From contig JBDTNV010000002.1 in the NCBI GenBank assembly GCA_039933555.1, forward strand, positions 1,520 through 65,519: a stretch of 64,000 bases of DNA, in the 5' to 3' direction. A program made the translations under genes and the position numbers. Positions within the stretch are counted from its first letter, which is position 1. Each line of letters opens with the position of its first letter. Under the pieces are notes generated by a model. The model made no database searches and was not told the origin of the DNA. It saw only the letters and a list, made by a program, of their open reading frames with translations. The DNA is from Ignavibacteria bacterium (lineage in GTDB: Bacteria; Bacteroidota; Ignavibacteria; Tepidaquicellales; OLB5). Below are positions 1 to 64,000 of the stretch, piece by piece.

Positions 1-2604
1 TGCCAAATACGCTTTTATCTTATCAATAAACGGAGGAGTATATTGCTCTGCCAACGATTCACACTGTGATAAATGAAATATCCCTTCACAACCCGGAGCT
101 GTTGTCTTTTCATCATCTGCTACAAAAAGCATCCTGTTCTTCCAGTAACCGTTATTTTCACCGTTTTCGTAAGCATCAATTTTATCAATATAACCATTTG
201 CATCAACCAATGAATTTGCAGGAATTCTTCCAATTGCAAGATCAGGCTTATCTATTAGATACTGCCCATCAACTACATTTGCAAAAAAATCATCCGTCGT
301 AAGGCCAAACACCTGGTGAATTACCGGACTTGTAAGCTCCCATGATGGGACATAATTACCTCCCTGGGTTTTTATGTTCTTATAATCATATCCCCCGTCA
401 CCCAAGAGACAAACATACGTGGGGCGGGTGCTCCAGTTATCAAAAGCATATTTCACAAAATCTCTGATTGCAACTGCATCCAGCAAACCACCTGAAAATT
501 CATTGTATATCTGATCAGTAGTTACTATCAGGGTCTTAAGATAGTCAGGATTAGAAGTTCCAACCTGCTCTCTTTTAGTCTTTATTCTTTCTGCTGCGGA
601 AATAAAATCCTTATGTGTAATAATAATAAAATCTGCCCCATCAGAAATTCCATGCAAATTCTGATTAGATACTCTTGAAGAAATCCCTGTCGGGGTTTTG
701 TAACCATTATCGCCAACTGTAAAGTACCTGCTTAAACTATTTCCGGCTTCAGTTTTCTGAAACTTAACATTAGAGCTTGATATAACCAAGGGCTGGATTA
801 GCTTCACATCACTTTGTGAAGTAGCATCAAATACTCTCACATTATTGCTGGAAAATGAAGAAACGTTATATTCAACTACACCTGTTGCATTGGGTGAATA
901 AAAATTCAGAAAATCATTTGTGACTGAGTTGAACCTTCTTTTGTAAAGTATTTCATACCAGTCAAGATAACCCTCAGCTTCACCGTTTGAAGCATAAAAT
1001 GTAGATCTCAATTTAACCTGTTCACCATTTGTTTTTTGTGACTGGTTAACTGTAAAATCATATGCCCTGGTATCAATCCAGGCATCAAAACCGGCGATTA
1101 CACATGATAACTGGTTGGAAAATTCAGACATATTTGAATAATCATCTTTTACCTGGAAATACCCGGTATTAGGACAAACTACACGTTGTGCCAATTTAGT
1201 ACGGTAAAAAATATCAGACCCATTTTCGAGTCCTGTTAATGTAGTATTCCACTCAAAAGATTGCCCGGGCCGTTTACCAAAACTAAGCCAAAGGTTACCT
1301 TCACTTATCAGGTTCGCTTCATCGGGCTCAGTAAATATTCTTTCTGTAAATGAAGAAGGAACTATGGGAGTATTGCTGGTTTCAGAAGGCGTTAATACCA
1401 TTCTTTTACCGTTATTAGGAGTATTAAAACTAATCCAATAGTAATTACTCCTTGTGTAATAATTTACATAATGATTAAACGTATTATTTGTAGTATCATA
1501 GGTCCAGTTATTAACAGACCTTCCATAGAATAATATGTAATCATTATTATCAAAGACACCATCATTTTCACCTTCTATATATATAGCATTTTCAACAAGG
1601 TCGTTGGGCCTGGATAAACCCATTCTTTCGCCTAAGAGATCGCCGCCATTTCCGTAAATCTTAATTGTTCTTGGGTCAACACCGTTTAGACTTATACCGC
1701 CGCTTTCGAGAAAACTTTTTGAAATTTTATAAATACCTTCGCTGTTTCCGGCATTATTGTCTTTAATCTCAATCTTATACCAATCGCCTGTGGTTAGTAC
1801 GCTGTTTGTAACCAGCCTGTCTTTAAAGGCATTTTTATATTTTAGATTAACCCAGTTAACCGCTGTATTAGAATTAATTCCGCTGTTTGACAGCAATGAC
1901 ATCTCTTCTTTGCTTCTGGGTCTGTTTAACTGGGCCGGTGTTTCACCAAAATTTATTCGTATCCTTACCCTGGAATAATATTTGATAGTTTTTGTTACGG
2001 GGTTATATTGAATCGGATATATTACTACATTTCCTGTTACAAGGTCCCTTAATGGACCCTCTCCGGTTAAGCTTACAAAATTTTCCGGAAGAAATTTATT
2101 CTGGGAATATTCAGCATTCTTATTGTAAGTGTAAAAAATGTTTTCAAAGCTTCTTACATTCGGATCAAAAAAACCAATCTGCGGTACCGGCGCAATGTTT
2201 ATATTTTGTACTTCTTTTACATCAAAATCTAATACCTGTATCGTATTACCTTTTTCGGAAGGGAGAAAAATTGAGAAGTTTCTGTACCTCAAATCCGGGC
2301 TCCCAGATTTCGTAATGTCATTATCTACCCCATTTTGAAATTCAAAAGTAGATAAATATTCATTATTACTAAACAATTTTTGTTCGTTAACATCTGCAGG
2401 GTAGTACTCAAGCTCTATGTATGATGAGTTAGAGGTTAGTATTTTATAATCCGGTTTTACTTCACCAAAGAGATAATCGCTCAATTCAGGTCCTTTTTTA
2501 TCGGTACCTGTTGAGCTTTTTGTAAAAATATCACTTCCCTGTGCAAAAATATTTGCACCGGTAAGAATAATTAGAGCAATCAGGGAATTTTTGAATGATT
2601 TCAT
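1..2604 (-). CDS. porU: Peptidase C25 (gingipain-like) family protein, probable T9SS sortase PorU; N-terminus in window, C-terminal part runs off the left edge
   Basis: Absent from the ORF track because it has no in-window stop. Manual minus-strand translation from ATG 2604..2602 gives the signal peptide MKSFKNSLIALIILTGANIFAQG. I translated codons 2604..2536 and 663..1, which lie in one reading phase; the stretch between was not translated and its continuity is assumed. Codons in ~660..1 read ..HGISDGADFIIITHKDF..SGGLLDAVAIRDFVKYAF..TYVCLLGDGGYDYKN..GLTTDDFFANV..LAIGRIPAN..MLFVADDE.., the C25 catalytic-domain pattern. The PorU call is inferred from the T9SS-rich context. Confidence 0.7.
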   Translation of the reverse strand, partial: MKSFKNSLIALIILTGANIFAQGSDIFTKSSTGTDKKGPELSDYLFGEVKPDYKILTSNSSYIELEYYPADVNEQKLFSNNEYLSTFEFQNGVDNDITKSGSPDLRYRNFSIFLPSEKGNTIQVLDFDVKEVQNINIAPVPQIGFFDPNVRSFENIFYTYNKNAEYSQNKFLPENFVSLTGEGPLRDLVTGNVVIYPIQYNPVTKTIKYYSRVRIRINFGETPAQLNRPRSKEEMSLLSNSGINSNTAVNWVNLKYKNAFKDRLVTNSVLTTGDWYKIEIKDNNAGNSEGIYKISKSFLESGGISLNGVDPRTIKIYGNGGDLLGERMGLSRPNDLVENAIYIEGENDGVFDNNDYILFYGRSVNNWTYDTTNNTFNHYVNYYTRSNYYWISFNTPNNGKRMVLTPSETSNTPIVPSSFTERIFTEPDEANLISEGNLWLSFGKRPGQSFEWNTTLTGLENGSDIFYRTKLAQRVVCPNTGYFQVKDDYSNMSEFSNQLSCVIAGFDAWIDTRAYDFTVNQSQKTNGEQVKLRSTFYASNGEAEGYLDWYEILYKRRFNSVTNDFLNFYSPNATGVVEYNVSSFSSNNVRVFDATSQSDVKLIQPLVISSSNVKFQKTEAGNSLSRYFTVGDNGYKTPTGISSRVSNQNLHGISDGADFIIITHKDFISAAERIKTKREQVGTSNPDYLKTLIVTTDQIYNEFSGGLLDAVAIRDFVKYAFDNWSTRPTYVCLLGDGGYDYKNIKTQGGNYVPSWELTSPVIHQVFGLTTDDFFANVVDGQYLIDKPDLAIGRIPANSLVDANGYIDKIDAYENGENNGYWKNRMLFVADDEKTTAPGCEGIFHLSQCESLAEQYTPPFIDKIKAYLA

Positions 2605-2628
2605 TCTGGTAATATTAATTTTTTAAAA

Positions 2629-2664
2629 TAAAAAAACCGAAATTGAATAAATAGTTCAATTCGG
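2629..2664 (-). terminator. Intrinsic-terminator-like hairpin plus U-run inside the porU leader (possible attenuator)
   Basis: Minus strand CCGAATTGAA-ctattta-TTCAATTTCGG (10 bp, one bulge) followed by TTTTTTTAT. It ends only ~24 nt before the porU ATG. Confidence 0.6.
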
Positions 2665-2772
2665 CTTTATAAAAATCCTTACAAAATATATTGCTAGCGG
2701 CATCCGTTTTTATAAAACCGAAATTCAAACCTCTAACAATTATTCTATAATTTTTTACCCTCTTTATACAGC

Positions 2773-2801
2773 AATATATATTGAGAAGTAAGAAATGTCA
2801 A
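2773..2801 (-). promoter_or_regulatory. Sigma70-like promoter candidate upstream of porU
   Basis: Minus strand reads TTGACA (2801..2796), a 17-nt spacer, then TATATT (2778..2773). Whether an FCB-type sigma factor uses it is unknown. Confidence 0.35.
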
Positions 2802-2850
2802 GACAAAATGTCCCGTAAAAGAGCCGGAAATCGCTTCAAACTATAATAAT

Positions 2851-3954
2851 TTAAACACTTAAATAGGGCATTGCAGTTTCAAATACATTCAAAACATCAA
2901 TATTTTTTATATTTTCTCCGGATGCCTGAATCGAAGCTTTATTTACACCAATAGGACCCCATTCATATGCTTTTGTAGGCCCAAATAGCCCAATAACAGG
3001 GATATCAAATCCAGACGCAAGATGCATAATTCCCGTATCATTTGATATAAATAGGGAGGTTTTGCTGATATTTGCAGCATTTTTCATCAATTCCCCATAA
3101 TATTTAGAGTATGTAACATGCGGGTATTTGTTTTTTAAGCTCTTTTCAAGGTTTTCGATATACTTCTTGTCATCCGGGCCCTCGGAAATATAGAAATATG
3201 CACTTGTTCTTCTATATAGTAACTCCATCAACTCAGCAAATTTTTCGGGTGGCCACACATTTTGCTCCTTGGCTGCGCCGGGGTGCAATCCGATCACCAT
3301 TCTACGGCTTTCAGGAAAGTTAGATGAGTAGTATTCTGCTGCAAAATTTTCTGTCTCAGGGGTTAGTTTTAACTTTATCGAGCTTTCACTGCGTGGAATC
3401 CCAAGCTGCCATATAACATCAAGATTCCTTTCGATCTGATGAACTTTCTTGGAATCCCATAAAAAGTCTTTTTTGATGTTAAGAGTGTAACCTATTTTAT
3501 TCTGCTCAAAATCTTTTGACCTGACCCCGGCCCGGAATTTAGCCTGGGAATAATATGCAATTAAATGATTCGAAGCCGAAAATATTACCGAAGATGGCAC
3601 TAAAGCAAGCTGCGGTTTCTTCTCACGTAGGATCTTAATTAACTCTACAAACTTCTCAAATCCATATTCATACAAAATCACATTATCAACAGGTGAGAAA
3701 TTGTTTTCAAAAATTTCCTTAAACTTCGTAGAGCTTTTTGTAACGAGAGTAATTTCTGCTTCAGGATAATAATTTCTTAAGGCGCGCATCATAGGTAAAG
3801 AGCATAACATATCACCAAGCTGGTGCCTTACTATAACTAAAATATTTTTAATGTTTACTAGTTCTTCATGTGAGGGTGATACGTCTTTTTCAAGAACAAA
3901 TCCCTTGAATATTTTTAATCCAAAATCCCCGAGTATCTTTTCTATCTTGCTCAA
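2851..3954 (-). CDS. Glycosyltransferase family 9 (ADP-heptose:LPS heptosyltransferase-like)
   Basis: 367 aa. N-terminal ..VRHQLGDMLCSLPMMRALRNYYPEAEITLV.. and C-terminal ..SNDTGIMHLASGFDIPVIGLFGPT.. are GT9 signatures. Confidence 0.8.
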   Translation of the reverse strand: MSKIEKILGDFGLKIFKGFVLEKDVSPSHEELVNIKNILVIVRHQLGDMLCSLPMMRALRNYYPEAEITLVTKSSTKFKEIFENNFSPVDNVILYEYGFEKFVELIKILREKKPQLALVPSSVIFSASNHLIAYYSQAKFRAGVRSKDFEQNKIGYTLNIKKDFLWDSKKVHQIERNLDVIWQLGIPRSESSIKLKLTPETENFAAEYYSSNFPESRRMVIGLHPGAAKEQNVWPPEKFAELMELLYRRTSAYFYISEGPDDKKYIENLEKSLKNKYPHVTYSKYYGELMKNAANISKTSLFISNDTGIMHLASGFDIPVIGLFGPTKAYEWGPIGVNKASIQASGENIKNIDVLNVFETAMPYLSV

Positions 3955-3964
3955 ACCAAAGCGC

Positions 3965-4159
3965 TCAGTCTTTCTTCACTTCGCGAAACTCAGCATCCTG
4001 TATCATATTTACATCATAAGATTTCTTTTGAGAGGTATTTTCTTTGCCGGGTTTACCGTTGTTCTGCTGACCGGTGTTTTGCCTAGATAAATTTCTGAGA
4101 AATCTTCTGATAAATAGAAATACAAAATATAAAAGTATTGCAATTATTACATAGCGCAT
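3965..4159 (-). CDS. Small single-pass membrane protein (DUF4834-like)
   Basis: 64 aa with a hydrophobic N-terminus MRYVIIAILLYFVFLFI, then a polar tail ending ..DAEFREVKKD. Its ATG overlaps the stop of the upstream kinase gene (TAATG), which suggests translational coupling. Confidence 0.45.
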   Translation of the reverse strand: MRYVIIAILLYFVFLFIRRFLRNLSRQNTGQQNNGKPGKENTSQKKSYDVNMIQDAEFREVKKD

Positions 4160-4830
4160 TATTGGGCTGCTTTCCTAAGTGAAGGGTTATAATATTTTAC
4201 AGCCGATTGATCTGATTTAAAAATTTCGTTTACCAAGTCATCAAAATCCGCTGTGTTATTCACAAAATCAGTTTCTTCGCAGTTCACAATCATAATTTTA
4301 GTTGCTTTATATCTCGAAAAGAAATAATTATAAGCTTCATTCAGGCTGTTAATATATTCTTCGCTGATTTCTTTTTCAATCTCTCTTTGTCTCTTTCTAA
4401 TATTCTGCATAAGTCTTTCAACCGAAGACTGCAGGTAAATAACTAGGTCCGGTACAACTATCCCTTTATCAAGTCCCTGAACAACCAGTTCATATATCTT
4501 TAACTCGTCGTCACTAAGATTTAAATATGCAAAAATCTTGTCTTTTTCAAAAATATAATCGCTTACAACAAAATTCTGGAAAAGCTCTTTCTGGTGAACA
4601 TTCTGAAGCTGGGTATACCTTTCAAGCAGAAAGAACATTTGTGTTCTAAGAGCATATTCCTCGGGCCTGATGTAAAATTTTTCAAGAAAAGGGTTATCTT
4701 CAAAGTTTTCAAGTATCAGCTTGGCATTAAGCCGCTCTGAGAGCATTTGCGCAATTGATGTTTTGCCTGCGCCAATAACACCCTCTACAGCAATATAACT
4801 TAAACTTGTATTGGAAATATTACTAATCAA
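4159..4830 (-). CDS. Deoxynucleoside kinase family protein
   Basis: 223 aa. P-loop IAVEGVIGAGKTS followed by ..ENFEDNPFLEKFY.., typical of dNK/dGK/dAK kinases. Confidence 0.8.
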   Translation of the reverse strand: MISNISNTSLSYIAVEGVIGAGKTSIAQMLSERLNAKLILENFEDNPFLEKFYIRPEEYALRTQMFFLLERYTQLQNVHQKELFQNFVVSDYIFEKDKIFAYLNLSDDELKIYELVVQGLDKGIVVPDLVIYLQSSVERLMQNIRKRQREIEKEISEEYINSLNEAYNYFFSRYKATKIMIVNCEETDFVNNTADFDDLVNEIFKSDQSAVKYYNPSLRKAAQ

Positions 4831-5323
4831 ATGATATTACTTCTTTAACTTTACAATTATCTGTACTTTTCTCATAAAGGCTTTTTATACTTTTATTAAG
4901 AATTGGATGAATAAACCCCGGTATTAGTTCAACAAGGGGTTTAAGAACAAAATTCCTTTGCTGAATACACGGATGCGGAACTTTTAGCTTATATTCATTA
5001 ATTATTTTGCTTCCATAAAAAAGGACATCAATATCAATTTCTCTTGCCTGCCACTTGCTGTTATCCTTCCTGCCTGCATCGATTTCATAACTTTTTAAAA
5101 GTACCAGAAGTTCAGCTGGTTCCAGCCTGCACAGGAATACTGCAGCGCAATTTAAGAAGTTGTTTTGTTTTTTATATCCCCAAGGCTCAGTTTCATAAAT
5201 TTTTGAAACTGCAAGTAGATTAAGATCTTTGTTTAATGAAAGGGTTCTTAAAGCTCTCTTAATATTTAGAAACCTGTTCCCCATATTTGAACCAAATCCC
5301 AGTACTGCTTTTTCTGCTATCAA
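4823..5323 (-). CDS. folK: 2-amino-4-hydroxy-6-hydroxymethyldihydropteridine pyrophosphokinase (HPPK)
   Basis: 166 aa with ..GSNMGNR.., ..ETEPWG.., ..REIDIDVLFYG.. and ..LKVPHP..RNFVLKPL.. Overlaps the downstream kinase gene by 8 nt. Confidence 0.85.
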   Translation of the reverse strand: MIAEKAVLGFGSNMGNRFLNIKRALRTLSLNKDLNLLAVSKIYETEPWGYKKQNNFLNCAAVFLCRLEPAELLVLLKSYEIDAGRKDNSKWQAREIDIDVLFYGSKIINEYKLKVPHPCIQQRNFVLKPLVELIPGFIHPILNKSIKSLYEKSTDNCKVKEVISFD

Positions 5324-5728
5324 TTATTGTTCATCTTTAACTGCATGCCTGTATTCAGAATGCTCGACTTCGACATAATCTGTTAATCCCCCTACAGGCG
5401 GTGAGGGTTTGCGAACATTAATTACAACCTTTTGAACCATTGAGAAATTCTCAATTATCTTAAGGGCAATCCTGTATGCGAGCGCTTCAATCAGAAAGAA
5501 TTTTTCCTGTGAAATTACTTCTTTGATAAATTTATATGCCATTTCGTAATCTAATGTCTTTTTAAGATTATCTTCTGCCTCAGCTTCAGTTACATCGCAG
5601 GTCATTTCTGCATCAATTTCAAAGAGCCCGCCGCTCATTCTTTCTGCATCAAGAACTCCATGGTGAGCATAAAACCTGGCGTTTTTTATTCGAATTATTG
5701 TGTAATTCATTTTAATTATCCTTGTCAT
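5324..5728 (-). CDS. folB: Dihydroneopterin aldolase
   Basis: 134 aa with ..ARFYAHHGVLDAERMSGGLFEIDAEM.. Abuts the folK start. The real start may be the internal Met at 5710. Confidence 0.8.
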   Translation of the reverse strand: MTRIIKMNYTIIRIKNARFYAHHGVLDAERMSGGLFEIDAEMTCDVTEAEAEDNLKKTLDYEMAYKFIKEVISQEKFFLIEALAYRIALKIIENFSMVQKVVINVRKPSPPVGGLTDYVEVEHSEYRHAVKDEQ

Positions 5729-5791
5729 GCTGAAATGGGGTTCAGCATCTAATAATATTGGAATCTGAAATAAATTATGGAAATAAATTAC

Positions 5792-6871
5792 CTATTTCTT
5801 TTTCCTTTTTATCTGTTTTTTAGCCTTTGGTTTTACGCTTTTTGAAACTTTTGTTTTTTTCTTAGTGACATTGCTGTTTGTTTTGCTTTTCTTTACTGAT
5901 GACGGTTTAATCTTAGCAGATTTTGATATTTTCTTTTTTGTTGATTTGACCGTAGTTTTTGTTTTTGCCTTCTTAGCTTTTGCTTCATCCAGAGCTAATT
6001 TTACCATTGAACCCATTTCTGCAGGTGATTCAGCTACATAGATCCCTGCATCTTTTAATGCTTTGATCTTATCTTCTGCGGTTCCTTTTCCGCCTGCTAT
6101 GATAGCACCGGCATGCCCCATTCTTCTTCCCGGAGGCGCAGTCCTGCCGGCAATAAAGCCTACAACAGGTTTTGTTACATATTTCTTTACGTATTCAGCA
6201 CATGTTTCTTCTGCGTTTCCGCCAATTTCACCGATCATAATTATAGCATCTGTACTTTTATCTTCATTAAAAAGTCTCATTGCATCAATAAAGTTAGTCC
6301 CTATGATAGGATCACCGCCTATACCAATACAGGTTGATTGTCCTAATCCCAAAGCAGTTAACTGCGCAACAGCTTCATACGTCAAAGTACCGCTTCTGGA
6401 AATTAAACCAACTCTACCGGGTAAATGTATGAACCCAGGCATAATACCAATTTTACATTCACCGGGTGTAATTATTCCGGGGCAATTAGGTCCAATCATT
6501 CTAACATTTCTTCCCGCTTTATTGATATCTTCAAGATAATTCTTAGCAGTTATCATATCCTTAGTAGGAATACCTTCTGTAATTGTTACAATAACATCTA
6601 CACCGGAATCAGCTGCTTCAAGTATTGCATCCAGTGCAAACGCGGGAGGCACAAAAATGACCGCAGTATTTGCTCCGGCTTTTTCAACTGCCTCTTTGCA
6701 TGTATTATAGACAGGCACTTTATCATCGAACATTGTTCCGCCTTTGCCGGGTGTCACGCCAGCAACAACATTGGTACCGTATTCAATCATTTGTCTTGTA
6801 TGAAAGGAACCTTCAGAGCCGGTTATGCCCTGTACCATTAATCTTGTGTTTTTATTTACTAAAACGCTCAT
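5792..6871 (-). CDS. sucD: Succinyl-CoA synthetase alpha subunit with a ~65-aa lysine-rich C-terminal extension
   Basis: First ~295 aa are canonical SucD ([24 protein letters not shown].., ..RMGHAGAII..). The same frame continues into ..[33 protein letters not shown]...KQIKRKKK. No sucC is adjacent. Confidence 0.9.
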
Positions 6872-6918
6872 TAACCGCTGCTTTCTATATTAAAAATTAT
6901 GTTTTATTGTGGGAAATA

Positions 6919-6926
6919 CAAAAATA
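6919..6926 (-). promoter_or_regulatory. TAnnTTTG-type -7 promoter box upstream of sucD
   Basis: Minus strand CTATTTTTGTAT, 48 nt upstream of the sucD ATG. Nearly the same 12-mer as at 9641..9652 and 17456..17467. Confidence 0.4.
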
Positions 6927-6974
6927 GGGATTAAATTTTTATGAAAAAATACCAGAGAATTGCTTGAAAAACAC

Positions 6975-7001
6975 AAAAGCAGGTAAAAAAACCCTGCTTT
7001 T
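6975..7001 (-). terminator. Hairpin terminator downstream of the 7196..9448 cargo gene
   Basis: AAAAGCAGG-9 nt-CCTGCTTTT. On the minus strand it is followed by GTGTTTTT. Confidence 0.55.
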
Positions 7002-7183
7002 GCACCACAAAAATGAATCTAATAGGGAAACTTAAGAAGAATAATTCTTACTTTTAAAAATTTTTATGAGGTTACTAATGTAGATGTTCATGGCTTTATA
7101 TTTATTTTTTTGGTTTCGTTTAATTATGAAACTGAGTAATATTTTAATTGTTTATTTTAACCACCTGTCGCTGCCAGGTTTCA

Positions 7184-7202
7184 AAAATAGCTCCGCTATT
7201 TT
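7184..7202 (-). other. 8-bp hairpin that includes the stop codon of the cargo gene
   Basis: Minus strand AAAATAGC-gga-GCTATTTT. The TAG stop (7198..7196) lies in the 5' arm. The same structure occurs at 13761..13779, and a covarying one at 15628..15649. Confidence 0.5.
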
Positions 7203-9448
7203 ATCAAGATCATTTTCTTTGAATCAGAAAAACTGCCCGCCTTTATTGTATAGAAATAAACGCCGCTGGATAGAGTACCGGCATCGTATTTAACTTTATA
7301 CTCCCCGGCTTTTCGGAATTCATCAGTTATAACATCTATTTCTTTGCCAAGCAAATCAAATATTGAAATCTTAACGTTTACATCAATTGGCAAATTGAAT
7401 TTGAATTCAGTTGAAGGGTTAAACGGATTTGGATAACACTGAAAGAGTTCAAATTTTCCCGGTATAATGTTTGATACAGAACTAATTCCTGTAATGGAAT
7501 TATTTATTCTTAACCCCCAGCCTAAGAGGAGAGCTGAAGGCATAGAGCTGGAATGCTGAATGCTCAGAACCCAGTTACCCTGAGCGGCAGTATTGCCAAA
7601 ATTCCCAAAAGAATTAAATGGTCCTGCAAGGTAAGACCATGGGGGATAAAATTCGGTTAATGGTTCCTGTCCGTCTTTGAAAAAAGTAAGTATGTTCCTT
7701 CCATAACCTCCGGTTCCGTTTTCCAGTATTCTCTCCTGTCCGTTCGGAGCTTTTAATTTAACTACAATACCGCCAATATTAGGGTGCTGTAAAGAAAGAA
7801 AAACCTCTATTACAGATAGCGAAACATTGCCCGGAATGTAAATGGTATCGTATACCGTTGCGAACTGATCAATGGTTTTGTTTGGTACCCTGATAGAAAA
7901 TCCTGCCGGGAAAGGATTATCAGGATTATCACCCCTGTTTATAGTTGTGGAGTGTGCATCATAGAAATCCGTTAAAGGACCGCCTACAAATTCGGCATTA
8001 TACCCGCTGAAACGACAGCCGGACCGGCCTGAAGGATTATCTGTTTTAAATGTTGCATACAATAAGCCAACTGATAAATAATTTCTCAGATTCCCTTCAA
8101 AATCCCACGCAGCTGCAAGCGGTCCGGTTAATGTCTCTGATCTTACTGAATTAAACATATTTATTTTGATTTCTTCATTTGTCATTTCTCTCGACCATAT
8201 TCTGATCTCGTCCATCCATCCGGTAAAATATGTATTCTCATCCCATTGCCAGCTTCCAAACCTTAATTCACTGGTATTTACCGGCATAACTGTAGTTATT
8301 GTATTCTCTCCGGTAAATTGACCATTAAGATAGAATTTTACAGTATAAGTACCTGATGAATAACTCCATGCTACTGCTATATGAAACCAGTTTGATGCCG
8401 GCAAAAGTGGACCTGAAATTATGTTGTTTGGACCAATCTGAAATTTCAGAATTCCTGAGGCATCAATAAAAAGGCGGTAAGAAGTATTTCCGAGTGTATT
8501 ACCTTTTGCAAGAATTGTTATTGGAGTAGATGTACCGACAGTCGCAATCCATAATTCAATCGTTCCTCCCGATGATAAATTTAATGCGCTATTATCGGCA
8601 ACCTTTACATAGTCAATTGCCCTGCCTGGAAAATACAATGCCAGATTATATGGTATGGGCTGGCCCTGGATATTAGTATACAACTGCTGGGCTCCACCTC
8701 TCAAATAGCCGTTATAATTATTAATGTTCTCAAATACTGTTTGCCCGAAAATATTAAAGGTCCACGAAGCTTTTAACCCGTTATAAATTTGTCCGCCGGT
8801 AATTGCAGAATCAAAATTAGCAGATGCTTCTCCTCCTAATCCAACAAACCTGTTGGTGGAAATCCGGCTCACATCAGAAAGTGTATTCCATAATCTAACC
8901 TCGTCAACGTAACCGTTCAAATATGATCCGGGTGTTAATCTGCTGCCGCCAATTGTCAGTGAATCAGAATTTGCCGATAATACTGCCGGTGAAATTATAT
9001 TTGCAACCTGGTTCCCGTTCTTAAAAAGAGAAATGTGAAAGTTCGGATTAAAATTTATCCATGATGCAGCAACATGAACCCAGCTGTTAAGCTGAACAGT
9101 TGTATCGGTAACAAATGAAGTATTATTTAATTTCAGGAAAATTTTCCCTGCACCTGTAATCCCAAATTCCAACAGGGTCCCTTTCTGAAGTATATATGAA
9201 TCATTGGGATTCAAAGAATTTAAATATATCCACGCTTCAACTGTACCTGCAAGCTCCGGATTTAATGCTGCATTGGGAGGAATTGCGACATACTTTCCGG
9301 GTCCCGATAAATTTCCTAATATCCCGTTATGAGATTGAAAACCATAAACATCTGTAACATCATTATTGAAAACCTGCGAATAAGAAATATTTATCATTGT
9401 TAAACAAAAAAACAAAAACAGTTTAATTCCGTCTTTAAAAAATTCCAT
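7196..9448 (-). CDS. Secreted LamG/concanavalin-like repeat protein with a proprotein-convertase P-domain-like module and a T9SS C-terminal sorting domain
   Basis: 750 aa. Signal peptide MEFFKDGIKLFLFFCLTMINISYSQ. LamG-type motifs ..YVDEVRLWN.. and ..WMDEIRIWS.. P-domain-like ..VFLSLQHPNIGGIVVKLKAPNGQE..GNWVLSI.. CTD ..CYPNPFNPSTEFKF...KKMILIK. AGGAG lies 8 nt upstream of the ATG. Confidence 0.7.
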   Translation of the reverse strand: MEFFKDGIKLFLFFCLTMINISYSQVFNNDVTDVYGFQSHNGILGNLSGPGKYVAIPPNAALNPELAGTVEAWIYLNSLNPNDSYILQKGTLLEFGITGAGKIFLKLNNTSFVTDTTVQLNSWVHVAASWINFNPNFHISLFKNGNQVANIISPAVLSANSDSLTIGGSRLTPGSYLNGYVDEVRLWNTLSDVSRISTNRFVGLGGEASANFDSAITGGQIYNGLKASWTFNIFGQTVFENINNYNGYLRGGAQQLYTNIQGQPIPYNLALYFPGRAIDYVKVADNSALNLSSGGTIELWIATVGTSTPITILAKGNTLGNTSYRLFIDASGILKFQIGPNNIISGPLLPASNWFHIAVAWSYSSGTYTVKFYLNGQFTGENTITTVMPVNTSELRFGSWQWDENTYFTGWMDEIRIWSREMTNEEIKINMFNSVRSETLTGPLAAAWDFEGNLRNYLSVGLLYATFKTDNPSGRSGCRFSGYNAEFVGGPLTDFYDAHSTTINRGDNPDNPFPAGFSIRVPNKTIDQFATVYDTIYIPGNVSLSVIEVFLSLQHPNIGGIVVKLKAPNGQERILENGTGGYGRNILTFFKDGQEPLTEFYPPWSYLAGPFNSFGNFGNTAAQGNWVLSIQHSSSMPSALLLGWGLRINNSITGISSVSNIIPGKFELFQCYPNPFNPSTEFKFNLPIDVNVKISIFDLLGKEIDVITDEFRKAGEYKVKYDAGTLSSGVYFYTIKAGSFSDSKKMILIK

Positions 9449-9532
9449 TTATTTTTCTCCTGATTATTTTTTAGAACTTATTCATCTTTACGAGAACAAA
9501 ACTGCATCTCAGGCAGTACAAACTTTACAGAG

Positions 9533-9540
9533 CAAAAATA
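9533..9540 (-). promoter_or_regulatory. TAnnTTTG -7 box for the 7196..9448 cargo gene
   Basis: Minus strand TATTTTTG, 85 nt upstream of ATG 9448. Confidence 0.4.
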
Positions 9541-9639
9541 CATTAATTGTTCCACACTATTCAAAATGAAATTTCCGGAATGTGAATGATTCTAAATTGC
9601 ATATTACTTCCTATTATTGCGGTTTTTTTGATTTTTTTA

Positions 9640-9652
9640 GCTATTTTTGTAT
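9640..9652 (+). promoter_or_regulatory. Conserved promoter motif GCTATTTTTGTAT (contains a TAnnTTTG -7 box) for paralog A
   Basis: 13-mer identical to 17455..17467 upstream of paralog B, and preceded by a T-run in both. Confidence 0.5.
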
Positions 9653-9668
9653 ATTAATTATATGAATT

Positions 9669-11147
9669 GTGAATAAAACCGGTACACAGAACAAGCTTCA
9701 AAGTAAAGCCCTGGATATACTTGGAAGCTTAAACGCAAAAGAATTTAATCAATTCGGTAAATATCTTGATACATTCTTTGTTTCAAACAGGAACTTGAAG
9801 AAGCTCTATGGGTATCTTAAAAGATATTATCCATCGTATGAAAGCCCCAATCTTTCCAAATTGAATATTCATAAAGCAGTTTACCCAGAATCTGCACAGT
9901 ACAGTGATTCTAAAGTAAGGAAACTCTTATCTGACATGTACAAAGAAGCTGAGAGCTACATATCAATTACACATTTGAGGAAAAATAAGCTCATCAACGA
10001 TAAGATATTACTTGATGAATTCGATTCAAGGACTCTGGACAACCTGTTTTACGCGAAATATGATGAAATAAATTCATTTCTAGATTCCGAAGGCGCCCAC
10101 TCTTATCAATTCCTGGAAAAACACATTATAGAGTGGATAAATATTTCATTCCATCTTGAAAGAGGAATGCAGCATAAAATTGCATTAAATGTATATAAGA
10201 GAGCAGAGTACATTATATTCTATTTACTATCGGATATGTTTACAACTTTGCAGGATATGAATGCAAATTTGGCAAGATATAATTTGTCTCAAAAAGTGAA
10301 TTTGGCACAAGAATTTATTTCAAACCTGGATACAGAAAAATTATTCAGATATATAGAAAAGAACTTCCCGGAGAACATAATTCTGCGGATATACTATTTA
10401 TCTTTTCATGCATTCAATAACATAGACCAGGAAAAGTACTATTTTGACCTTAAGAAGCTTGTCTTCAATAATCTGAAACTTTTACATGAAAACAGCAGGC
10501 GGGCAGCCGTCACATTTCTGATAAATTATTGTGTTAGAAAAGCTGCAATGAACAGGCAGGGGTTTGAATCTGAATTAAGTGAGAATTACAATGTTTATAT
10601 AAAGAGCAAACTGTACAGGTTAAGTGGTGAAAATTATTTAAGAATTGACCTTTTCCTTCATATCCTGGGGAATTACTTCAATATGGGCAAAATCAGAGAA
10701 GCGGCAGAATTCCTGAATGAGAACATCCAGGTAATTCAGCCGATCCACCGTAAAAATATGCTTAGCTTATGCAATGCAATGATTGAGTTTGAAAAGGGAG
10801 AATTCACAAGATCATTAGTAAGCGCATCACAACTTAAATCAAACACAAAACTATATAAAGATAGTTTAAAGATTCTTATACTGAAAAATAATTTTGAACT
10901 CAAAAACTATGAAACAGCTCTAGAAAATATTGCAAATTACAGGAAATCCATGGAAAAAAGTGAAAGCATGCATGAACAGGTGAAGGAAAAAAGCATGAAT
11001 TTCCTTCTCTATCTAAACCGCCTTGTAAAGCTGGCCAATAAAGAGCCTGATAAGAAACTTGCTCTTGAGTTGAGAAATGAAGTTAGCACTAACAAAAACA
11101 TTGGCGAAAGCAAATGGCTGATAAAGAAAATAGACGAAATAACATAG
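9669..11147 (+). CDS. Uncharacterised ~490-aa all-helical cytoplasmic protein, paralog A
   Basis: 492 aa with a GTG start, no signal peptide or TM segment, and no domain I recognise. Roughly half its residues match 17505..18968 (e.g. FHLERGMQHKIALN.YKR.EY, SGENY.R.DLFL.IL.NYF, IQP.HRKNML, LILKNN.ELKN). Confidence 0.85.
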   Translation: MNKTGTQNKLQSKALDILGSLNAKEFNQFGKYLDTFFVSNRNLKKLYGYLKRYYPSYESPNLSKLNIHKAVYPESAQYSDSKVRKLLSDMYKEAESYISITHLRKNKLINDKILLDEFDSRTLDNLFYAKYDEINSFLDSEGAHSYQFLEKHIIEWINISFHLERGMQHKIALNVYKRAEYIIFYLLSDMFTTLQDMNANLARYNLSQKVNLAQEFISNLDTEKLFRYIEKNFPENIILRIYYLSFHAFNNIDQEKYYFDLKKLVFNNLKLLHENSRRAAVTFLINYCVRKAAMNRQGFESELSENYNVYIKSKLYRLSGENYLRIDLFLHILGNYFNMGKIREAAEFLNENIQVIQPIHRKNMLSLCNAMIEFEKGEFTRSLVSASQLKSNTKLYKDSLKILILKNNFELKNYETALENIANYRKSMEKSESMHEQVKEKSMNFLLYLNRLVKLANKEPDKKLALELRNEVSTNKNIGESKWLIKKIDEIT

Positions 11148-11156
11148 CAAAAAATA

Positions 11157-11945
11157 TTATTTAGTGTTTAGCCCCAGAAGATAATCGCAGCATTTCTTGA
11201 AATTACCATCTGCGTTATTCCTCTCAACGATCCAGTATTTATTATTGATCCTTGCTTCCAAGATACTGAAAGACATTTTAGATTTATCTGGTTTTTCATT
11301 TAGATAAGAAGGCATTTCAAAAAACCCTGAATCCTTTATCAAATTTCCAAGTTCCTCCCAGTTTGTATTTTCTGCTGAACCAGTAATATTTTTGATAAAT
11401 TCAAGTTTCACAGGCATATCACTCATTGACTCATATTCTGCATAAGAAATTTCTTTAGTTGTATCAAGCGAGCCATCCGGATTAATTGCCGGAACATACT
11501 TTCCATTACTCTGCGGTTTTAAGAATGCCGCCCTTGAGAGTATTCTGCATGTTAACCATATGTTATCCTTATCTTTATGAAGTGATACAATTGTACATTT
11601 ATCAAACCCGTTGAACTGCATCAGCCTGTATACATCATGTCCTTCACTAATTGAATAAATTATAGGCTCCTTAGCTTTCAGCAATGTACCTGAATATGTT
11701 GAAAGCTTCGCTGTATCTATGCTTGATGCAGAATTATCTTTATCAGTAGTTGTTACCGGGTAATAATATCTTGGCGCATCAACACTTTTGCTTTCATTTT
11801 TGGAGTTACTTTCTTTCTTATCGCTCAGTTTTTCAAGTTTTTCCTTTGCGCCGCAGGACGAGAATAGTATTACAAATGAAAACTTAACTAGAATTATTAA
11901 TGCTATAGTCGAAACTTGTGATATATATATTTTTCTCTTTGTCAT
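11157..11945 (-). CDS. Hypothetical lipoprotein
   Basis: 262 aa. Hydrophobic leader ending in the lipobox-like LFSSC, then a Ser/Lys-rich linker. No recognisable domain. Confidence 0.6.
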   Translation of the reverse strand: MTKRKIYISQVSTIALIILVKFSFVILFSSCGAKEKLEKLSDKKESNSKNESKSVDAPRYYYPVTTTDKDNSASSIDTAKLSTYSGTLLKAKEPIIYSISEGHDVYRLMQFNGFDKCTIVSLHKDKDNIWLTCRILSRAAFLKPQSNGKYVPAINPDGSLDTTKEISYAEYESMSDMPVKLEFIKNITGSAENTNWEELGNLIKDSGFFEMPSYLNEKPDKSKMSFSILEARINNKYWIVERNNADGNFKKCCDYLLGLNTK

Positions 11946-11989
11946 AATTTAGATAATTAATTTTTATGCTCATTTAAAACGAAAAATTA

Positions 11990-12388
11990 CTATTGCTTAT
12001 ACACCATTGTGACTGTACCTTTTCCTATTGTTTCATCATTACAGCCAATAACACTTAACGTATAGTCACCCCATTGAGGCATATCCATTTCAAAACAGAC
12101 CCATGTAGCAGAAGGATCTATATCTACCCAGGAAACGGGGCCCGGCTCGCCTAATTTTTCTCTTCTGAATTTAATTTGGTTGCATCCATATGCTGCGGGA
12201 AAATTAACCAGAATATAAATTACATTATCCTTATACGCATCATATTTAAACTTGGTATTTTCGCCAACAGGCACTCCATCAGTGCTCTTTGACTCGCAAA
12301 AATGGATTGTTTGACTCTTAAGGCCCGAAATAAAGATGAACATCAAGATAAATACACAGAATATTAAAACATTTTTTTTTGATTTCAT
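11990..12388 (-). CDS. Hypothetical small secreted protein
   Basis: 132 aa with signal peptide MKSKKNVLIFCVFILMFIFISGLKSQ. No recognisable domain. Confidence 0.6.
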   Translation of the reverse strand: MKSKKNVLIFCVFILMFIFISGLKSQTIHFCESKSTDGVPVGENTKFKYDAYKDNVIYILVNFPAAYGCNQIKFRREKLGEPGPVSWVDIDPSATWVCFEMDMPQWGDYTLSVIGCNDETIGKGTVTMVYKQ

Positions 12389-12413
12389 TATTTTACATTA
12401 TTTTATCTTAAAT

Positions 12414-12449
12414 AAATAAAAAGCAGGGCAGGAGAACATCGCCCTGCTT
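12414..12449 (-). terminator. Intrinsic terminator after the 12466..13689 gene
   Basis: Minus strand AAGCAGGGC-11 nt-GCCCTGCTT followed by TTTATTTATTT. Confidence 0.7.
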
Positions 12450-12465
12450 CAATTAACTACCGATG

Positions 12466-13689
12466 CTATTTGATGAGAATCATTTTCTTAACGTCTTTAT
12501 ATTCACCTGCATTGATGCTGTAAAAGTATGTTCCGCTTGCAAGATTTGATGCATCAAAATTAACAGTATACTTACCCGCTCCGAGCTCTTCATTCACCAG
12601 TGTTCTTACTTCCCTACCAAGAAGATCATATACAGAGATCTTTACATTTGAAATATCCGCAATATCAAACTTAATGGTTGTAGATGGATTAAACGGGTTT
12701 GGGTAATTATTGTACAGTTTAAAATCTGAAGGTACTTCACTGCTGTATGTGTTCACTGAAGTGGTAGCGCTATATTTAAACAGGTTTCCTGCAGTTCCAA
12801 CAACATAACCCACATTTGCCGAAGGGAAATGAACTGAAAAGAATCCCGCATTTGTTCCTGAAATATCCGAAAGCCATGAAGAGCCTCCGTTGGTTGTTTT
12901 GATTATGGTATTGGTAAAACCAACTATCCACCCGGTATTTGCATTGATGAAATGCACATCCCGGAATTCCTGAATAACACCGCTTGTGAGAGTGCTCCAG
13001 CCTGTCCCCCCGTTTACGGTTTTCCTGATAAGCCCGTTCTGCCCAACAACAAACCCGGTGTTATCATCAACAAAGTAGACGGAATTTATGAGGTTTGGCT
13101 GACTGGTTTGCGGGGCCCAGTTCACACCATAGTCAAATGAACGCCTGATGTTACCTGATTCGCCCGCTATCCAGCCGTTAGCGCCGCCTGGGAAATATAC
13201 CGAGAGCAGAGTATTAGCCGTACCGCTCCCTTGGGAAAGCCAGTTTATTCCGCCATTAACTGTCCTTCTCATGTAGCCATCTTCGCCAACAACCCATCCT
13301 GTTTGTGAATTGATGAAATGCAGTGAATACAGGATATTTGTTTGCGAGCCGGTGGATTGCAGGCTCCACGTAGCCCCTCCGTTGTTTGTGTAAACAATCC
13401 TGTTATTGGTGGCACATACCCAGCCAATATCGGGTGTTGCAAAGTAAACACAATTAAGGTCAAAATTTCCAATCAATGAACTGTTTTGTGCCACCCAGTT
13501 GAGCCCGCCGTTTGTCGTTTTGCGTAAAACATTATTAGCTCCTACAATATAACCTGTTTGCTCATTTGGAAAGTGAACTCCCCGAAGTGTAGTTGTTGTT
13601 CCGCTGACAAGCGGCGACCATGACTGCGAATATGCCGCTGCGGAAATGAAGACTGAAACTAAAAAAAACATGAAGATCTTGAAATGCAT
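12466..13689 (-). CDS. BNR/Ycf48-like beta-propeller protein with T9SS C-terminal sorting domain
   Basis: 407 aa with a signal peptide and many repeats of the type TTNGG.NW / T.NGG..W. CTD ..NYPNPFNPSTTIKF...KKMILIK. AGGAG lies 5 nt upstream of the ATG. Confidence 0.75.
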   Translation of the reverse strand: MHFKIFMFFLVSVFISAAAYSQSWSPLVSGTTTTLRGVHFPNEQTGYIVGANNVLRKTTNGGLNWVAQNSSLIGNFDLNCVYFATPDIGWVCATNNRIVYTNNGGATWSLQSTGSQTNILYSLHFINSQTGWVVGEDGYMRRTVNGGINWLSQGSGTANTLLSVYFPGGANGWIAGESGNIRRSFDYGVNWAPQTSQPNLINSVYFVDDNTGFVVGQNGLIRKTVNGGTGWSTLTSGVIQEFRDVHFINANTGWIVGFTNTIIKTTNGGSSWLSDISGTNAGFFSVHFPSANVGYVVGTAGNLFKYSATTSVNTYSSEVPSDFKLYNNYPNPFNPSTTIKFDIADISNVKISVYDLLGREVRTLVNEELGAGKYTVNFDASNLASGTYFYSINAGEYKDVKKMILIK

Positions 13690-13732
13690 TTTTGCTCCTT
13701 TTATTATATGTTTTTAAATTCCCCAAAAAATC

Positions 13733-13755
13733 ATTTTATTAACCTTAGAAACAAG
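13733..13755 (-). repeat. Conserved intergenic element (minus strand CTTGTTTCTAAGGTTAATAAAAT), copy 1
   Basis: Matches 15602..15623 at 22 of 23 positions (one extra T here). Starts exactly 17 nt after the stop codon of the upstream cargo gene in both copies. Confidence 0.6.
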
Positions 13756-13760
13756 GCTGC

Positions 13761-13779
13761 AAAATAGCTTTGCTATTTT
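13761..13779 (-). other. 8-bp hairpin that includes the stop codon of the cargo gene
   Basis: Minus strand AAAATAGC-aaa-GCTATTTT, with the TAG stop at 13775..13773 in the 5' arm. Confidence 0.5.
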
Positions 13780-15584
13780 ACGAGTATCATTTTTTTGATA
13801 TTTATAACACTTCCTGCTTCAATTTTGTAGAAATAAGTACCGCTTGCAAGAGCTGATGCATCAAATCTCACTTCATGATCACCGGCTTTTAGATTTTCAT
13901 CTACTAAGACACTAATTTCTTTACCCAGAAGATCATACACGGTAATTTTTACTTTTGATTCAGCCGGAATTGAATATTTTATTGTTGTAACCGGATTAAA
14001 TGGATTTGGATAATTTTCCATATGAAATTCGCCGGGACCGGGTTCAACATTTGCCTTAGTTTGCTGTAAACAAAAATCAGTAACACAAAGTGTTTGATTT
14101 GAAAATTCCGAATTATATAATACCATGCACCCATTTACAAATGAATTGCCGGTATAGCCTGCCCTTAATTTTCCATATGAATTCACCGGATATAGCAAGT
14201 CTGCAACAAAAGAGCTTGTTGGCTCATAAGAAGTATTATTAATATTTCCGGTATAATATATATTCAGGTCATTATAAGTTGTGTAGGCGAACTTACATTT
14301 GCCTTGTGAAAGCTTTATTGCCTGAACATCAATATATTTGCAGGAAACCTGGTTTGAGCCTTCAACGTATGTATTTGTAAAATTTGAAAAAGAAGTTCCG
14401 CCGTTTGATGAAAACAAACATTTGAAATCATAGTTATTGGAATTGGCTGTAAGTACCCTGTATGCAATTGCAATGTTTTGATTGGAAGGTCCCCCACTGG
14501 AAACAACATGCGGCTCATCAATTTTCAAGCCATCGGAATATGTTGAATTTCCCGCAGGCGATAGACCATAATTATCACTGTAAGCCGAATACAAATAACT
14601 GTAAGCGGGAATATTAAAAATGGTATAAACCCTGTCCGTACCGTTTTGCGATCTGTAAAAGCAAATATCCTGCCAAATGTAATAATTGGCCCCGTTAGGA
14701 GTTGAACCATACCAGTAGAAGCTTTGGCTATTCCGGTAAGTCAATTGGAAGATGTTATTGAGCGGGTTAAAAACCATTGCAAACCGCTGGTATACGTTCT
14801 TAATGCCATCACTTCTCAATGAATCAACTGAAACGCTAAGATATATATAGGCGCCTGCATAAACTGAGTTGTCGCTTGTTATCCTGGGATTATATACGCT
14901 TACATTTGTGTAGGCAGAACCCCAGTGACTCCAAGTGTTAAAGCTTTGCGCTCCTGTTGTAAGGTTAAAACTAAAAAAAACAGATGCAACATGGCTTCCA
15001 ATGGTATATCCTGCGGCACAAAACAGGACTGTATCGGTACCGCCGATTATTGGTTCAATATCCAGCTCACCCGTTCTAAACCGTGCGCCAAGATAGGAGT
15101 AGCCTTTCAGAACCCAGCTTACACCATTATCATATGAGGCGAATATCCTAATGATGTCATAATTTGAATCATAGAATTTAGTTGTTGCTGCAAATAGTGT
15201 GTTTGACCGGCTTGAGGTTTGAGTTGCAATAGTTTTCACGTTCGGCCCATCAAGAAAGGAATTAAACTGTGAAGTAGAATTCCCGTGAAGTATCTTATTA
15301 TCAACTGTCATATCACCCGGAATGATTGAAACATCCGGTATACCTTCATTTTTAGTTTCACCGTAAAATGATTTTAATTTATTTATGTATTTCAACTCAT
15401 CCACTGCATCATTATTCAGCCTTGCTTTGCTCAGCTCACCTGTTATATTTTGTATTTCTGCCGAGTTGAAATCCGTTTGATTCATTATACCTTTGATATT
15501 ACCCTGCTGAGAAAGTAATCCCGCAGTTAAGATAAATGAAAGAAGAAGAAAGCCTGTAATTTTTTTCATTTTAAAATTATTCAT
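13773..15584 (-). CDS. Secreted protein of unknown function with T9SS C-terminal sorting domain
   Basis: 603 aa. Signal peptide ..MKKITGFLLLSFILTAGLLSQ. CTD ..NYPNPFNPVTTIKY...IKKMILVK. Confidence 0.7.
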   Translation of the reverse strand: MNNFKMKKITGFLLLSFILTAGLLSQQGNIKGIMNQTDFNSAEIQNITGELSKARLNNDAVDELKYINKLKSFYGETKNEGIPDVSIIPGDMTVDNKILHGNSTSQFNSFLDGPNVKTIATQTSSRSNTLFAATTKFYDSNYDIIRIFASYDNGVSWVLKGYSYLGARFRTGELDIEPIIGGTDTVLFCAAGYTIGSHVASVFFSFNLTTGAQSFNTWSHWGSAYTNVSVYNPRITSDNSVYAGAYIYLSVSVDSLRSDGIKNVYQRFAMVFNPLNNIFQLTYRNSQSFYWYGSTPNGANYYIWQDICFYRSQNGTDRVYTIFNIPAYSYLYSAYSDNYGLSPAGNSTYSDGLKIDEPHVVSSGGPSNQNIAIAYRVLTANSNNYDFKCLFSSNGGTSFSNFTNTYVEGSNQVSCKYIDVQAIKLSQGKCKFAYTTYNDLNIYYTGNINNTSYEPTSSFVADLLYPVNSYGKLRAGYTGNSFVNGCMVLYNSEFSNQTLCVTDFCLQQTKANVEPGPGEFHMENYPNPFNPVTTIKYSIPAESKVKITVYDLLGKEISVLVDENLKAGDHEVRFDASALASGTYFYKIEAGSVINIKKMILVK

Positions 15585-15601
15585 TTAGTTTTTTTGAATT
15601 T

Positions 15602-15623
15602 ATTTTATAACCTTAGAAACAAG
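15602..15623 (-). repeat. Conserved intergenic element (minus strand CTTGTTTCTAAGGTTATAAAAT), copy 2
   Basis: See 13733..13755. Located 17 nt after the stop of the 15641..17290 gene. Confidence 0.6.
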
Positions 15624-15627
15624 ATTA

Positions 15628-15649
15628 CTTAAATACTTCGTTATTTAAG
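15628..15649 (-). other. 8-bp hairpin that includes the stop codon of the cargo gene (covarying version)
   Basis: Minus strand CTTAAATA-acgaag-TATTTAAG. The 5' arm is the last codons plus TA of the TAA stop. Confidence 0.45.
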
Positions 15650-17290
15650 TAAAACCATTTTCCTGATATCCGTAAAGTTCCCTGCTGTAATCTTATAGAA
15701 ATACGTACCGCTTGCCAGAGTCGAAGCATCAAAATTTATTTCATAGCTGCCTGCAGTTTTAAATTCATTTGTTAGCATTTGCACTATTCTGCCTAGTATA
15801 TTATAGATTGTTATTTTTACTATTGCAGATTGAGGAATATCGAATCTTATTCCAGTGGAAGGATTAAACGGGTTTGGATAGTTTTGATAAAGCTTATTTT
15901 TATTAGGCAGAAGATTAGAAATTGTGTTGACGGCTACAACCTGTGAATATTTAATCGTAACAATATCATAGCCGGTACCTGGCCCAATGCTCGAGCCAGT
16001 AACAAATACATCATTAAAAGCATTAAGCTTTATACCAACAACATAATCATATAAATTTGTGCCGCCATCATAATTTTTAGACCATTGCAGCACACCTGAT
16101 GTATTGTATTTTATAGTCGTGTAATCTGTTGTTCCAATAGTATCCGTCTGGGTATTACCGGTTACATATATATTTCCGGCATTATCGCAGACTATTTCGT
16201 TACCCACATCAAAACGATTTCCGGAACCATTATAAGTGTTAGCCCATTGCTGTGTGCCCGAAGAATTATATTTTAACGTAAGCATATCGTAGTTAGCGGG
16301 TGAAATAGCCGTTCTGCCTGTAATAAATACATTTCCGTAAGCGTCAACAGCAATAGATGAAGCCTCATCATAATCATTTGCGCTTCCGTTGTATCTTGCA
16401 GTCCATAATTGCGCTCCTGCTGAATTATATTTAATAGTGGCACAATCGCTGTTGCCGTTCCCCCAGCTTACACCGGTTATATATACATTCCCGGAAGTAT
16501 CCAGCACTAAAGATTTAACATCATCATTGGCATTACCGGGACCGTAATATCTTGCTAACCATTGCTCTGCACCATTGGAATTATATTTAATCGTAACATA
16601 ATCTGTATTATTAGGGTTAATCCTGTTGCTTCCTGTGATGAAAACATTAGCAAGGTTATCGACCGCAATGGATACAGCGGCATCAAAACTGTTTAACGAC
16701 CCGAATTTTCTGACCGCCCATTGCAGTACACCCGCGCTGCTGTATTTTAAGGTCATGAATCCACCCGAATTTACTGCCGCTGAGTCGCTTTTACCGGTAA
16801 CATAAACGTTTCCGCTGTTATCAACAACAATACTTCTTCCATCATCGTTAAGATTAAAACCGTTGTACTTTGAAGCCCATTGAAGCACTCCGTTAGTATT
16901 GTATTTAATTGTCAGGCAATCATAACGTGCAGTAGAGTCAGACCAGGAACTGCCGGTAGCGTAAACATTACCTGAGGCATCAAGTGTTAATGCGTTTAAG
17001 TAATCTGTACCATTGCCCGCTCCCAAATAATGCTGAACCCATAACAGAATTCCTGCAGAATTGTATTTGATAACCGTGCAATCTTCAAAACCCTGCGGAT
17101 CCTGGGAGGACCCGGCAACATATGTGTTTCCCAATGCATCAATCTTAAGCGAACTGGCGTAATCTCCGGAATTCCCTGCTCTGTTGTACCTTGCAATCCA
17201 TTCTGTATTTACCTGCGAATAAACACTTTTTACACAAAATAAAGTTATTACAATAAGGAGCGAATACTTCAATTCACGAAACAAATTCAT
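15641..17290 (-). CDS. SBBP (beta-propeller) repeat protein with T9SS C-terminal sorting domain
   Basis: The track ORF extends to 17416, but the Met at 17290 starts a proper signal peptide, MNLFRELKYSLLIVITLFCVKSVYSQ. About ten repeats of the type GN.YVTG...DY.TIKYN..G...W. CTD ..NYPNPFNPSTGIRF...IRKMVLLK. Confidence 0.75.
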   Translation of the reverse strand: MNLFRELKYSLLIVITLFCVKSVYSQVNTEWIARYNRAGNSGDYASSLKIDALGNTYVAGSSQDPQGFEDCTVIKYNSAGILLWVQHYLGAGNGTDYLNALTLDASGNVYATGSSWSDSTARYDCLTIKYNTNGVLQWASKYNGFNLNDDGRSIVVDNSGNVYVTGKSDSAAVNSGGFMTLKYSSAGVLQWAVRKFGSLNSFDAAVSIAVDNLANVFITGSNRINPNNTDYVTIKYNSNGAEQWLARYYGPGNANDDVKSLVLDTSGNVYITGVSWGNGNSDCATIKYNSAGAQLWTARYNGSANDYDEASSIAVDAYGNVFITGRTAISPANYDMLTLKYNSSGTQQWANTYNGSGNRFDVGNEIVCDNAGNIYVTGNTQTDTIGTTDYTTIKYNTSGVLQWSKNYDGGTNLYDYVVGIKLNAFNDVFVTGSSIGPGTGYDIVTIKYSQVVAVNTISNLLPNKNKLYQNYPNPFNPSTGIRFDIPQSAIVKITIYNILGRIVQMLTNEFKTAGSYEINFDASTLASGTYFYKITAGNFTDIRKMVLLK

Positions 17291-17349
17291 AGTATGACTC
17301 ATATAATATGTACAATTAATTGTCATTACATTTCTGATGTAATGTTCAT

Positions 17350-17357
17350 CAAAACTA
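17350..17357 (-). promoter_or_regulatory. TAnnTTTG -7 box for the SBBP cargo gene
   Basis: Minus strand TAGTTTTG, 60 nt upstream of ATG 17290. Confidence 0.35.
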
Positions 17358-17454
17358 CATTTAAAGTCAGTTTTTTCAAAAGGGAGTTTTATTGATTGTG
17401 AAAAATTAAATATCACCTGTTAATTACCATTTTTTCGTATTTCATTCTTTTTTT

Positions 17455-17467
17455 GCTATTTTTGTAT
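17455..17467 (+). promoter_or_regulatory. Conserved promoter motif GCTATTTTTGTAT for paralog B
   Basis: Identical 13-mer to 9640..9652, 37 nt upstream of ATG 17505. Confidence 0.5.
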
Positions 17468-17504
17468 GTAAAACCTTTCGTTATTGTGAAAATTTAAATC
17501 TCAA

Positions 17505-18968
17505 ATGATACAAAGCAAAGCTATAGATATATTAGGGTCTCTGAGCAATAAAGAATTTCAGCAATTCGGAAAATACCTGGATTCATCAGCATTTACATCT
17601 CATAAGAACCTTCCAAAACTTTATAGATTTTTGAAAAAGTATCATCCGGTATTTGATTCTGACTCTTTGACAAAAGAAAGCATTTATAGGGCTGTTTATG
17701 GCAGTTCAGCATACGATGATTCTAAAACAAGAAAGCTTTTGAGCGATATCTATAAGGAGGCGGAAAAATTTATAGTAATTTTGAATGTTTTCTCGCAAAA
17801 AGAAACTTATGATAAGATAATCCTGGAAGAGCTGGATATAAGGAAGCTTGACAGCATATTTATTTCAAAATACGATGAAGTTACAGCATATCTTGATGGC
17901 AGCGAGAAACATTATCAATATTACCTTGATAAATTCCTGGTTGAATGGAAAAACATTATGTTTCATCTTGAAAGAGGAATGCAGCATAAAATTGCACTGA
18001 ATATATATAAACGGACCGAGTACCTTATTTTTTTCTTCTTATCGGATCTCTTCTTATCGCTGAATGATATTGATTCCAACCGCCACGCATATAACATAAT
18101 AAATAAAGTAAACCTCGCAGAATTCTTTATTTCAAACTTAAATGATAAAAAGCTATTAGAATATATCAGACAAAATAAGTTCGAAAACACAGATCTTGTA
18201 TATACATATTATCTTGGTTACCTGGCATTGAAGAATTTTAATGACGAACAAAGCTATTATAACCTGAAAGAATTTGTTCTGAAAAATATTGATTCCTTTC
18301 ACGAAGGCTCTCAAAAGACCTCAGTCATTTTTCTGATCAGTTATTGCACCCGAAAACTAAGACTTCAAAGAACAAGGAAGTTTGAGCTTGAGCTTAACGA
18401 ATGGTATAATCTGTATATAAAATACAAGCTTCATAAAATAAGCGGTGAAAATTATATCAGGAGTGATCTATTCCTTAATATCCTGGCAAATTATTTTGAT
18501 GTAGGGAGAATTTCTGAAGCCGGCAAATTCCTGGAGGATAACATTGAAAGCATTCAGCCAAGCCACAGGAAAAATATGCTTGCAATTGCCAATGCGCTGA
18601 TACAATTTGAAAAAAGAAATTTTGGGGAGTCTTTAAAGCATTCTTCACTTATAAAGTCAAATACATTCCTTTATAAGGATAAAGTGAAACTGCTTATTCT
18701 CAAGAATAATTATGAACTGAAAAATTTCGAGATAGCCAAAGAGCTATCCCATAATTACCGCAATTTCCTCCAGGAAAATAAGAATATTACAGATCTTCAA
18801 AAAGAAAGAGGAACGAAATTCCTGCATTATTATAACATTTTATGGAGAATATTCGATGGTAAGGGTGATAAGATCAGCTTAACGAAACTGAAAGAGGAGA
18901 TAGCGGCTAACAGCAGGTTTAACGAATCTGTTTGGATTCAGGATAAGGTAAATGAATTTACAAAATAA
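17505..18968 (+). CDS. Uncharacterised ~490-aa all-helical cytoplasmic protein, paralog B
   Basis: 487 aa, colinear with 9669..11147 over its full length. Shares a perfect 33-nt stretch with it (17964..17996 = 10152..10184). Confidence 0.85.
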   Translation: MIQSKAIDILGSLSNKEFQQFGKYLDSSAFTSHKNLPKLYRFLKKYHPVFDSDSLTKESIYRAVYGSSAYDDSKTRKLLSDIYKEAEKFIVILNVFSQKETYDKIILEELDIRKLDSIFISKYDEVTAYLDGSEKHYQYYLDKFLVEWKNIMFHLERGMQHKIALNIYKRTEYLIFFFLSDLFLSLNDIDSNRHAYNIINKVNLAEFFISNLNDKKLLEYIRQNKFENTDLVYTYYLGYLALKNFNDEQSYYNLKEFVLKNIDSFHEGSQKTSVIFLISYCTRKLRLQRTRKFELELNEWYNLYIKYKLHKISGENYIRSDLFLNILANYFDVGRISEAGKFLEDNIESIQPSHRKNMLAIANALIQFEKRNFGESLKHSSLIKSNTFLYKDKVKLLILKNNYELKNFEIAKELSHNYRNFLQENKNITDLQKERGTKFLHYYNILWRIFDGKGDKISLTKLKEEIAANSRFNESVWIQDKVNEFTK

Positions 18969-18985
18969 TAGAGTTTTGATTAAAT

Positions 18986-19016
18986 AAAAAACCCCGCAGT
19001 TTCCGGGGTTTTTTAT
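18986..19016. terminator. Bidirectional intrinsic terminator between convergent genes
   Basis: AAAAAACCCCG-cagtttc-CGGGGTTTTTT. Confidence 0.8.
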
Positions 19017-19034
19017 TCTCTAAGATTGTTTTTT

Positions 19035-19745
19035 TTACTCTTCTTTAACAGAGTTACCTACTATTACCCATTCGCCATTCTTATTTGCAGAAAGGTTATA
19101 AGTTACAGTCAGAGTTTTTGTTACCTCGGTATCTTTACCGTCTTTTTTTACTACCTGCGTTTGCTTGACCTTTGACACAACAGTTGCTTTATCATCCTTC
19201 TGGCTCAATACCTTAGGTTCCTCAACAATTGTGAAATTCTTTGTATTCTTATAGCCTGATTTCATTTTATCGACCGGGCGTGAAGGAAAGTACTTATGCG
19301 CCTTCTTCATGTTGCTGTCAAAATTTCCAGATTCGTTTATTCCGCGCTGAATATATTCATAGTAATCTTTAACAGTCGAAGTTGGGTTTTCAAACTTTTT
19401 GGTTATTTCCTTCTGAATCTCTTTTTTCTTTTCTTTCTTTTTTTCAGCTTCAACTTTCTTTACGGAATCTTTCTGCACCTGTGTTATTGTATGAGTATTA
19501 GTTGTCCCGGTATCAGTTGGTGTTGTCTGCTGCATTGAATTATTTTCAACCATACCAAGCTTCTTCTCGCGTTCTTCAAGTTCAATTTCTTTCAGCTTAA
19601 CCCGTGCTTCGCGGTCATTCAGCTCTTTTTCCTTGTCAGCTAATATCTGGAAACTCGTCTTATTTTGCTCTTCGCGCTCTTTGGTACATCCCGTAATGAA
19701 AACTAATATTGCAAGGATTGCTATATATTTAATGTAGTTACTCAT
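19035..19745 (-). CDS. Hypothetical lipoprotein with coiled-coil and Lys/Glu-rich region
   Basis: 236 aa. Leader ..ILAILVFITGC (lipobox), then charged low-complexity sequence ..EAEKKKEKKKEIQKE.. Confidence 0.6.
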   Translation of the reverse strand: MSNYIKYIAILAILVFITGCTKEREEQNKTSFQILADKEKELNDREARVKLKEIELEEREKKLGMVENNSMQQTTPTDTGTTNTHTITQVQKDSVKKVEAEKKKEKKKEIQKEITKKFENPTSTVKDYYEYIQRGINESGNFDSNMKKAHKYFPSRPVDKMKSGYKNTKNFTIVEEPKVLSQKDDKATVVSKVKQTQVVKKDGKDTEVTKTLTVTYNLSANKNGEWVIVGNSVKEE

Positions 19746-19858
19746 AGTTATTAAAATATTGGTTTATATGATTACCTTAACTGTAAATATAACAGCAAAA
19801 TAAAGTAATAGCAACTACAATTACCAAAGAAATAGTTAAAATATTGAAAATAATGGAT

Positions 19859-20641
19859 TTATTGAGATTCGTAAAGTGTTTTGAAATTTTGAAACGCGCT
19901 AAACAGGGCTATGGCTATATCATTTTGTCCTTTATCACTTGAAAGGTACTTTTCATCGTTTATATCGGATAGATACCCGGTTTCCACAAGAACTGAAGGC
20001 ATTGAAGCTCCAAGCGTTACCCAATTCCCCGCCTGGTAAACTCCCCGGGAAATCAATTCAGAGTGATCAAGCATGTTCACTTCTATGATAGATGCAAGAT
20101 ACTCACTGAGCCTGGTATAACCGCTTTGAGCTAAACTTGAAAAAATGAAGTTATCAATTGTATCTCTTCCAAACTGGCTAAAAGCAATCTGGTAATTCTG
20201 TTTCATTGTAAATTCAACTGCTTCAGGAAACCTTTCTTTGTTTAAAAGATATACTTCAAATCCCTGCTTCTCACTTTCTTCCTGCTTCTTGTGATTTGCA
20301 TGTATGCTGATAAAAAGTTTTGCCCTTTGGTTATTTGCTGCAATTGTTCTATCCTTAACCTGCGAGTACTCATCAGTTGTCCTGGAATAAATTACTTTTA
20401 CCTCAGGATACTTTTCTTCTATTAATTTGCCAAGTTTTATTCCAATCGGCAGGACGATATTTTTTTCCTGTACGCCGGTTTTATCGCCGATAGTCCCGGG
20501 GTCTTTACCCCCATGACCGGGATCAATATAAATTACATCAAGCTTTGGCTGCGCCAGCAATGAACAATTAACAACGATCAATGAACAATATATCACAGAT
20601 AGAAATATGTGTGATTTGTATTTAATTATCAAATTGTTCAT
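19859..20641 (-). CDS. N-acetylmuramoyl-L-alanine amidase (Amidase_3 family)
   Basis: 260 aa with ..IDPGHGGKDPGTIG.., ..FISIHAN.. and ..SVLVETGYLSD.. Confidence 0.85.
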   Translation of the reverse strand: MNNLIIKYKSHIFLSVIYCSLIVVNCSLLAQPKLDVIYIDPGHGGKDPGTIGDKTGVQEKNIVLPIGIKLGKLIEEKYPEVKVIYSRTTDEYSQVKDRTIAANNQRAKLFISIHANHKKQEESEKQGFEVYLLNKERFPEAVEFTMKQNYQIAFSQFGRDTIDNFIFSSLAQSGYTRLSEYLASIIEVNMLDHSELISRGVYQAGNWVTLGASMPSVLVETGYLSDINDEKYLSSDKGQNDIAIALFSAFQNFKTLYESQ

Positions 20642-20668
20642 TGCTAATTGCTCATTGTTAATTGAATG

Positions 20669-21166
20669 TTATCTGTAGTTTGTGAATTGAACGGCAAAAT
20701 CAAGATCAGCGCTTTTTACCAGCCCCATTGCTTCCTGTAGCATATCTTTATCCCTGCCTGAAACACGAACCTGCTCATCCTGAATAGCTGCCTGAACCTT
20801 TATTTTTGAATCTTTTATTATCTTTACTATCAGCTTTGCATTCTCTTTACTGATGCCCTGCAGCACTTCAATTATCTGCCTTACCATACTGCCGCCGGCT
20901 TCTTCCTGAGGCTTAAATTGCATAGATTTCAGTGGAATCCCCCGCTTGACAAACTTATTCTGAAGCATATCAACAATTGCTTTCGATTTATAGTCATCAT
21001 CAGCCAGTATTGTTATAGTTTTATCTTTTTGAGAATACTCAATTGTGCTTTTAGATCCCTTAAAGTCATACCTTGAAAGAATCTCTTTTCTTGTCTGGTT
21101 GATTGCATTATCAACTTCCTGCCAGTCAATTTCTGAAACTATATCAAATGAATATGTATCTGCCAT
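20669..21166 (-). CDS. yajQ: YajQ family nucleotide-binding protein (UPF0234)
   Basis: 165 aa. N-terminus ..YSFDIVSEIDWQEVDNAINQTRKEILSRYDFKG.. is the YajQ signature. Confidence 0.85.
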   Translation of the reverse strand: MADTYSFDIVSEIDWQEVDNAINQTRKEILSRYDFKGSKSTIEYSQKDKTITILADDDYKSKAIVDMLQNKFVKRGIPLKSMQFKPQEEAGGSMVRQIIEVLQGISKENAKLIVKIIKDSKIKVQAAIQDEQVRVSGRDKDMLQEAMGLVKSADLDFAVQFTNYR

Positions 21167-21187
21167 GATATTATTGTATTAATTTAG

Positions 21188-21628
21188 TTATTTACCATTT
21201 TTAGAAAAAACTGTACTTGCTTCAAGCCCTGATATTTCAAGTATTGCATTCCATACTTTTTCAGGAACCGGCTGAACTGACAGCCTTCCTTCGGTAACAA
21301 TTCTGGAATCAAATGTGCGCTTATCTTTTTTGATCTCTTCAAGAGTAACAGGGTTAGGAAGCCTGCGTCTTGGCTTAATATCAAAAATGAATATTTTGGG
21401 GTTACCAGCTTTGGGGTCAACATACGGATCAGTTGTTATTTCACATATTCCGACAACCTGCTTTTCTTTACCTGTATGATAGATAAAAGCAACATCACCC
21501 TTCCGTGCAGTTTTGATCTGGAACAGCCCGCCCGGACTTGTAACGCCATCCCAAACAGCCTTTTTATCACGCTCCAAGTCAGAGTATGAATAAACTGTTG
21601 GTTCTGTTTTAAATAAATAGTATGCCAT
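21188..21628 (-). CDS. EVE (PUA-like) domain protein
   Basis: 146 aa with MAYYLFKTEPTVYSYSDLERDKKAVWDGV.. and ..GDVAFIYHTG.. Confidence 0.8.
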   Translation of the reverse strand: MAYYLFKTEPTVYSYSDLERDKKAVWDGVTSPGGLFQIKTARKGDVAFIYHTGKEKQVVGICEITTDPYVDPKAGNPKIFIFDIKPRRRLPNPVTLEEIKKDKRTFDSRIVTEGRLSVQPVPEKVWNAILEISGLEASTVFSKNGK

Positions 21629-21639
21629 AGTTCAAATAT

Positions 21640-21663
21640 CAAATAATAAATATCAAATAACAA
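21640..21663. repeat. Left arm of a perfect 24-nt inverted repeat flanking the four-helix-bundle gene
   Basis: CAAATAATAAATATCAAATAACAA. The exact reverse complement is at 22098..22121. Built from two tandem AAATATCAAATAA units. Confidence 0.85.
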
Positions 21664-21673
21664 CTTTTATTTT

Positions 21674-22057
21674 TTATTTCGGATTTTTTTTGCTTTTCTT
21701 CTTAATTCTGGTAGTATCTATAATTGAATATGATATTTTGCATAACTCATCACAATCCAATAACAATGAATCAAATAATTTTTTCTCAATATAATCTGCT
21801 GCATGTAATAATTTAAGCCAATATTTAGTTTCTCTGGCTTCTTTATATGCTGTCGAAACTTTATTTGAAAAATCAGCATCACTAATACCGCCATGAGCTT
21901 CTTCTGCATTAGCCCCAATTGATGTTCCACATCTTAAAATTTGCTTTGATAAAACATACTCTTTGTTTTCTTTACACAAATATTGGTATAACCTGATAAT
22001 TCTAATGGCAAACACAAAAGATTTGTCAAGTAATGCATTTTCTCCGCTTATATTCAT
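21674..22057 (-). CDS. Four-helix-bundle protein (23S rRNA intervening-sequence protein / Avd-like family)
   Basis: 127 aa with ..FVFAIRIIRLYQYL.., ..LSKQILRCGTSIGANAEEA.., ..DFSNKVSTAYKEARETKYWLKLL.. Confidence 0.8.
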   Translation of the reverse strand: MNISGENALLDKSFVFAIRIIRLYQYLCKENKEYVLSKQILRCGTSIGANAEEAHGGISDADFSNKVSTAYKEARETKYWLKLLHAADYIEKKLFDSLLLDCDELCKISYSIIDTTRIKKKSKKNPK

Positions 22058-22097
22058 TTCTATAATATTAAGAATTTATAAATTTGATTTATAATAT

Positions 22098-22121
22098 TTG
22101 TTATTTGATATTTATTATTTG
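22098..22121. repeat. Right arm of the 24-nt inverted repeat
   Basis: TTGTTATTTGATATTTATTATTTG. Abuts the helicase stop codon (22122..22124) with no spacer. Confidence 0.85.
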
Positions 22122-24341
22122 TTATTTAATCGTCAGATTCGCATATTTCAAAATAATATTCTTCACCCCAACTTTATCAAAATGAATAGAAGCCTTCTTC
22201 GCATCGCCTCTGCCGGTTACATCTAAAACCCTGCCATTGCCAAAATTGTTATGGAATACCGAGCTGCCCTTTTTAACTCCCACATCCTCACGGAAAATAT
22301 CATTAAGCACATCATCACTGGATTTATTTTTGTAATACTCATATTTAATTGAGCTCCCCTCTTCCTGATGAGAGCGGCTCTTATGTCTTGTCATGGCAGT
22401 ACTCTTAACATAATTAAGCTTGCCTGTATCGATCTCATTCAAAAATCTTGATTTCATCTGGTAGCTCACGTTACCAAAACGGTATCTTTGCAATGCATAA
22501 GTCATATACAGCTTCTGCATAGCTCTTGTAATAGCCACATAGAATAGCCTCCGCTCTTCTTCCATTTCTTCCTGCTCGAGCATAGAGCTTGAAAGCGGAA
22601 ATATTCCGTCTTCAAGTCCCGTAATAAACACAACAGGATACTCAAGTCCCTTTGATGAATGTGTTGTCATTAAAGTCACAGCATTTTTCTCGTCATCATA
22701 TTTATCAAGGTCAGTAACTAAGCTCACTTCCTGCAGAAACCCTTCAAGTGTTGCGCCTTCAGTATTATCGGTGTATTCTGAAATACCCGAGAGCAATTCC
22801 TGCACATTGTACATTCTATCCATGGATTCATCGGTACCGTCATTTCTTAATTCCCGTAGTATTCCAATTTCGTCAACAATACTTCTTGCAAGCTCACTGG
22901 GAGAAAGACCCTCTTTCACTTCGTTATACTTTTTGATGATCTCAGCGACCCTTATGAGCTCATTTTCTATCTTGGTTTTTCTTTTTTGTTTTTCTTCAGC
23001 GCCGGATTCCTTATCTTCAAGCATTGCAAGCAGTACTTCAGCAATTGATTTTGCAATTTCCCTCGCCATATTCCTTATCTTCTCAACTGTCTGCTCTCCG
23101 ATACCTTCTCTCAGCTTAAGAATCCTTATCATAGCCTCATCATCCTTTGGATTAACCAGAACCTTAAGGTAAGCAAGAACATCCTTGATCTCTTTCCGCT
23201 GGTAGAATTTTACACCTCCTACTATTACATATGGAATAGAATTAGTCCTGAGTGCATCTTCAATTACTCTTGACTGAGCGTTAGTACGGTATAATACAAC
23301 GAAATCCTTGAAATTCAGCTTCCTGTTCTGAATTTCGTGCAGTATCCACTTAACGATCATCATACCTTCATCACGGTCACTGAATACTTCCGTCAATGTA
23401 ACCTTCTCGCCTTCTTCATTATCAGTGAACAGTGTCTTCTTTATTTGCCGTTTATTGTTCTTTATTACTTCATCAGCAAGCAAGAGTATACTTTTTGTGG
23501 AGCGGTAATTCTGTTCAAGCTTAAACACATTGGTCTTTTCAAAATCAGATTCAAACTTCAGGATGTTTTCAATCTCCGCTCCGCGCCACCTGTAAATACT
23601 TTGCGCATCATCCCCCACTACTGAAATATTCCCATGACCTTCGGCAAGCATCTTCACAATTTCATACTGTGCTTTATTTGTATCCTGGTATTCATCAACT
23701 AAGATGAACTTAAAGCGGTTCTGGTATTTTTGAAGTACATCCGGATTTGTGCGGAATAAAATTATTGGATTGATAAGCAGGTCATCAAAATCCATGGCAT
23801 TATTCTTTATCAGCCTGTTCTGGTATTCCCTGTAGACAGGAAGGGCAATTCTTTCAAATGGATTTGTAACAGCTGGAATTTCATCTGGAAGGATCAATTT
23901 ATTTTTCCAGTTCTTGATATAATTATTCACTGCCCTTGGTTTCGGATTATCGGTTGGAAAGCCAAGCTCCTTCATGACGGATTCAACAAGTTTTTCTGAA
24001 TCATCGTCATCATATATAGTAAAGTTTCGGTCAAACCCGATATGCTGTGCTTCAATCCTCAAGATCTTTGCAAAAACAGAATGGAAAGTACCCATCCATA
24101 TACTTTCTGCTGATGCGCCGACTAACTTATGAATTCGCTGCTTCATTTCGTTTGCCGCTTTATTTGTAAAGGTAAGCGCAAGCATCTCAAACGGGTTGAT
24201 ACCTGATTCAATCAAAAAAGCTATTTTATATGTTAAAACCCTTGTTTTTCCGCTGCCGGCACCAGCAACAATCATGCACGGCCCCTCTATTTGTTCAACA
24301 GCTTTCCTTTGCTCTAAATTGAGTTCGTTTACTAAGTCCAA
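22122..24341 (-). CDS. UvrD/PcrA/Rep-family ATP-dependent DNA helicase
   Basis: 739 aa with ..LNLEQRKAVEQIEGPCMIVAGAGSGKTRVLTYKIAFL.., ..ILVDEYQDTN.., ..VGDDAQSIYRWRGA.. and ..TTHSSKGLEYPVVF.. Confidence 0.9.
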   Translation of the reverse strand: MDLVNELNLEQRKAVEQIEGPCMIVAGAGSGKTRVLTYKIAFLIESGINPFEMLALTFTNKAANEMKQRIHKLVGASAESIWMGTFHSVFAKILRIEAQHIGFDRNFTIYDDDDSEKLVESVMKELGFPTDNPKPRAVNNYIKNWKNKLILPDEIPAVTNPFERIALPVYREYQNRLIKNNAMDFDDLLINPIILFRTNPDVLQKYQNRFKFILVDEYQDTNKAQYEIVKMLAEGHGNISVVGDDAQSIYRWRGAEIENILKFESDFEKTNVFKLEQNYRSTKSILLLADEVIKNNKRQIKKTLFTDNEEGEKVTLTEVFSDRDEGMMIVKWILHEIQNRKLNFKDFVVLYRTNAQSRVIEDALRTNSIPYVIVGGVKFYQRKEIKDVLAYLKVLVNPKDDEAMIRILKLREGIGEQTVEKIRNMAREIAKSIAEVLLAMLEDKESGAEEKQKRKTKIENELIRVAEIIKKYNEVKEGLSPSELARSIVDEIGILRELRNDGTDESMDRMYNVQELLSGISEYTDNTEGATLEGFLQEVSLVTDLDKYDDEKNAVTLMTTHSSKGLEYPVVFITGLEDGIFPLSSSMLEQEEMEEERRLFYVAITRAMQKLYMTYALQRYRFGNVSYQMKSRFLNEIDTGKLNYVKSTAMTRHKSRSHQEEGSSIKYEYYKNKSSDDVLNDIFREDVGVKKGSSVFHNNFGNGRVLDVTGRGDAKKASIHFDKVGVKNIILKYANLTIK

Positions 24342-24654
24342 TTACTTTATATGATTTTTAATGATTCTGACAGGAAATTTTACAAAGATAACCCTTATCA
24401 GCCCTTAAATCAATTGAATAGCAATAATTGCAATTTTTCTCTGTTTTCCGGTATAAATGCTCTTTCAAAAAATGACATATATCATAGATTAATATGAATA
24501 TTATATTTAATTTTGAGTTGTATTTCGGCTGTATTTATGATAAAAATCAAATGATAACGTATAATAATCCGCTTAAAAAATTACATCACCCTTCTAAGTG
24601 CTTTCTAATGAAAAATTACAAAATTACAAATCCATTAAAGGAGTTCAACAATTA

Positions 24655-27600
24655 ATGAATGATCTCGAACTTAAGCATGGCTTAAAATTTGAAGACCTGT
24701 TTGAATCATCAAAGTTAAAAGAGCTTACAGAAAAATTCTACTCTTTCTACAGTAAAGCAGATGCAGCATCTTTTGAAAAATTTGCAAAATACCGCGATAC
24801 AAAAGGCGAAGGTTTTGCGGAAATTGAAACATCTAATATAGTAATTGAATCAGCCAGGTTTCTGGATGATTTTATCGTTGATCTCTTTGGGATCAGCGCA
24901 GAGGCTGAAGGATTAAAACTTGCAAATATAACAGAGCGTGAAATACTTAAGGTCAGAAGCGACTTTATGATAAAGCGTGTTATAAAAAAATACAAGCCGG
25001 CCGATCTTGCCGCTATGAATTTTGAAGAGCTGAACAATAAAACTGACGTATTAAAAGAAAAACTATTCCCGGCCCTGCCATGGAAATCGGATGAAGAAAA
25101 TTCAACCGCAGCTATGATTAGGGATATGGAGCATCTTGAGCAGCACTTTAAGAATCACCTTGAAGTAATGCCAAACGGTTTTGAGTTTGATAATAAACTA
25201 CTTGGCAAAGCAAATGATTATTTTACTCTCGCCGCTTCTGCTGATGGCGTTAAAGACCTTACCGATAATATTGAGATAAAAGCTTACAAAAATACTGCCG
25301 GTACTGATGAAGAGAAAAGGCTTTATGAATTTCTTAAGAATTCTGTTGAGCTTATCCAGAAGTGGTGCTATGCCAGAATGTATGACCAAAAGCAAAAACA
25401 TGCTATTAAGGATTGGGTGCTTTACAAACAGCCAATGAATCTGGATTACAATGATCTTGTTCATAACAAAGTTGAAACCCCGGGATTACCCGAGAAAATT
25501 TACGGAGAAGAAGAGACTTTAAGAAGACGTGACGGCTTTAAGCTTACAGATAAAAGGTATAACAACCGCGAGGTAATGAGCGAAGTTGAATACTGTGTAT
25601 TCTGTCATGAAAGGAATAAAGATTCCTGCTCAAAAGGTATGCATGAAAAAGACGGCAAGGTAAAGCGTAACCCGCTCGGAATTCCGCTTAACGGCTGCCC
25701 GCTTGATGAGAAGATTTCTGAAATGCATCTTCTCAAATATGAAGGCCGCTCAATAGGTGCTGTTAGTATTATCATGATAGATAACCCCATGTGCCCGGGC
25801 ACAGGCCACAGAATATGTAACGACTGTATGAAAGCTTGTATATACCAGAAACAGGAGCCTGTTAATATTCCGCAGATCGAAACGCGGGCATTAACAGATG
25901 TATTATACCTGCCATGGGGATTTGAAATTTACTCACTCTTAACAAGGTGGAACCCAATCAATGTAAAAAGACCGTATGAGCTTCCATACAACGGGAAGAA
26001 TGTTATGGTCGTTGGAATGGGTCCGGCAGGTTATACACTATCGCAGTATCTTTTGAATGAAGGCTTTGGTGTTGTTGGTGTAGATGGCCTGAAAATTGAA
26101 CACGTTCACCCGGATATCACGGGAGGCAGGGATTCAAAAGGTAATTACATACAGCCCAAGCCGGTATACAGCTATAAAGAAATTCAGGATGAGCTTGATA
26201 AAAGAATATTCCTCGGCTTTGGTGGTGTATCGGAGTACGGTATTACTGTAAGATGGGATAAGAACTTCCTCAAAGTTGAATATTTAACCCTGGCACGCAG
26301 AAAACACTTCAAAGTTTATGACGGAATAAGGTTTGGCGGAACAATAGAAATTGATGACGCATGGCGTTTAGGGATCGACCACATTGCAATAGCAACAGGA
26401 GCAGGAAAGCCTACTATAGTTAAGATGAAGAATAATCTTATCCGCGGAATTCGCAAAGCATCAGATTTCCTGATGGCTTTGCAGCTTACCGGCGCAGCCA
26501 AAAAGGATTCACTGGCTAACTTAATGCTTCAGCTCCCGGCTGTCGTAATTGGCGGCGGGCTGACTGCTATTGATACAACAACAGAGGCGTTTGCATATTA
26601 CCCAATACAGGTAGAAAAGTTTCTGGATAGATACGAAGAATCAGTTAAAGATTTTGGTGAAGAAAAAGTATTCAGTATGTATGATGACGAAGAAAAGGGA
26701 ATTGCAAATACATTTATAGAGCATGGCAAAGCTATCCGCGCTGAAAGAAAGCGCGCCGCGGCCGCAGGCGAAGAGCCGGATTTTGTTCCCCTGGTGAGAA
26801 AGTGGGGCGGCGTTACTCTTTGTTATAGAAAGACTGTTAATGATTCACCTGCTTACAGGCTTAACCATGAAGAAGTAATAAAATCACTTGAAGAAGGAAT
26901 ATATTACTGGGAGAAAATGAGCCCAATAGAAGCTATTCCAAATGAATTTGGCGCAGTAAAGGAAATGATATTCCGCAAACAGGGAAAAACCGAAGAAGGT
27001 AAGTATATTGATCTTGATGAGACTGTAACAATTCCGGCTAAGACAGTTATTGTCGCCGCTGGTACATCACCAAATGTAATTTATGAGCGTGAGCATCCCG
27101 GAACATTTGAACTTGATGAATGGAAACAATTCTTCCAGACCTATAAGCTGGGAGCAAACGGTGAGCTTATAAAAGCTGAAAAGAATGAAACAGGTTTCTT
27201 TACATCATATAATGAAAATGGGAAATATGTTTCTGTTTACGGTGATAATCACCCGCGCTATGCAGGTAATGTTGTTAAGGCTATGGCATCAGCAAAAGAT
27301 GGTTTCAAGGAAATGATAAAAATATTCCCGGGTGTGATTAAGGAAGATCAGCCTAAGGAACTGGAAGGAAAGTACCAGGAGCTTGTTACAAAGCTTGACA
27401 GCGAATTCTTAGCGGTTGTTGAAGCTATAAATATCCTAACACCTACTATAGTAGAAGTAGTTTTAAAAGCACCGCTGCAGGCAAGAAAATTTCACCCCGG
27501 TCAGTTCTACAGACTGCAGAATTATGAAACTACATCACCGAATATTGACGGCTCGCAAATGATGATGGAAGGACTTGCGTTAACCGGCGCATGGGTCGAT

Positions 27601-28398
27601 AAAGAAAAAGGGTTGCTTAGCTTGATAATACTTGAAATGTGGGGAAGCTCAAGGCTTTGCCGCAAATTGAAAATTGGCGAGCGCGTTGTTGTAATGGGCC
27701 CCACGGGAACACCGACAGAAATACCGACCGGCGAAACTGTTCTCTTAGCAGGCGGCGGACTTGGTAATGCAGTGCTCTTTTCTGTAGCTAAAGCATTAAA
27801 GGATGCCGGCAATACAGTTGTTTACTTTGCAGGTTACAGGAATACGAGTGATGTGTTCAAACGTGATGAAGTTGAAGAAGGCACTCACCAGGTAATATGG
27901 TCGAATGATTTCGGTGATACTATTGTTCCCCGCAGGCCGCAGGATAGAGCGATAACAGCAAATATCGTTCAGGCTATGATTGCTTATGCAGAAGGCAGAC
28001 TTGAGCCGAATCAGGGTGATAAACCGATGTATGACTTAAAAAATATTAACAGGATAATTGCGATAGGCAGTGACAGAATGATGAAGGCAGTTCAGGAAGC
28101 AAGATATAGTTTACTGAAACCGTATATTAATCCTGTTCATACTGCAATTGCAAGTATAAACTCACCTATGCAGTGCATGATGAAGGAAGTCTGCGCTCAG
28201 TGTCTGCAGAGGCACGTTGACCCGGTTACCGGCAAGGAATCCTTTGTATTCACCTGCTTTAACCAGGACCAGCATATGGATGAAGTTGACTTCAATAATT
28301 TGAACACACGTTTAAAGAACAACAGTGTACTCGAAAAGCTCACTAAGTTCTGGATGGATCACCTGTTTGCAAAAGCAGGCAGTGATTTTACAGTTTGA
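24655..28398 (+). CDS. Multidomain iron-sulfur flavoprotein: unknown N-terminal domain + GltD/NfnB-like module + PyrK/NfnA-like module
   Basis: The track ORF starts at GTG 24598. ATG 24655 is preceded by AAAGGAG and is the likelier start. Cys clusters ..CVFCHERNKDSC.., ..NGCPLDE.. and ..CPGTGHRICNDCMKAC.. Two Rossmann motifs, VVGMGPAGYT and VIGGGLTAID. The C-terminal module has ..LLAGGGLGNAV.. and a C-x5-C-x2-C...C pattern (CMMKEVCAQC...FTC), as in PyrK-type 2Fe-2S subunits. Confidence 0.8.
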   Translation: MNDLELKHGLKFEDLFESSKLKELTEKFYSFYSKADAASFEKFAKYRDTKGEGFAEIETSNIVIESARFLDDFIVDLFGISAEAEGLKLANITEREILKVRSDFMIKRVIKKYKPADLAAMNFEELNNKTDVLKEKLFPALPWKSDEENSTAAMIRDMEHLEQHFKNHLEVMPNGFEFDNKLLGKANDYFTLAASADGVKDLTDNIEIKAYKNTAGTDEEKRLYEFLKNSVELIQKWCYARMYDQKQKHAIKDWVLYKQPMNLDYNDLVHNKVETPGLPEKIYGEEETLRRRDGFKLTDKRYNNREVMSEVEYCVFCHERNKDSCSKGMHEKDGKVKRNPLGIPLNGCPLDEKISEMHLLKYEGRSIGAVSIIMIDNPMCPGTGHRICNDCMKACIYQKQEPVNIPQIETRALTDVLYLPWGFEIYSLLTRWNPINVKRPYELPYNGKNVMVVGMGPAGYTLSQYLLNEGFGVVGVDGLKIEHVHPDITGGRDSKGNYIQPKPVYSYKEIQDELDKRIFLGFGGVSEYGITVRWDKNFLKVEYLTLARRKHFKVYDGIRFGGTIEIDDAWRLGIDHIAIATGAGKPTIVKMKNNLIRGIRKASDFLMALQLTGAAKKDSLANLMLQLPAVVIGGGLTAIDTTTEAFAYYPIQVEKFLDRYEESVKDFGEEKVFSMYDDEEKGIANTFIEHGKAIRAERKRAAAAGEEPDFVPLVRKWGGVTLCYRKTVNDSPAYRLNHEEVIKSLEEGIYYWEKMSPIEAIPNEFGAVKEMIFRKQGKTEEGKYIDLDETVTIPAKTVIVAAGTSPNVIYEREHPGTFELDEWKQFFQTYKLGANGELIKAEKNETGFFTSYNENGKYVSVYGDNHPRYAGNVVKAMASAKDGFKEMIKIFPGVIKEDQPKELEGKYQELVTKLDSEFLAVVEAINILTPTIVEVVLKAPLQARKFHPGQFYRLQNYETTSPNIDGSQMMMEGLALTGAWVDKEKGLLSLIILEMWGSSRLCRKLKIGERVVVMGPTGTPTEIPTGETVLLAGGGLGNAVLFSVAKALKDAGNTVVYFAGYRNTSDVFKRDEVEEGTHQVIWSNDFGDTIVPRRPQDRAITANIVQAMIAYAEGRLEPNQGDKPMYDLKNINRIIAIGSDRMMKAVQEARYSLLKPYINPVHTAIASINSPMQCMMKEVCAQCLQRHVDPVTGKESFVFTCFNQDQHMDEVDFNNLNTRLKNNSVLEKLTKFWMDHLFAKAGSDFTV

Positions 28399-28403
28399 TA
28401 GCA

Positions 28404-28430
28404 ATTCCCACGAAAGTGGGAATCCATACC
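28404..28430 (+). repeat. Stop-codon-proximal hairpin repeat, type R2, copy a
   Basis: ATTCCCAC-GAAA-GTGGGAAT followed by CCATACC. Starts 5 nt after the stop codon at 28398. Same architecture as 43499..43525. Confidence 0.6.
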
Positions 28431-28432
28431 AC

Positions 28433-28461
28433 AAAAAGCCCGGCAATAGCCGGGCTTTTTT
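28433..28461 (+). terminator. Intrinsic terminator
   Basis: AAAAAGCCCGGC-aata-GCCGGGCTTTTTT. Confidence 0.85.
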
Positions 28462-28508
28462 ATTTCTTACATTTATGATTATTTTTCGGGAATGAAATAA
28501 ATAAAAAA

Positions 28509-29015
28509 ATGAATTCAGAAGAACTGCGTCAAATTCAGGCTCCTTTAAAGGAGAAATATAAAGCAGATCCTGATTCCGCAATAATAACTTTACACGCCGA
28601 AGGAAATTTAGGTGAAGGTGTTACATGCAATATCAGCACCGGCAAAAAACTTGCGGCAATTGCAGGACTCCATCCTGCAACCGGCGGCACGGGAATTGAA
28701 CTGTGCTCGGGTGATATGCTGCTTGAGGCATTGACTGCATGCGCTGGTGTAACCCTTAAAGCAGTTGCAACGGCACTCAGGATAGATATTAAAGCCGGAA
28801 CAGTACATGCTGAAGGAGATATAGATTTCAGGGGCACATTAGCTGTTGATAAAGCCGCACCTGTAGGATTTAAGGATATCCGGCTCTCATTTAAGCTCGA
28901 TACAAACGCCACTGAGGAAGAAATGAATTCCTTGATGAAATTGACCGAAAGATACTGTGTGGTCTACCAGACTTTAAAGACACCGCCTGAGATAAAAATA
29001 AATTATTCAAACTAA
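28509..29015 (+). CDS. OsmC/Ohr family peroxiredoxin-like protein
   Basis: 168 aa with ..GLHPATGGTG..ELCSGDMLLEAL.ACAG.. and a C-terminal ..TERYCVVYQTL.. Confidence 0.75.
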   Translation: MNSEELRQIQAPLKEKYKADPDSAIITLHAEGNLGEGVTCNISTGKKLAAIAGLHPATGGTGIELCSGDMLLEALTACAGVTLKAVATALRIDIKAGTVHAEGDIDFRGTLAVDKAAPVGFKDIRLSFKLDTNATEEEMNSLMKLTERYCVVYQTLKTPPEIKINYSN

Positions 29016-29033
29016 CGGTATAAATAAATATTT

Positions 29034-29465
29034 ATGGATACAGGTAACATAATTTTAATCCTGAGCTTCGGAGTTCCGATACTTGTAATTGCTGCAATTT
29101 TCTGGTGGATGAAGCGAGATTTTAGCAGGTTAAGTAAATGGGCAAAGGAAAACAAGGAGCGCCAGGCATTTGCTAAACCCGCCAAGGCGAAGATAATTTC
29201 GGTATCGCAGGGAATACAAGGGGGAGATATTAAGAAGATGATATTCTTTACATTTGAAATTAACGATGGGTTTACATCTCCTTACACAGCATCAGCCGGA
29301 TGGTTTGTTGATACACTGCATTTGAACAAAATTCAGGAAGGGATGGAGCTTGATGTTAAGGTTGATAGCGAAGACCCGCAGAAGATATACCCCGCAAACT
29401 CGTGGGCAACATATACCGAGGGTTATTCAAGTGATCTGAATGTGGAAAAGCTGAGGGGGAGGTAA
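29034..29465 (+). CDS. Hypothetical membrane-anchored protein
   Basis: 143 aa with one N-terminal TM segment (IILILSFGVPILVIAAIFWW). No recognised domain. Confidence 0.5.
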   Translation: MDTGNIILILSFGVPILVIAAIFWWMKRDFSRLSKWAKENKERQAFAKPAKAKIISVSQGIQGGDIKKMIFFTFEINDGFTSPYTASAGWFVDTLHLNKIQEGMELDVKVDSEDPQKIYPANSWATYTEGYSSDLNVEKLRGR

Positions 29466-29468
29466 GTT

Positions 29469-29497
29469 GTCATCCTGAACGCAGTGAAGGATCCAAT
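29469..29497 (+). repeat. Stop-codon-proximal repeat, type R1, copy a
   Basis: GTCATCCTGAACGCAGTGAAGGATCCAAT, starting 4 nt after the stop at 29465. Arms ATCCT/AGGAT. Confidence 0.6.
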
Positions 29498-29544
29498 CAT
29501 ACCATTTTTAAATAAATCCATTCAGCATTCATATTTTATTTTAT

Positions 29545-29587
29545 AAAAAGTGGTGTAAAGCTTTAAAGCCCTACACCACTTTCTTTA
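29545..29587. terminator. Bidirectional terminator between convergent genes
   Basis: AGTGGTGTA-14 nt-TACACCACT, flanked by AAAAA on one side and TTTCTTT on the other. Confidence 0.65.
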
Positions 29588-29599
29588 TGTTCTATCAAT

Positions 29600-29647
29600 G
29601 AGATCCTTCGCTCCTTGCCGGCCTCCGGCCGCCAAGTCTCTCAGGAT
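29600..29647 (-). repeat. Stop-codon-proximal repeat, type R1, copy c (with GC-rich insert)
   Basis: Minus strand ATCCTGAGAGACTTGGCGGCCGGAGGCCGGCAAGGAGCGAAGGATCTC, beginning at the last base of the stop codon of the 29647..31023 gene. The insert forms a 9-bp GC-rich hairpin. Confidence 0.6.
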
Positions 29648-31023
29648 TATAGACGCTCAAACTTTGCTGTAAAGTGCCTTAGGAACTCGGGTTCTTCGAC
29701 AATCTTCATACCACGAACTTTTTCTTTGCCTTCGAACATTTTCTCAAATACTTCGATGACATATTCAATATGGCTTTGTGTATAAACACGGCGTGGAATT
29801 GCAAGTCTTACAAGTTCATTTGGCGCGGGAATTAATTTACCGCCGGAATCATACTTACCAAACATAACCGAACCTATTTCAACTGAGCGAATCCCACCCT
29901 TTAAATATAGCTCACATACCATTGCCTGACCCGGGTATTCTTCAACTGGTAAGTGGGGGTAGAATGCGGCTGCATCTATATATACAGCATGACCGCCGAT
30001 CGGATAAATTAGAGGTACACCCATTTTGTAAAGCTTCTCTCCAAGATATCCGGTACTTCTGATCCTGTACGTTAAATAATCAGGCTCAAAGACTTCATCT
30101 AGACCGACTGCAATAGCTTCCATGCTGCGGCCGGAGAGTCCCCCGTAAGTTGCAAACCCCTCGGTTATGATAAGCAGATTTGTACACTCATCAGCCAGCT
30201 TCTTTTCCTTCAATGCCAGGAAACCGCCCATGTTAACAAGACCATCTTTCTTTGCGCTCATTACACAACCATCTGCCAGTGAAAACATTTCCTGAGCTAT
30301 CTGTTTATATGTTTTATTTTCATATCCTTTTTCACGGTGTTTTATGTAATATGAGTTTTCTGCAATTCTGCAGCAATCCAGGAAATAATTCACTTTATAT
30401 TTATTGCATATTTTTTTTATCTCAATTGCGTTTGCCATACTAACCGGCTGGCCGCCGCCGCTGTTATTGGTAACTGTCAGTATTACTCCCCCGATATTTT
30501 CAGCTCCGTGTTTTTTAATCAGTTCTTCAAGGGCTTTGGTATCCATGTTACCTTTAAAGGGTTTATCAAGCATTGGGTGGCTTGCTTCTTCTACGGGAAT
30601 ATCATATGCCTCAGCTCCGCTGAATTCTATGTTAGCTCTTGTGGTATCAAAGTGAGTGTTGCTGATAAATACTTTCCCTTTTCCGCCTAAATGGCCGTAA
30701 AGAATTCTCTCAGCAGCCCTGCCCTGGTGAGTTGGCAGAATAAATTCATACCCGGTTAAGTCCTTTATCACAGCTTCCATCTTAAGCCAGCTTCTCGATC
30801 CTGCATATGCTTCATCGGCTTCCATCATAGCTGCCCATTGACGCGAGCTCATAGCAGATGTTCCGCTATCAGTCAGGAAATCTATCAGGACATGTTCAGA
30901 TTTAAGCATAAAGGGGTTATAGTGTGCATCAAGCAAATATCTATCGCGCTCTTCTTCGGTTGTAACACTTAATGGCTCAACTTCTTTTATTTTAAATGGT
31001 TCAATTATTGTCTTAAAGCCCAT
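29647..31023 (-). CDS. tnaA: PLP-dependent beta-eliminating lyase, tryptophanase-like (tryptophanase / tyrosine phenol-lyase family)
   Basis: 458 aa with ..IIEPFKIKEVEP.., ..LIDFLTDSGTSAMS.., ..SAKKDGLVNMGGFL.. and ..RLAIPRRVYTQSHIEYVIE..EPEFLRHFTAKFERL. From memory, the C-terminal motifs look closer to tryptophanase than to tyrosine phenol-lyase. The family call is firm; the substrate is not. Confidence 0.75.
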   Translation of the reverse strand: MGFKTIIEPFKIKEVEPLSVTTEEERDRYLLDAHYNPFMLKSEHVLIDFLTDSGTSAMSSRQWAAMMEADEAYAGSRSWLKMEAVIKDLTGYEFILPTHQGRAAERILYGHLGGKGKVFISNTHFDTTRANIEFSGAEAYDIPVEEASHPMLDKPFKGNMDTKALEELIKKHGAENIGGVILTVTNNSGGGQPVSMANAIEIKKICNKYKVNYFLDCCRIAENSYYIKHREKGYENKTYKQIAQEMFSLADGCVMSAKKDGLVNMGGFLALKEKKLADECTNLLIITEGFATYGGLSGRSMEAIAVGLDEVFEPDYLTYRIRSTGYLGEKLYKMGVPLIYPIGGHAVYIDAAAFYPHLPVEEYPGQAMVCELYLKGGIRSVEIGSVMFGKYDSGGKLIPAPNELVRLAIPRRVYTQSHIEYVIEVFEKMFEGKEKVRGMKIVEEPEFLRHFTAKFERL

Positions 31024-31065
31024 GTTATCTCCATAAGTTTAATTAACTCTGCTATACAAAATTAT

Positions 31066-31097
31066 CTAAAAAAAGTAACTTAAATTATGATTTAAGT
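31066..31097 (-). terminator. AT-rich hairpin terminator after the esterase gene
   Basis: Minus strand ACTTAAAT-cata-ATTTAAGT, then TACTTTTTTT. Confidence 0.45.
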
Positions 31098-31128
31098 CAT
31101 AAGGAAAACAGCTGAAAAAACGAAAATA

Positions 31129-31779
31129 TCAAAGAATTCCAGCCTCTTTCATCAACTGAACACTTATTTCATGTCCGCCATCGAATATATATGATTTGGG
31201 GTTTATTCCTGTAGATTTAAGCAATTGAATTTGTGATTCAGGAAAATCACTAATATAGTATGGGTCTTTTGCTGCGAATACCTGGTGAATCCCGGTATTC
31301 TTAAAATTATCGCTTTTGGTGTAATCAATATCGTGTGCCAAGCTTCCGCACCAGAATACAGCCTTATCAATTTTGGCTTTGCCAAGTGTTAACCAGCGGG
31401 CAAGCGTCGCTGAGCCTTGAGAAAAACCAAGAGCATTAATTTTTATGTTGTTTAGTTTTGCTTTGGGTTCAATATCATCAAAAAATAACCTGTCAAGATA
31501 GTTAACGTAATCTTTGATATCACTATCCCTGTCTTCCTTTGTCATCCATGATGCGCCGACATCACCACTATCACCCTTAATATACAACCGCATCAATCCT
31601 TCAGGTGCATATAAAAAACTGCCGGAATCAGCAAGCTCTTTAAAGTCAGAAATAAACTTTCCGGCAAGTTGTCTGTGCCCGTGAATAAAGATCCAGATGT
31701 CTTTTGTGTTTTCAGTAAATTCGCCAAGGGTATAGTATCTTGCTGTCCTTGTTACGGGAATATGGTGTTCCTTCAGCAT
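31129..31779 (-). CDS. Alpha/beta hydrolase (carboxylesterase/phospholipase-like)
   Basis: 216 aa. Nucleophile elbow GFSQGS and a C-terminal ..FDGGHE.. (likely catalytic His). Confidence 0.6.
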   Translation of the reverse strand: MLKEHHIPVTRTARYYTLGEFTENTKDIWIFIHGHRQLAGKFISDFKELADSGSFLYAPEGLMRLYIKGDSGDVGASWMTKEDRDSDIKDYVNYLDRLFFDDIEPKAKLNNIKINALGFSQGSATLARWLTLGKAKIDKAVFWCGSLAHDIDYTKSDNFKNTGIHQVFAAKDPYYISDFPESQIQLLKSTGINPKSYIFDGGHEISVQLMKEAGIL

Positions 31780-31806
31780 AAAAAAATTAATCCATTATAT
31801 TCTGTT

Positions 31807-31905
31807 TTAGTCTTTTCTGAAATATGCAAATGCAAAAGTTAATACCGCATATAAAATGAATAATAAGAATACTGCTGCTAGTATATATATTATATATGTA
31901 AACAT
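31807..31905 (-). CDS. Possible 32-aa hydrophobic micro-protein directly downstream of fahA
   Basis: Manual translation gives MFTYIIYILAAVFLLFILYAVLTFAFAYFRKD (one TM-like helix). The ATG is 5 nt after the fahA stop and has no obvious RBS. Below the ORF-track size cutoff. Confidence 0.25.
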   Translation of the reverse strand: MFTYIIYILAAVFLLFILYAVLTFAFAYFRKD

Positions 31906-31910
31906 AATCT

Positions 31911-33167
31911 TTATTTTGCAGGAAGTATTTTTCCTGCTACCTCTCCAAATCCTATTTTGTAACCCTCGCCGTTGCAATAACCATTTATGATCAGTGTATC
32001 TCCATCGTAAATAAATTTTCTTTCCTCGCCATCAGGCAGTTGGATAGGGTTTTCGCCGCGCCACGAGAGTTCAAGCATTGAGCCGTATGAATCTTTGGTT
32101 GGTCCGCTTATCGTTCCCGATGCCATCATATCACCTGTCTTTGTATTGCATCCGTTAACAGTATGATGTGCTAGCTGCTGGCAGATGTTCCAGTACATAT
32201 ATTTGAAGTTAGAGCCTGATATCTTAAACGGCTCTTTTTGTTTTTCTGTTTTTAGAAAAACATCAAGGTTAATATCATATGCCCAGTCACCTTTTGAAGC
32301 AAGATACTCCATTGGCTTCGGTTCCTGCACAGGACCTTTAATTCTGAAAGGCTCCAGTGCTTCCATAGTAACAATCCATGGTGATATGGAGGTTGCAAAG
32401 TTCTTTGCCAAAAATGGCCCGAGAGGCTGGTATTCCCAAGTCTGTATGTCCCTCGCGCTCCAGTCGTTTACAAGTACCATACCAAAAATATGGTCATAAG
32501 TTTTATCAATGGTAATAGCTTCTCCCAGTGAGTTTCCCTGACCGATAAAAAAGCCCATTTCAAGCTCAAAATCCAGCAGTTTTGTCGGGCCAAATACGGG
32601 TTCCTCGAAATTTGCCGGTTTAGTTTGCCCTTTAGGCCTCACTATATTAGTACCACTGATAACTATAGAACTTGATCTGCCATGGTAGCCAATCGGGATA
32701 TGGAGCCAGTTTGGCATAAGTGCATTCTCTTTTCCGCGAAACATAGTGCCTACATTTGTAGCGTGCTCACGGGATGAATAAAAATCAGTGTAATCGCCTA
32801 TTTCAACAGGAAGGCACATTACAACATCCTTCATTGGTATGAGCGAAACTTTCTGCAGGTCTTTATCATCTCTCAGCATCGGGTTTTCATCACCCAGCGC
32901 CATTTGCAAAATTGTTCTGACCTGTTTCCACGCTTCACGTCCCATCGACATAAATGCATTAAGGCTTGGCCTGCTGAATATTTTCTTATCTCCAAGCAAA
33001 GTCTTTTTAAAGAAGCCTTTTTCTTCGAGCATGGATAGATCCACAACATAATCACCAATTGCAGTACCGCAAACTGCCTGTGACCCTACTTTTAACTTAA
33101 AAACTCCATACGGCAGGTTTTGTATCGGAAAATGTGATCCGGGGTCAATATCTAAGAACGATTTCAT
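31911..33167 (-). CDS. fahA: Fumarylacetoacetase
   Basis: 418 aa. Near colinear with eukaryotic/bacterial FAH as I remember it: ..HFPIQNLPYGVF.., ..IGDYTDFYSSREHATNVGTMFRGKENALMPNWLHIPIGYHGRSSS.., ..VNDWSARDIQTWEYQPLGPFL.., ..GSMLELSW.. Confidence 0.92.
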   Translation of the reverse strand: MKSFLDIDPGSHFPIQNLPYGVFKLKVGSQAVCGTAIGDYVVDLSMLEEKGFFKKTLLGDKKIFSRPSLNAFMSMGREAWKQVRTILQMALGDENPMLRDDKDLQKVSLIPMKDVVMCLPVEIGDYTDFYSSREHATNVGTMFRGKENALMPNWLHIPIGYHGRSSSIVISGTNIVRPKGQTKPANFEEPVFGPTKLLDFELEMGFFIGQGNSLGEAITIDKTYDHIFGMVLVNDWSARDIQTWEYQPLGPFLAKNFATSISPWIVTMEALEPFRIKGPVQEPKPMEYLASKGDWAYDINLDVFLKTEKQKEPFKISGSNFKYMYWNICQQLAHHTVNGCNTKTGDMMASGTISGPTKDSYGSMLELSWRGENPIQLPDGEERKFIYDGDTLIINGYCNGEGYKIGFGEVAGKILPAK

Positions 33168-34142
33168 TTAAAATAACTCCATTGTTTTCAAATCTTCTAT
33201 AGGTTCATCAAAGCTGCAGCTTCCGTATGAAAGCATATAGCCGTCTCTTGATTCCTTAATTTCTAAATTTGATACGGCAATTTCATTCCATTCAAATCCG
33301 CTTTCTGTGAAAATAAATTCATACGGGTCTTCTTCATTAAGCACTTCAAGCAATTCAGCCTCATCCAGATTATTAGTATAAGCCATTATCCCAGCAGCAA
33401 ATACATTGAGGAAACCGTGCATAATAGAAGACACTTCCTTATTATAATGTCTAACCGGATGATGAAGACCGGCTGTACATTTCATGGGTACGCTGAACTC
33501 ACAGGTTGTCATGATAGCAAATGCTATAACTTCAGGGTCCGGGAAAGCGCTCGCTTCAATTCCGCCTGTCCGAAGTTTATATCCGCATCCTTTATCAAGT
33601 GCAGCGATTGTTTCAACAGTACGGATAATTTCCGTTTCAAAATCTTTGGTCAGTGTTGCTTCATAAAACACAGGGATACTTTTTTCAAGCGCTCTTTCCA
33701 ATTCAGCAGAAATGCCAATCATCAGGTCAAGCATTTCATCATTTTCATCAAGCTTAAAAAGCTCCTCTGGGAGGCGAACTTCAAAAGCGTCAACAGAAAC
33801 TGTGCTTCTATATTTACCAATAAATTCCTGAATTGATTTAAGATCGTTTGCAAAATAATTATTAAAATCAGCAATACTCTCACCGCTGGCACCAAGTACA
33901 GATATGGGTATTGTGCCTTCAATTTTCATATCATCTAATATATTACCAAGCTCAGCAAGCCTTTTAGCGGGAATTATAAATTTACCCAGCATCCATTTAT
34001 ATTCGCCCTGGCTGTAGAAAACAAAGTTGTGAAATGCCTGAGGAAGTTCAAGGCTTGCAGGCGGGAAAAGTCCGGCATAATCAATCATTTTACTGCAAAA
34101 ATTCTTTAAGCTTGCTATGGGTTTAACGTGATTTGTGCTCAT
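33168..34142 (-). CDS. Conserved-looking hypothetical protein translationally abutting fahA
   Basis: 324 aa with no signal peptide. Motifs ..GYKLRTGG.. and ..MKCTAGLHHPVRH.. suggest an enzyme active site, but I cannot place the family. Its stop codon (33170..33168) is immediately followed by the fahA ATG (33167). Confidence 0.8.
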   Translation of the reverse strand: MSTNHVKPIASLKNFCSKMIDYAGLFPPASLELPQAFHNFVFYSQGEYKWMLGKFIIPAKRLAELGNILDDMKIEGTIPISVLGASGESIADFNNYFANDLKSIQEFIGKYRSTVSVDAFEVRLPEELFKLDENDEMLDLMIGISAELERALEKSIPVFYEATLTKDFETEIIRTVETIAALDKGCGYKLRTGGIEASAFPDPEVIAFAIMTTCEFSVPMKCTAGLHHPVRHYNKEVSSIMHGFLNVFAAGIMAYTNNLDEAELLEVLNEEDPYEFIFTESGFEWNEIAVSNLEIKESRDGYMLSYGSCSFDEPIEDLKTMELF

Positions 34143-34335
34143 CTAATAATATTAACAATATAAATGTATAATTTTTCAGTATTTTTGTAAGAAATCTAAG
34201 GCAAACATAACCAATATAATAGTTAAATGAAATTGAGTAAACTTTCATATTAACAATTTTTGAGGGTTTTCTTTTTTGTAGATATAATCTATCTTTGCTG
34301 AGTAATCTTTTCCATAATCATTTAATTTTCTATTA

Positions 34336-35262
34336 ATGCTGAAAATATTTGTTGCATTCGTATTTATTTTTCATATATCTCTGCATTCACAGGAATCAAA
34401 ACCACAGATATCATTTACTTTTGATGACCCGAATCTTGAGACTACGGGCAAAATGACATGGATGCAAAAGGATGATGCAATACTCGCAACACTTGCGAAA
34501 AATAATCTTAAGGCGGCGCTCTTTGTAAGCGGTAAACGAATAGATTTCCCCGAAGGTAAGGTTCTGCTGAGCAAATGGAATGATGCGGGGCATATGATAT
34601 GCAATCACTCTTACTCACACAGTTATTATCACTCTAAAAAGCAGACTCTTGAAAGCTATGAAAAAGATTTCCTTAGATGTGACTCAATAATAAATAAATA
34701 TTCAGGGTTTACAAAACTCTTCCGGTTCCCGTTCCTTAAAGAAGGAGATACCCCTGAGAAAAGAGACGGCTTCAGGAAGTTTATGAATGAAATGGGATAC
34801 AAAAGCGGGTATGCGACTATTGATGCTTCTGACTGGTATATAGATGGCAGGATGGTTGATACTTTGAAGGTAAATCCAGATTTTGACCTCACCCCTTTTA
34901 AAGAATATTACATGGCGCATATCTACAACCGCGCAATGTTGTACGATAGCCTTGGAATGCAACTTACAGGCAGACATATTAAACATACTGTTCTTCTTCA
35001 TCACAATCTTATCAATGCAATGTTTTTGGGAGAGCTTATTAATTTTTTCAAAGTAAAAGGGTGGGATATTATTAATGCATCAGACGCTTATACGGATGAA
35101 GTATTTTCATTGCAGCCTGATATACTGCCTGCAGGTGAAAGTATAGTGTGGGCAATGGCAAAAGAAACGGGAAAATTTGAAAACATGCTGAGATACCCGG
35201 GTGAAGATGGTGTATATGAAGAAGAAGCTTTTAACACGTATTTAAAGAACTATTTTAAATAA
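34336..35262 (+). CDS. Polysaccharide deacetylase (NodB homology / CE4-like)
   Basis: 308 aa with a signal peptide, ..ISFTFDDPN.. and ..NHSYSH.. Confidence 0.7.
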   Translation: MLKIFVAFVFIFHISLHSQESKPQISFTFDDPNLETTGKMTWMQKDDAILATLAKNNLKAALFVSGKRIDFPEGKVLLSKWNDAGHMICNHSYSHSYYHSKKQTLESYEKDFLRCDSIINKYSGFTKLFRFPFLKEGDTPEKRDGFRKFMNEMGYKSGYATIDASDWYIDGRMVDTLKVNPDFDLTPFKEYYMAHIYNRAMLYDSLGMQLTGRHIKHTVLLHHNLINAMFLGELINFFKVKGWDIINASDAYTDEVFSLQPDILPAGESIVWAMAKETGKFENMLRYPGEDGVYEEEAFNTYLKNYFK

Positions 35263-35269
35263 AAAATAA

Positions 35270-35731
35270 ATGGCCCCTGATCTAAGCAGAGTAACTAAAA
35301 AATATACCAATGGTGATATAACTGTAGTCTGGAAGCCTGCAAGGTGTATTCATTCCACAAAATGTTTCAACGGGCTGCCCGCGGTGTTTGACCCCACAAA
35401 ACGTCCGTGGATAAATGCGGAAGGCTCTGATACAGAGCATATTATCAGCCAGGTAAACCAATGCCCTTCAACTGCATTAAGCTATTTCAAAAATTCAGAT
35501 GGTGGACAAAAAAAAGATGACCATTCTGAGGCAGAAACTGTAGCGGAAACTGAAACTGTTGTTGAAGCAAAGCCAAACGGACCGTTATTTGTTTATGGAA
35601 ACATTACCGTCAAAACACCGAATGGAAAAATTGAAAAAAGAACAGATGTAACTGCATTTTGCAGGTGCGGCAATTCAAACAATAAACCGTTTTGCGATGG
35701 CTCACATCTAAAAGCAGATTTTAAGGGATAA
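35270..35731 (+). CDS. Fusion of a divergent 4Fe-4S mono-cluster domain and a CDGSH iron-sulfur domain
   Basis: 153 aa. N-terminal ..ITVVWKPARCIHSTKCFNGLPAVFD..WINAEG.. C-terminal ..CRCGNSNNKPFCDGSH.. Confidence 0.7.
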   Translation: MAPDLSRVTKKYTNGDITVVWKPARCIHSTKCFNGLPAVFDPTKRPWINAEGSDTEHIISQVNQCPSTALSYFKNSDGGQKKDDHSEAETVAETETVVEAKPNGPLFVYGNITVKTPNGKIEKRTDVTAFCRCGNSNNKPFCDGSHLKADFKG

Positions 35732-35736
35732 GCAAT

Positions 35737-36042
35737 ATGAAAACTTACGAAACACTTTCTGAAGCACTTGATGATTTAAATAAAAGGGGCTATGTACATA
35801 ACTTCAATATTGAGTGCGATTCAATTGAATGCAAATCACTTTCATTAAAACTGCACCCAAATGAATTTGAAATAACTGAGTTCTACCGCTTCGAAGGTGA
35901 TTCAAATCCGGGTGATGAGGAAGTTGTGTATGCCATAACTTCTGCTGATGGAATTAAAGGCACGCTTGTTGACGCATATGGCGCTTATTCCGGTAAGCTG
36001 ACAGAAGAGCTTCTTCAAAAGCTGAAAATTGACCGCCCGTAG
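35737..36042 (+). CDS. Conserved hypothetical 101-aa protein
   Basis: MKTYETLSEALDDLNKRGYVHNF... No recognised function. Packed tightly in the 34336..37200 gene string. Confidence 0.6.
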   Translation: MKTYETLSEALDDLNKRGYVHNFNIECDSIECKSLSLKLHPNEFEITEFYRFEGDSNPGDEEVVYAITSADGIKGTLVDAYGAYSGKLTEELLQKLKIDRP

Positions 36043-36054
36043 ATATATTCCTTT

Positions 36055-37200
36055 ATGAAAAATATTGAAATTTCTATTGAAGATGCGAGAAATCTAGCTC
36101 TCAGCAGGCAATTGCTGTTCCGGGGCAAAAGCAATTCCCCCAAGAAAAAACTGCTGAATATCATTGAACAATTAGGCTATGTTCAGATTGACACAATTTC
36201 AATTGTCGAGCGTGCGCATAAGCATGTCTTATGGACGCGGCTTCCGGAGTATAAGAATGAGATGCTTGATCAGCTAATCGATAAGGATAAAATGGTTTTC
36301 GAATTCTGGGATCATGCCGCTGCATATATGCCAATGAAACATTTCCGTTTCACTCTGCCAAGAAAAGAAATGTACTCAAAGAAATATAAGCATTGGGCCG
36401 ATAAGAATAAAAAGCTGCTCAAATTTATTCTCGAAAGAATTACTAATGAGGGCCCTTTGCAGTCACGTAATTTTGATGAACCGGCAAAACGGGGAGTGTG
36501 GTGGGACTGGAAGCCTGCCAAGGATGGGCTTGAATTCCTTTTCCACACAGGGAAACTTGTGGCAAAAGCGAGGAAAAATTTTCAGAAAGTATATGAGCTG
36601 CCTGAAAGATTTCTACCTTCAGACCTGAATACTTCCTTCCCGAATGATGAAGAGCTCTCAGAACACCTGATCTTAAAATCCATTAATTCAAACGGATTAT
36701 CATCTGAAAAAGAGCTTACCTATCTTAGACTTCATAACAGAACGTCAACTAAAAATACTCTATACAGGCTGATTGAGGAAAAGAAAATTGTTCCCTTGCA
36801 TGTAAATGGGATTGATGAAGATGTATATTATAGCACAAATAAGAATTTAAACTCACTGGAAAGCTTTGAGCAGGAGAAAAGTGTTCAAATACTTTCGCCG
36901 TTTGATAATATCGTAATCCAGCGGAAAAGGCTTAACACACTCTTCGGGTTTGATTATATAATAGAGTGTTACGTTCCGGCACCGAAAAGAAAATTCGGTT
37001 ATTTCTGTCTTCCGGTAGTTTATGGAAATAGATTTGTTGCCAAAATTGATACAAAAGCTGATAGAAAATCCGGGGAATTCAGGATAATTAATGAATTCCG
37101 GGAAAAAGATTTCAAATCAACAACGGATTTTGAAGAAAAACTTCAAATAAAACTCCTTCAACTGGCCGAATTTTCCGGCTGCAAAACAATAAAAAAGTAA
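36055..37200 (+). CDS. YcaQ/AlkZ-like winged-helix protein (DUF1006; interstrand-crosslink DNA glycosylase family)
   Basis: 381 aa with ..LGYVQIDTISIVERAHKHVLWTRLPEY.. and ..FDYIIECYVPAPKRKFGYF.. Confidence 0.7.
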   Translation: MKNIEISIEDARNLALSRQLLFRGKSNSPKKKLLNIIEQLGYVQIDTISIVERAHKHVLWTRLPEYKNEMLDQLIDKDKMVFEFWDHAAAYMPMKHFRFTLPRKEMYSKKYKHWADKNKKLLKFILERITNEGPLQSRNFDEPAKRGVWWDWKPAKDGLEFLFHTGKLVAKARKNFQKVYELPERFLPSDLNTSFPNDEELSEHLILKSINSNGLSSEKELTYLRLHNRTSTKNTLYRLIEEKKIVPLHVNGIDEDVYYSTNKNLNSLESFEQEKSVQILSPFDNIVIQRKRLNTLFGFDYIIECYVPAPKRKFGYFCLPVVYGNRFVAKIDTKADRKSGEFRIINEFREKDFKSTTDFEEKLQIKLLQLAEFSGCKTIKK

Positions 37201-37328
37201 GAAAAACAATAAGTTTTACAAATATATACCCTGTAGTTACATAATGTTACAGCATCGCGAACCCATTAGTGTTATTTTAGTATTGTATTAATGTAAGATA
37301 ACTAATGGATTTAAATTAAAAGCAGGTC

Positions 37329-39815
37329 ATGAATAAAATATTTAAAAATCTGGCTCTCAAGCTTGTTCTGGTAATTGCAGCTTTCTTTATTATAGTAGCA
37401 ATTGCATCAACCCTGCAAGCGCAGGATAAAACAGGATCAATTACAGGCTCTGTAATTGATAAACAAAGCGGAGCACCAATTGAAGGCGCAGATGTTACAG
37501 TTAACAGAGTGAAAGATTCCACGCTTGTAAAAGGGACAGCAACCGATGCATCAGGAAAATTCACGATCTCAGATGTTCCTTTTGGCAGGTATTACATTAA
37601 GGCAAATTTAGTCGGATACAATTTTTCGATGGTAAGCGGTGTAACAATTAACCCGGAGAATTTAAATGCAGTAATAGAGCCGATAAAGCTTTCAACAGGC
37701 TCAACAACCACAGAAGAAATTGTTGTTGAAAGTGAAAAAAGCCTTATCGAGTTTAAGCCTGATAAGAAAGTATTTAACGTCTCGAAGAATCTGACATCAC
37801 AGGGCGGTATGTTAATAGATCTCCTGAAGGAAATCCCTTCGATTACAGTTGACCAGGATGGTAACGTAAGCTTAAGAGGCGGTGAAGGTGTAAAGATAAT
37901 GATAGACGGAAGACCTTTCGGACTTGATGGACAAAACAGGACAATTATTCTCGAGCAAACACCCGCAAGCGATGTTGAAAGCGTTGAACTGATTACTAAC
38001 CCATCAGCAAAATATGAAGCAGAAGGCTCAACCGGTATTATTAATATAATAATGAAGAAGGATATTGATAAGGGGCTTGGATACAACGGAGCTCTTGGAT
38101 TAAATGCCGGAACTGGTGATAAATATAACGGGCAGTTCAGCTTAACACTTAAAAATAATAAATTTTCAGTTTTTGGAAACTACGGGTATAACTCAAGGAA
38201 CAATACAAATTCAGGATATAGCGACAGGACTTACTATAACAACAGTTCCTTAAGTAGAATTTATGAAAACAGCACAGGACTCGGAAGAGGAAGGTCGCAT
38301 AATGTAAAGTTTGGCCTTGATTATTTTGTTGATAAACAAAATACTATCGGTCTATCTTTGAGCTACAGGAAAAATGAGCGATCAAGGAACAGCACCGGCG
38401 AATATCAGGAATTTGACCTGAGCAATAATGTCTCTACTGATTACTCAAGCAGCAGTATTAGCAGTGATAAGGGAACTAGCCTTGATATAAACGGTAACTA
38501 TATGCTGCGTTTTAAAAAACCTCAGCAGGTGTTAACTGCAGATGTATCATATTCACAGGATATTGATGATGACATAAATAATTCTTCAAATACTTATTTT
38601 ATGCCGCAAAATACTCAGCCTCCATTGAGAAATGAATTTTCTAAGGAAAAGAATTATTCATTCCAGGGCCAGGTGGATTATGTTCAGCCTTTCACCAAGG
38701 AATCTAGGCTTGAAGCAGGTTATAAGGGCAGCTATAACCAGCGTGATGATGATTACAGGATAGAAAATTTCGACTACACTCAGAACCAGTATATTACAGA
38801 TCCCGGCCAGTCAAATGATTTTCTTTACAAACAGCAGGTACATGGGCTGTACGGAATTTATATCAACCAGCTGGGTGATTTTGGGTTTTCACTCGGCGGA
38901 AGAGTTGAGCAGACTTTCATGAAAGGCAGCCTGACTAATTCAGGGCAGAACTTTGACAGGAATTATATCAATTTTTTCCCAAGCGCAAGCCTATCACAAA
39001 AGCTTTCCTCAACAAGCGAAATACAGGCAAGCTACTCAAGAAGAATTAACCGCCCGAGAATGGGACAGCTAAATCCGTTCCGCTCAACATCAATGGGAAG
39101 CACAACCAATTATTCAGAAGGTAACCCGAATCTTAATCCTGAGTTCACCGATTCATATGAACTGAGCTTCATAAAATACCTGAAGTGGGCAACAATTACA
39201 CCAAGCGTTTTCTATAGATATACTAAAGATGAGATTTCAAGATCACGTACACTGCTTGATAGTGTCTCAACTTTGACAACATTTGTGAATTACAATAATT
39301 CCAGAACATACGGCGGTGAGCTTATTATGAATTTAACTCCTGCCAAATTTGTTTCTTTTAACACAACTTTAAGCTACTATAGAAGCGAAGTTGATGCTTC
39401 TAACCTGGGAACGGGTTTCAGTAATAATGGTGATTCATGGTCAGCAAGGGCAATGGCTAATTTTATGCTGCCAGCTGATTTTAATGTTCAGTCATCTTAC
39501 TTTTACTCAGGCAAAAGAATTTCTGCTCAGGGTACGTTTGAGCCTATACAAATGCTCGATCTTGCAGTAAAGAAGGATTTCTTTGATAAAAAGCTAAGTG
39601 TAACAGCAAGAGTAAGCGATCTGCTTAACCAGGCTAAATTCAGGTTCAGCATATTTGACCCTGATTTCTCCGAAATATCAGAACGCTTCCGTGATTCAAG
39701 AACCTTCTTTCTCGGCATCACATATAATTTTGGTCAGCAGGATAAGAAGCAGAACAAGAAGAAAAAAGGAAATGAAAATAACGAAGGTAATGATGATGAC
39801 GGTTATGGCTTCTAA
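37329..39815 (+). CDS. Outer-membrane beta-barrel / TonB-dependent-receptor-like protein with an N-terminal carboxypeptidase-regulatory-like domain
   Basis: 828 aa with a signal peptide, ..GSITGSVIDKQSGAPIEGADVTV.., a plug-like ..IPSITVDQDGNVSLRGGEGVKIMIDGRP.. and a terminal aromatic ..GYGF. Confidence 0.8.
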   Translation: MNKIFKNLALKLVLVIAAFFIIVAIASTLQAQDKTGSITGSVIDKQSGAPIEGADVTVNRVKDSTLVKGTATDASGKFTISDVPFGRYYIKANLVGYNFSMVSGVTINPENLNAVIEPIKLSTGSTTTEEIVVESEKSLIEFKPDKKVFNVSKNLTSQGGMLIDLLKEIPSITVDQDGNVSLRGGEGVKIMIDGRPFGLDGQNRTIILEQTPASDVESVELITNPSAKYEAEGSTGIINIIMKKDIDKGLGYNGALGLNAGTGDKYNGQFSLTLKNNKFSVFGNYGYNSRNNTNSGYSDRTYYNNSSLSRIYENSTGLGRGRSHNVKFGLDYFVDKQNTIGLSLSYRKNERSRNSTGEYQEFDLSNNVSTDYSSSSISSDKGTSLDINGNYMLRFKKPQQVLTADVSYSQDIDDDINNSSNTYFMPQNTQPPLRNEFSKEKNYSFQGQVDYVQPFTKESRLEAGYKGSYNQRDDDYRIENFDYTQNQYITDPGQSNDFLYKQQVHGLYGIYINQLGDFGFSLGGRVEQTFMKGSLTNSGQNFDRNYINFFPSASLSQKLSSTSEIQASYSRRINRPRMGQLNPFRSTSMGSTTNYSEGNPNLNPEFTDSYELSFIKYLKWATITPSVFYRYTKDEISRSRTLLDSVSTLTTFVNYNNSRTYGGELIMNLTPAKFVSFNTTLSYYRSEVDASNLGTGFSNNGDSWSARAMANFMLPADFNVQSSYFYSGKRISAQGTFEPIQMLDLAVKKDFFDKKLSVTARVSDLLNQAKFRFSIFDPDFSEISERFRDSRTFFLGITYNFGQQDKKQNKKKKGNENNEGNDDDGYGF

Positions 39816-39842
39816 ACAATTTTAAATTGTATTGAATAAAAG

Positions 39843-39878
39843 AAGCTGAGCATTAAAAGTGTTCAGCTTTTTCTTTTT
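39843..39878 (+). terminator. Intrinsic terminator
   Basis: AAGCTGAGCAT-loop-GTGTTCAGCTT (with G-U pairs) followed by TTTTCTTTTT. Confidence 0.65.
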
Positions 39879-39943
39879 CGCCGCATTATATCAAAATATC
39901 CTTTTCCTTCAATTATTCCATTTCATTAGTCATAACAATGCTT

Positions 39944-39951
39944 TATTTTTG
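39944..39951 (+). promoter_or_regulatory. TAnnTTTG -7 box upstream of lysA
   Basis: TATTTTTG, 33 nt upstream of ATG 39985. Confidence 0.4.
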
Positions 39952-39984
39952 CAGTTAAATTAAGTATGAAATAATTATAACTGT

Positions 39985-41262
39985 ATGAACCATTTTTATT
40001 TTAAAGATAACAATTTATACGCAGAAAATTTCCTTGTAGAAGATCTTGCAAAAGAATTCGGAACTCCATTATACATTTACAGCAAGAATCAGATATTACG
40101 GAATTACCGTGAAATTAATCAGCCTTTGGTTAATTCAAAGCTTGATTTCATCAACTGCTATGCAATTAAGGCAAACTCAAACCCTGAAATTCTGAAGCTT
40201 CTTGCTGAAGAAGGAGCAGGAGCAGAAATTGCTTCAGGCGGCGAGCTTTACCTTGCGCTTAAATTCGGTTATCTAAGGAATAAAATTACTTTCACAGGTG
40301 TTGGCAAGACTGATGAAGAAATTGAATATGCGCTGAGAGAAAATATTTTCAATTTTACTGTAGAATCTCTGCAGGAAATCCAGGTTATCTCAGGAATCGC
40401 ACACAGGCTTGGTGTAATTGCAAGAATATCTATCAGGGTAAATCCGGATATAGATGCCAAGACACATCCTTACATAACTACGGGAATGAAGGAAAATAAG
40501 TTCGGAATTGACAGCAAAGATATTATGGAAGTATTTAAGACTGCAAATGAGCTGCCAAATATTGATGTCATTGGAATTCATTCACATATAGGTTCGCAGA
40601 TCACGGAAGTAAATCCGTACATTGAAGCGGTAAAATATCTTGGTGAACTGATAGAAAAAGTTGAAAAAGTCGGTATAAATATCCGCTACATAAATTTTGG
40701 AGGCGGATTCGGCGTTCAGTACAAAAATATTTTAACCCACAGGTACATACCGACAGAAGATGATGATACAACAAGATACTCCCCTCTTGGCGAGCATGTT
40801 GAATCGGTAATAAAAATGCTCTCATCTTATAATAAAAAACTTATTATAGAGCCGGGCAGGTCACTTGTCGCAAATGCTGGAATACTCACAGGCAAAGTTC
40901 TATATACAAAACAGGGTGAGCTTAAAAAATTTATAATTACCGATACCGGCATGAATGACCTGATGAGGCCGTGTCTTTACCAGGCATATCACCAGGTAGT
41001 CCCATTAACATTGAAAGATACAGGTTTTGAAACTGTAGATATAGTTGGACCGGTTTGCGAAACATCTGATTTCCTCGCGACAAAGCGCAGCATACAGAAG
41101 ATGGAGCGCGGTGACCGCTTTGCAGTAATGACAACAGGCGCTTATGGTTATTCACTTTCATCTAACTATAATGCAAGGCTCCGCCCCGCAGAAGTTCTGG
41201 TTGACGGTGATAAGCATTACCTTATCAGGGAAAGAGAAAAAGTTGAAGAACTGCATTATTAA
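39985..41262 (+). CDS. lysA: Diaminopimelate decarboxylase
   Basis: 425 aa with ..LAKEFGTPLYIYS.., ..CYAIKANSNPEILKLL.., ..HSHIGSQI.. and ..EPGRSLVANAG.. Confidence 0.9.
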   Translation: MNHFYFKDNNLYAENFLVEDLAKEFGTPLYIYSKNQILRNYREINQPLVNSKLDFINCYAIKANSNPEILKLLAEEGAGAEIASGGELYLALKFGYLRNKITFTGVGKTDEEIEYALRENIFNFTVESLQEIQVISGIAHRLGVIARISIRVNPDIDAKTHPYITTGMKENKFGIDSKDIMEVFKTANELPNIDVIGIHSHIGSQITEVNPYIEAVKYLGELIEKVEKVGINIRYINFGGGFGVQYKNILTHRYIPTEDDDTTRYSPLGEHVESVIKMLSSYNKKLIIEPGRSLVANAGILTGKVLYTKQGELKKFIITDTGMNDLMRPCLYQAYHQVVPLTLKDTGFETVDIVGPVCETSDFLATKRSIQKMERGDRFAVMTTGAYGYSLSSNYNARLRPAEVLVDGDKHYLIREREKVEELHY

Positions 41263-41263
41263 T

Positions 41264-41302
41264 CATATCCTGAACGAAGCGCAGCGTAGTGAAGGATCCA
41301 AT
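41264..41302 (+). repeat. Stop-codon-proximal repeat, type R1, copy b
   Basis: CATATCCTGAACGAAGCGCAGCGTAGTGAAGGATCCAAT, starting 2 nt after the lysA stop. Confidence 0.6.
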
Positions 41303-41317
41303 AAAAAAGCTAAGTAT

Positions 41318-41361
41318 GGATTCTTCCTGCCTGAACTACCGTTACGGCATATGCTCAGAAT
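41318..41361 (-). repeat. Type R1 repeat, copy d, inverted relative to copy b and overlapping the peptidase start codon
   Basis: Minus strand ATTCTGAGCATATGCCGTAACGGTAGTTCAGGCAGGAAGAATCC. Its arms are complementary to the arms of copy b, 15 nt away. Confidence 0.5.
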
Positions 41362-43492
41362 AACAACCTTATTTGTTATAATATTTTCCACAAACATTTT
41401 CTCACAGGATATCACCCTCGATTACATTTTCCAGGATACAAATATCGTAAATCCGCGCCCTTCATTAAAATATATCAATCCGGCTTCAAAGAAAATCTAT
41501 TACTATGCCGATGATGATTACGACGGCATGCTAAGCCTGTTTGATATGGACTATAAATCAGGTGATAACTACAAATATTCCGATAGCGGTGAAAGCGCAT
41601 CAGAATTTGTAATAATGCCAAATGGAAATGCCGTTACAATTGTTAAAGGAGATGTTTACATTACAAAAGATTTTGTTAATTCACGGGATTACACAAAAGA
41701 TATCAGGCTGACAGAAACCGATAAGTATGAATATTCCCCGGAGGTAGTTGGCAATTATGCAATTTACAGGCGCGGCGGAAATTATTTCATAAGAAAATTT
41801 GACAGCCTAAAGGCAGTTTCAAATGAACTCCCATTAACTGAAGATGAATCTGACTCTTTATCTTACCAGATAATTGATATTACAGATAAATTCAAAGGTG
41901 ACCAAAAAACTGAATTAAGATTATTTGTTGTTAAATATAATAATTCTTCAAAATTACCGCTCGTATTCCCTGATTATAATGGCAAATTTGTAAAAGCAGA
42001 AACAAAAAAGCGCGGAATTTCAAAAGTTAATATGTATGAGTATATCATTAACTCATCGGGCAAAGATTCAATCTATAAAACTGAAACTGAATTCTCATAT
42101 CCGGGTACTGAAAGATATTCAACTTCATTTGGCGAATACTCCCCAGACGGCAAAAAGCTTTTGCTTGATATTGAAACGCTTGACAGACATTCAAGAAAAT
42201 TGTTCATGTACGATGTTGTTTCAAAAGATATGAGGGAAATATATTCTGAGTCAGACCCTGCATGGTTTGAACGGCACTCAAACCAAACCATGTTCATAGA
42301 TAGTGAATATGTAATGTTCGAATCAGAAATATCAGGTTATAATAATCTTTATAAGATAAAAACAGATGGTTCAGGGTTAACCGCTGTTGCCGGCGGTCCT
42401 TTCACTATATTATCCTCAGTCGTTAACAGGCAAAAAGGGATTGTGTATTTTGTGGCAAATACTGAAGTACCTTATGATTACAATATATATTCGGCGGATC
42501 TTTCCAGCGGAAGTGTGATACAATTAACTAAAGAACATGGTGATATCGAAGACCTGAGGATTTCTTCGGACGGTAATTACCTGTTCTATTCACATTCATT
42601 TATCAATAAACCTAATGAGCTGTATTCATACAATCTTCCTACAGGCGAAACGAAACAGTTAACCAGTACTATCTCTCCAAAATTTTCAGCAATTGAGTGG
42701 AAAATGCCTGAGGTAATTACCTTTAATAATGAAGAAGACGGACAGCTTTTATACGGATTTGTTTACAAACCAAAGAACTTTAATCCTAAGAAAAAATATC
42801 CGCTGATATGTTTTGTTCACGGGGCAGGTTACTTGCAGAATGTTACTAACGGTTTTTCACCTTACCGCGATAATTTTATGGTAGATACGTATCTGACAGA
42901 AAAAGACTTTATAATACTTGATATTGATTACCGCGGCAGCATGGGCTATGGCAAGGAATTCCGCAACAAAACATACCGCAATCTTGGGTATTGGGAAGTC
43001 TCCGATTATATCAGCGGAGTAAATCACCTGGATAACCTTGGATTTATCGATAAGAATAATGTTGGAATGTACGGGGGAAGTTACGGCGGCTTTACAACGC
43101 TAATGGCATTATTCCGCCACCCGGAAATGTTTAAGGCTGGTGTATCGCTCAGGGCAGTATCAGACTGGAAGAATTATTTCTACAGTAACAGGTGGTTCAC
43201 TTTGGGCAGGCTTGGTGATCTTGACAGCAGTGATATTGCCGGTTATTACGAGCTATCTTCCCCTATTACATATGCGGAAAACCTGCAGGGTCATTTACTC
43301 ATGACACATGGCATGCTGGATGATAATGTTTTCTTTCAGGATATGGTTCAGCTTACACAAAAGCTCATTGATAACAAAAAAGATTTTGAAGTTATGATAT
43401 ACCCGAAGGAAAATCACGGCTTCTATAGACAAACAAGCTGGCTTGACCAGTACAAACGCATCACCGGCTGGTTTGAGAAATATTTGAAGTAG
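41351..43492 (+). CDS. S9 family serine peptidase (dipeptidyl-peptidase IV / prolyl oligopeptidase-like)
   Basis: The track ORF starts at 41144 but overlaps lysA and reads through a repeat. Met 41351 gives the signal peptide MLRITTLFVIIFSTNIFSQ. Catalytic motifs ..GGSYGGFTT.. and ..HGMLDDNVFFQD.. are present. Confidence 0.85.
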   Translation: MLRITTLFVIIFSTNIFSQDITLDYIFQDTNIVNPRPSLKYINPASKKIYYYADDDYDGMLSLFDMDYKSGDNYKYSDSGESASEFVIMPNGNAVTIVKGDVYITKDFVNSRDYTKDIRLTETDKYEYSPEVVGNYAIYRRGGNYFIRKFDSLKAVSNELPLTEDESDSLSYQIIDITDKFKGDQKTELRLFVVKYNNSSKLPLVFPDYNGKFVKAETKKRGISKVNMYEYIINSSGKDSIYKTETEFSYPGTERYSTSFGEYSPDGKKLLLDIETLDRHSRKLFMYDVVSKDMREIYSESDPAWFERHSNQTMFIDSEYVMFESEISGYNNLYKIKTDGSGLTAVAGGPFTILSSVVNRQKGIVYFVANTEVPYDYNIYSADLSSGSVIQLTKEHGDIEDLRISSDGNYLFYSHSFINKPNELYSYNLPTGETKQLTSTISPKFSAIEWKMPEVITFNNEEDGQLLYGFVYKPKNFNPKKKYPLICFVHGAGYLQNVTNGFSPYRDNFMVDTYLTEKDFIILDIDYRGSMGYGKEFRNKTYRNLGYWEVSDYISGVNHLDNLGFIDKNNVGMYGGSYGGFTTLMALFRHPEMFKAGVSLRAVSDWKNYFYSNRWFTLGRLGDLDSSDIAGYYELSSPITYAENLQGHLLMTHGMLDDNVFFQDMVQLTQKLIDNKKDFEVMIYPKENHGFYRQTSWLDQYKRITGWFEKYLK

Positions 43493-43498
43493 CATGTC

Positions 43499-43525
43499 AT
43501 ACCTGCGAAGGCAGGTATCCAGACC
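43499..43525 (+). repeat. Stop-codon-proximal hairpin repeat, type R2, copy b
   Basis: ATACCTGC-GAAG-GCAGGTAT followed by CCAGACC. Starts 6 nt after the stop at 43492. Stem differences from copy a are compensatory. Confidence 0.6.
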
Positions 43526-43951
43526 TGTAATATAAACAGATCTAAGATGTGCGAAACGATGGATATGCAGATACTTATAAAAAACGTTTTCACCACTAAG
43601 GCAACTTTCAAAAAGCGAAAGTCACGCTCAGAACACTAAGAAATTTAATTAGAACCATAAATCTTAAGCATTATGTAGTATATAAACGGAAACCTCATCC
43701 ATTACTTTATTAAACTAACTTTTCTTCTTTGAGTCTTTGTGCCTTTGCGGCTAATTTGTGTTTTGCTGTTAATAGTTGTTATTTCATCTTTCCCACCTCA
43801 AAATAAATCATTATATTTACGAAACCATTTAAGGTTTTTAAGCGTCTTAAAGATATACGCTCCCTCAGAGTATATCTATCCGGTGGGTGTAATAAATTTC
43901 CTAAAGTCTAATCTAAATATTTAGTCAAAATAACAACAAAACTCTAAAAAA

Positions 43952-44686
43952 ATGAGAAAATTAAGCATTTTTCTTTCATTATTACTTGTATTTTTCACAG
44001 TATCGGGTGTAAAAAGCCAGACTGTTGATGAAGTTATCGATAGCCATACAAAAGCAATAGGCGGTTTGGATAAGCTGATGGCTATAAAATCCGTTAAATT
44101 TACGGGTAAATTCTCCGGCGGCGGATTTGAGGTACCGGTTGTAATGACCCTTAAACGCAAAGATATGATGCGCATGGATATCACTTTCCAGGGTAACGCG
44201 CAGATAACAGCTTTTGACGGTACTACTGCTTGGCAGGTAAGTCCGTGGAGCGGGAAAAAAGATGCCGAGAAATTACCAAAGGAATCAGAAAAAGAAATGA
44301 GAAACCAGGCTGATATTGAAGGCGCTTTGGTTAATTATAAAGATAAAGGCTACAAGGCTGAGCTCCTGGGCAAAGAAGATATGGAAGGCTCTGAAGTTTA
44401 CAAAATTAAGCTGACAGATAAAGACGGCGATGTAACAACTTACTATCTCGATACTCAGTCATACCTGATACTTAAGGAAACATCGAAAAGGAAGATAAAA
44501 GAAAAAGAAATTAACGCAGAAACTCTGTATGGAAATTATCAGCAGGTTGAAGGCATTACTTTCCCGATGTCACTTGAAATTAAAGAAGCAGGCAGCCAGG
44601 AAACACAAAAAGGTGTTATGGAAAAAGTCGAGCTCAATGTCAGTGTTGATGATTCATACTTTAAGATGCCGGAAGCAGGAAAATAA
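43952..44686 (+). CDS. Secreted hypothetical protein (possibly LolA-like / lipoprotein-sorting fold)
   Basis: 244 aa with signal peptide MRKLSIFLSLLLVFFTVSGVKSQ. The fold assignment is a weak impression only. Confidence 0.5.
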   Translation: MRKLSIFLSLLLVFFTVSGVKSQTVDEVIDSHTKAIGGLDKLMAIKSVKFTGKFSGGGFEVPVVMTLKRKDMMRMDITFQGNAQITAFDGTTAWQVSPWSGKKDAEKLPKESEKEMRNQADIEGALVNYKDKGYKAELLGKEDMEGSEVYKIKLTDKDGDVTTYYLDTQSYLILKETSKRKIKEKEINAETLYGNYQQVEGITFPMSLEIKEAGSQETQKGVMEKVELNVSVDDSYFKMPEAGK

Positions 44687-44703
44687 ATTTAACTGAATTT
44701 CAT

Positions 44704-44735
44704 AACGCAGAGTATATTAAACTCTGCGTTTTTTG
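44704..44735 (+). terminator. Intrinsic terminator
   Basis: AACGCAGAGT-atattaa-ACTCTGCGTT followed by TTTTTG. Confidence 0.8.
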
Positions 44736-44776
44736 TATCTGCTGAAAATTTTCTTCAATAAATAATAAAATCACAA

Positions 44777-47700
44777 ATGAAGATTTTAAATTTTTTATTC
44801 AGGATCACGAAGCATAAAGCAGGCTTCATACTTGTATCGCTTATACTTATGAGTGGGATAACCAGTTCACAGGTGAAAGTTACATCCGCGTTATTTGGCG
44901 CCTTAAACTCAAGGCAGATTGGACCCGCGCCGATGAGCGGAAGAATTACAGCAATTGACGCGGTAAATTCTGACCCCAGGATTATGTACATTGGCGCTGC
45001 TGGCGGTGGTGTATGGAAAACCATAAACGGAGGCTCTGTATTCAAACCGGTGTTTGATAAATATGCCCAGTCAATTGGCGCAATTACAATAGACCAGAAG
45101 AACCCGAATGTTGTTTGGGTGGGTACGGGTGAATCCAACATGCGCAACAGCGTGACTATTGGCGATGGGCTTTATATGACCGATGACGCTGGCGATAACT
45201 GGAAAAAGGTCGGGCTGGGTAATACCAATCACATTGCAAAAATTGTTATTGACCCATCCAACAGCAGTATTGTATATGTTGCGGCACCGGGTCCATTATG
45301 GGGCGATAGCGAAGACCGCGGGCTTTACAAAACTATTGATGGCGGCACAACCTGGGAAAAAGTTTTATATATAGATGAAAAAACAGGATGCGCTGATGTT
45401 GTTATGGACCCCAAGAATCCGAAAATACTCTATGCATCAATGTGGCAGTTCAGAAGGAAACCGTGGGCATTTTCATCAGGCGGTGAAGGCTCAGGACTTT
45501 ATAAAAGTATTGATGGCGGAGCGAGCTGGGATAGAATTGACCAGTCCTTTGCAGAAGACGGAATACTGGGAAGAATTTGTCTTGCAATATCGCCAACTGA
45601 CCCGAAGAAAATTTACGCAATTGCAGAATCAAAGAATACCGGACTGTATGAATCAAACGATGGCGGTGAGTCATGGAAAAGAAACAGCGCATCAGGTAAT
45701 GTAGTTGCAAGGCCGTTCTATTTCAGTGTACTTGCAGTTGACCCAACAGACGGGAACAGGATATACCGACCCGCATTTTCGCTCTCAATAAGTGATGATG
45801 GCGGGCAGTCATTCCGTGAAGCTTCCAACGAAGGCGGCTGGGTGCATTCAGATCTTCATGCTATATGGATAAATCCAAACAATCCTCAAAATATTTTTCT
45901 AGGTACCGATGGTGGAGTTTATGTTTCGTATGACAGGGGAAATAATTTTACATTCTTAGGTAACCTTCCCGTAGCTCAATATTATCACGTTAACTATGAC
46001 CTCGAAAAACCATTCTATAATGTTTATGGCGGCCTGCAGGATAACGGCTCATGGATTGGGCCATCGAACGCGCCGGGCGGGATTAAGAACAGCGACTGGC
46101 AGTCAATAGGTTTTGGAGACGGCTTCCAGGTAGTGGCTGATCTGGCTGATAACAACATAGTTTACTGGGAATCACAGGGCGGTAATATGTTCGCATATAA
46201 TAAAACCTCCAAAGAAAATAAATCAATGCAGCCGCAGACGCATGATGAAAAAATAAAGCTTCGCTGGAACTGGAACACACCTATACAGCAAAGCACAATA
46301 AATCCGGGTACTATTTATACCGGGTCGCAATTCCTTTACAGAACAAAAAACCAGGGTGATTCCTGGGAGAGGATCTCACCGGACCTCACAACTAATGACC
46401 CTGAGAAGCAGAAGCAGGAAGAATCAGGCGGCTTATCAGTTGATAATTCCTCAGCTGAAAATCACTGTACAATTTTTACTATTTGTGAATCACCCGCCGA
46501 TGCAAATATAATCTGGGTGGGCACTGATGATGGTAATTTACAAGTATCTGCAAATGATGGCGCATCGTGGGAGAATGCCGTAAAAAATATCCCCGGGCTG
46601 CCTAAGAATGCATGGGTATCAGGCATTGACGCCTCTAAGTTTGACAGGAATACTGCATTTGTAACATTTGATAATCATGCACTGGGTGATATGAAAACCT
46701 ATGTATACAAAACTTCAGATCTTGGTAAAACATGGGTATCACTTGTAACAGCGGATCTGAACGGTTACGCGCATAAAGTAAAACAGGATATTGTAAATTC
46801 GAACTTGTTGTTTGTTGGAACAGTATTCGGCTTATACATAAGTATAGATGGCGGCTCAAGCTGGGTACAGTACAATGCCAATGTTCCGAATGTAGAAGTA
46901 CGTGATATAAATATCCACCCTGAAACAAATGACCTGATGATAGCAACACACGGCAGGGGCATTATGATAGTTGATGACTTAACAGGTATAAGGGGTGTTA
47001 CAGCGGATCTGATGAATACAGACGCCTCGTTCCTGCCCACAAGGGATAATTATACATATGGCGGCTTCTTAAACGGCAATTACCCAAACCAGGCAGGCTC
47101 ATTTGTGGGGCCTAACTCAACAGAAGATGCATCAATTATGTATTACCTGAAAGATAGGGTTGTAACCGGAGATGTTAAAGTAGATATATATGACGGTTCA
47201 GGAGCTTTGCTAAAATCTATTCCCGGTACAAAAAGAAAGGGCCTTAACAAAATTACCTGGGATATGCGTGTTAAGCCGCCGAAGGTTGCAAAAGGCATCA
47301 GACCCGATTTCAGTGGTTTCGTTTCGCCATTTGTACCTGAAGGCACATATAAAATGATACTGACTGCGGGAAGTAAAACTTTTGAGGGTTCAATCGAGCT
47401 TAAAATACATCCTTTGTGCAAGCACAGCAGAAGCGATATTGCTCTGCAATATGAAACTTCGATGAAGCTTCTGAAAATGCATGAAGACCTTGCTTTCATT
47501 GTGGAAAATATTGGTAAAGCACAAAAAGATGCGCAGAAACTCATTGATGATTCCCAGGGCGATAAAGCGTTGGCAAAGGAATTTATAGATAAGCTGGAAG
47601 AACTTAGGGTAACGCTTGTTGCAACCAAAGAAGGAAGAATAACAGGAGAAGAGAAATTACGCGAGAAGCTGGGTGAAGTTTATACCAGCGTCACTTTTTA

Positions 47701-47860
47701 TAACGGCAAACCAACGGATTCTTATTTGAACAGAATACCAGGACTTGAAAAGGAAATTTCTGATGCAAATGCAAAAGCTGAAGAAATTTTCGGCAAGTAT
47801 CTTAGCAAGCTGAACATAAAGCTAATTACCCCTGAAGAATTTAAGATGAAAACTCAATAA
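44777..47860 (+). CDS. Sortilin/VPS10-like BNR (Asp-box) repeat protein
   Basis: 1027 aa with a signal peptide and repeated Asp-box motifs (..TDDAGDNWKKV.., ..TIDGGTTWEKV.., ..SIDGGASWDRI.., ..SNDGGESWKR.., ..SDDGGQSF.., ..SIDGGSSW..). Confidence 0.75.
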   Translation: MKILNFLFRITKHKAGFILVSLILMSGITSSQVKVTSALFGALNSRQIGPAPMSGRITAIDAVNSDPRIMYIGAAGGGVWKTINGGSVFKPVFDKYAQSIGAITIDQKNPNVVWVGTGESNMRNSVTIGDGLYMTDDAGDNWKKVGLGNTNHIAKIVIDPSNSSIVYVAAPGPLWGDSEDRGLYKTIDGGTTWEKVLYIDEKTGCADVVMDPKNPKILYASMWQFRRKPWAFSSGGEGSGLYKSIDGGASWDRIDQSFAEDGILGRICLAISPTDPKKIYAIAESKNTGLYESNDGGESWKRNSASGNVVARPFYFSVLAVDPTDGNRIYRPAFSLSISDDGGQSFREASNEGGWVHSDLHAIWINPNNPQNIFLGTDGGVYVSYDRGNNFTFLGNLPVAQYYHVNYDLEKPFYNVYGGLQDNGSWIGPSNAPGGIKNSDWQSIGFGDGFQVVADLADNNIVYWESQGGNMFAYNKTSKENKSMQPQTHDEKIKLRWNWNTPIQQSTINPGTIYTGSQFLYRTKNQGDSWERISPDLTTNDPEKQKQEESGGLSVDNSSAENHCTIFTICESPADANIIWVGTDDGNLQVSANDGASWENAVKNIPGLPKNAWVSGIDASKFDRNTAFVTFDNHALGDMKTYVYKTSDLGKTWVSLVTADLNGYAHKVKQDIVNSNLLFVGTVFGLYISIDGGSSWVQYNANVPNVEVRDINIHPETNDLMIATHGRGIMIVDDLTGIRGVTADLMNTDASFLPTRDNYTYGGFLNGNYPNQAGSFVGPNSTEDASIMYYLKDRVVTGDVKVDIYDGSGALLKSIPGTKRKGLNKITWDMRVKPPKVAKGIRPDFSGFVSPFVPEGTYKMILTAGSKTFEGSIELKIHPLCKHSRSDIALQYETSMKLLKMHEDLAFIVENIGKAQKDAQKLIDDSQGDKALAKEFIDKLEELRVTLVATKEGRITGEEKLREKLGEVYTSVTFYNGKPTDSYLNRIPGLEKEISDANAKAEEIFGKYLSKLNIKLITPEEFKMKTQ

Positions 47861-47877
47861 CTGAAAATTACTGACAC

Positions 47878-47910
47878 AAAAGGCTGAAATTTCCATAATT
47901 TCAGCCTTTT
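47878..47910 (+). terminator. Intrinsic terminator
   Basis: AAAAGGCTGAAAT-ttccata-ATTTCAGCCTTTT (13-bp stem). Confidence 0.7.
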
Positions 47911-47934
47911 GTACTTATGCGGCATCACAATTAT

Positions 47935-47952
47935 ATCTCATATATATGAGAT
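47935..47952. promoter_or_regulatory. Perfect 18-bp palindrome upstream of the histidine kinase gene (candidate operator)
   Basis: ATCTCATATATATGAGAT, 33 nt upstream of ATG 47986. The related half-site CATATATATGTGAGAT is at 51730..51745. Confidence 0.45.
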
Positions 47953-47985
47953 TGAAATAATAGTTATAAGTTCTTAAATTATCAG

Positions 47986-50900
47986 ATGCTAAAGAGCTTC
48001 ATTCTAATAATACTTTTAAATATTGTTAATACTTTTGCCGGTATTAATGATTACAAGTCTGAGCATATTTCCCTTGAAGAAGGAATTTCAAACAACATGA
48101 TATTCAGCATTTACCAGGATTCAAAAGGCTTCTTGTGGTTTGGTACAATGTTCGGGCTGATAAGATATGACGGTATCAACTATACCACTTACAGGTATGA
48201 TCCTAACGATTCAAATTCAATTTCCAATGATGATGTTATTTCTATTTTTGAAGATAAAGATGGTTATTTATGGTTAGGCACGTATTTTGGCGGGTTGAAC
48301 AGGCTGGATAGAAGAACAGGAAAGTTCACGCGCTTTATTCATAATAATGCAGATAACTATTCTCTAAGCGATAACACAGTATGGGTAATTTCCCAGGATA
48401 AAACCGGTAAAATGTGGTTTGGAACAAATGGCGGAGGATTGAATAAATATAAAGATAATAAATTTACTTCCTATAAAAGTGATTCACTGATAACCAATAC
48501 TATTGGCAGTAATACAATTTTTGCTTTGCAAAATGATAATGAAGGCAACCTATGGATCGGGACAGCGGGCGGAGGATTAAATAAGCTGGATTTATCAAAT
48601 GGAATTTTTACAAGATTCAAACGAAATCCAATAGACAGTAATTCAATTAGCGGTAATTCTGTCAGGTCAATATATATAGATAGTATGGGTTATGTGTGGG
48701 CCGGAGCAATGGGTAACGGCCTGAACAGGTTTGATAAGGCAACTGGAAAATTCACAAGATATGCTATTACAGGCAATAGTAAAGACCCTAATAATTCTTC
48801 GGCAAATATATTTTCAATTATTCCCTTAGCTGGAAGTACAAAAGAACTATGGATCTGTACAGGCAGCGGGTTATATTCATTTGATAAAACCTCAGGGGTA
48901 GTGACTTACAACGATATTTACAAGGGTAACAAAACCAAGAACCGGAATATTATCTCAGCATGTCTGGATAGGTCAGGTGTTTTATGGCTTAGCACATACT
49001 TTGAGGGGCTGGATAAATATTACCAAAGTTTTGATAAATTTACTTCCGTTAAATATGAAAATGGCAATACACAGGGATTGAGCGGCAATATTGTCAGATG
49101 CTTTTATGAAGATATAAACCGCAACTTATGGATAGGTACAGTTAACGGTCTCAATAAATATGACAAAATCAAAAATGAGTTTACTTTCTATTTAAAGGAT
49201 GATAAAACGGGCAAAAGTACGATCAATTCAATTAAGAGTGATTCTACCGGTTCACTCTGGTTAGGGACGGATAACGGCTTAATTTATTTTAATCCCGAAA
49301 ATAAAACGGAAAAAGTTTTCAAAAATGAATTAAAAGATGAAAATTCAATCAGCTCAAACAATATTACAAATCTGCTGCCCGCTTCAAATGGCGTATTGTG
49401 GGTGGGAACTAACAACGGGCTGAATAAATTAGAAAATAATAAGATCACCAGATACATAAATAACCCAAATGATTCCAATTCAATAAGTGAAAATTCAATA
49501 CTTGCTCTTTACGAAGATAAAGATAAAAACATCTGGGCGGGCACATATGCCGGGTTGAATAGATTTAATAATGCTTCAAATACATTTACGCATTTCAAAA
49601 AAGACCTGGGTAACCCACAGTCTCTCAGCAATAACTATGTATTCTCGTTCTGCGAAGATTCCGCCGGTAATTTCTGGGTGGGTACCGGCGGAGGTTTGAA
49701 TTTGTTCAACAGGTCAACCGGAACATTTAGGGGCTATACAGAAAAAAACGGCATTTCTAATTCAGTAATCTGCGGTATCTTGCCTGATGTAAACGGTAAT
49801 TTATGGTTAAGTACTAAAAAGGGATTATCGGAATTCAATCCAACTATCGAAACGTTTAAAAACTTTAATTCAGATGACGGGCTCCAGAGCAATATGTTCA
49901 CAGAAGGAGCTTATTTAAAGACAAGTTATAGTGATCTTTACTTCGGCGGTATTAACGGGTTCACATTGTTTAACCCTGATCAATTGAAATATCGTGATTA
50001 CCAGGCTCCTGTTATTTTAACAGCCTTATCGTATTTTTCAGATAAGATGAGCACAACATTGGATATTTCAGGTGTAAATGATGTTGAACTTTCTTATAAT
50101 GATAACATAATTAGTTTTGAATTTGCCTCGTTTGATTATTACTCGCCTAAGAAAAATTCATTTTCATATATGCTTGAAGGTTTTGAGAAAGAATGGAAAA
50201 ACTCCGGGCATATTTCAAAAGCACTTTATACAAACCTTGACCCCGGAAAATATACTTTCAGGGTGAAAGGTACAAATTCCGATGGCATTTGGAGCAATAA
50301 GGAAGCATTCATAACTCTGACCATAACGCCTCCATTCTGGAAAACCTGGTGGTTTTACTCTTTAGTTCTTTTAACTATTGCCGGAATTGTGTTTTTCATA
50401 AGCAGTCAAAGCATCAGGAATAAAGTAAGGGCTATGCTGGAGCTTGAAAAAGCCAGGGAAACTGAGCGGGAAAAAATAAGGCTGGAAGCATCCAGAGATT
50501 ATCATGATGAGCTTGGGCATAAGCTTACAAGGATTTCCATATACTCGCGCAGAATATCGAAGAAGCTTGGCGCAAGCTCAAATGGTATTACGGGTGACCT
50601 TAAAGGAATTATGGATGTATCCGAGAGCCTGCAAAGCGGGGCAAAAGATCTAGTTTGGTCATTAAATCCGGATGAGGACACATTGTACGATTTTGCAGTA
50701 AGGCTGAAAGATTTTGGAAACAGTATCTTTGAAAATACCGGCATTACTTTTACGATGCATGGAATATCTGACGATATGAAAAATATCAAGCTGAACATGA
50801 AAGTAAAAAGACATCTTATTTTTATCTTCAAGGAATCAATGAACAATACACTCAAATATTCACAATGCACGCTGGCAGAACTTACTTTTAATCATAACGG

Positions 50901-51075
50901 TTCTAAGCTTGAAATATCTTTTGATGATAATGGAAAGGGGTTTGATACAGACCAAATATCGGCTGGATACGGGCTTAAAAACATTCACAACAGAGCAAAA
51001 CAGATAAATGCTGATATTGATATTAATTCAGCTCCCGGAACAGGTACAAAAATTAATTTTAAAATAGGTGTATAA
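47986..51075 (+). CDS. Sensor histidine kinase with periplasmic two-component-regulator propeller repeats and a Y_Y_Y domain (HisKA_3 type)
   Basis: 1029 aa. Many ..WFGT..GL.R(Y/F)D.. propeller repeats. Y_Y_Y ..FSYMLEGFEKEWKN..YTNLDPGKYTFRVK.. TM segment WWFYSLVLLTIAGIVFFI. H-box ..DYHDELGHKLTRIS.. HATPase ..DDNGKGF..GYGLKNI.. Confidence 0.85.
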   Translation: MLKSFILIILLNIVNTFAGINDYKSEHISLEEGISNNMIFSIYQDSKGFLWFGTMFGLIRYDGINYTTYRYDPNDSNSISNDDVISIFEDKDGYLWLGTYFGGLNRLDRRTGKFTRFIHNNADNYSLSDNTVWVISQDKTGKMWFGTNGGGLNKYKDNKFTSYKSDSLITNTIGSNTIFALQNDNEGNLWIGTAGGGLNKLDLSNGIFTRFKRNPIDSNSISGNSVRSIYIDSMGYVWAGAMGNGLNRFDKATGKFTRYAITGNSKDPNNSSANIFSIIPLAGSTKELWICTGSGLYSFDKTSGVVTYNDIYKGNKTKNRNIISACLDRSGVLWLSTYFEGLDKYYQSFDKFTSVKYENGNTQGLSGNIVRCFYEDINRNLWIGTVNGLNKYDKIKNEFTFYLKDDKTGKSTINSIKSDSTGSLWLGTDNGLIYFNPENKTEKVFKNELKDENSISSNNITNLLPASNGVLWVGTNNGLNKLENNKITRYINNPNDSNSISENSILALYEDKDKNIWAGTYAGLNRFNNASNTFTHFKKDLGNPQSLSNNYVFSFCEDSAGNFWVGTGGGLNLFNRSTGTFRGYTEKNGISNSVICGILPDVNGNLWLSTKKGLSEFNPTIETFKNFNSDDGLQSNMFTEGAYLKTSYSDLYFGGINGFTLFNPDQLKYRDYQAPVILTALSYFSDKMSTTLDISGVNDVELSYNDNIISFEFASFDYYSPKKNSFSYMLEGFEKEWKNSGHISKALYTNLDPGKYTFRVKGTNSDGIWSNKEAFITLTITPPFWKTWWFYSLVLLTIAGIVFFISSQSIRNKVRAMLELEKARETEREKIRLEASRDYHDELGHKLTRISIYSRRISKKLGASSNGITGDLKGIMDVSESLQSGAKDLVWSLNPDEDTLYDFAVRLKDFGNSIFENTGITFTMHGISDDMKNIKLNMKVKRHLIFIFKESMNNTLKYSQCTLAELTFNHNGSKLEISFDDNGKGFDTDQISAGYGLKNIHNRAKQINADIDINSAPGTGTKINFKIGV

Positions 51076-51696
51076 TTGATAACAGTCGCTATAGTAGAAG
51101 ATGATAAATTTATCAGGGATTCACTGGCAGATATGCTTGGTGAGGCCGAGGGCTTTGAATGTTCAGGCAGGTATATAAATTGCGAAAAAGCAATTGAAGA
51201 CTTCACTCATAACAAGCCCGATGTTATATTAATGGATATAGAGCTTCCTGGTATGTCAGGAATTGAAGGAGTCAAGAGAATAAAAGCAAAGTACCTCAAA
51301 ATTGATATAATTATGCTGAGTGTACACGAAGATATTACAATGATATTTGATGCACTTACCGCCGGAGCAAGCGGTTACCTTGATAAAAGCGCACCGGAAG
51401 AAAAAATACTTGACTCCATAAAAGAGATATATGATGGCGGTGCACCAATGTCATATAAGATCGCGAAACTTGTAGTATCATCATTTCAGAAAAAACCTGA
51501 CTCAGGCTTAACAGAACGGGAACGGGATGTGCTTAATAATCTTTGTAAAGGATATTCATACAAAGAAATTGCTTCAAACCTATTCATTACAGTCGGAACT
51601 GTCCGGCACCATATAAAAAATATTTATTACAAGCTGCAGGTTCATTCCAAATCAGAAGCAGTTGCAAAAGCATTAAAAGACAGGATTATCAACTAA
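51076..51696 (+). CDS. NarL/LuxR-family response regulator
   Basis: 206 aa. A TTG start directly abuts the kinase stop. REC ..VAIVEDD..DVILMDIELPGMSG.. LuxR HTH ..LTERERDVLNNLCKGYSYKEIASNLFITVGTVRHHIKNIYYKLQV.. Confidence 0.9.
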   Translation: MITVAIVEDDKFIRDSLADMLGEAEGFECSGRYINCEKAIEDFTHNKPDVILMDIELPGMSGIEGVKRIKAKYLKIDIIMLSVHEDITMIFDALTAGASGYLDKSAPEEKILDSIKEIYDGGAPMSYKIAKLVVSSFQKKPDSGLTERERDVLNNLCKGYSYKEIASNLFITVGTVRHHIKNIYYKLQVHSKSEAVAKALKDRIIN

Positions 51697-51797
51697 ATCC
51701 ATTATCCTTACTAAACAATTCCCAAAAACCATATATATGTGAGATGTTCATTCCGGGTTTGCATAGTTAACTTGCATAAAATTCAGGAGAACATTAT

Positions 51798-53621
51798 ATG
51801 CAATATCTTAAAACTATTTCGCCTTTCTTACTCGCATTTTTTATTTTCAATACTTCGTCTTTACTTTCCCAATATTTTGTGAAAGTCACAGATGCATCTA
51901 ATCCGGTCGTAGCAGAACCCCTCACAGGCAATTATATCGGCACAAGCTGGGTAGATATTGACAACGATGAAAGGCTTGACCTTTATATTTCCAGGAAAGA
52001 CATTTTCAGGAATCTTGGAAACGGAAATTTTGTAAAGCTTACCAATTCATTTCCGTTTATTGGAACCGTGCTTGGAAATTCGTGGGCTGATTATGATAAT
52101 GACGGATATATAGATGTATTCACTGTTTCAACAAATCAGGCTGCTTCATATTCTCATTTATATAAGAATAACGGTAACGGTACTTTCACAAAAATATTAT
52201 CGGGCTCGATTGCTGACTCAAACGCAAACACAGGCTGGGGCTGTGCATGGGGTGATATTAACAATGATACATATCCAGATCTAGTTATTTCAGTAGCTTC
52301 AGGTTTCGGTGGTGTCTCACACCAAAACCGTTTGTTCTATAATAACGGTAACGGAACCTTTACAAGAATTGATACGACTGATGTCACAGATTCAATTGAC
52401 GCATTTACTGTGCCGGTGTTTTCTGATTATGATCAGGATGGCGATGTTGACCTGTTCTTTGGTACGGGGCCCGCAAATAATATCGGCGGAAAAGATTACC
52501 TTTTCAGGAATTACCTGAAAGAGCAAAACACTCCATATTTCTTTAACAGGATAGATACAGGTATTATTGGCACAGACATAGTTGACGGCCAAAACTGGAA
52601 TTGGATAGATATAGATAATGACGGCGATTTTGATGCATGCCTGACTAATTATTCAAGTAATATCCGGAACAGAATATACCGGTGTGATGGTCCACATTAC
52701 TATACCAAAATGACAAGCGCAGATGTTGGCACAATTGTTAGTGATGCAGGTAACTGGCTTGGAAATACTTGGGGTGATTTTGATAATGACGGCGATCTTG
52801 ACTGCTTCATAACAAATGATGCAGGATTCAGCAGGTATTATTCAAATAACGGAAGTGGTTTCTTTTCAAGGATAGATACGCTTGCTGTAAATATAAACGG
52901 ACAAACTTATGGCGCAGCATCAGCAGACTATGATAATGACGGAGATCTTGACCTGTTTATAGCAGGTACCAATCAAACAAAGGGGCTATACAGAAATGAA
53001 ACCAATAGCAGCAATAAATGGGTAAATATCCATTGCACGGGTTCGGGTCCGGCAGCGGGAATGACAAATAAATCAGCTCTTGGCACAATAGTGAAGATAA
53101 AAGCAATAATAAACGGTATTCCCAAATGGCAGATACGGGAGATAAATTCTCAGAATGGTTTTAATTCGATGAACATGCTAAATGTGCACGCAGGTTTAGG
53201 AGATGCTGCAGTAATGGATTCAGTAATCATTAATTGGGGCGGCGGGTTAACCCAGGTTTTTACGAATGTTGCTGCAAATAAATTCTACAAAATTACTGAA
53301 GGCGGTACATTAACTGAGGTTGTTATAGGTTTAAGTCAGATAAGCACACAAGTGCCGGGTAAATTTGCATTGGAACAAAATTATCCAAACCCCTTCAACC
53401 CGGCTACAAAGATCAAATTTCATGTACCAAAAGCTTCAAATGTTAAGCTAACGATCTTTGATGTTACCGGCAAAACTGTTTCGACCCTTGTGAACGGATA
53501 TTTAAGTGCCGGTACATTTGAAACAGATTTTGAAGGAACAAATCTTTCAAGCGGAATATATTTCTACAGGATAGATGCCATCGGGTTTACAGCTACAAAG
53601 AAAATGTTGTTGATTAAATGA
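51798..53621 (+). CDS. FG-GAP/VCBS repeat protein with ASPIC/UnbV-like region (CRTAC1-like) and T9SS C-terminal sorting domain
   Basis: 607 aa with a signal peptide and repeated ..D.DNDG..D.. motifs. UnbV-like ..INSQNGFNSMNMLNVHAGLG.. CTD ..NYPNPFNPATKIKF...KKMLLIK. AGGAG lies 8 nt upstream of the ATG. Confidence 0.75.
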   Translation: MQYLKTISPFLLAFFIFNTSSLLSQYFVKVTDASNPVVAEPLTGNYIGTSWVDIDNDERLDLYISRKDIFRNLGNGNFVKLTNSFPFIGTVLGNSWADYDNDGYIDVFTVSTNQAASYSHLYKNNGNGTFTKILSGSIADSNANTGWGCAWGDINNDTYPDLVISVASGFGGVSHQNRLFYNNGNGTFTRIDTTDVTDSIDAFTVPVFSDYDQDGDVDLFFGTGPANNIGGKDYLFRNYLKEQNTPYFFNRIDTGIIGTDIVDGQNWNWIDIDNDGDFDACLTNYSSNIRNRIYRCDGPHYYTKMTSADVGTIVSDAGNWLGNTWGDFDNDGDLDCFITNDAGFSRYYSNNGSGFFSRIDTLAVNINGQTYGAASADYDNDGDLDLFIAGTNQTKGLYRNETNSSNKWVNIHCTGSGPAAGMTNKSALGTIVKIKAIINGIPKWQIREINSQNGFNSMNMLNVHAGLGDAAVMDSVIINWGGGLTQVFTNVAANKFYKITEGGTLTEVVIGLSQISTQVPGKFALEQNYPNPFNPATKIKFHVPKASNVKLTIFDVTGKTVSTLVNGYLSAGTFETDFEGTNLSSGIYFYRIDAIGFTATKKMLLIK

Positions 53622-53825
53622 CGTAGTTATTTATGAAACCTTGTTTTTAAGGATGATTAAATAGCGGGTCTATTTTATCAGAAATCCCGCCAGCGGGAGT
53701 GAGTTAAATAAAACTCAATTAATTCTTCAGGCGCCTGTTATGATACGAGGGCGGTCAGGTAATGCTAATATTTAGCCAGGCCTGATTTAATAACAGGCGC
53801 TTTAATTTAAGAAACAATAATACAT

Positions 53826-54362
53826 ATGGAAATAATGCATAAAATAGGGCTTTTTATATTATTCAGCTTTGCATGTTCATTATCAATTGCAGTTGCATAT
53901 TCTCAAACAACTGGGGAGCCATGTAAATCCCCCGAAGCATTACAGTTTGATTTCTGGTTAGGCTCATGGCAGCTAGATTGGAAGGATCCGGACGGGACAG
54001 TAAAATCAGGCTCAAATGTAATCAATAAGATATTCGGAAGCTGTGTCATCGAGGAAAACTTCTCTTCAGGTGATAATACTTATTTTGGAAAGAGTATTTC
54101 AATGTACAGTCCGGATAAAAAACTTTGGCAGCAAACCTGGGTTGATAACGGCGGCTCATACCTCGATTTCACAGGAGGAATGCAAGACGAAAAAATGATA
54201 CTGCAGCGAAAAGGCAAAAATAGAAACGGGACTGAAGTACTCCAGAGAATGGTATTTTACGATATCACTAAAAATGAATTCAACTGGAACTGGGAATTTT
54301 CAAATGATGAAGGCGCGGCGTGGAGCCTTGTTTGGAAAATACATTATACTCGGAAGCTTTAA
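53826..54362 (+). CDS. Hypothetical secreted protein
   Basis: 178 aa with a signal peptide ..IGLFILFSFACSLSIAVAYSQ. A weak impression of a DUF1579/lipocalin-like fold only. Confidence 0.55.
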   Translation: MEIMHKIGLFILFSFACSLSIAVAYSQTTGEPCKSPEALQFDFWLGSWQLDWKDPDGTVKSGSNVINKIFGSCVIEENFSSGDNTYFGKSISMYSPDKKLWQQTWVDNGGSYLDFTGGMQDEKMILQRKGKNRNGTEVLQRMVFYDITKNEFNWNWEFSNDEGAAWSLVWKIHYTRKL

Positions 54363-54425
54363 ATCCCGGATGTTATAATTGTTGCGATGAGCGAAGCGAA
54401 AAAGCAATCTCTTTTACAAAATCAC

Positions 54426-54656
54426 TTATACCTGCTTCTTTGGCTCAAGAGCGTAAGCGGTTACTTCTGACTCAAACCCGCATGTTTTATGTGTTCCGTC
54501 ACAAAACGGCTTTTTATTGCTGCAGCCGCAGCGGCATAATGCAAAGGTTGTTCTTCCCGCAAGGTCATATATATTTCCGTTCGCGTCAAATAGCTCAACA
54601 TCTTCTCCTTCAATCCTGTAGCTTGCATTCTTTGTAACGGTAATTTTTGTAGGCAT
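54426..54656 (-). CDS. CDGSH iron-sulfur domain protein
   Basis: 76 aa with ..CRCGCSNKKPFCDGTHK.. Confidence 0.8.
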   Translation of the reverse strand: MPTKITVTKNASYRIEGEDVELFDANGNIYDLAGRTTFALCRCGCSNKKPFCDGTHKTCGFESEVTAYALEPKKQV

Positions 54657-54715
54657 AATGTTTTTTTTAAGTTATAATTCACATATTAAACTTTTGTTTA
54701 TGAAGAGCTTGATAT

Positions 54716-56335
54716 TTATTTTCTTCCATCTAGAATTTTCTCTATTTCTGCAAGCTTCAATTGTGCCCGCTTCATTATTTCATCGGCTTCTTTCAGCACT
54801 GCTGTTTTATACTTTTCATCCTCTATCTGCACAAGATTTATTTCCACATTCTTTAATGCGCCCCAAATTCCTGTTTCAAGTGATTTCGCTCCAACAGCAA
54901 GATCACTAGCTGAGCTTGCGTTACCAAGCTTTGCAAGCTCAATCATATACGGCCAACAAGAATCAGATACATGCATTACTCCTAATGGAACATTAATTGC
55001 TTTTTTTAATCCTTCCTGCATCAATTCTTTCCTTACTTTCTTCTCTTTATCGGTATTCTTAGGCATTTTCATAGCCATCATGTAATCATTGAATGCATTT
55101 GTATCGGCATCAATCATAGGGATAAGCTTCTTCATATTTTCATGCAATGGAGCGATAAGCTCTCTCATCTTTGCATCAAGATGCTCGAACTTCTTTGTAC
55201 CGTAGCTCATCCATCCCATCATTGCGCCTAAACCGGCGCCAAACGATGCAATTAGAGCAGAGACACTTCCGCCGCCCGGCGCTGAAGTGCGCGCACCAAC
55301 CAGTTCAACAAAGCTGCGGACTGACATTGAGGCAAGCGGCTCAGTTCCGCCTTCTGATGTCATATATTCAATGATTCGCTTTTCCGGATTAAACGGTGAA
55401 ACAGAATTCAACCCAAGCCTTTCAACAACAAGCCTTATCTTTTGTTTTTCATCTACAATAAAAAGATTTTCTTCCTTTATATAATATTCCGCAGCCATAA
55501 GCATTGCTTCAAGCGGTATTAGCCCGACAAGCTCACTGCCTGCTGCTGCGAGGTTCAGTTCTTTTGCATCCTTAACGCACTCCTCAAACACAACATGCGG
55601 CGGTGTTATTGTATAGTTATCAAGGTTAATTGATACCTGCGCCATATTATATTCATCAACATACCAGCCAATAGCCTTTATTGCTTTAAGCCTGCCGGGT
55701 TCATCCTGACCCCTGCCCTGTTCACGGATATTGAGTGCTATCCTGTGAGCCTGTTCTTTAGTGCCAAGAATATTTACATTATATGCTATGAGGAAAAATC
55801 TCGCGCCGGTAACTGTTGCGCCTGATTTTGGGATAAATTCCTGAGGACCGAAATCCGGCTTCCATTCGGACTTAATAATTCTATCTTTAATTCCTTCATA
55901 CTCGCCCTGCCTTATTTGCTTGAGTGATTTCCGCGCAGGATTAGTTGATGCCTCTTCATACAGGTAAACCGGAACACCAAGCTCTTCACCAACACGCTTG
56001 CCGAATTTCTTCGCGCACTCAACACAATCTTCAGTTGTTACACCTGCAACCGGTACAAACGGGCAAACATCAACGGCACCCATTCTTGGATGTGAACCGG
56101 AATGTTTTGACATGTCAATAAGTTCATACGCAGTCTTAGCAAACTGGAAAGCCGCTTCAACCACTGATTCAGGGTCGCCCACAAATGTAAATACCGTACG
56201 GTTTGTCGATTTGCCCGGGTCAACATCCAAAAGGGTTACTCCTTCAACTGCTCTAACTGCATCAGCACAGGCATTAATTATTTTCTCATCTCTGCCTTCT
56301 GAAATATTTGGAACACACTCAACTATTTTTCTCAT
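54716..56335 (-). CDS. ftcD: Bifunctional glutamate formimidoyltransferase / formimidoyltetrahydrofolate cyclodeaminase
   Basis: 539 aa. N-terminus MRKIVECVPNISEGRD.. (formiminotransferase) and a helical cyclodeaminase-like C-terminus ..SAPGGGSVSALIASFGAGLGAMM.. Confidence 0.9.
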   Translation of the reverse strand: MRKIVECVPNISEGRDEKIINACADAVRAVEGVTLLDVDPGKSTNRTVFTFVGDPESVVEAAFQFAKTAYELIDMSKHSGSHPRMGAVDVCPFVPVAGVTTEDCVECAKKFGKRVGEELGVPVYLYEEASTNPARKSLKQIRQGEYEGIKDRIIKSEWKPDFGPQEFIPKSGATVTGARFFLIAYNVNILGTKEQAHRIALNIREQGRGQDEPGRLKAIKAIGWYVDEYNMAQVSINLDNYTITPPHVVFEECVKDAKELNLAAAGSELVGLIPLEAMLMAAEYYIKEENLFIVDEKQKIRLVVERLGLNSVSPFNPEKRIIEYMTSEGGTEPLASMSVRSFVELVGARTSAPGGGSVSALIASFGAGLGAMMGWMSYGTKKFEHLDAKMRELIAPLHENMKKLIPMIDADTNAFNDYMMAMKMPKNTDKEKKVRKELMQEGLKKAINVPLGVMHVSDSCWPYMIELAKLGNASSASDLAVGAKSLETGIWGALKNVEINLVQIEDEKYKTAVLKEADEIMKRAQLKLAEIEKILDGRK

Positions 56336-56375
56336 AAATAGATTAACTTTATTATCTCTTTGATATTAATTACAT

Positions 56376-56900
56376 TTACCTGTTTAAGAAATATTTCTTA
56401 AAATCTTCAATTTCTTTTAAATCTTCATCAACATATTTTCTAAAAAGCTTATCACCAACTGATTCTTTTATAACTGAAATACCAACATCAATAAGCCTTA
56501 GGCCGTTTGCAGTTAGGAGAACATTATCATACAACATTCCTTCAATATCTTCGGGCCTTTTGATATCTCTATGTACAAATCCTGCTGAATGAAGCTCTTT
56601 TATTTCATCTTCAAATACGTCATACCACAATTCGCGTTTTACAATTTCAAAAGCGCGGTAATCCATTGGATACAGTCTTTCCATAACGAGCATTTCATTC
56701 TGTGTTTCGTCATCAATATCAATATTTAAGAATTTTACCACAAGACCATTGATCTTATTGGCATATTTCATTTTTTCAGCTTCAGAACCAATATCACTCC
56801 GTGTATCACCGGAATAAAGTTTTCCCGCTTCTGTTTCTGAAATGGCTATCACAGTATTATTAGCACCGCTGGAAAGTGTTTTAGGATATTTTCTTACCAT
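56376..56900 (-). CDS. Minimal protein-kinase-like protein (174 aa)
   Basis: Kinase-core landmarks in order: degenerate G-loop LSSGANNTV, AGK (beta3 Lys), EAEK (alphaC Glu), hinge LVMERL, catalytic loop HRDIKRPED....N, and IDVG in place of DFG. Only 34 residues follow. Confidence 0.5.
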   Translation of the reverse strand: MVRKYPKTLSSGANNTVIAISETEAGKLYSGDTRSDIGSEAEKMKYANKINGLVVKFLNIDIDDETQNEMLVMERLYPMDYRAFEIVKRELWYDVFEDEIKELHSAGFVHRDIKRPEDIEGMLYDNVLLTANGLRLIDVGISVIKESVGDKLFRKYVDEDLKEIEDFKKYFLNR

Positions 56901-56973
56901 AATTTATAAAATTAGCATTAATTAATGAATCTTTAAATGAATAAGAAATTCACACTTTAGGTAAAACCAGATT

Positions 56974-57009
56974 ATCAAAAAAGAAGAACCCTGCTATTAA
57001 CAGGGTTCT
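56974..57009 (-). terminator. Intrinsic terminator
   Basis: Minus strand AGAACCCTG-ttaatag-CAGGGTTCT followed by TCTTTTTTG. Confidence 0.75.
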
Positions 57010-57212
57010 GAGATTGGATTTTAGGAGGTTTAAAGTAGGTCTTATCTGTTTAAATGAACAAAGCCAGAAGTATGAATGCTGTGGAGAGACAAATAATTGT
57101 TATTAATTCTTTTAATTTATTCATTTATTAAATATCAATTATTTAATTAACCAAGTTTACATACCGGAAACACATAAGTAAATACCGTACATACGCTATG
57201 CCATGATTTCAT

Positions 57213-57243
57213 AAAAAAAGTGCCCATAAGGGCACTTTTTTAA
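57213..57243 (-). terminator. Intrinsic (bidirectional-looking) terminator after the 57276..59012 gene
   Basis: AAAAAAAGTGCCC-ataa-GGGCACTTTTTT. Confidence 0.8.
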
Positions 57244-57275
57244 AGTTTTTATTCTGCTTCAAACAATATTTTTAT

Positions 57276-59012
57276 TTATCGGCCATCGGGCTGTCTGATT
57301 ACACAGAACTTTCCATTGGTAATTGTTACCTCGCCCATTGTTGATTGGAAAGTACCTTCAAAAGTACCTTTGATGTGATCACCAACTGCGCCGTATTCTG
57401 TTACGTTAATATTAACTGTTTCCCCTGCATACGAGTTCAGAGTTTTATAAGTAACCGCACCGGATGATTGCGGATAGGATCCTATAGTATTGCCCATAAA
57501 TACCATGGAAAAAGATGAAGTATCCATCGCTGCACAAGTTATACCTGTTGCGCTATCCTGGGCTGAATATATCCCTATTGCAACAGCAGTCTGAAGCCTG
57601 ACATACAGGTTATTGTAACCGACACCTGTTATCACAAAACTATTCTCGCAATCGCTCTGTCCCCCGTTGCATGACTTCAGGTCGCCAACATTTAATGTTA
57701 CCGGTGTTGAAGGAGTCTGAATGACAGTATCGATAATATCACCGTTGTATGATGTGAATTTTAAGTGTGCCTGCTTGTTAGGCGCAACATGAACTCTGAA
57801 GCTGCCCGTTTGTGTCGGCATAATTCCCTGGTTCTGGTTATCCCAGAACACTGAAAGAATTCCGTAAATATTATTCCCATTGCAATCTTTAAATGTTCCT
57901 GTTAATACAGGGAAACATGCCAGCTGACAGAGCGGCACCTGGTAAACCTGATTCTGTGTAAGTGCGGGAATCTGTATCGGCACACCGCTTGACATACCAA
58001 AGTTCTGGGTTGGTTCAACCGAAACAGTAAAATCAATTCCGGTTGGCACAGTCCTTGTATACTCACCGTTTGCATTAGTATTTGTTACTGTCTGCCCTAC
58101 TTTGACAATTATGCCCGGCATCGGCTGGCCCTGGCAGTCAACTACTTTTCCTGTAACCCTTGTTAAATAACCGGGATAATCATTGTTCCAGTCAGTAAAA
58201 TGATTTACTGTCCCTACATATTTATCACCCTGCTTTGTTGCTGTTCCTTCCTCACGCCATAATCCTGTATTTTCATCAAAGTACCAGAGCGGAATTGTAG
58301 CTGGCGCTGTTGCAACTAATGCTGCGGGAATTGTTGTAGTTATAGTAGATGGCTTGCCCCCTGTTACATTAAGCTTCTCACCGCTTGTACCCTCAAGCTC
58401 AACTTTCATGATACCAAAAGAATACAGCACAGCATCGGTTGAATCTGATCTTCTTGCCATCATATCGCCGCCTGAAACTGTTTCTGAAAATTTAACATCG
58501 GTGGGGTCCATATACTTTACCGACATATTTACCTGCCCGTTGTAAGTTGAACCGTCACTCTTAACTACTGAGCCCGGCTGAATTTCAACTTTTGAACCGT
58601 TGGTCAGGTCCGCGCTTCCGCCTGTTGTGGAGTTTATTGTGTGAGTTACTGATTTCGGCATCATTGTTATTTTCATAACCGTCGCACCTGCTTGCGGTTT
58701 ATCACCTTTAGTTGCAGTGTAGAAACCAATTTTTTCTGCTTTAACAAAGAGCCTGTTCTGTGGAACCGAAATATCGGTAAACATAAACTCACCGTTTGGG
58801 CCGGTTGTTTTTGTCTGTCCGTGTGATGTTACAGTTACTCCCGGCAAAGGCTGATTGCTTTCGTTCACAACTACTCCTGAAATTGTTGTATTTATTGTTC
58901 CACCGTTGTTTGGATTAGTTGAAACGATGCTTCCATCTTCATTGCAGCCAATAGCGGCAATAAGAATGATGAGCAGATTGGCAATTAATACGATCTTTAA
59001 TATCTTGTTCAT
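57276..59012 (-). CDS. Lipoprotein with carboxypeptidase-regulatory-like (CarboxypepD_reg) domains
   Basis: 578 aa. Leader ..LLIILIAAIGC. ..ISGVVVNESNQPLPGVTVTSHGQTKTTGPNGEFMF.. and a second similar module ..VTGKVVDCQGQPMPGIIVKVGQTVTNTNANGEY.. Confidence 0.65.
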   Translation of the reverse strand: MNKILKIVLIANLLIILIAAIGCNEDGSIVSTNPNNGGTINTTISGVVVNESNQPLPGVTVTSHGQTKTTGPNGEFMFTDISVPQNRLFVKAEKIGFYTATKGDKPQAGATVMKITMMPKSVTHTINSTTGGSADLTNGSKVEIQPGSVVKSDGSTYNGQVNMSVKYMDPTDVKFSETVSGGDMMARRSDSTDAVLYSFGIMKVELEGTSGEKLNVTGGKPSTITTTIPAALVATAPATIPLWYFDENTGLWREEGTATKQGDKYVGTVNHFTDWNNDYPGYLTRVTGKVVDCQGQPMPGIIVKVGQTVTNTNANGEYTRTVPTGIDFTVSVEPTQNFGMSSGVPIQIPALTQNQVYQVPLCQLACFPVLTGTFKDCNGNNIYGILSVFWDNQNQGIMPTQTGSFRVHVAPNKQAHLKFTSYNGDIIDTVIQTPSTPVTLNVGDLKSCNGGQSDCENSFVITGVGYNNLYVRLQTAVAIGIYSAQDSATGITCAAMDTSSFSMVFMGNTIGSYPQSSGAVTYKTLNSYAGETVNINVTEYGAVGDHIKGTFEGTFQSTMGEVTITNGKFCVIRQPDGR

Positions 59013-59219
59013 TTTTTTGTTTGGTTGTTAGTTAGTTAATTACTTATGAACAAAGATATAATTACATAACCGCCCTGCAAAAGCGATTTTATCCAAAAAT
59101 TTAAAGCCGATGGAGATAAAATTTCGAAAGGGTAATCGAAAATCTGTAAATACAGGCTATTTTAAGGGAAAATACTGTATTTGCCTGATGAAATAGTTAA
59201 GTTTATTAAAGCCCTGTCA

Positions 59220-60458
59220 TTACTTCTTGTAAATTATTTTACCGCGTTTTATCACTTTTTCAGCCTGGTTTACACCAAAATGATAGATTATATCTTTATA
59301 ATTAGGTGTATCAAAGATTACCATATCAGCCTGTTTGCCGGTTTCAATGCTTCCAACGTTATAAGAAATACCAAGTGCAGCTGCTGCATTGATAGTAACA
59401 GCGTTAATAGCTTCTTCTATGTTCATTTTCAAAAGCTGTACAGCCATACTCATAACAAGCTGAATATTTTCGCTCATTGCGCTGCCGGGGTTAAAATCAG
59501 TAGCTATGGCAACGGGAATTTTACCTGCGATCATTTTCCTTGCAGGCGCATAGGGAATATCAAGAAAGTATGATACCGTTGGAAAGACGCATGCAATTGT
59601 ACCGGAATTAACAAGCGCTTTTATATCAGAAGGCTTCATCACTTCGAGATGATCAACAGAAATTGCGCCACATGATATTGCCGCTTCAATTCCACCGATT
59701 GAATAGAACTGATTTGTATGAAGCTTCGGAACTAGCCCGAATTTAATTCCCTGCAGAAATATTTTTTTTGTATCACCAACTGAAAAATAATTCCTTTCGC
59801 AGAATGCATCTATGAATGTCGCAAGATCACGTTTTGCAATTTTGGGAATCATATCATACAGAATTTCTTCCAGGTATTCATCTTTGGTTCTATCTTTGGG
59901 GTAAGCATGCGCGCCGAGGAAAGTTGCATAAACATCAATTGGCATTTCCCGGTTAAGCTCATTTATTACTTCAAGCATTTTTAGTTCATTGGCAGTATTG
60001 AGTCCGTAGCCTGATTTTGCCTCAATTGTAGTAACCCCAAAGCTGATTGATGAATTTATTCTCTTTACGGCAAGCTTCTTTAATTCATATTTTGGAGCTT
60101 TGCGTGTAGCTTTGACCGTGCTGATTATTCCCCCGCCTGCTTTTGCAATTTCTTCATATGTGCTGCCGTTTATCCTCATTGAAAATTCATCAGCGCGGCT
60201 GCCTGCAAATACTAAGTGAGTGTGTGAATCAATAAATCCGGGCAGTACACATTTACCGTGTCCGTCAATTTTTCGCAGAACTTTTTTTCTGAGTTTTGTT
60301 GGCAGGGACTTCCCTATCCACTTAATTCTTCCGTCTTCGGAATAAATACTGGTATTTTTTAGCAATCCAATTTCAGACTGGTGTTTCCCGTCTTTGAATT
60401 TGTGTCCACGGGTATGGCAGGTTACAACCTGAGAAGCGTTTTCTATAAGTAGGCTCAT
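59220..60458 (-). CDS. hutI: Imidazolonepropionase
   Basis: 412 aa with ..LPGFIDSHTHLVFAGSRADEF.., ..KSGYGL.. and ..ATDFNPGS.. Confidence 0.9.
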   Translation of the reverse strand: MSLLIENASQVVTCHTRGHKFKDGKHQSEIGLLKNTSIYSEDGRIKWIGKSLPTKLRKKVLRKIDGHGKCVLPGFIDSHTHLVFAGSRADEFSMRINGSTYEEIAKAGGGIISTVKATRKAPKYELKKLAVKRINSSISFGVTTIEAKSGYGLNTANELKMLEVINELNREMPIDVYATFLGAHAYPKDRTKDEYLEEILYDMIPKIAKRDLATFIDAFCERNYFSVGDTKKIFLQGIKFGLVPKLHTNQFYSIGGIEAAISCGAISVDHLEVMKPSDIKALVNSGTIACVFPTVSYFLDIPYAPARKMIAGKIPVAIATDFNPGSAMSENIQLVMSMAVQLLKMNIEEAINAVTINAAAALGISYNVGSIETGKQADMVIFDTPNYKDIIYHFGVNQAEKVIKRGKIIYKK

Positions 60459-60580
60459 TTAAAAAAATATAATTATACAAATATACTTCAAGAAAGTATG
60501 AAAAAATAAACTTATAAATTGCTTATTTCGGGATAAAAACCAAAGGTATACTTAATATTAACAGCAAATTATTACGTTTA

Positions 60581-60600
60581 AATGATAGTTTACTATCATT
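60581..60600. promoter_or_regulatory. 9-2-9 palindrome just upstream of the regulator gene
   Basis: AATGATAGT-TT-ACTATCATT. It ends 10 nt before ATG 60611, in the hutI/regulator divergent region. Confidence 0.4.
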
Positions 60601-60610
60601 ATATTTCACA

Positions 60611-63600
60611 ATGACACAAAACAGGGTACGGCAGGTAATCCAGACCCGTATCACAGCGCCAAAAGCTCCCCAGAATATTATCGCCAGAAGCGGTATTGTT
60701 AAGCTATTAACCGCATCCGAGGGGAAAAAACTCCTTCTTGTAACAGCCCCGGCAGGATATGGTAAGACTACTTTGGTTAATGAACTTATAAACAGCTCGG
60801 GCAAAACTACCGCATGGATCCATGTTACTCCCGATATCAAAAATGTATTTAATCTGCTCACATATATAATAAGCTCTTTAAACAGAATAAATGAACAGTT
60901 TGGCGGCGTAATTTTTGAGACAATATCACTTGTAGAAAATGATTCTGAAAAGATAAATGATATGGGCTCTGCGCTTGGTGAATTAGCCGGACTTATGGTA
61001 AATGAATTGCTGGTAAATTTTACAGGTGAAGTAATGATAGTAATTGATGACTTACACGAACTTCAGAGTGAAAAATATGTTATGCAATTCCTTGACCTTC
61101 TGATAAGTGACTTACCTGATAATATTCAACTCGTAATAATTTCCAGAGAGCTTCCGGGGATCAACCTGACTCATTTAAGGGCAAAAAGGCTCATTAGTGA
61201 AGTAACGCAGAAAGAGCTGGTGTTCACTAAAGATGAAATTAAATCTCTGGCATTGAAAATATACTCAAAGCCTCTAACTGAAAAGGAATTCACATATCTG
61301 CAAACTTCTGTAGGTGGGTGGATAACCGGTATTCATCTTGTAATGCAATCCATTGAAGAAAATACAGAAGACCAATTAAGTACAATACCCCCTAATCTGT
61401 TTGATTACTTTGCCGGGGAAATATTCATCAAGCTGAATTCCCAAACACAGGATTTTCTACTTAAGACATCACACCTCGAAAATTTTGACTCAGATATCTG
61501 TAATGTTATATTGGATTCTGATAGCAGCGCAGAGGTGCTTGGTTATTTACTGGGAAAGAATATTTTTCTCGAATCCAAACAATACATTTCATCCGATGGT
61601 AAGGTTGTAATTAATTATGATTATGTACAGCTCTTCAGAACATTTCTTTTAACAAAATCAAAAGAACTCTTAACTGAATATATGCGGAAAGATATTTTAT
61701 ACAGGACAAGCGTATACTATCAAACAAACTCCCATCACGAAAAAGCAATTGACTATGCAGTTTTATCTGGTAACCGTGAATATTCCGAAGAGCTTTTAAC
61801 CCAAAACTTTGATGAATTTTTTCTCAAAGGAAACTTTGAAAAGCTTTGGGAATGGGTGAATGCATTTGAGGAAAACAGCCCGGAAAATCTAAAGCACTTT
61901 TTTTATTATAAGGGTGTGTTATGTAAATATTTCCTTGGGCAGCTGGATAAGGCAACTGAGTATCTTGATATGGCAATTGAAATATCCGGGAATCAAAAAG
62001 ATGAGGATTTTAGGATGACTGCGCTAACCATGAAACTGGAAATAATGCTTAACCAGGGTAATACCTCCGGTGCTTTGGAAATATTAACGGGGCTGGAAAA
62101 TATCAGATCATCGGATATCAATAAAGCTAAAATATTTTATTTCCTCGGGAATATCTATTTCCAGAATAACGACCTTGCGAGATCACTTGAATATTCCAAC
62201 AAAGCCCTGGAATTATGCGAAAATGCCGGCAACATTACAATTATAGAAGATATATACAATTTACTGGGAAACATAAACATTATAAAAGGTGAGTTTGTGC
62301 AATCGACCCATTATTATGAATTGCTCTTAAGCATGACCCGAAGCCTGCAGAAAAAACTTCTGGCACAGGGGAATCTGGCAATACTATATTCCCGTTCAGG
62401 AAAATTCGGAAAAGCAAGGGAGTGTTACGAAGAAACTTTAAAGCTTTTTCGTTTTTTCAGCTCACCGGTATTTGAAATTGTTGTTAAGATGACCGAATAC
62501 ACCCTTAGTTTTGAATCTGGTGATTTCACGGCTGCTTTGGCTATTGCTGCAGAGATAAACAAGTTATCTTTAAAGCTTAAAAACAGCCAGTATATTTGTT
62601 TAAGCTTCCGGTTTTTGGGAGAGTGCAGTTATTATTTAAATAAATTTGAAAGTGCTGTCAAATATCATGAGCTTGCCGGGAGCTACCTAAATATTTCATC
62701 TGAAAATGATAGTTTACTTAATTTGTTATTTAAGGCAATAAGTAAAATAAATTCTGCTCCACCCGAAGAAACTGAAAAAGAATTAACAAAGGCATATGCA
62801 TACTTTACTTCAATAGAATCAAGTTATGACCGGTCAATTGCAGGATTTTACCTCGCAAAGTTTTACTATATCAATAATAATCCTGAAACATGCAGCCAAT
62901 ATCTCGAAATTGTATTCAAACTTTCGAAGGAAAAAGGATATTTTTCATTTTTGCTGCGTGAATATATCAGCTCTGAAGAAATTTTCAAACTATTACCGTC
63001 TGAATATAAGGCATCATACAAAGAATTCTTAGCAGCTTCATCGGAAATTGCAGAGCTTAGCTGGATTAGCGAAAACTATAAAGAGTTTTTAAAAAGCTTT
63101 ATAGAAAGCAAGTATGATCTTAAAATGCTGGCTTTTGGCGGATTGAAGTTTTTCTTAAAAGGTGAAGAAATTCCCGAGAAAAAGTGGGTAAGAAAAAAAC
63201 GAAAACTGTTTTTATGTTATTTGATACACTCTCATAATCAAACAATATCAAAGGATAAAATTGTAGATGTTTTTTTTGGAGATACCCCGGTTGAAAGCGT
63301 GGATAACATTTTTCACCAGGCTGTTTCTAATATAAGAACAGCCCTAAGAAATAATATTGGAGTTGAGCATAAAGGAAAAGTAAAACCGGCAGAACCTGAT
63401 TACATTATCTACGAAGATAAAACTTTGAGATTTAACAGGATATACAGCTTTTATTCTGACCTTGATGAATTTGATAATTTAATCAGAAACTCTGGTTCAG
63501 CAGAAAGCGCCGTGCTTACTATTGAATATTTGAAGAAAGCTTGCGAACTATACTCCGGGGATGTACTTGAAGGATATTATGAAGGGTGGTGTGAAAGTAT

Positions 63601-63889
63601 CCGTGAAGAATATAAAAGTAAATTCATAAAGAGTTCTGAAAAGTTACTTGGGCTATTCCTGGCGCAAAACCGGTTTGATGAGATCTTGGAATATTCCCGG
63701 AAGCTGAATCAAGCTGATAAACTGAATATTCCTTCTATCAAGTCAGTGGTAAAAGCATACATAGAGACAGGTAAGGGAAACCTTGCCCGTAGAAATCTTG
63801 AGAAATTTATTGCCCAATATGAAGATGAAATAGGTGAAAAACTGCCAAAAACTATACTAAATGATTTAGAAGGACTATTTGAAAAATAG
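60611..63889 (+). CDS. Large STAND-type regulator: MalT-like P-loop NTPase + TPR-like helical repeats + C-terminal winged-helix/BTAD (SARP-type) DNA-binding module
   Basis: 1092 aa. N-terminal ..IARSGIVKLL..LLLVTAPAGYGKTTLV..VIDDLHEL.. A long helical repeat region. C-terminal ..LKMLAFGGLKFFLKGEEIP..KWVRKKRKLFLCYLI.. (OmpR/SARP wHTH) and ..LYSGDVLEGYYEGWCESIREEYKSKF.. (BTAD). Confidence 0.75.
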   Translation: MTQNRVRQVIQTRITAPKAPQNIIARSGIVKLLTASEGKKLLLVTAPAGYGKTTLVNELINSSGKTTAWIHVTPDIKNVFNLLTYIISSLNRINEQFGGVIFETISLVENDSEKINDMGSALGELAGLMVNELLVNFTGEVMIVIDDLHELQSEKYVMQFLDLLISDLPDNIQLVIISRELPGINLTHLRAKRLISEVTQKELVFTKDEIKSLALKIYSKPLTEKEFTYLQTSVGGWITGIHLVMQSIEENTEDQLSTIPPNLFDYFAGEIFIKLNSQTQDFLLKTSHLENFDSDICNVILDSDSSAEVLGYLLGKNIFLESKQYISSDGKVVINYDYVQLFRTFLLTKSKELLTEYMRKDILYRTSVYYQTNSHHEKAIDYAVLSGNREYSEELLTQNFDEFFLKGNFEKLWEWVNAFEENSPENLKHFFYYKGVLCKYFLGQLDKATEYLDMAIEISGNQKDEDFRMTALTMKLEIMLNQGNTSGALEILTGLENIRSSDINKAKIFYFLGNIYFQNNDLARSLEYSNKALELCENAGNITIIEDIYNLLGNINIIKGEFVQSTHYYELLLSMTRSLQKKLLAQGNLAILYSRSGKFGKARECYEETLKLFRFFSSPVFEIVVKMTEYTLSFESGDFTAALAIAAEINKLSLKLKNSQYICLSFRFLGECSYYLNKFESAVKYHELAGSYLNISSENDSLLNLLFKAISKINSAPPEETEKELTKAYAYFTSIESSYDRSIAGFYLAKFYYINNNPETCSQYLEIVFKLSKEKGYFSFLLREYISSEEIFKLLPSEYKASYKEFLAASSEIAELSWISENYKEFLKSFIESKYDLKMLAFGGLKFFLKGEEIPEKKWVRKKRKLFLCYLIHSHNQTISKDKIVDVFFGDTPVESVDNIFHQAVSNIRTALRNNIGVEHKGKVKPAEPDYIIYEDKTLRFNRIYSFYSDLDEFDNLIRNSGSAESAVLTIEYLKKACELYSGDVLEGYYEGWCESIREEYKSKFIKSSEKLLGLFLAQNRFDEILEYSRKLNQADKLNIPSIKSVVKAYIETGKGNLARRNLEKFIAQYEDEIGEKLPKTILNDLEGLFEK

Positions 63890-64000
63890 CCGCAATGCAA
63901 CGCATTCTAACACCTCAGGTATTAATTACTAAACTTACCCTTGTTAAAAATTCATTAAAAAATGCATCAAAATCGTCAAATTGCAATCCTTTTTGAGTGA

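Follow-up and report, generated by a model that had tools for sequence, protein, structure and literature searches.

A family of TPR-like helical proteins encoded divergently from T9SS cargo genes in Ignavibacteriota and Bacteroidota

In a large and as yet unnamed protein family, members are ~480 aa long and their genes generally lie divergent from one encoding a large surface protein that is secreted, in most cases a T9SS type A CTD cargo. The family proteins are predicted to be cytoplasmic and consist of a helical domain at the N-terminus and, after it, a TPR-like solenoid. Two paralogous members, A and B, are encoded in the window, i.e., the whole 64,000-nt stretch of DNA analyzed here, which also encodes a PorU sortase homolog. 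The genes of the two modules are as follows:

7196..9448, minus strand: cargo A, with a signal peptide, two Laminin_G_3 domains, a P_proprotein domain, and a T9SS type A CTD (Pfam, TIGR04183, termini)
9669..11147, plus strand: helical-repeat protein A, 492 aa, GTG start (ORF list)
11157..11945, minus strand: small exported protein, 262 aa, at the distal end of the cargo B array
11990..12388, minus strand: small exported protein, 132 aa, at the distal end of the cargo B array
12466..13689, minus strand: T9SS-CTD cargo with a BNR/Ycf48-like propeller (Pfam)
13773..15584, minus strand: T9SS-CTD cargo (Por_Secre_tail/TIGR04183 confirmed)
15641..17290, minus strand: cargo B, with an SBBP beta-propeller, a signal peptide, and a type A CTD (Pfam, NCBIfam, termini)
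17505..18968, plus strand: helical-repeat protein B, paralog of A, 487 aa, start ATG 17505

The earlier note had described A and B as all-helical paralogs alike at about half of their residues and containing no recognizable domain, and this description holds. BLASTP aligns 486 aa of the two proteins at 51% identity, with 72% positives (E 2e-167). Nothing was found above threshold in Pfam, where both gave only an ARM_TT21/TPR-like signal of 16–20 bits (cut-off 27), and there was no match in NCBIfam, PADLOC, or a PDB sequence search. The AF2 model of protein A is a confident all-helical solenoid (pLDDT 89, pTM 0.79), in which a ~120-aa N-terminal helical domain is predicted to precede the TPR-like part; sequence and model show neither a signal peptide nor a TM segment, so the protein is probably cytoplasmic. 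Foldseek returned generic TPR/PPR fold matches alone (best E 1.5e-3, TMq ≤0.38), including partial matches to RapI, NprR, RapH, and phage phi3T Rap (TM 0.40–0.47, target-normalised). The N-terminal 125 aa modelled alone (pLDDT 87) had no PDB fold match at E <1, and ten diverse family N-termini yielded no recurrent HTH/wHTH family even at E up to 10. Judged by these models, the protein falls in no specific known structural family.

The family comprises 3607 clusters at 50% identity, nearly all of ~480 aa, and the members that carry an organism name belong without exception to Ignavibacteriota or Bacteroidota, phyla that both have T9SS. Its proteins are mildly basic (median pI 8.8), with a net charge of about +3.7 in the N-terminal 50 residues. 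Conserved Asn, Lys, Arg, Tyr, and Trp positions lie in the solenoid part; among the conserved solenoid positions are the NYC motif, N312, N344, and W462 of the Bacteroidota profile, and W477, K481, and E404 family-wide.

All non-tandem family genes in the Ignavibacteria loci (22/22) are divergent from a gene for a secreted protein, a pairing backed by precomputed Pfam annotation of the neighbors; some of these partners have a dockerin-like tail in place of a recognized CTD. In Bacteroidota, 48 of the 59 evaluable upstream neighbors (81%) are divergent T9SS-CTD genes, as compared with 25/192 genes elsewhere in the same loci (13%) and 4/81 downstream neighbors (odds ratio 29, p 1.5e-22). The partner cargos form at least 14 unrelated passenger clusters (e.g., LamG, SBBP, NHL, cadherin/Big_9, FG-GAP, DUF7619, and CARDB), and the other genes flanking the Bacteroidota loci are unrelated housekeeping genes. 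Thus, the only constants are the secreted nature of the partner and the shared intergenic region, the median length of which is 221 nt in the Bacteroidota branch. Taken together, the taxonomic range, the synteny with CTD genes across the family in both phyla, and the structure predictions, which place the proteins in no specific known family, support well a dedicated, previously undescribed partner of cargo genes at the level of genomic association. The earlier proposal that the helical proteins may be dedicated regulators or cytoplasmic partners of the cargo stands as such an association, whereas its regulatory part finds no DNA-binding domain to rest on.

Within the window, the divergence of both helical genes from CTD cargo genes was borne out by Por_Secre_tail/TIGR04183 matches in 7196..9448 and 15641..17290, and the CTDs of the two further cargo genes lying between the modules (12466..13689 and 13773..15584) were likewise found. 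Orthologs of cargo A are the partners in loci L001, L006, L008–L011, L013, and L014 as well. Cargo B most probably starts at ATG 17290, since a conserved promoter block would fall inside the longer ORF that runs to 17416, and 17290 is followed by a signal peptide. It is the lead gene of a co-directional array (17290->11157) that converges on gene A. The "bracketing" of a cargo island by the two modules has no functional sense: the island is the array behind cargo B. The two small exported proteins at its distal end (11157..12388) have no family match, and their orthologs (263/133, 278/133, and 269/131 aa in L007, L014, and L011, respectively) always occur with the array. One more CTD gene of the window (51798..53621) is distant from the family genes.

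Clades A and B, as well as a third clade, C, predate the species splits, with orthologs 72–84% identical in other MAGs; the sequence comparisons thus indicate that the A/B duplication is ancient and not recent. Nucleotide identity between the two genes is 59% overall, and third codon positions are 43% identical overall and 54% identical at codons for identical residues. A perfect 33-nt stretch reported previously (10152..10184 on the plus strand, identical to 17964..17996) is exact, in frame, and encodes HLERGMQHKIA; it is the only exact word of at least 14 nt common to the two genes. The explanation by gene conversion that the earlier note had offered looks right: orthologs match the tract at only 24–29 of 33 positions, and gene A of the window carries the B-type GMQH, as opposed to GTQQ or GLQQ in clade-A orthologs. 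Most likely, a short patch of B was transferred to A by gene conversion.

The divergent intergenic regions are 220 nt (9449..9668) and 214 nt (17291..17504, given the cargo B start at 17290) long, in agreement with the lengths given before. Their similarity resolves into blocks conserved across 16 related loci. Promoter elements were predicted using the Bacteroidetes -33/-7 consensus:

9533..9540, minus strand: predicted -7 box of cargo A, TATTTTTG, of the form TAnnTTTG; block CAAAnnTAC conserved in 16 loci
9562..9565, minus strand: predicted -33 element TTTG of cargo A, 21 nt upstream of the -7 box
9578..9589, plus strand: box 1 of module A, ggaaTGTGAAtg, core 9581..9586, ~20 nt upstream of the predicted cargo -33
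9640..9652, plus strand: predicted -7 box of helical gene A, 13-mer GCTATTTTTGTAT containing TATTTTTG
9665..9674, plus strand: box 2 of module A, aATTGTGAAt, containing the GTG start of gene A (9669)
17350..17357, minus strand: predicted -7 box of cargo B, TAGTTTTG (TAnnTTTG), from the sequence and its conservation in 16 loci
17377..17380, minus strand: predicted -33 element TTTG of cargo B, 19 nt upstream of the -7 box
17394..17405, plus strand: box 1 of module B, gATTGTGAAAAa, core 17397..17402
17455..17467, plus strand: predicted -7 box of helical gene B, 13-mer GCTATTTTTGTAT
17482..17493, plus strand: box 2 of module B, tATTGTGAAAAt, core 17485..17490, 20 nt upstream of ATG 17505

The TAnnTTTG boxes and the shared 13-mer were read directly at the positions reported earlier. 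The 13-mer appears to be ordinary promoter sequence, a predicted Bacteroidetes-type -7 box; the T-rich block and TnTTTTT at the -7 region of the helical gene are conserved in 16 loci. The most informative feature of these regions, missed in the earlier note, is the pairs of ATTGTGAA boxes. Same-strand pairs at 9581/9668 and 17397/17485, 87 and 88 nt apart, are the sole such pairs in 64 kb, and in 500 shuffles of the window the mean number of pairs was 0.04 and none reached two. On the strand of the family gene, the spacing is 87–89 nt in 13 of 16 close loci and 96–98 nt in the remaining 3, and it is kept in all three clades (A, B, and C), although identity between them is only ~50% and their cargo differs. 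In clade-A genes, the canonical ATGATACAAAG start has been lost. Direct repeats inside one locus are mostly not significant taken alone; the repeat of module B reaches 21 nt (ATTGTGAAAAATTAAATATCA versus ATTGTGAAAATTTAAATCTCA, p 0.003).

Upstream of family genes there are 9.2 boxes per kb, as opposed to 0.27 per kb across 33 kb of intergenic DNA from elsewhere; this ~30-fold difference is partly circular, since these very sites had served to train the matrix. ATTGTGAA emerged again (8 versus 0/298 control strands) from an unbiased k-mer screen covering 40 intergenic regions of Bacteroidota, as did a further box, TTTATCG (13 versus 6). The two boxes show strand bias and are often present in two copies, and the type of box differs from one family clade to another. 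The cargos of the ATTGTGAA clade in Bacteroidota are all orthologous, and box conservation there could be promoter inertia. Overall, the boxes are conserved, strand-oriented, and specific to the family intergenic regions.

We tentatively propose, as the likeliest reading though with a less than even chance of being correct, that the cargo gene opposite is under locus-specific control by the helical protein, acting at the shared bidirectional promoter of ~200 nt via the two same-strand boxes (ATTGTGAA in this lineage), which it would bind itself. The box ~20 nt upstream of the predicted cargo -33 element is suitably placed for activation of the cargo, whereas that ~20 nt downstream of the protein's own predicted -7 box would suit autoregulation, possibly autorepression. 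The TPR solenoid may receive the signal, a peptide or protein ligand, and in module B the regulator would also control the array behind cargo B. In favor of the proposal are the gene pairing, the oriented boxes and their scarcity in other intergenic DNA, the mildly basic character of the family, and its fold resemblance to TPR receptor-regulators such as RapI, NprR, and RapH. Several observations count against this proposal: the lack of a detected DNA-binding domain in the 125-aa N-terminal model and the ten N-termini, the generic TPR nature of the Rap/NprR resemblance, the variation among lineages of box positions relative to predicted -7 boxes, and the fact that another factor could bind the boxes.

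Alternatively, the protein could act after translation as a cytoplasmic TPR-type chaperone, targeting, or quality-control factor that binds new cargo before Sec export through its signal peptide, CTD, or an unfolded segment, the bidirectional promoter serving co-expression only. TPR-like solenoids typically bind peptides or proteins, and the conserved solenoid residues, the DNA-binding domain sought in vain, and the one-to-one pairing with a shared promoter would fit such a role. We nevertheless consider it unlikely, as the passengers are unrelated, some cargos have a dockerin-like tail and no recognized CTD, no shared binding epitope is evident beyond the signal peptide, and CTD genes are common at least two positions away from family genes (25/192 and 15/104); oriented boxes beside the family gene and their clade-dependent type would also be left unexplained.

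Similarly doubtful is a scheme in which both genes are driven by a third-party factor through binding to the boxes and the helical protein has a cytoplasmic role not directed at the cargo, e.g., as a signaling scaffold or envelope-stress adaptor. This would agree with the occurrence of ATTGTGAA in family loci of two phyla in clades that are not closest relatives, the palindromic contexts of the boxes in locus L029 (TTCACATTGTGAA and GTGAAAAGATTCAC), the apparent resemblance of TGTGA to CRP/FNR-type half-sites, and the family's lack of a detected DNA-binding domain. However, the boxes are so rare elsewhere that the regulon of such a factor would be essentially these modules, and a pairing that outlasts repeated changes of cargo and context is hard to explain without a functional tie. 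That no functional link exists, the pairing reflecting CTD abundance (13–14% of genes in the sampled flanks) and inherited synteny in the many orthologous loci, and the promoter similarity being a leftover of duplication, is very improbable and already contradicted by the adjacency statistics, given the fixed divergent orientation across 18–31 family lineages with unrelated cargos and neighbors in two phyla, and the persistence of boxes and spacing despite diverged third codon positions.

Class II T3SS TPR chaperones (SycD/LcrH/IpgC) are cytoplasmic, as predicted for the family proteins, and are likewise encoded beside the gene of a secreted substrate. They are, however, ~160 aa long with three TPRs, serve one-step secretion from the cytoplasm, whereas T9SS cargo crosses the inner membrane by Sec, and show no sequence or specific fold match to the family. 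RRNPP regulators of Firmicutes (Rap, NprR, PlcR, PrgX) share with the family a cytoplasmic location (predicted in the family), a length of ~350–480 aa, a small helical domain at the N-terminus ahead of a TPR solenoid, a gene adjoining that of an exported product, and the partial fold matches given above. In contrast, the family of Ignavibacteriota and Bacteroidota has neither a detected HTH nor sequence similarity to RRNPP, and instead of a small pro-peptide its neighbor encodes a large T9SS cargo whose passenger is structural; its loci contain no conserved small ORF. Divergent regulators of the LysR and AraC types likewise stand back-to-back with their target across ~200 nt and have repeated sites in the shared region, one near the regulator's own promoter, but the family has a different fold, an all-helical solenoid, in which no HTH or other known DNA-binding domain was detected. 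T9SS-tied regulation in Porphyromonas gingivalis is ascribed to PorX/PorY/SigP with PorA, and a CTD protein can feed back on it (PMC7712824, PMC12152298). That cascade joins a two-component system to an ECF sigma factor and controls machinery genes globally, unlike the family, which has none of these domains and is paired locally, one gene per cargo locus. PorP/SprF-like proteins are dedicated partners whose genes adjoin individual T9SS cargo genes (PMC9143113); they are outer-membrane proteins anchoring type B CTD cargo, whereas the family is soluble, helical, devoid of a signal peptide, and divergent from type A CTD cargo. The pairing of cargo and family genes, with common promoter boxes across two phyla, suggests an undescribed cargo-linked control factor.

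The ORF map agrees with the gene order described in the earlier note, in which two helical-protein genes (A and B), each divergent from a T9SS cargo gene (cargo A and cargo B), bracket an array of minus-strand genes.

Genes of the two modules (cargo gene plus divergent helical gene) and the sortase gene, in window positions
1..2604, minus strand, truncated PorU homolog (Peptidase_C25 and propeptide; NCBIfam T9SS_sortase, 414 bits on the partial protein)
7196..9448, minus strand, cargo A (ORF map), passenger of two LamG domains and a P-domain, type A CTD (Pfam, NCBIfam)
9669..11147, plus strand, helical gene A (ORF map)
11157..11945, 11990..12388, 12466..13689, 13773..15584 and 15641..17290, minus strand, five-gene array (ORF map), the gene at 15641..17290 being cargo B
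17505..18968, plus strand, helical gene B (ORF map)

Type A T9SS C-terminal sorting domains (CTDs) were identified in four minus-strand genes of the window (Pfam, NCBIfam). The passengers are two LamG domains with a P-domain in one gene, an SBBP propeller in another, and a BNR/Ycf48-like propeller in a third; that of the fourth is of unknown type. The window cargos combine a signal peptide with a C-terminal Por_Secre_tail/TIGR04183 domain, as is characteristic of type A CTD cargo, and the PorU sortase homolog indicates that the organism has a T9SS. The PorU gene lies 4.6 kb from module A and also flanks the locus in three relatives (L001, L003, L006). The longest ORF of cargo B (15641..17416) is 126 nt too long and runs across conserved promoter blocks; the predicted true start is the ATG at 17290, with the signal peptide right after it. 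Elsewhere in the window, an unrelated large regulator of the STAND type (1092 aa, 60611..63889, plus strand) contains an AAA/NACHT-like ATPase, TPR, and a C-terminal BTAD.

Over 486 residues, the two helical proteins share 51% identity (E 2e-167), close to the one-half estimated previously. Neither matches Pfam, NCBIfam, or PADLOC, the sole signal being TPR-like and below threshold (Pfam ARM_TT21). A PDB sequence search returned nothing with a single protein; with a 132-sequence family profile it gave only a generic TPR signal, a match to consensus TPR proteins (E 1.5e-6) confined to positions 324-382. Four diverse family members had no match among the PADLOC anti-phage defence models. AlphaFold2 with a 38-sequence alignment produced a confident all-alpha model of 24 helices (pLDDT 89, pTM 0.79), for which Foldseek against PDB retrieved only generic TPR/PPR/ARM solenoids (probability up to 1.0, best E 1.5e-3); the Rap and NprR receptors scored TM 0.40-0.47 normalised to target. 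The modelled helical superhelix and the detectable TPR signature place the proteins in the TPR/alpha-solenoid superfamily. Modelled by itself, the N-terminal region of 125 residues (pLDDT 87) retrieved no PDB fold at E below 1, and searches with ten diverse N-termini up to E 10 revealed no recurrent DNA-binding (HTH) family. Assignment to a known family was rejected, as Pfam, NCBIfam, PADLOC, PDB, and Foldseek (full model and N-terminus) gave generic TPR at best; the refuting outcome named in the earlier note, confident placement in an unrelated known family by structure prediction, did not occur. The absence of signal peptides and membrane segments from the sequences and the model suggests that the proteins are cytoplasmic. 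The family is mildly basic (median pI 8.8).

An exhaustive HMMER search retrieved 3607 clusters (50% identity) at E 1e-3 or better, 1308 of them at E 1e-10 or better. Nearly all members are ~470-505 aa long and alignable end to end, with an N-terminal consensus L.TFS..E.K.F..F..SP(F/Y)FN and family-wide conserved residues including E404, W477, and K481 (B numbering), and the 132-sequence alignment contains no conserved stretch of 7-10 residues. All organism-named members are annotated as 'hypothetical protein' and belong to Ignavibacteria/Ignavibacteriota or Bacteroidota (Saprospiraceae, Chitinophagales, Bacteroidia MAGs, and Flavilitoribacter nigricans), both of them phyla with T9SS, which speaks against the common occurrence in T9SS-less genomes that would have refuted the earlier note; this restriction to T9SS phyla is based on roughly 35 members and loci with an organism name, a minority of clusters.

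Synteny with secreted-protein genes is a general property of the family. A contig scan with the closer alignment yielded 16 loci only, and a metagenome scan added 80. All 22 non-tandem family genes of Ignavibacteria are divergent from a gene for a secreted protein, and three further genes are in tandem behind another family gene. Two diverged family paralogs are thus arranged in tandem behind one cargo promoter in some Ignavibacteria (L005:8001-10943, L026:5446-8364, L016:3633-6665), a hint that the proteins may act as pairs or hetero-oligomers. A signal peptide is present in every examined partner; 13 of the 22 partners are type A CTD proteins, 8 have other architectures, and 1 is cut by a contig end. 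The eight include LamG and FG-GAP proteins and one protein of 1193 aa, which have a dockerin-like C-terminal tail in common (..IDNDAxNFxxGYLPTDLTGD....DNNAxNFVxxVxP*), and a CARDB protein. The dockerin-tail exceptions to the CTD partner rule occur at L017-L020 (L017:322-2760, L018:1465-5046 and 7117-9555, L019:5011-7527 and 10137-13964) and lack a recognised T9SS CTD; the tail may instead serve as a C-terminal tag for sorting or anchoring. In L018, the second family gene is broken into ORFs 9858-10040 and 10151-11341 (frameshift or pseudogene), and its L020 ortholog is intact.

More distant members obey the same divergent rule, except for one family gene that occupies the fourth position in a gene cluster; here the cluster as a whole is divergent from an SprB/PKD CTD gene. 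In the precomputed annotation, three Bacteroidota contigs carry three different cargos (NHL, cohesin-like, and cadherin/Big_9), the other flanks being unrelated housekeeping genes. Upstream data were available for 71 of the 85 family genes of the Bacteroidota branch, and 59 were evaluable for CTD. A divergent CTD gene was found upstream of 48 of these 59; for comparison, CTD genes account for 25 of 192 genes at a distance of at least two positions and for 4 of the 81 neighbours on the downstream side (odds ratio 29, p 1.5e-22, the p value ignoring shared ancestry). The Bacteroidota partners form at least 14 unrelated passenger clusters, and the family genes represent 18-31 lineages. Since the cargos and genomic contexts are so diverse, inheritance alone is insufficient to explain the pairing.

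The paralogous modules described in the earlier note are real, and their duplication proved ancient. The tree contains three clades (A, B, and C) older than the species splits, window A clustering with L008b and L013, and window B with L007 (84% identical), L011a, and L015. Close relatives have a single module at the same site, in the order sucD, divergent LamG-CTD gene and family gene, 236-aa gene, amidase, YajQ, and EVE-domain gene, and other MAGs have one to three modules there in varying order, which together with the age of the clades indicates an ancient duplication at a rearrangement-prone site. This site, from sucD to the 236-aa gene/amidase (window 6871..19035; L001, L007, L008, L011, L014, L015), carries one to three modules in different orders and a CTD-gene array whose length ranges from 2 genes to 7 or more, and it appears to be a rearrangement hotspot.

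The promoter-like strings and the 33-nt identity between genes A and B noted earlier were found at exactly the reported positions. The A and B orthologs match the 33-nt tract at just 24-29 of 33 positions, and the window A tract encodes GMQH, the residues typical of B, in place of the GTQQ or GLQQ of its own clade, within A-type flanking codons. Third positions of A and B coincide at 54% of identical residues overall, so that eleven consecutive fully identical codons inside the sole 14-residue identical run have a P of roughly 0.01 by our estimate. Of the two explanations proposed before, gene conversion and strong constraint, the former accounts for these codons most simply, as a short tract copied from B into A; this is a side detail.

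Alignment of the intergenic region shared by the cargo gene and the family gene at 16 close loci revealed conserved blocks amid otherwise unalignable sequence.

Conserved blocks of the 16-locus alignment
Block 1, CAAAnnTAC: predicted -7 box of the cargo gene (TAnnTTTG on the minus strand)
Block 2, TTCAAAAGG: predicted -33 TTTG of the cargo gene
Block 3, TGTGAA: box 1, on the family-gene strand
Block 4, T-rich with TnTTTTT: predicted -7 box of the family gene, the 13-mer of the earlier note
Block 5, ATTGTGAA: box 2, on the family-gene strand, ahead of the start codon by 0-37 nt, typically about 20

The spacing between boxes 1 and 2 is 87-89 nt in 13 of the 16 loci and 96-98 nt in the other three. 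The window contains the pairs 9581/9668 and 17397/17485 and no further pair of such spacing in 64 kb; 500 shuffles gave a mean of 0.04 pairs, none reaching two. With a position matrix, box density was 9.2 per kb upstream of family genes vs. 0.27 per kb in other intergenic DNA, of which the low background is the informative figure because the matrix was trained on the same sites. In an independent k-mer screen free of prior bias, run on 40 non-redundant intergenic regions of Bacteroidota, ATTGTGAA was the top 8-mer (8 vs. 0 of 298 control strands), and TTTATCG (13 vs. 6) and the -7 consensus TATTTTTG were also recovered. Both box types of Bacteroidota, ATTGTGAA and TTTATCG, occur almost only on the family-gene strand, often as two copies 66-110 nt apart. 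The Bacteroidota loci with ATTGTGAA constitute one family clade with a single cargo type common to all, and box conservation there could therefore reflect promoter inertia; the TTATCG/TTATCC box is found with eight or more cargo clusters. The position of the boxes relative to the predicted -7 boxes varies among lineages. In clade A (window A, L008b), the canonical ATGATACAAAG start has been lost and 9 residues read from the former 5' UTR now extend the N-terminus, and the GTG start of gene A (9669) lies inside box 2 (9665..9674).

Several other readings of these regions were rejected. The rarity of ATTGTGAA in other intergenic DNA speaks against a general promoter or global-regulon motif; a lone reverse-strand copy over the start of the STAND-type gene 60611..63889 is probably due to chance. 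By inspection, the box does not suit the role of an ECF-type -35 element, since its distance from the start codon does not fit and no conserved -10 partner accompanies it. Direct repeats at distant loci were dropped as proof of co-evolving operators, being significant per locus in few cases (window B, L009, L028) and hence anecdotal. At the Bacteroidota locus L028 (5814-6000), an 18-nt direct repeat peculiar to it, TTCGATTTGTCTGAAAAA / TTCAATTTGTCTGGAAAA with a spacing of 76 nt (p 0.007), may be a third box type. A riboswitch or other structured RNA was dismissed for the intergenic regions and the 5' UTRs, as no Rfam family matched and folding was no better than that of shuffles. A subthreshold Rfam SAM-III match (11274..11355, minus strand; 23 bits vs. 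gathering 45) inside the 262-aa gene 11157..11945 is most likely due to chance. The predicted 5' UTR of cargo A includes a hairpin (9501..9517, minus strand, ACTGCCTGAGATGCAGT) followed by a U-rich run, with a similar palindrome in L008b; overall folding energy of this region is no better than that of shuffles.

In architecture and gene neighbourhood, the family comes closest to the RRNPP TPR receptor-regulators and the classical divergent local regulators. The activity of RRNPP receptors is switched by a peptide bound within the TPR groove. RRNPP proteins have an N-terminal HTH (PlcR, NprR, PrgX) or the Rap three-helix bundle, whereas the fold and N-terminus searches found neither in the family. 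An RRNPP receptor gene adjoins a gene for a small secreted pro-peptide, whereas the family gene neighbours a cargo of 345-1573 aa, and no conserved small ORF was found in the intergenic regions or downstream of family genes; a hydrophobic 23-aa ORF (9586..9657) in region A was rejected as a pro-peptide gene, having no counterpart in B. The family resembles LysR/AraC-type regulators in being divergent from the putative target, with repeated, putatively operator-like sites in the shared intergenic region, but their recognisable DNA-binding domain was not found. With neither an HTH nor an adjacent pro-peptide gene found, the family does not, on the features tested, belong to either group. Known T9SS components (Por/Gld/Spr) are likewise unmatched by either paralog in NCBIfam or Pfam, libraries that recognise PorU and the cargo CTDs, and full-text literature searches found no account of a cargo-adjacent cytoplasmic helical protein, in accord with the earlier impression that no such component had been described for T9SS.

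The features constant across two phyla are a ~480-aa helical protein without an export signal, divergent orientation, a shared region of ~200 nt with oriented boxes, and a large secreted partner, whose passenger may be of almost any type. Such an arrangement is to be expected of a local regulator and its target, and our tentative preference is that the helical protein regulates the divergent cargo gene. The main weakness of local regulation by the helical protein is the lack of a recognisable DNA-binding domain, which leaves two rivals in place. The protein could be a post-translational partner of the cargo, or a third-party factor could act on the boxes; we consider each of the two rather unlikely. 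Chance synteny, set against pairing in two phyla, is effectively excluded. Read as a locus-specific control factor, the family would fill a known kind of role. There is a small but real chance that it is something categorically new, for instance an unrecognised class of cargo-coupled cytoplasmic factors in T9SS-bearing bacteria, which would read DNA or RNA boxes without a classical DNA-binding domain and sense the fate of the neighbouring cargo, e.g., through a peptide from the cargo or its cleaved CTD, with a separate feedback circuit for each selected cargo locus.

The CTD cargo proteins of a T9SS organism number from tens to hundreds. To our knowledge, the regulation described for T9SS concerns the machinery (PorXY-SigP) and not individual cargos. 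The present family, with its thousands of clusters, has no model in Pfam or NCBIfam, is tied gene by gene to individual cargo loci in two phyla, and has promoter boxes of its own. Should it prove a post-translational partner, it would be the first cytoplasmic T9SS factor described that is specific to a cargo. If it is a local regulator, it would contain a new nucleic-acid-recognition or signal-receiver module and offer a handle on the switching-on of surface adhesin-like cargos, and the family gene with its boxes would be a simple genomic marker by which to find regulated cargo loci among uncultured Ignavibacteria and Saprospiraceae/Chitinophagales.

Follow-up and report, generated by a model that had tools for sequence, protein, structure and literature searches.

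A gene for a small four-helix-bundle (4HB) protein, of the family named more than 30 years ago for open reading frames (ORFs) inside 23S rRNA intervening sequences (IVSs), lies in an Ignavibacteria genome between two protein-coding genes of an operon, where it is enclosed by a perfect 24-nt inverted repeat whose arms are mirrored arrays of tandem heptamers. Arms and gene behave as one unit, present at this junction in some relatives and absent from others, the protein is under strong purifying selection, and the same repeat-bounded design surrounds most sampled members of the family across phyla. We think it likely that this is an ORF-bearing cassette of the IVS type carried in an operon mRNA, from which, by analogy with the rRNA elements, it would probably be looped out or excised by RNase III.

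A heptamer-armed cassette between uvrD and EVE

The cassette was found in a 64-kb stretch of DNA, the whole of which is referred to here as the window. Its parts, its host genes and a second pair of arrays in the same operon are the following (window positions, with the source of each assignment in brackets).

22122..24341, minus strand: upstream host gene, a helicase of the uvrD/pcrA family, co-directional (Pfam and NCBIfam)
22122..22124, minus strand: stop codon TAA of uvrD/pcrA, inside the first heptamer of the 5′ arm (ORF list; junction comparison)
22091..22127, minus strand: 5′ arm, tandem heptamers AAATAA, CAAATAA, TAAATAT, CAAATAA, CAAATAT (repeat search; TRF, 4.7 copies at 22095-22127; junction comparison)
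22058..22090, minus strand: spacer or leader AAATCAAATTTATAAATTCTTAATATTATAGAA, about 33 nt from the 5′ arm to the ATG of the 4HB gene (ortholog alignment)
21674..22057, minus strand: 4HB gene, 127 aa, PF05635 (23S_rRNA_IVP) and TIGR02436 (Pfam, NCBIfam, structure match)
21634..21670, minus strand: 3′ arm, an (NTATTTG)n array complementary to the 5′ arm (repeat search; TRF, 4.6 copies at 21632-21663)
21626..21628, minus strand: start codon of the EVE gene (ORF list; junction comparison)
21188..21628, minus strand: downstream host gene, an EVE-domain protein, co-directional (Pfam)
20632..20664, minus strand: 5′ array of a second inverted pair, units CAATTAA, CAATGAG, CAATTAG, CAATGAA (TRF, sequence, fold)
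20558..20589, minus strand: 3′ array of the second inverted pair, units TTGTTCA, TTGATCG, TTGTTAA, TTGTTCA (TRF, sequence, fold)

The sequence CAAATAATAAATATCAAATAACAA lies at 21640-21663 and recurs, perfectly reverse-complemented, at 22098-22121. This perfect 24-nt core around the 4HB gene, noticed already in a preliminary description of the locus, is real and not a common low-complexity string, as the 64-kb window holds only two copies with up to three mismatches allowed, both in the arms, and none is expected from 100 shuffles. The extended arms (21634-21670 and 22091-22127, 37 nt each, 92% complementary, 420 nt apart) rank as the strongest inverted repeat of the window; two other long-range pairs, 60575/61032 and 62420/63194, were discarded, lying inside a 1092-aa ORF and looking like chance. 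Each arm had been taken for two tandem repeats of about 13 nt, which proved wrong, since TRF returns a period of 7 with 4.6-4.7 copies per arm, and the perfect period-14 repeat also present is the heptamer taken twice. On the sense strand the arms read (CAAATAN)n ahead of the PF05635/TIGR02436 gene and (NTATTTG)n behind it, and together with the gene they span from the stop codon of uvrD to 5 nt before the EVE start, a unit of roughly 480-494 bp.

The right arm, said to meet the uvrD stop without a spacer, in fact even overlaps the stop codon at 22122-22124: its onset falls within the last codons and the stop of uvrD, whose end, C AAA TAA, equals the repeat unit CAAATAA. At the other side, the 24-nt core stops 11 nt short of the EVE ATG (21628), just as described, and the extended arm runs on to 5 nt from it. 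In the minus-strand RNA of 21620-22140 the arms pair as the closing helix in both the minimum-free-energy and the centroid folds (dG -101 kcal/mol, z -3.0), in agreement with the duplex that had been foreseen. Neither the window nor eight strong cassettes of the survey presented below gave any Rfam family match to arms or cassette. The idea that the arms carry stop codons in all frames was abandoned, with 77% of units holding a stop trinucleotide against 70% expected from composition, a non-significant difference.

The enclosed ORF matches PF05635 (E 1e-26, 93.7 bits, cut-off 33.8) and TIGR02436 (E 3e-30, 104.8 bits, cut-off 24), and the nearest solved structure to its product is 2RLD (E 2e-31), an entry with five chains whose source we take to be Bacteroides thetaiotaomicron. 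Strong purifying selection acts on the protein (dN/dS of 0.05-0.09 across orthologs), which has an invariant GTSIGAN..E motif; no second 4HB paralog was found in the window. The leader of about 33 nt is conserved among orthologs despite near-saturated synonymous sites (dS of 0.9 between the window and locus L001), and it shows no match to a sigma-70-type promoter above chance. It could act as the gene's own promoter, which could be of a type invisible to a sigma-70 scan, as a translation leader or as a binding site.

Filled and empty junctions among relatives

Five distinct orthologous Ignavibacteria loci (76-87% protein identity) retain the gene and its arms at the uvrD-EVE junction, with 4 to about 8 heptamer units; the neighbours at this locus are uvrD, EVE, YajQ, an amidase and an RP005_N/Pyr_redox_2 protein. 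Empty sites, which the preliminary description had suggested looking for, do occur in close relatives. In four of them (loci L103/L104, L105/L106 and L108) the TAA of uvrD is followed by 1-21 nt and then by the ATG of EVE, with clean boundaries, the gap being 1-4 nt in three of the four and 21 nt in L108. Filled and empty junctions have a common UvrD C-terminus, ...LT[I/L]K followed by the stop, and the empty site of L105 is nested inside the filled clade of the uvrD tree. Clean empty sites, one of them nested among filled lineages, indicate that arms and gene were gained or lost together, and the two thus make up one insertable or deletable unit. The pattern named beforehand as speaking against a cassette, in which relatives would carry the gene at this site without repeats and no empty site would exist, is the reverse of the one observed, with arms kept and empty sites present.

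Filled sites, set against empty ones, carry no target-site duplication. Genes for a transposase, an integrase or a reverse transcriptase were not found in the 4 kb or so around the cassette, either in the window or at the orthologous loci. The cassette is inherited vertically in the clade, where the other filled lineages are 83-90% identical to the window in UvrD. A different palindromic element occupies the uvrD-EVE junction of locus L107. One candidate case of horizontal transfer of the cassette (L011 against L013, with a low dS for 4HB and a high one for EVE) is accounted for better by recombination on the downstream side of the cassette, given that the two are near-identical in uvrD as well.

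A design common to the 4HB family

The preliminary description had presented this locus as a self-contained, IVS-like cassette in an mRNA context. The core of that idea is borne out by the empty sites and by a build like that of the Coxiella IVS (see below), whereas, in addition to the 13-mers, its being a local peculiarity has to be given up, as the repeat-bounded design holds for most family members across phyla. We surveyed 79 4HB genes from many phyla, with 391 neighbouring genes as controls and a score of at least 16 taken as strong, and found strong flanking inverted repeats at 59% of the 4HB genes against 1.5% of the neighbours (p 8e-33). The arms of these cassettes, nearly all of them with a period of 7, yielded 89 period-7 arrays, compared with at most 5 for each of the periods 5, 6, 8 and 9. 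Their consensus unit across the family is AATTANN, with a core conserved in Bacteroidota, Clostridia, Desulfobacterota and Cyanobacteria, and the window unit CAAATAN/NTATTTG is a local variant of it. Units and copy numbers vary between cassettes, even within one MAG (L023 and L026), and arm pairing is partly cassette-specific, with a score of 18 for self against 9 for cross-cassette comparisons. A closing helix of at least 15 bp is predicted for 83% of the cassettes and for 29% of the control genes.

The cassettes also have a characteristic position with respect to their hosts. Of 64 upstream neighbours, 61 are co-directional (95%, over a baseline of 70%). The start of the 5′ arm lies at a median of -3 nt from the upstream stop codon (in 34 of the 41 strong cassettes, those having a co-directional stop nearby), and the 3′ arm stops about 10 nt short of the downstream ATG (in the 19 of 41 where a start could be called); TAA usage is not enriched in the upstream genes. 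All 80 retrieved 4HB loci sit between protein-coding or tRNA genes and none inside rRNA, and Rfam detected no rRNA context but only a tRNA neighbour in 19 loci where the arms are weak or missing or where no co-directional protein gene lies upstream. The PF05635 family is large, with at least about 8,000 relatives returned by one homology search.

Likeness to ORF-bearing 23S rRNA IVSs and a proposed route through the mRNA

The 23S IVS of Coxiella carries an S23p ORF within a 28-bp terminal stem that contains two to three GACAGAT heptamers, variable among strains; RNase III cuts this stem in vitro at the start of the first repeat, and the ORF has been judged expendable (PMC4990558). Like the IVSs of Coxiella and Leptospira, the window cassette holds a PF05635 (S23p/IVP) ORF in a loop closed by a long inverted-repeat helix, and its arms provide a long terminal helix such as the one, of about 20-30 bp, by which an IVS is recognized. 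It further resembles the Coxiella element in the variable number of stem heptamers (4.6-4.7 copies in the window, 4 to about 8 in orthologs) and in size (428 nt in Coxiella, roughly 480-494 bp in the window), and the GACAGAT unit itself flanks the 4HB gene of a surveyed locus, L045. The differences concern the location, between the protein-coding uvrD/pcrA and EVE and not in helix 25 or 45 (Rfam found no rRNA in window positions 20500-23000), the strong purifying selection on an ORF that is expendable in Coxiella, and the processing, which is deduced here from homology and has been observed in vitro for the Coxiella stem. Copies of 4HB genes outside rRNA keep the IVS design, a helix of mirrored heptamers around the gene that begins where a co-directional host gene has its stop codon. 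This brings three separate questions into one testable problem: where rRNA IVSs come from, what the IVS protein and its Avd-like relatives do, and what the tandem heptamers of several phyla mean.

According to the route that we propose, the cassette, inserted exactly between the uvrD stop and the EVE start, would probably be transcribed by read-through from uvrD, and in the polycistronic RNA its arms would pair over about 37 bp, 24 of them in the perfect core, so looping out the cassette and reuniting the uvrD stop with the EVE start. By homology with the 23S IVSs of Coxiella and Leptospira, RNase III would most likely cut the duplex, a cleavage that would free the 4HB mRNA as a stem-closed RNA and would part the uvrD mRNA from that of EVE-yajQ-amidase. 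Loop-out or cleavage could thus make the insertion harmless to the host operon. We infer co-transcription, RNase III processing of the cassette stem and restoration of the junction; as a general route, this would predict that a gene can enter an operon without breaking it, with loop-out or RNase III excision re-joining stop and start codons.

Scans of the cassettes for sigma-70 promoters and terminators gave promoter-like matches at the level of chance and no intrinsic terminator or U-tract hairpin, and a Bacteroidetes-type TAnnTTTG box was not found by eye. Mismatches between the arms, read on the sense strand, comprise 89 G:U against 78 A:C (p 0.44), with no excess and no signature of selection at the RNA level, so that the complementarity may come from copying or slippage at the DNA level and not from selection on RNA pairs. 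Moreover, an AATTA core conserved across phyla together with a strict 7-nt period is not explained by pairing alone.

Heptamer arrays without a 4HB gene

The second inverted pair of arrays in the window, at the YajQ-amidase junction of the same operon, contains no 4HB gene. Its 5′ array (20632..20664) includes the ATG of the amidase and its 3′ array (20558..20589) falls within the signal-peptide-coding part of that gene, the two forming a stem-loop with a dG of -37.9 kcal/mol (z -4.7). Arrays are found at this junction in all orthologs, those with an empty uvrD-EVE site included, with differing units. The suggestion that such repeats might always bracket 4HB genes is ruled out by array-anchored samples of (CAAATAN)3 and (AATTACG)3, in which 3-4% of the arrays lie near a 4HB gene and solo arrays account for about 75%; arrays have, therefore, an independent existence. 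The orientation of solo arrays relative to transcription showed a mild bias, 45 against 24 (two samples pooled).

The STRR sequences of cyanobacteria are comparable intergenic heptamer repeats. Heptamer direct repeats of the TAACTGA type occur between genes in Beggiatoaceae, Cyanobacteria and Bacteroidetes, in arrays just upstream of start codons for which an unknown post-transcriptional regulator was proposed (MacGregor 2015, PMC4679880). As in TAACTGA and STRR, the arrays described here consist of tandem 7-nt units, in two to many copies that change in 7-nt steps, are intergenic, often stop a few nucleotides short of a start codon or reach into the tail of the preceding ORF, and belong to the same phyla. 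The window arms fit the description of this class of intergenic heptamer direct repeats (PMC4679880) with a unit, CAAATAN/NTATTTG, different from TAACTGA, and TAACTGA/TAACTGT units appear in the 3′ arms of two surveyed cassettes (L037 and L062). However, the TAACTGA and STRR repeats were described as direct, solo arrays, while in our case an inverted pair of arrays brackets a gene; the text of PMC4679880 contains none of the terms “23S”, “intervening” and “four helix” and draws no link to PF05635 genes or IVSs.

These similarities allow a much broader conjecture, for which we would claim only a small chance, where 4HB genes and the heptamer repeats of Bacteroidota, Cyanobacteria, Ignavibacteriota and other groups (TAACTGA, STRR) could be two halves of one widespread system. 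A 4HB pentamer would recognize AATTANN arrays in RNA or DNA, the self-insulating cassette would land on the stop codon of some transcribed gene, its host, in an mRNA, tRNA or rRNA operon, and the solo and hairpin arrays would be its targets, footprints or offspring. If true, a large family of orphan proteins would gain a function, and rRNA IVSs and bacterial heptamer repeats alike would have their origin accounted for. Our literature search, whose incomplete coverage leaves room for an earlier account, found none linking operon-embedded 4HB genes to heptamer stems.

Alternative explanations

The cassette could also be a mobile element at the DNA level, with its arrays as terminal recognition or recombination sites or hairpin ends and the RNA stem as incidental, moved by a trans-acting recombinase or by the 4HB protein itself as mobility factor, although we know of no nuclease or recombinase chemistry in 4HB proteins. 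This explanation, which we consider possible though clearly not probable, is compatible with the IVS-type reading because the element must have moved somehow. REP/BIME sequences are short hairpin repeats between genes, sometimes inverted around a single gene thought to act on them, and together with RAYT genes they show, as MITEs do, presence/absence differences between strains. The window cassette has in common with them the inverse flanking of one gene by hairpin repeats and the presence/absence variation, but its arms are tandem 7-nt arrays and not a palindromic unit, and it lacks a Y1 transposase and a target-site duplication. An insertion sequence or MITE was rejected for similar reasons, since inverted repeats are present but without target-site duplication or transposase, and the arms differ between copies; an integron gene cassette was also set aside, the repeats on both sides of the ORF being heptamer arrays, with no integrase gene among the neighbours. 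Mobility would agree with the precise presence or absence between relatives, the empty site nested among filled ones, a multicopy family in many unrelated gene contexts across phyla, the 4HB genes listed among strain-unique genes in Arthrospira (PMC8700078), the lack of a G:U bias and the different palindromic element in L107. Likewise, CAAATAA forms the last 7 nt of uvrD also in empty sites, which hints at a microhomology-guided insertion or a target-derived repeat. Against it stand the absence of transposase, integrase and reverse transcriptase genes within about 4 kb in the window and orthologs, the missing target-site duplication, the vertical inheritance over 83-90% UvrD identity, and units and copy numbers that differ between cassettes, unlike transposase-bound TIRs.

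Somewhat less probable, in our opinion, is that the arrays are primarily putative RNA or DNA sites for a protein, perhaps the pentameric 4HB protein, with a secondary role for arm complementarity, autoregulation of the 4HB gene through its own flanks and solo arrays as further targets. Fold relatives are pentameric, both 2RLD with its five chains and Avd, a positively charged pentameric barrel that works with the RNA of diversity-generating retroelements, or DGRs (PMC6182149). Also consistent with this explanation are the AATTANN core across phyla, a sequence that pairing alone would not conserve, the strictness of the 7-nt period, each arm in the window holding 4.6-4.7 units, the strong purifying selection on the protein and its invariant motif, and the regulator already proposed for TAACTGA arrays (PMC4679880). 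However, binding by family members other than Avd is putative, arrays far outnumber adjacent 4HB genes, and the arms of one cassette match each other better than those of other cassettes, which argues for pairing or a shared origin and not only for a common protein motif. The four-helix-bundle fold common to the window protein and Avd (PMC6182149, PMC10053308), and the fact that PF05635 is the Pfam family matching Avd-like proteins in DGRs (PMC10053308), would also suit the Avd of a DGR or its remnant, an option with next to no probability: there is no reverse transcriptase gene near the window locus or any ortholog, and repeat searches gave short tandem repeats only, with no long direct repeats and no template/variable pair, so that the window protein does not belong to a DGR. 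A chance product of AT-rich, low-complexity sequence, or a simple terminator or attenuator between uvrD and EVE, is hardly more credible, even with arms of 8% GC in an AT-rich region and a predicted flank pairing of at least 15 bp at 29% of control genes. A scan there turned up no U-tract hairpin of the terminator type, the stem encloses a 384-nt ORF under selection, and the absence of 24-mer matches in shuffles, the conservation of the repeat in all orthologs and its recurrence across the family survey effectively refute this last explanation.

A four-helix-bundle gene between mirrored heptamer arrays

The preliminary description had reported a perfect 24-nt inverted repeat (21640-21663 and 22098-22121) enclosing a four-helix-bundle (4HB) gene, and this observation is confirmed: the pair is the sole occurrence of the 24-mer in the 64-kb window, where shuffles predict 0 matches. 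The extended arms (21634-21670 and 22091-22127; 37 nt, 92%) constitute the top inverted repeat of the window, and they are not made of paired ~13-mers, as had been described, but of tandem heptamers, with a period of 7 and 4.6-4.7 copies per arm (TRF). On the sense strand, the 5′ arm reads AAATAA/CAAATAA/TAAATAT/CAAATAA/CAAATAT and the 3′ arm follows the complementary pattern (NTATTTG)n. The 5′ arm starts within the final uvrD codons (ATT AAA TAA), 5 nt lie between the end of the 3′ arm and the EVE ATG, and a ~33-nt leader, which is kept among orthologs despite near-saturated synonymous sites, separates the 5′ arm from the 4HB ATG. Folding of the minus-strand RNA, already suggested in that description, places the arms as the closing helix of the predicted structure. 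A promoter/terminator scan yielded promoter-like matches not above chance, and no terminator.

The sole credible gene between the arms encodes a 127-aa 4HB protein (PF05635/TIGR02436), whose nearest solved structure is 2RLD. In this window, which derives from an Ignavibacteria MAG, it forms part of a string of minus-strand genes, in the order UvrD/PcrA helicase, 4HB cassette, EVE-domain, YajQ and Amidase_3, and its dN/dS of 0.05-0.09, similar to that of the adjacent EVE gene, indicates purifying selection. A conserved ORF with its leader, coding for a protein under selection, is seated in the loop of a helix of mirrored heptamers, and this helix has exact limits: the stop codon of a co-directional host gene on one side and the start of the following gene on the other. 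A sub-threshold Rfam match inside the uvrD coding region (22490-22586, minus strand; RF03531, n00280, “C. difficile sRNA included into helicase gene”; 49.7 bits, gathering score 65.2) is most likely conserved helicase coding sequence.

Filled and empty uvrD-EVE junctions

The closest 4HB homologs (76-87% identity) are all found at the uvrD-EVE junction of related Ignavibacteria contigs, and every one of these loci carries mirrored heptamer arrays, with 4 to ~8 units and different letters at the variable positions. Relatives with the same operon and no cassette, as the proposed empty-site comparison required, were located by a search with the EVE protein; the junctions of L103/L104, L105/L106 and L108 are clean, the 4HB ORF is absent from these loci (L103-L108), and no target-site duplication was found between filled and empty sites. 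The filled junction reads TAA/CAAATAN...4HB...NTATTTG/ACT ATG, whereas the empty ones read ...CTC AAA TAA/TACT/ATG (L103/L104) or TAA/T/ATG (L105/L106), or have a 21-nt spacer (L108), with a stop-to-start distance of 1-4 nt in three of the four empty sites. Filled and empty sites share the same UvrD C-terminus and EVE N-terminus, and the last 7 nt of uvrD are the repeat unit CAAATAA, also in the empty ones. The cassette has been gained and lost as a whole unit. In a tree built from UvrD, L105, whose site is empty, falls within the filled lineages, as sister to L017 and with 91% identity to L001, so that either one gain and one precise loss or repeated gains are needed.

Two pairs of related loci, L011/L013 and L001/L005, show synonymous divergences of 0.013 and 0.07 in the 4HB gene versus 0.66 and 0.49 in EVE, with a UvrD identity of 98-99%, which points to a recombination breakpoint directly downstream of the cassette. 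In another relative (L107:3905-4000), an unrelated 96-nt GC-rich palindromic element, TTGTCATTCCTGCGCAGGC...GCCTGCGCAGGAATGACAA, replaces the 4HB cassette, and the uvrD-EVE junction seems to attract hairpin-forming insertions. Other parts of the operon are variable as well (L001:5894-6458, L005:5909-6715, L013:5929-6735, L108:4464-5264, L103:1121-1629): some relatives carry EVE-YajQ insertions, either a methyltransferase gene or a DUF4160 gene plus a small ORF, around which no strict period-7 arrays were detected in L001, L005 and L013, and L103 has a ParE-toxin pair upstream of uvrD.

A family-wide architecture

The original reading of an intervening sequence (IVS)-like cassette in an mRNA context was largely right but too narrow; the arrangement recurs across the family, in most of 79 4HB genes. 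The sample comprised 80 loci from species-representative genomes, scanned with a 4HB alignment, among Bacteroidota, Ignavibacteria, Verrucomicrobiota, Clostridia, Desulfobacterota, Planctomycetota, Cyanobacteria, Myxococcota and others. When the 150-nt upstream flank of each gene was aligned to its 150-nt downstream flank in reverse complement, scores of at least 16 were obtained for 59%, and of at least 12 for 78%, of the 79 4HB genes, versus 1.5% (at least 16) of 391 neighbouring genes, whose top scorers mostly just abut a 4HB gene (Mann-Whitney p 8e-33). The arms are nearly always heptamer arrays.

Arm units in four of the surveyed 4HB loci
L095: (TTACGAA)x7
L078: (TGAATTA)n
L090: (GCAAAAT)n
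L045: (GACAGAT)n

Period-7 arrays number 89 in the surveyed loci, versus at most 5 for each of the periods 5, 6, 8 and 9, and 57 of the 89 fall in the 5.7% of the sequence that is no more than 200 nt from a 4HB gene. The consensus unit is A-A-T-T-A-N-N, from which the AAATAAC of the window is one step off. Arms fit each other better within a cassette (median 18) than across cassettes (median 9), and the own partner arm ranks in the top 5% in 51% of cases. The upstream neighbour is co-directional in 61/64 loci (baseline 70%), with median gaps of ~50 nt. A co-directional upstream stop occurs near the 5′ arm in 34 of the 41 strong cassettes, where the median arm start is -3 nt relative to this codon (62% within 10 nt), and the 3′ arm ends ~10 nt ahead of the downstream ATG in the 19 of 41 with a callable start. 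A long-range closing helix of at least 15 bp is predicted for 83% of cassettes versus 29% of similar-sized control genes.

Some loci are more elaborate. In an Opitutales locus (L060:2318-4744), (CCTAATT)n arrays recur every ~150-300 nt (2854, 3165, 3404, 3630, 3775, 4722), with an inverted (AATTAGG)n array at 2318, and surround a tRNA gene (3877-3961) and a 4HB gene (4007-4384); a tRNA gene also lies directly 3′ of the 4HB gene of L093. Locus L073 has two 4HB genes 2.5 kb apart (1764-2129 and 4673-5254) flanking an opposite-strand 793-aa gene, with strong heptamer arms at the first only, and an Ignavibacteriae locus (L035:2578-2799) bears, at 1.2 kb from its 4HB gene, a ~220-nt (AATTAAG)n array of ~30 units.

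Relationship with rRNA intervening sequences and possible mechanism

The IVS of the Coxiella 23S rRNA is a 428-nt element in helix 45, with two to three tandem GACAGAT heptamers, in strain-dependent number, upstream of its ORF (Warrier et al. 2016, PMC4990558). The same unit flanks the 4HB gene of L045, and the window cassette therefore has the architecture of an IVS, in an operon mRNA. The element behaves as ORF-bearing IVSs do, although strictly it falls outside that class because it is not in rRNA. Solo TAACTGA heptamer arrays, just ahead of start codons or overlapping ORF ends, were described in Beggiatoaceae, Cyanobacteria and Bacteroidetes, with no link drawn to the PF05635/4HB family (MacGregor 2015, PMC4679880); this unit is also present in some 4HB arms (e.g., L037 and L062). 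No Rfam family was found for the arms, nor any paper on operon-embedded 4HB genes in heptamer stems in the searchable literature, whose coverage is incomplete and leaves novelty unproven.

In the mechanism that we propose, the cassette would be transcribed by read-through, and in the polycistronic RNA its arms would form a duplex that loops out the cassette and reunites stop and start. RNase III would act on this ~37-bp A/U-rich duplex, as homology with the rRNA IVS suggests, and its cuts would free the 4HB mRNA and split the uvrD transcript from that of the downstream genes. Mismatches between arms show no sense-strand G:U excess (89 vs 78, p 0.44). The 7-nt period, the phylum-spanning AATTA core, the function of the protein and the means by which the cassette moves are not accounted for by this RNA mechanism, which keeps alive two readings that may be either rival or complementary to it. 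The element may be a mobile unit at the DNA level, or the arrays may be protein-binding sites, possibly for the pentameric 4HB protein.

Heptamer arrays without a 4HB gene

Whether the repeat always brackets 4HB genes had been suggested as a check, and arrays at large rarely do: a 4HB gene lies no farther than 250 nt from only 3-4% of the (CAAATAN)3 arrays of metagenome contigs and the (AATTACG)3 arrays of viral contigs. About 75% of these arrays are solo, ~10% make short hairpins, and the gene-sized brackets, which are few, enclose mostly 4HB genes and occasionally other small genes. Three viral contigs (L241:1184-1549, L257:7899-8272, L258:5950-6366) present gene-sized inverted (AATTACG)n brackets around small non-4HB genes, including an opposite-strand gene for a coiled-coil-like protein of 115 aa and an 89-aa ORF resembling GemA, so the bracket may carry other cargo as well.

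A further such pair of arrays occurs in the window itself:

20558-20589 and 20632-20664, minus-strand sense: inverted heptamer pair without a 4HB gene, at the YajQ-amidase junction

Its predicted stem of ~20 bp or more, with a loop of ~45 nt (dG -37.9 kcal/mol, z -4.7), encloses the amidase start codon, and the 3′ array encodes part of the predicted signal peptide. This pair is present in every relative, those with empty sites included, with heptamer units that differ by lineage.
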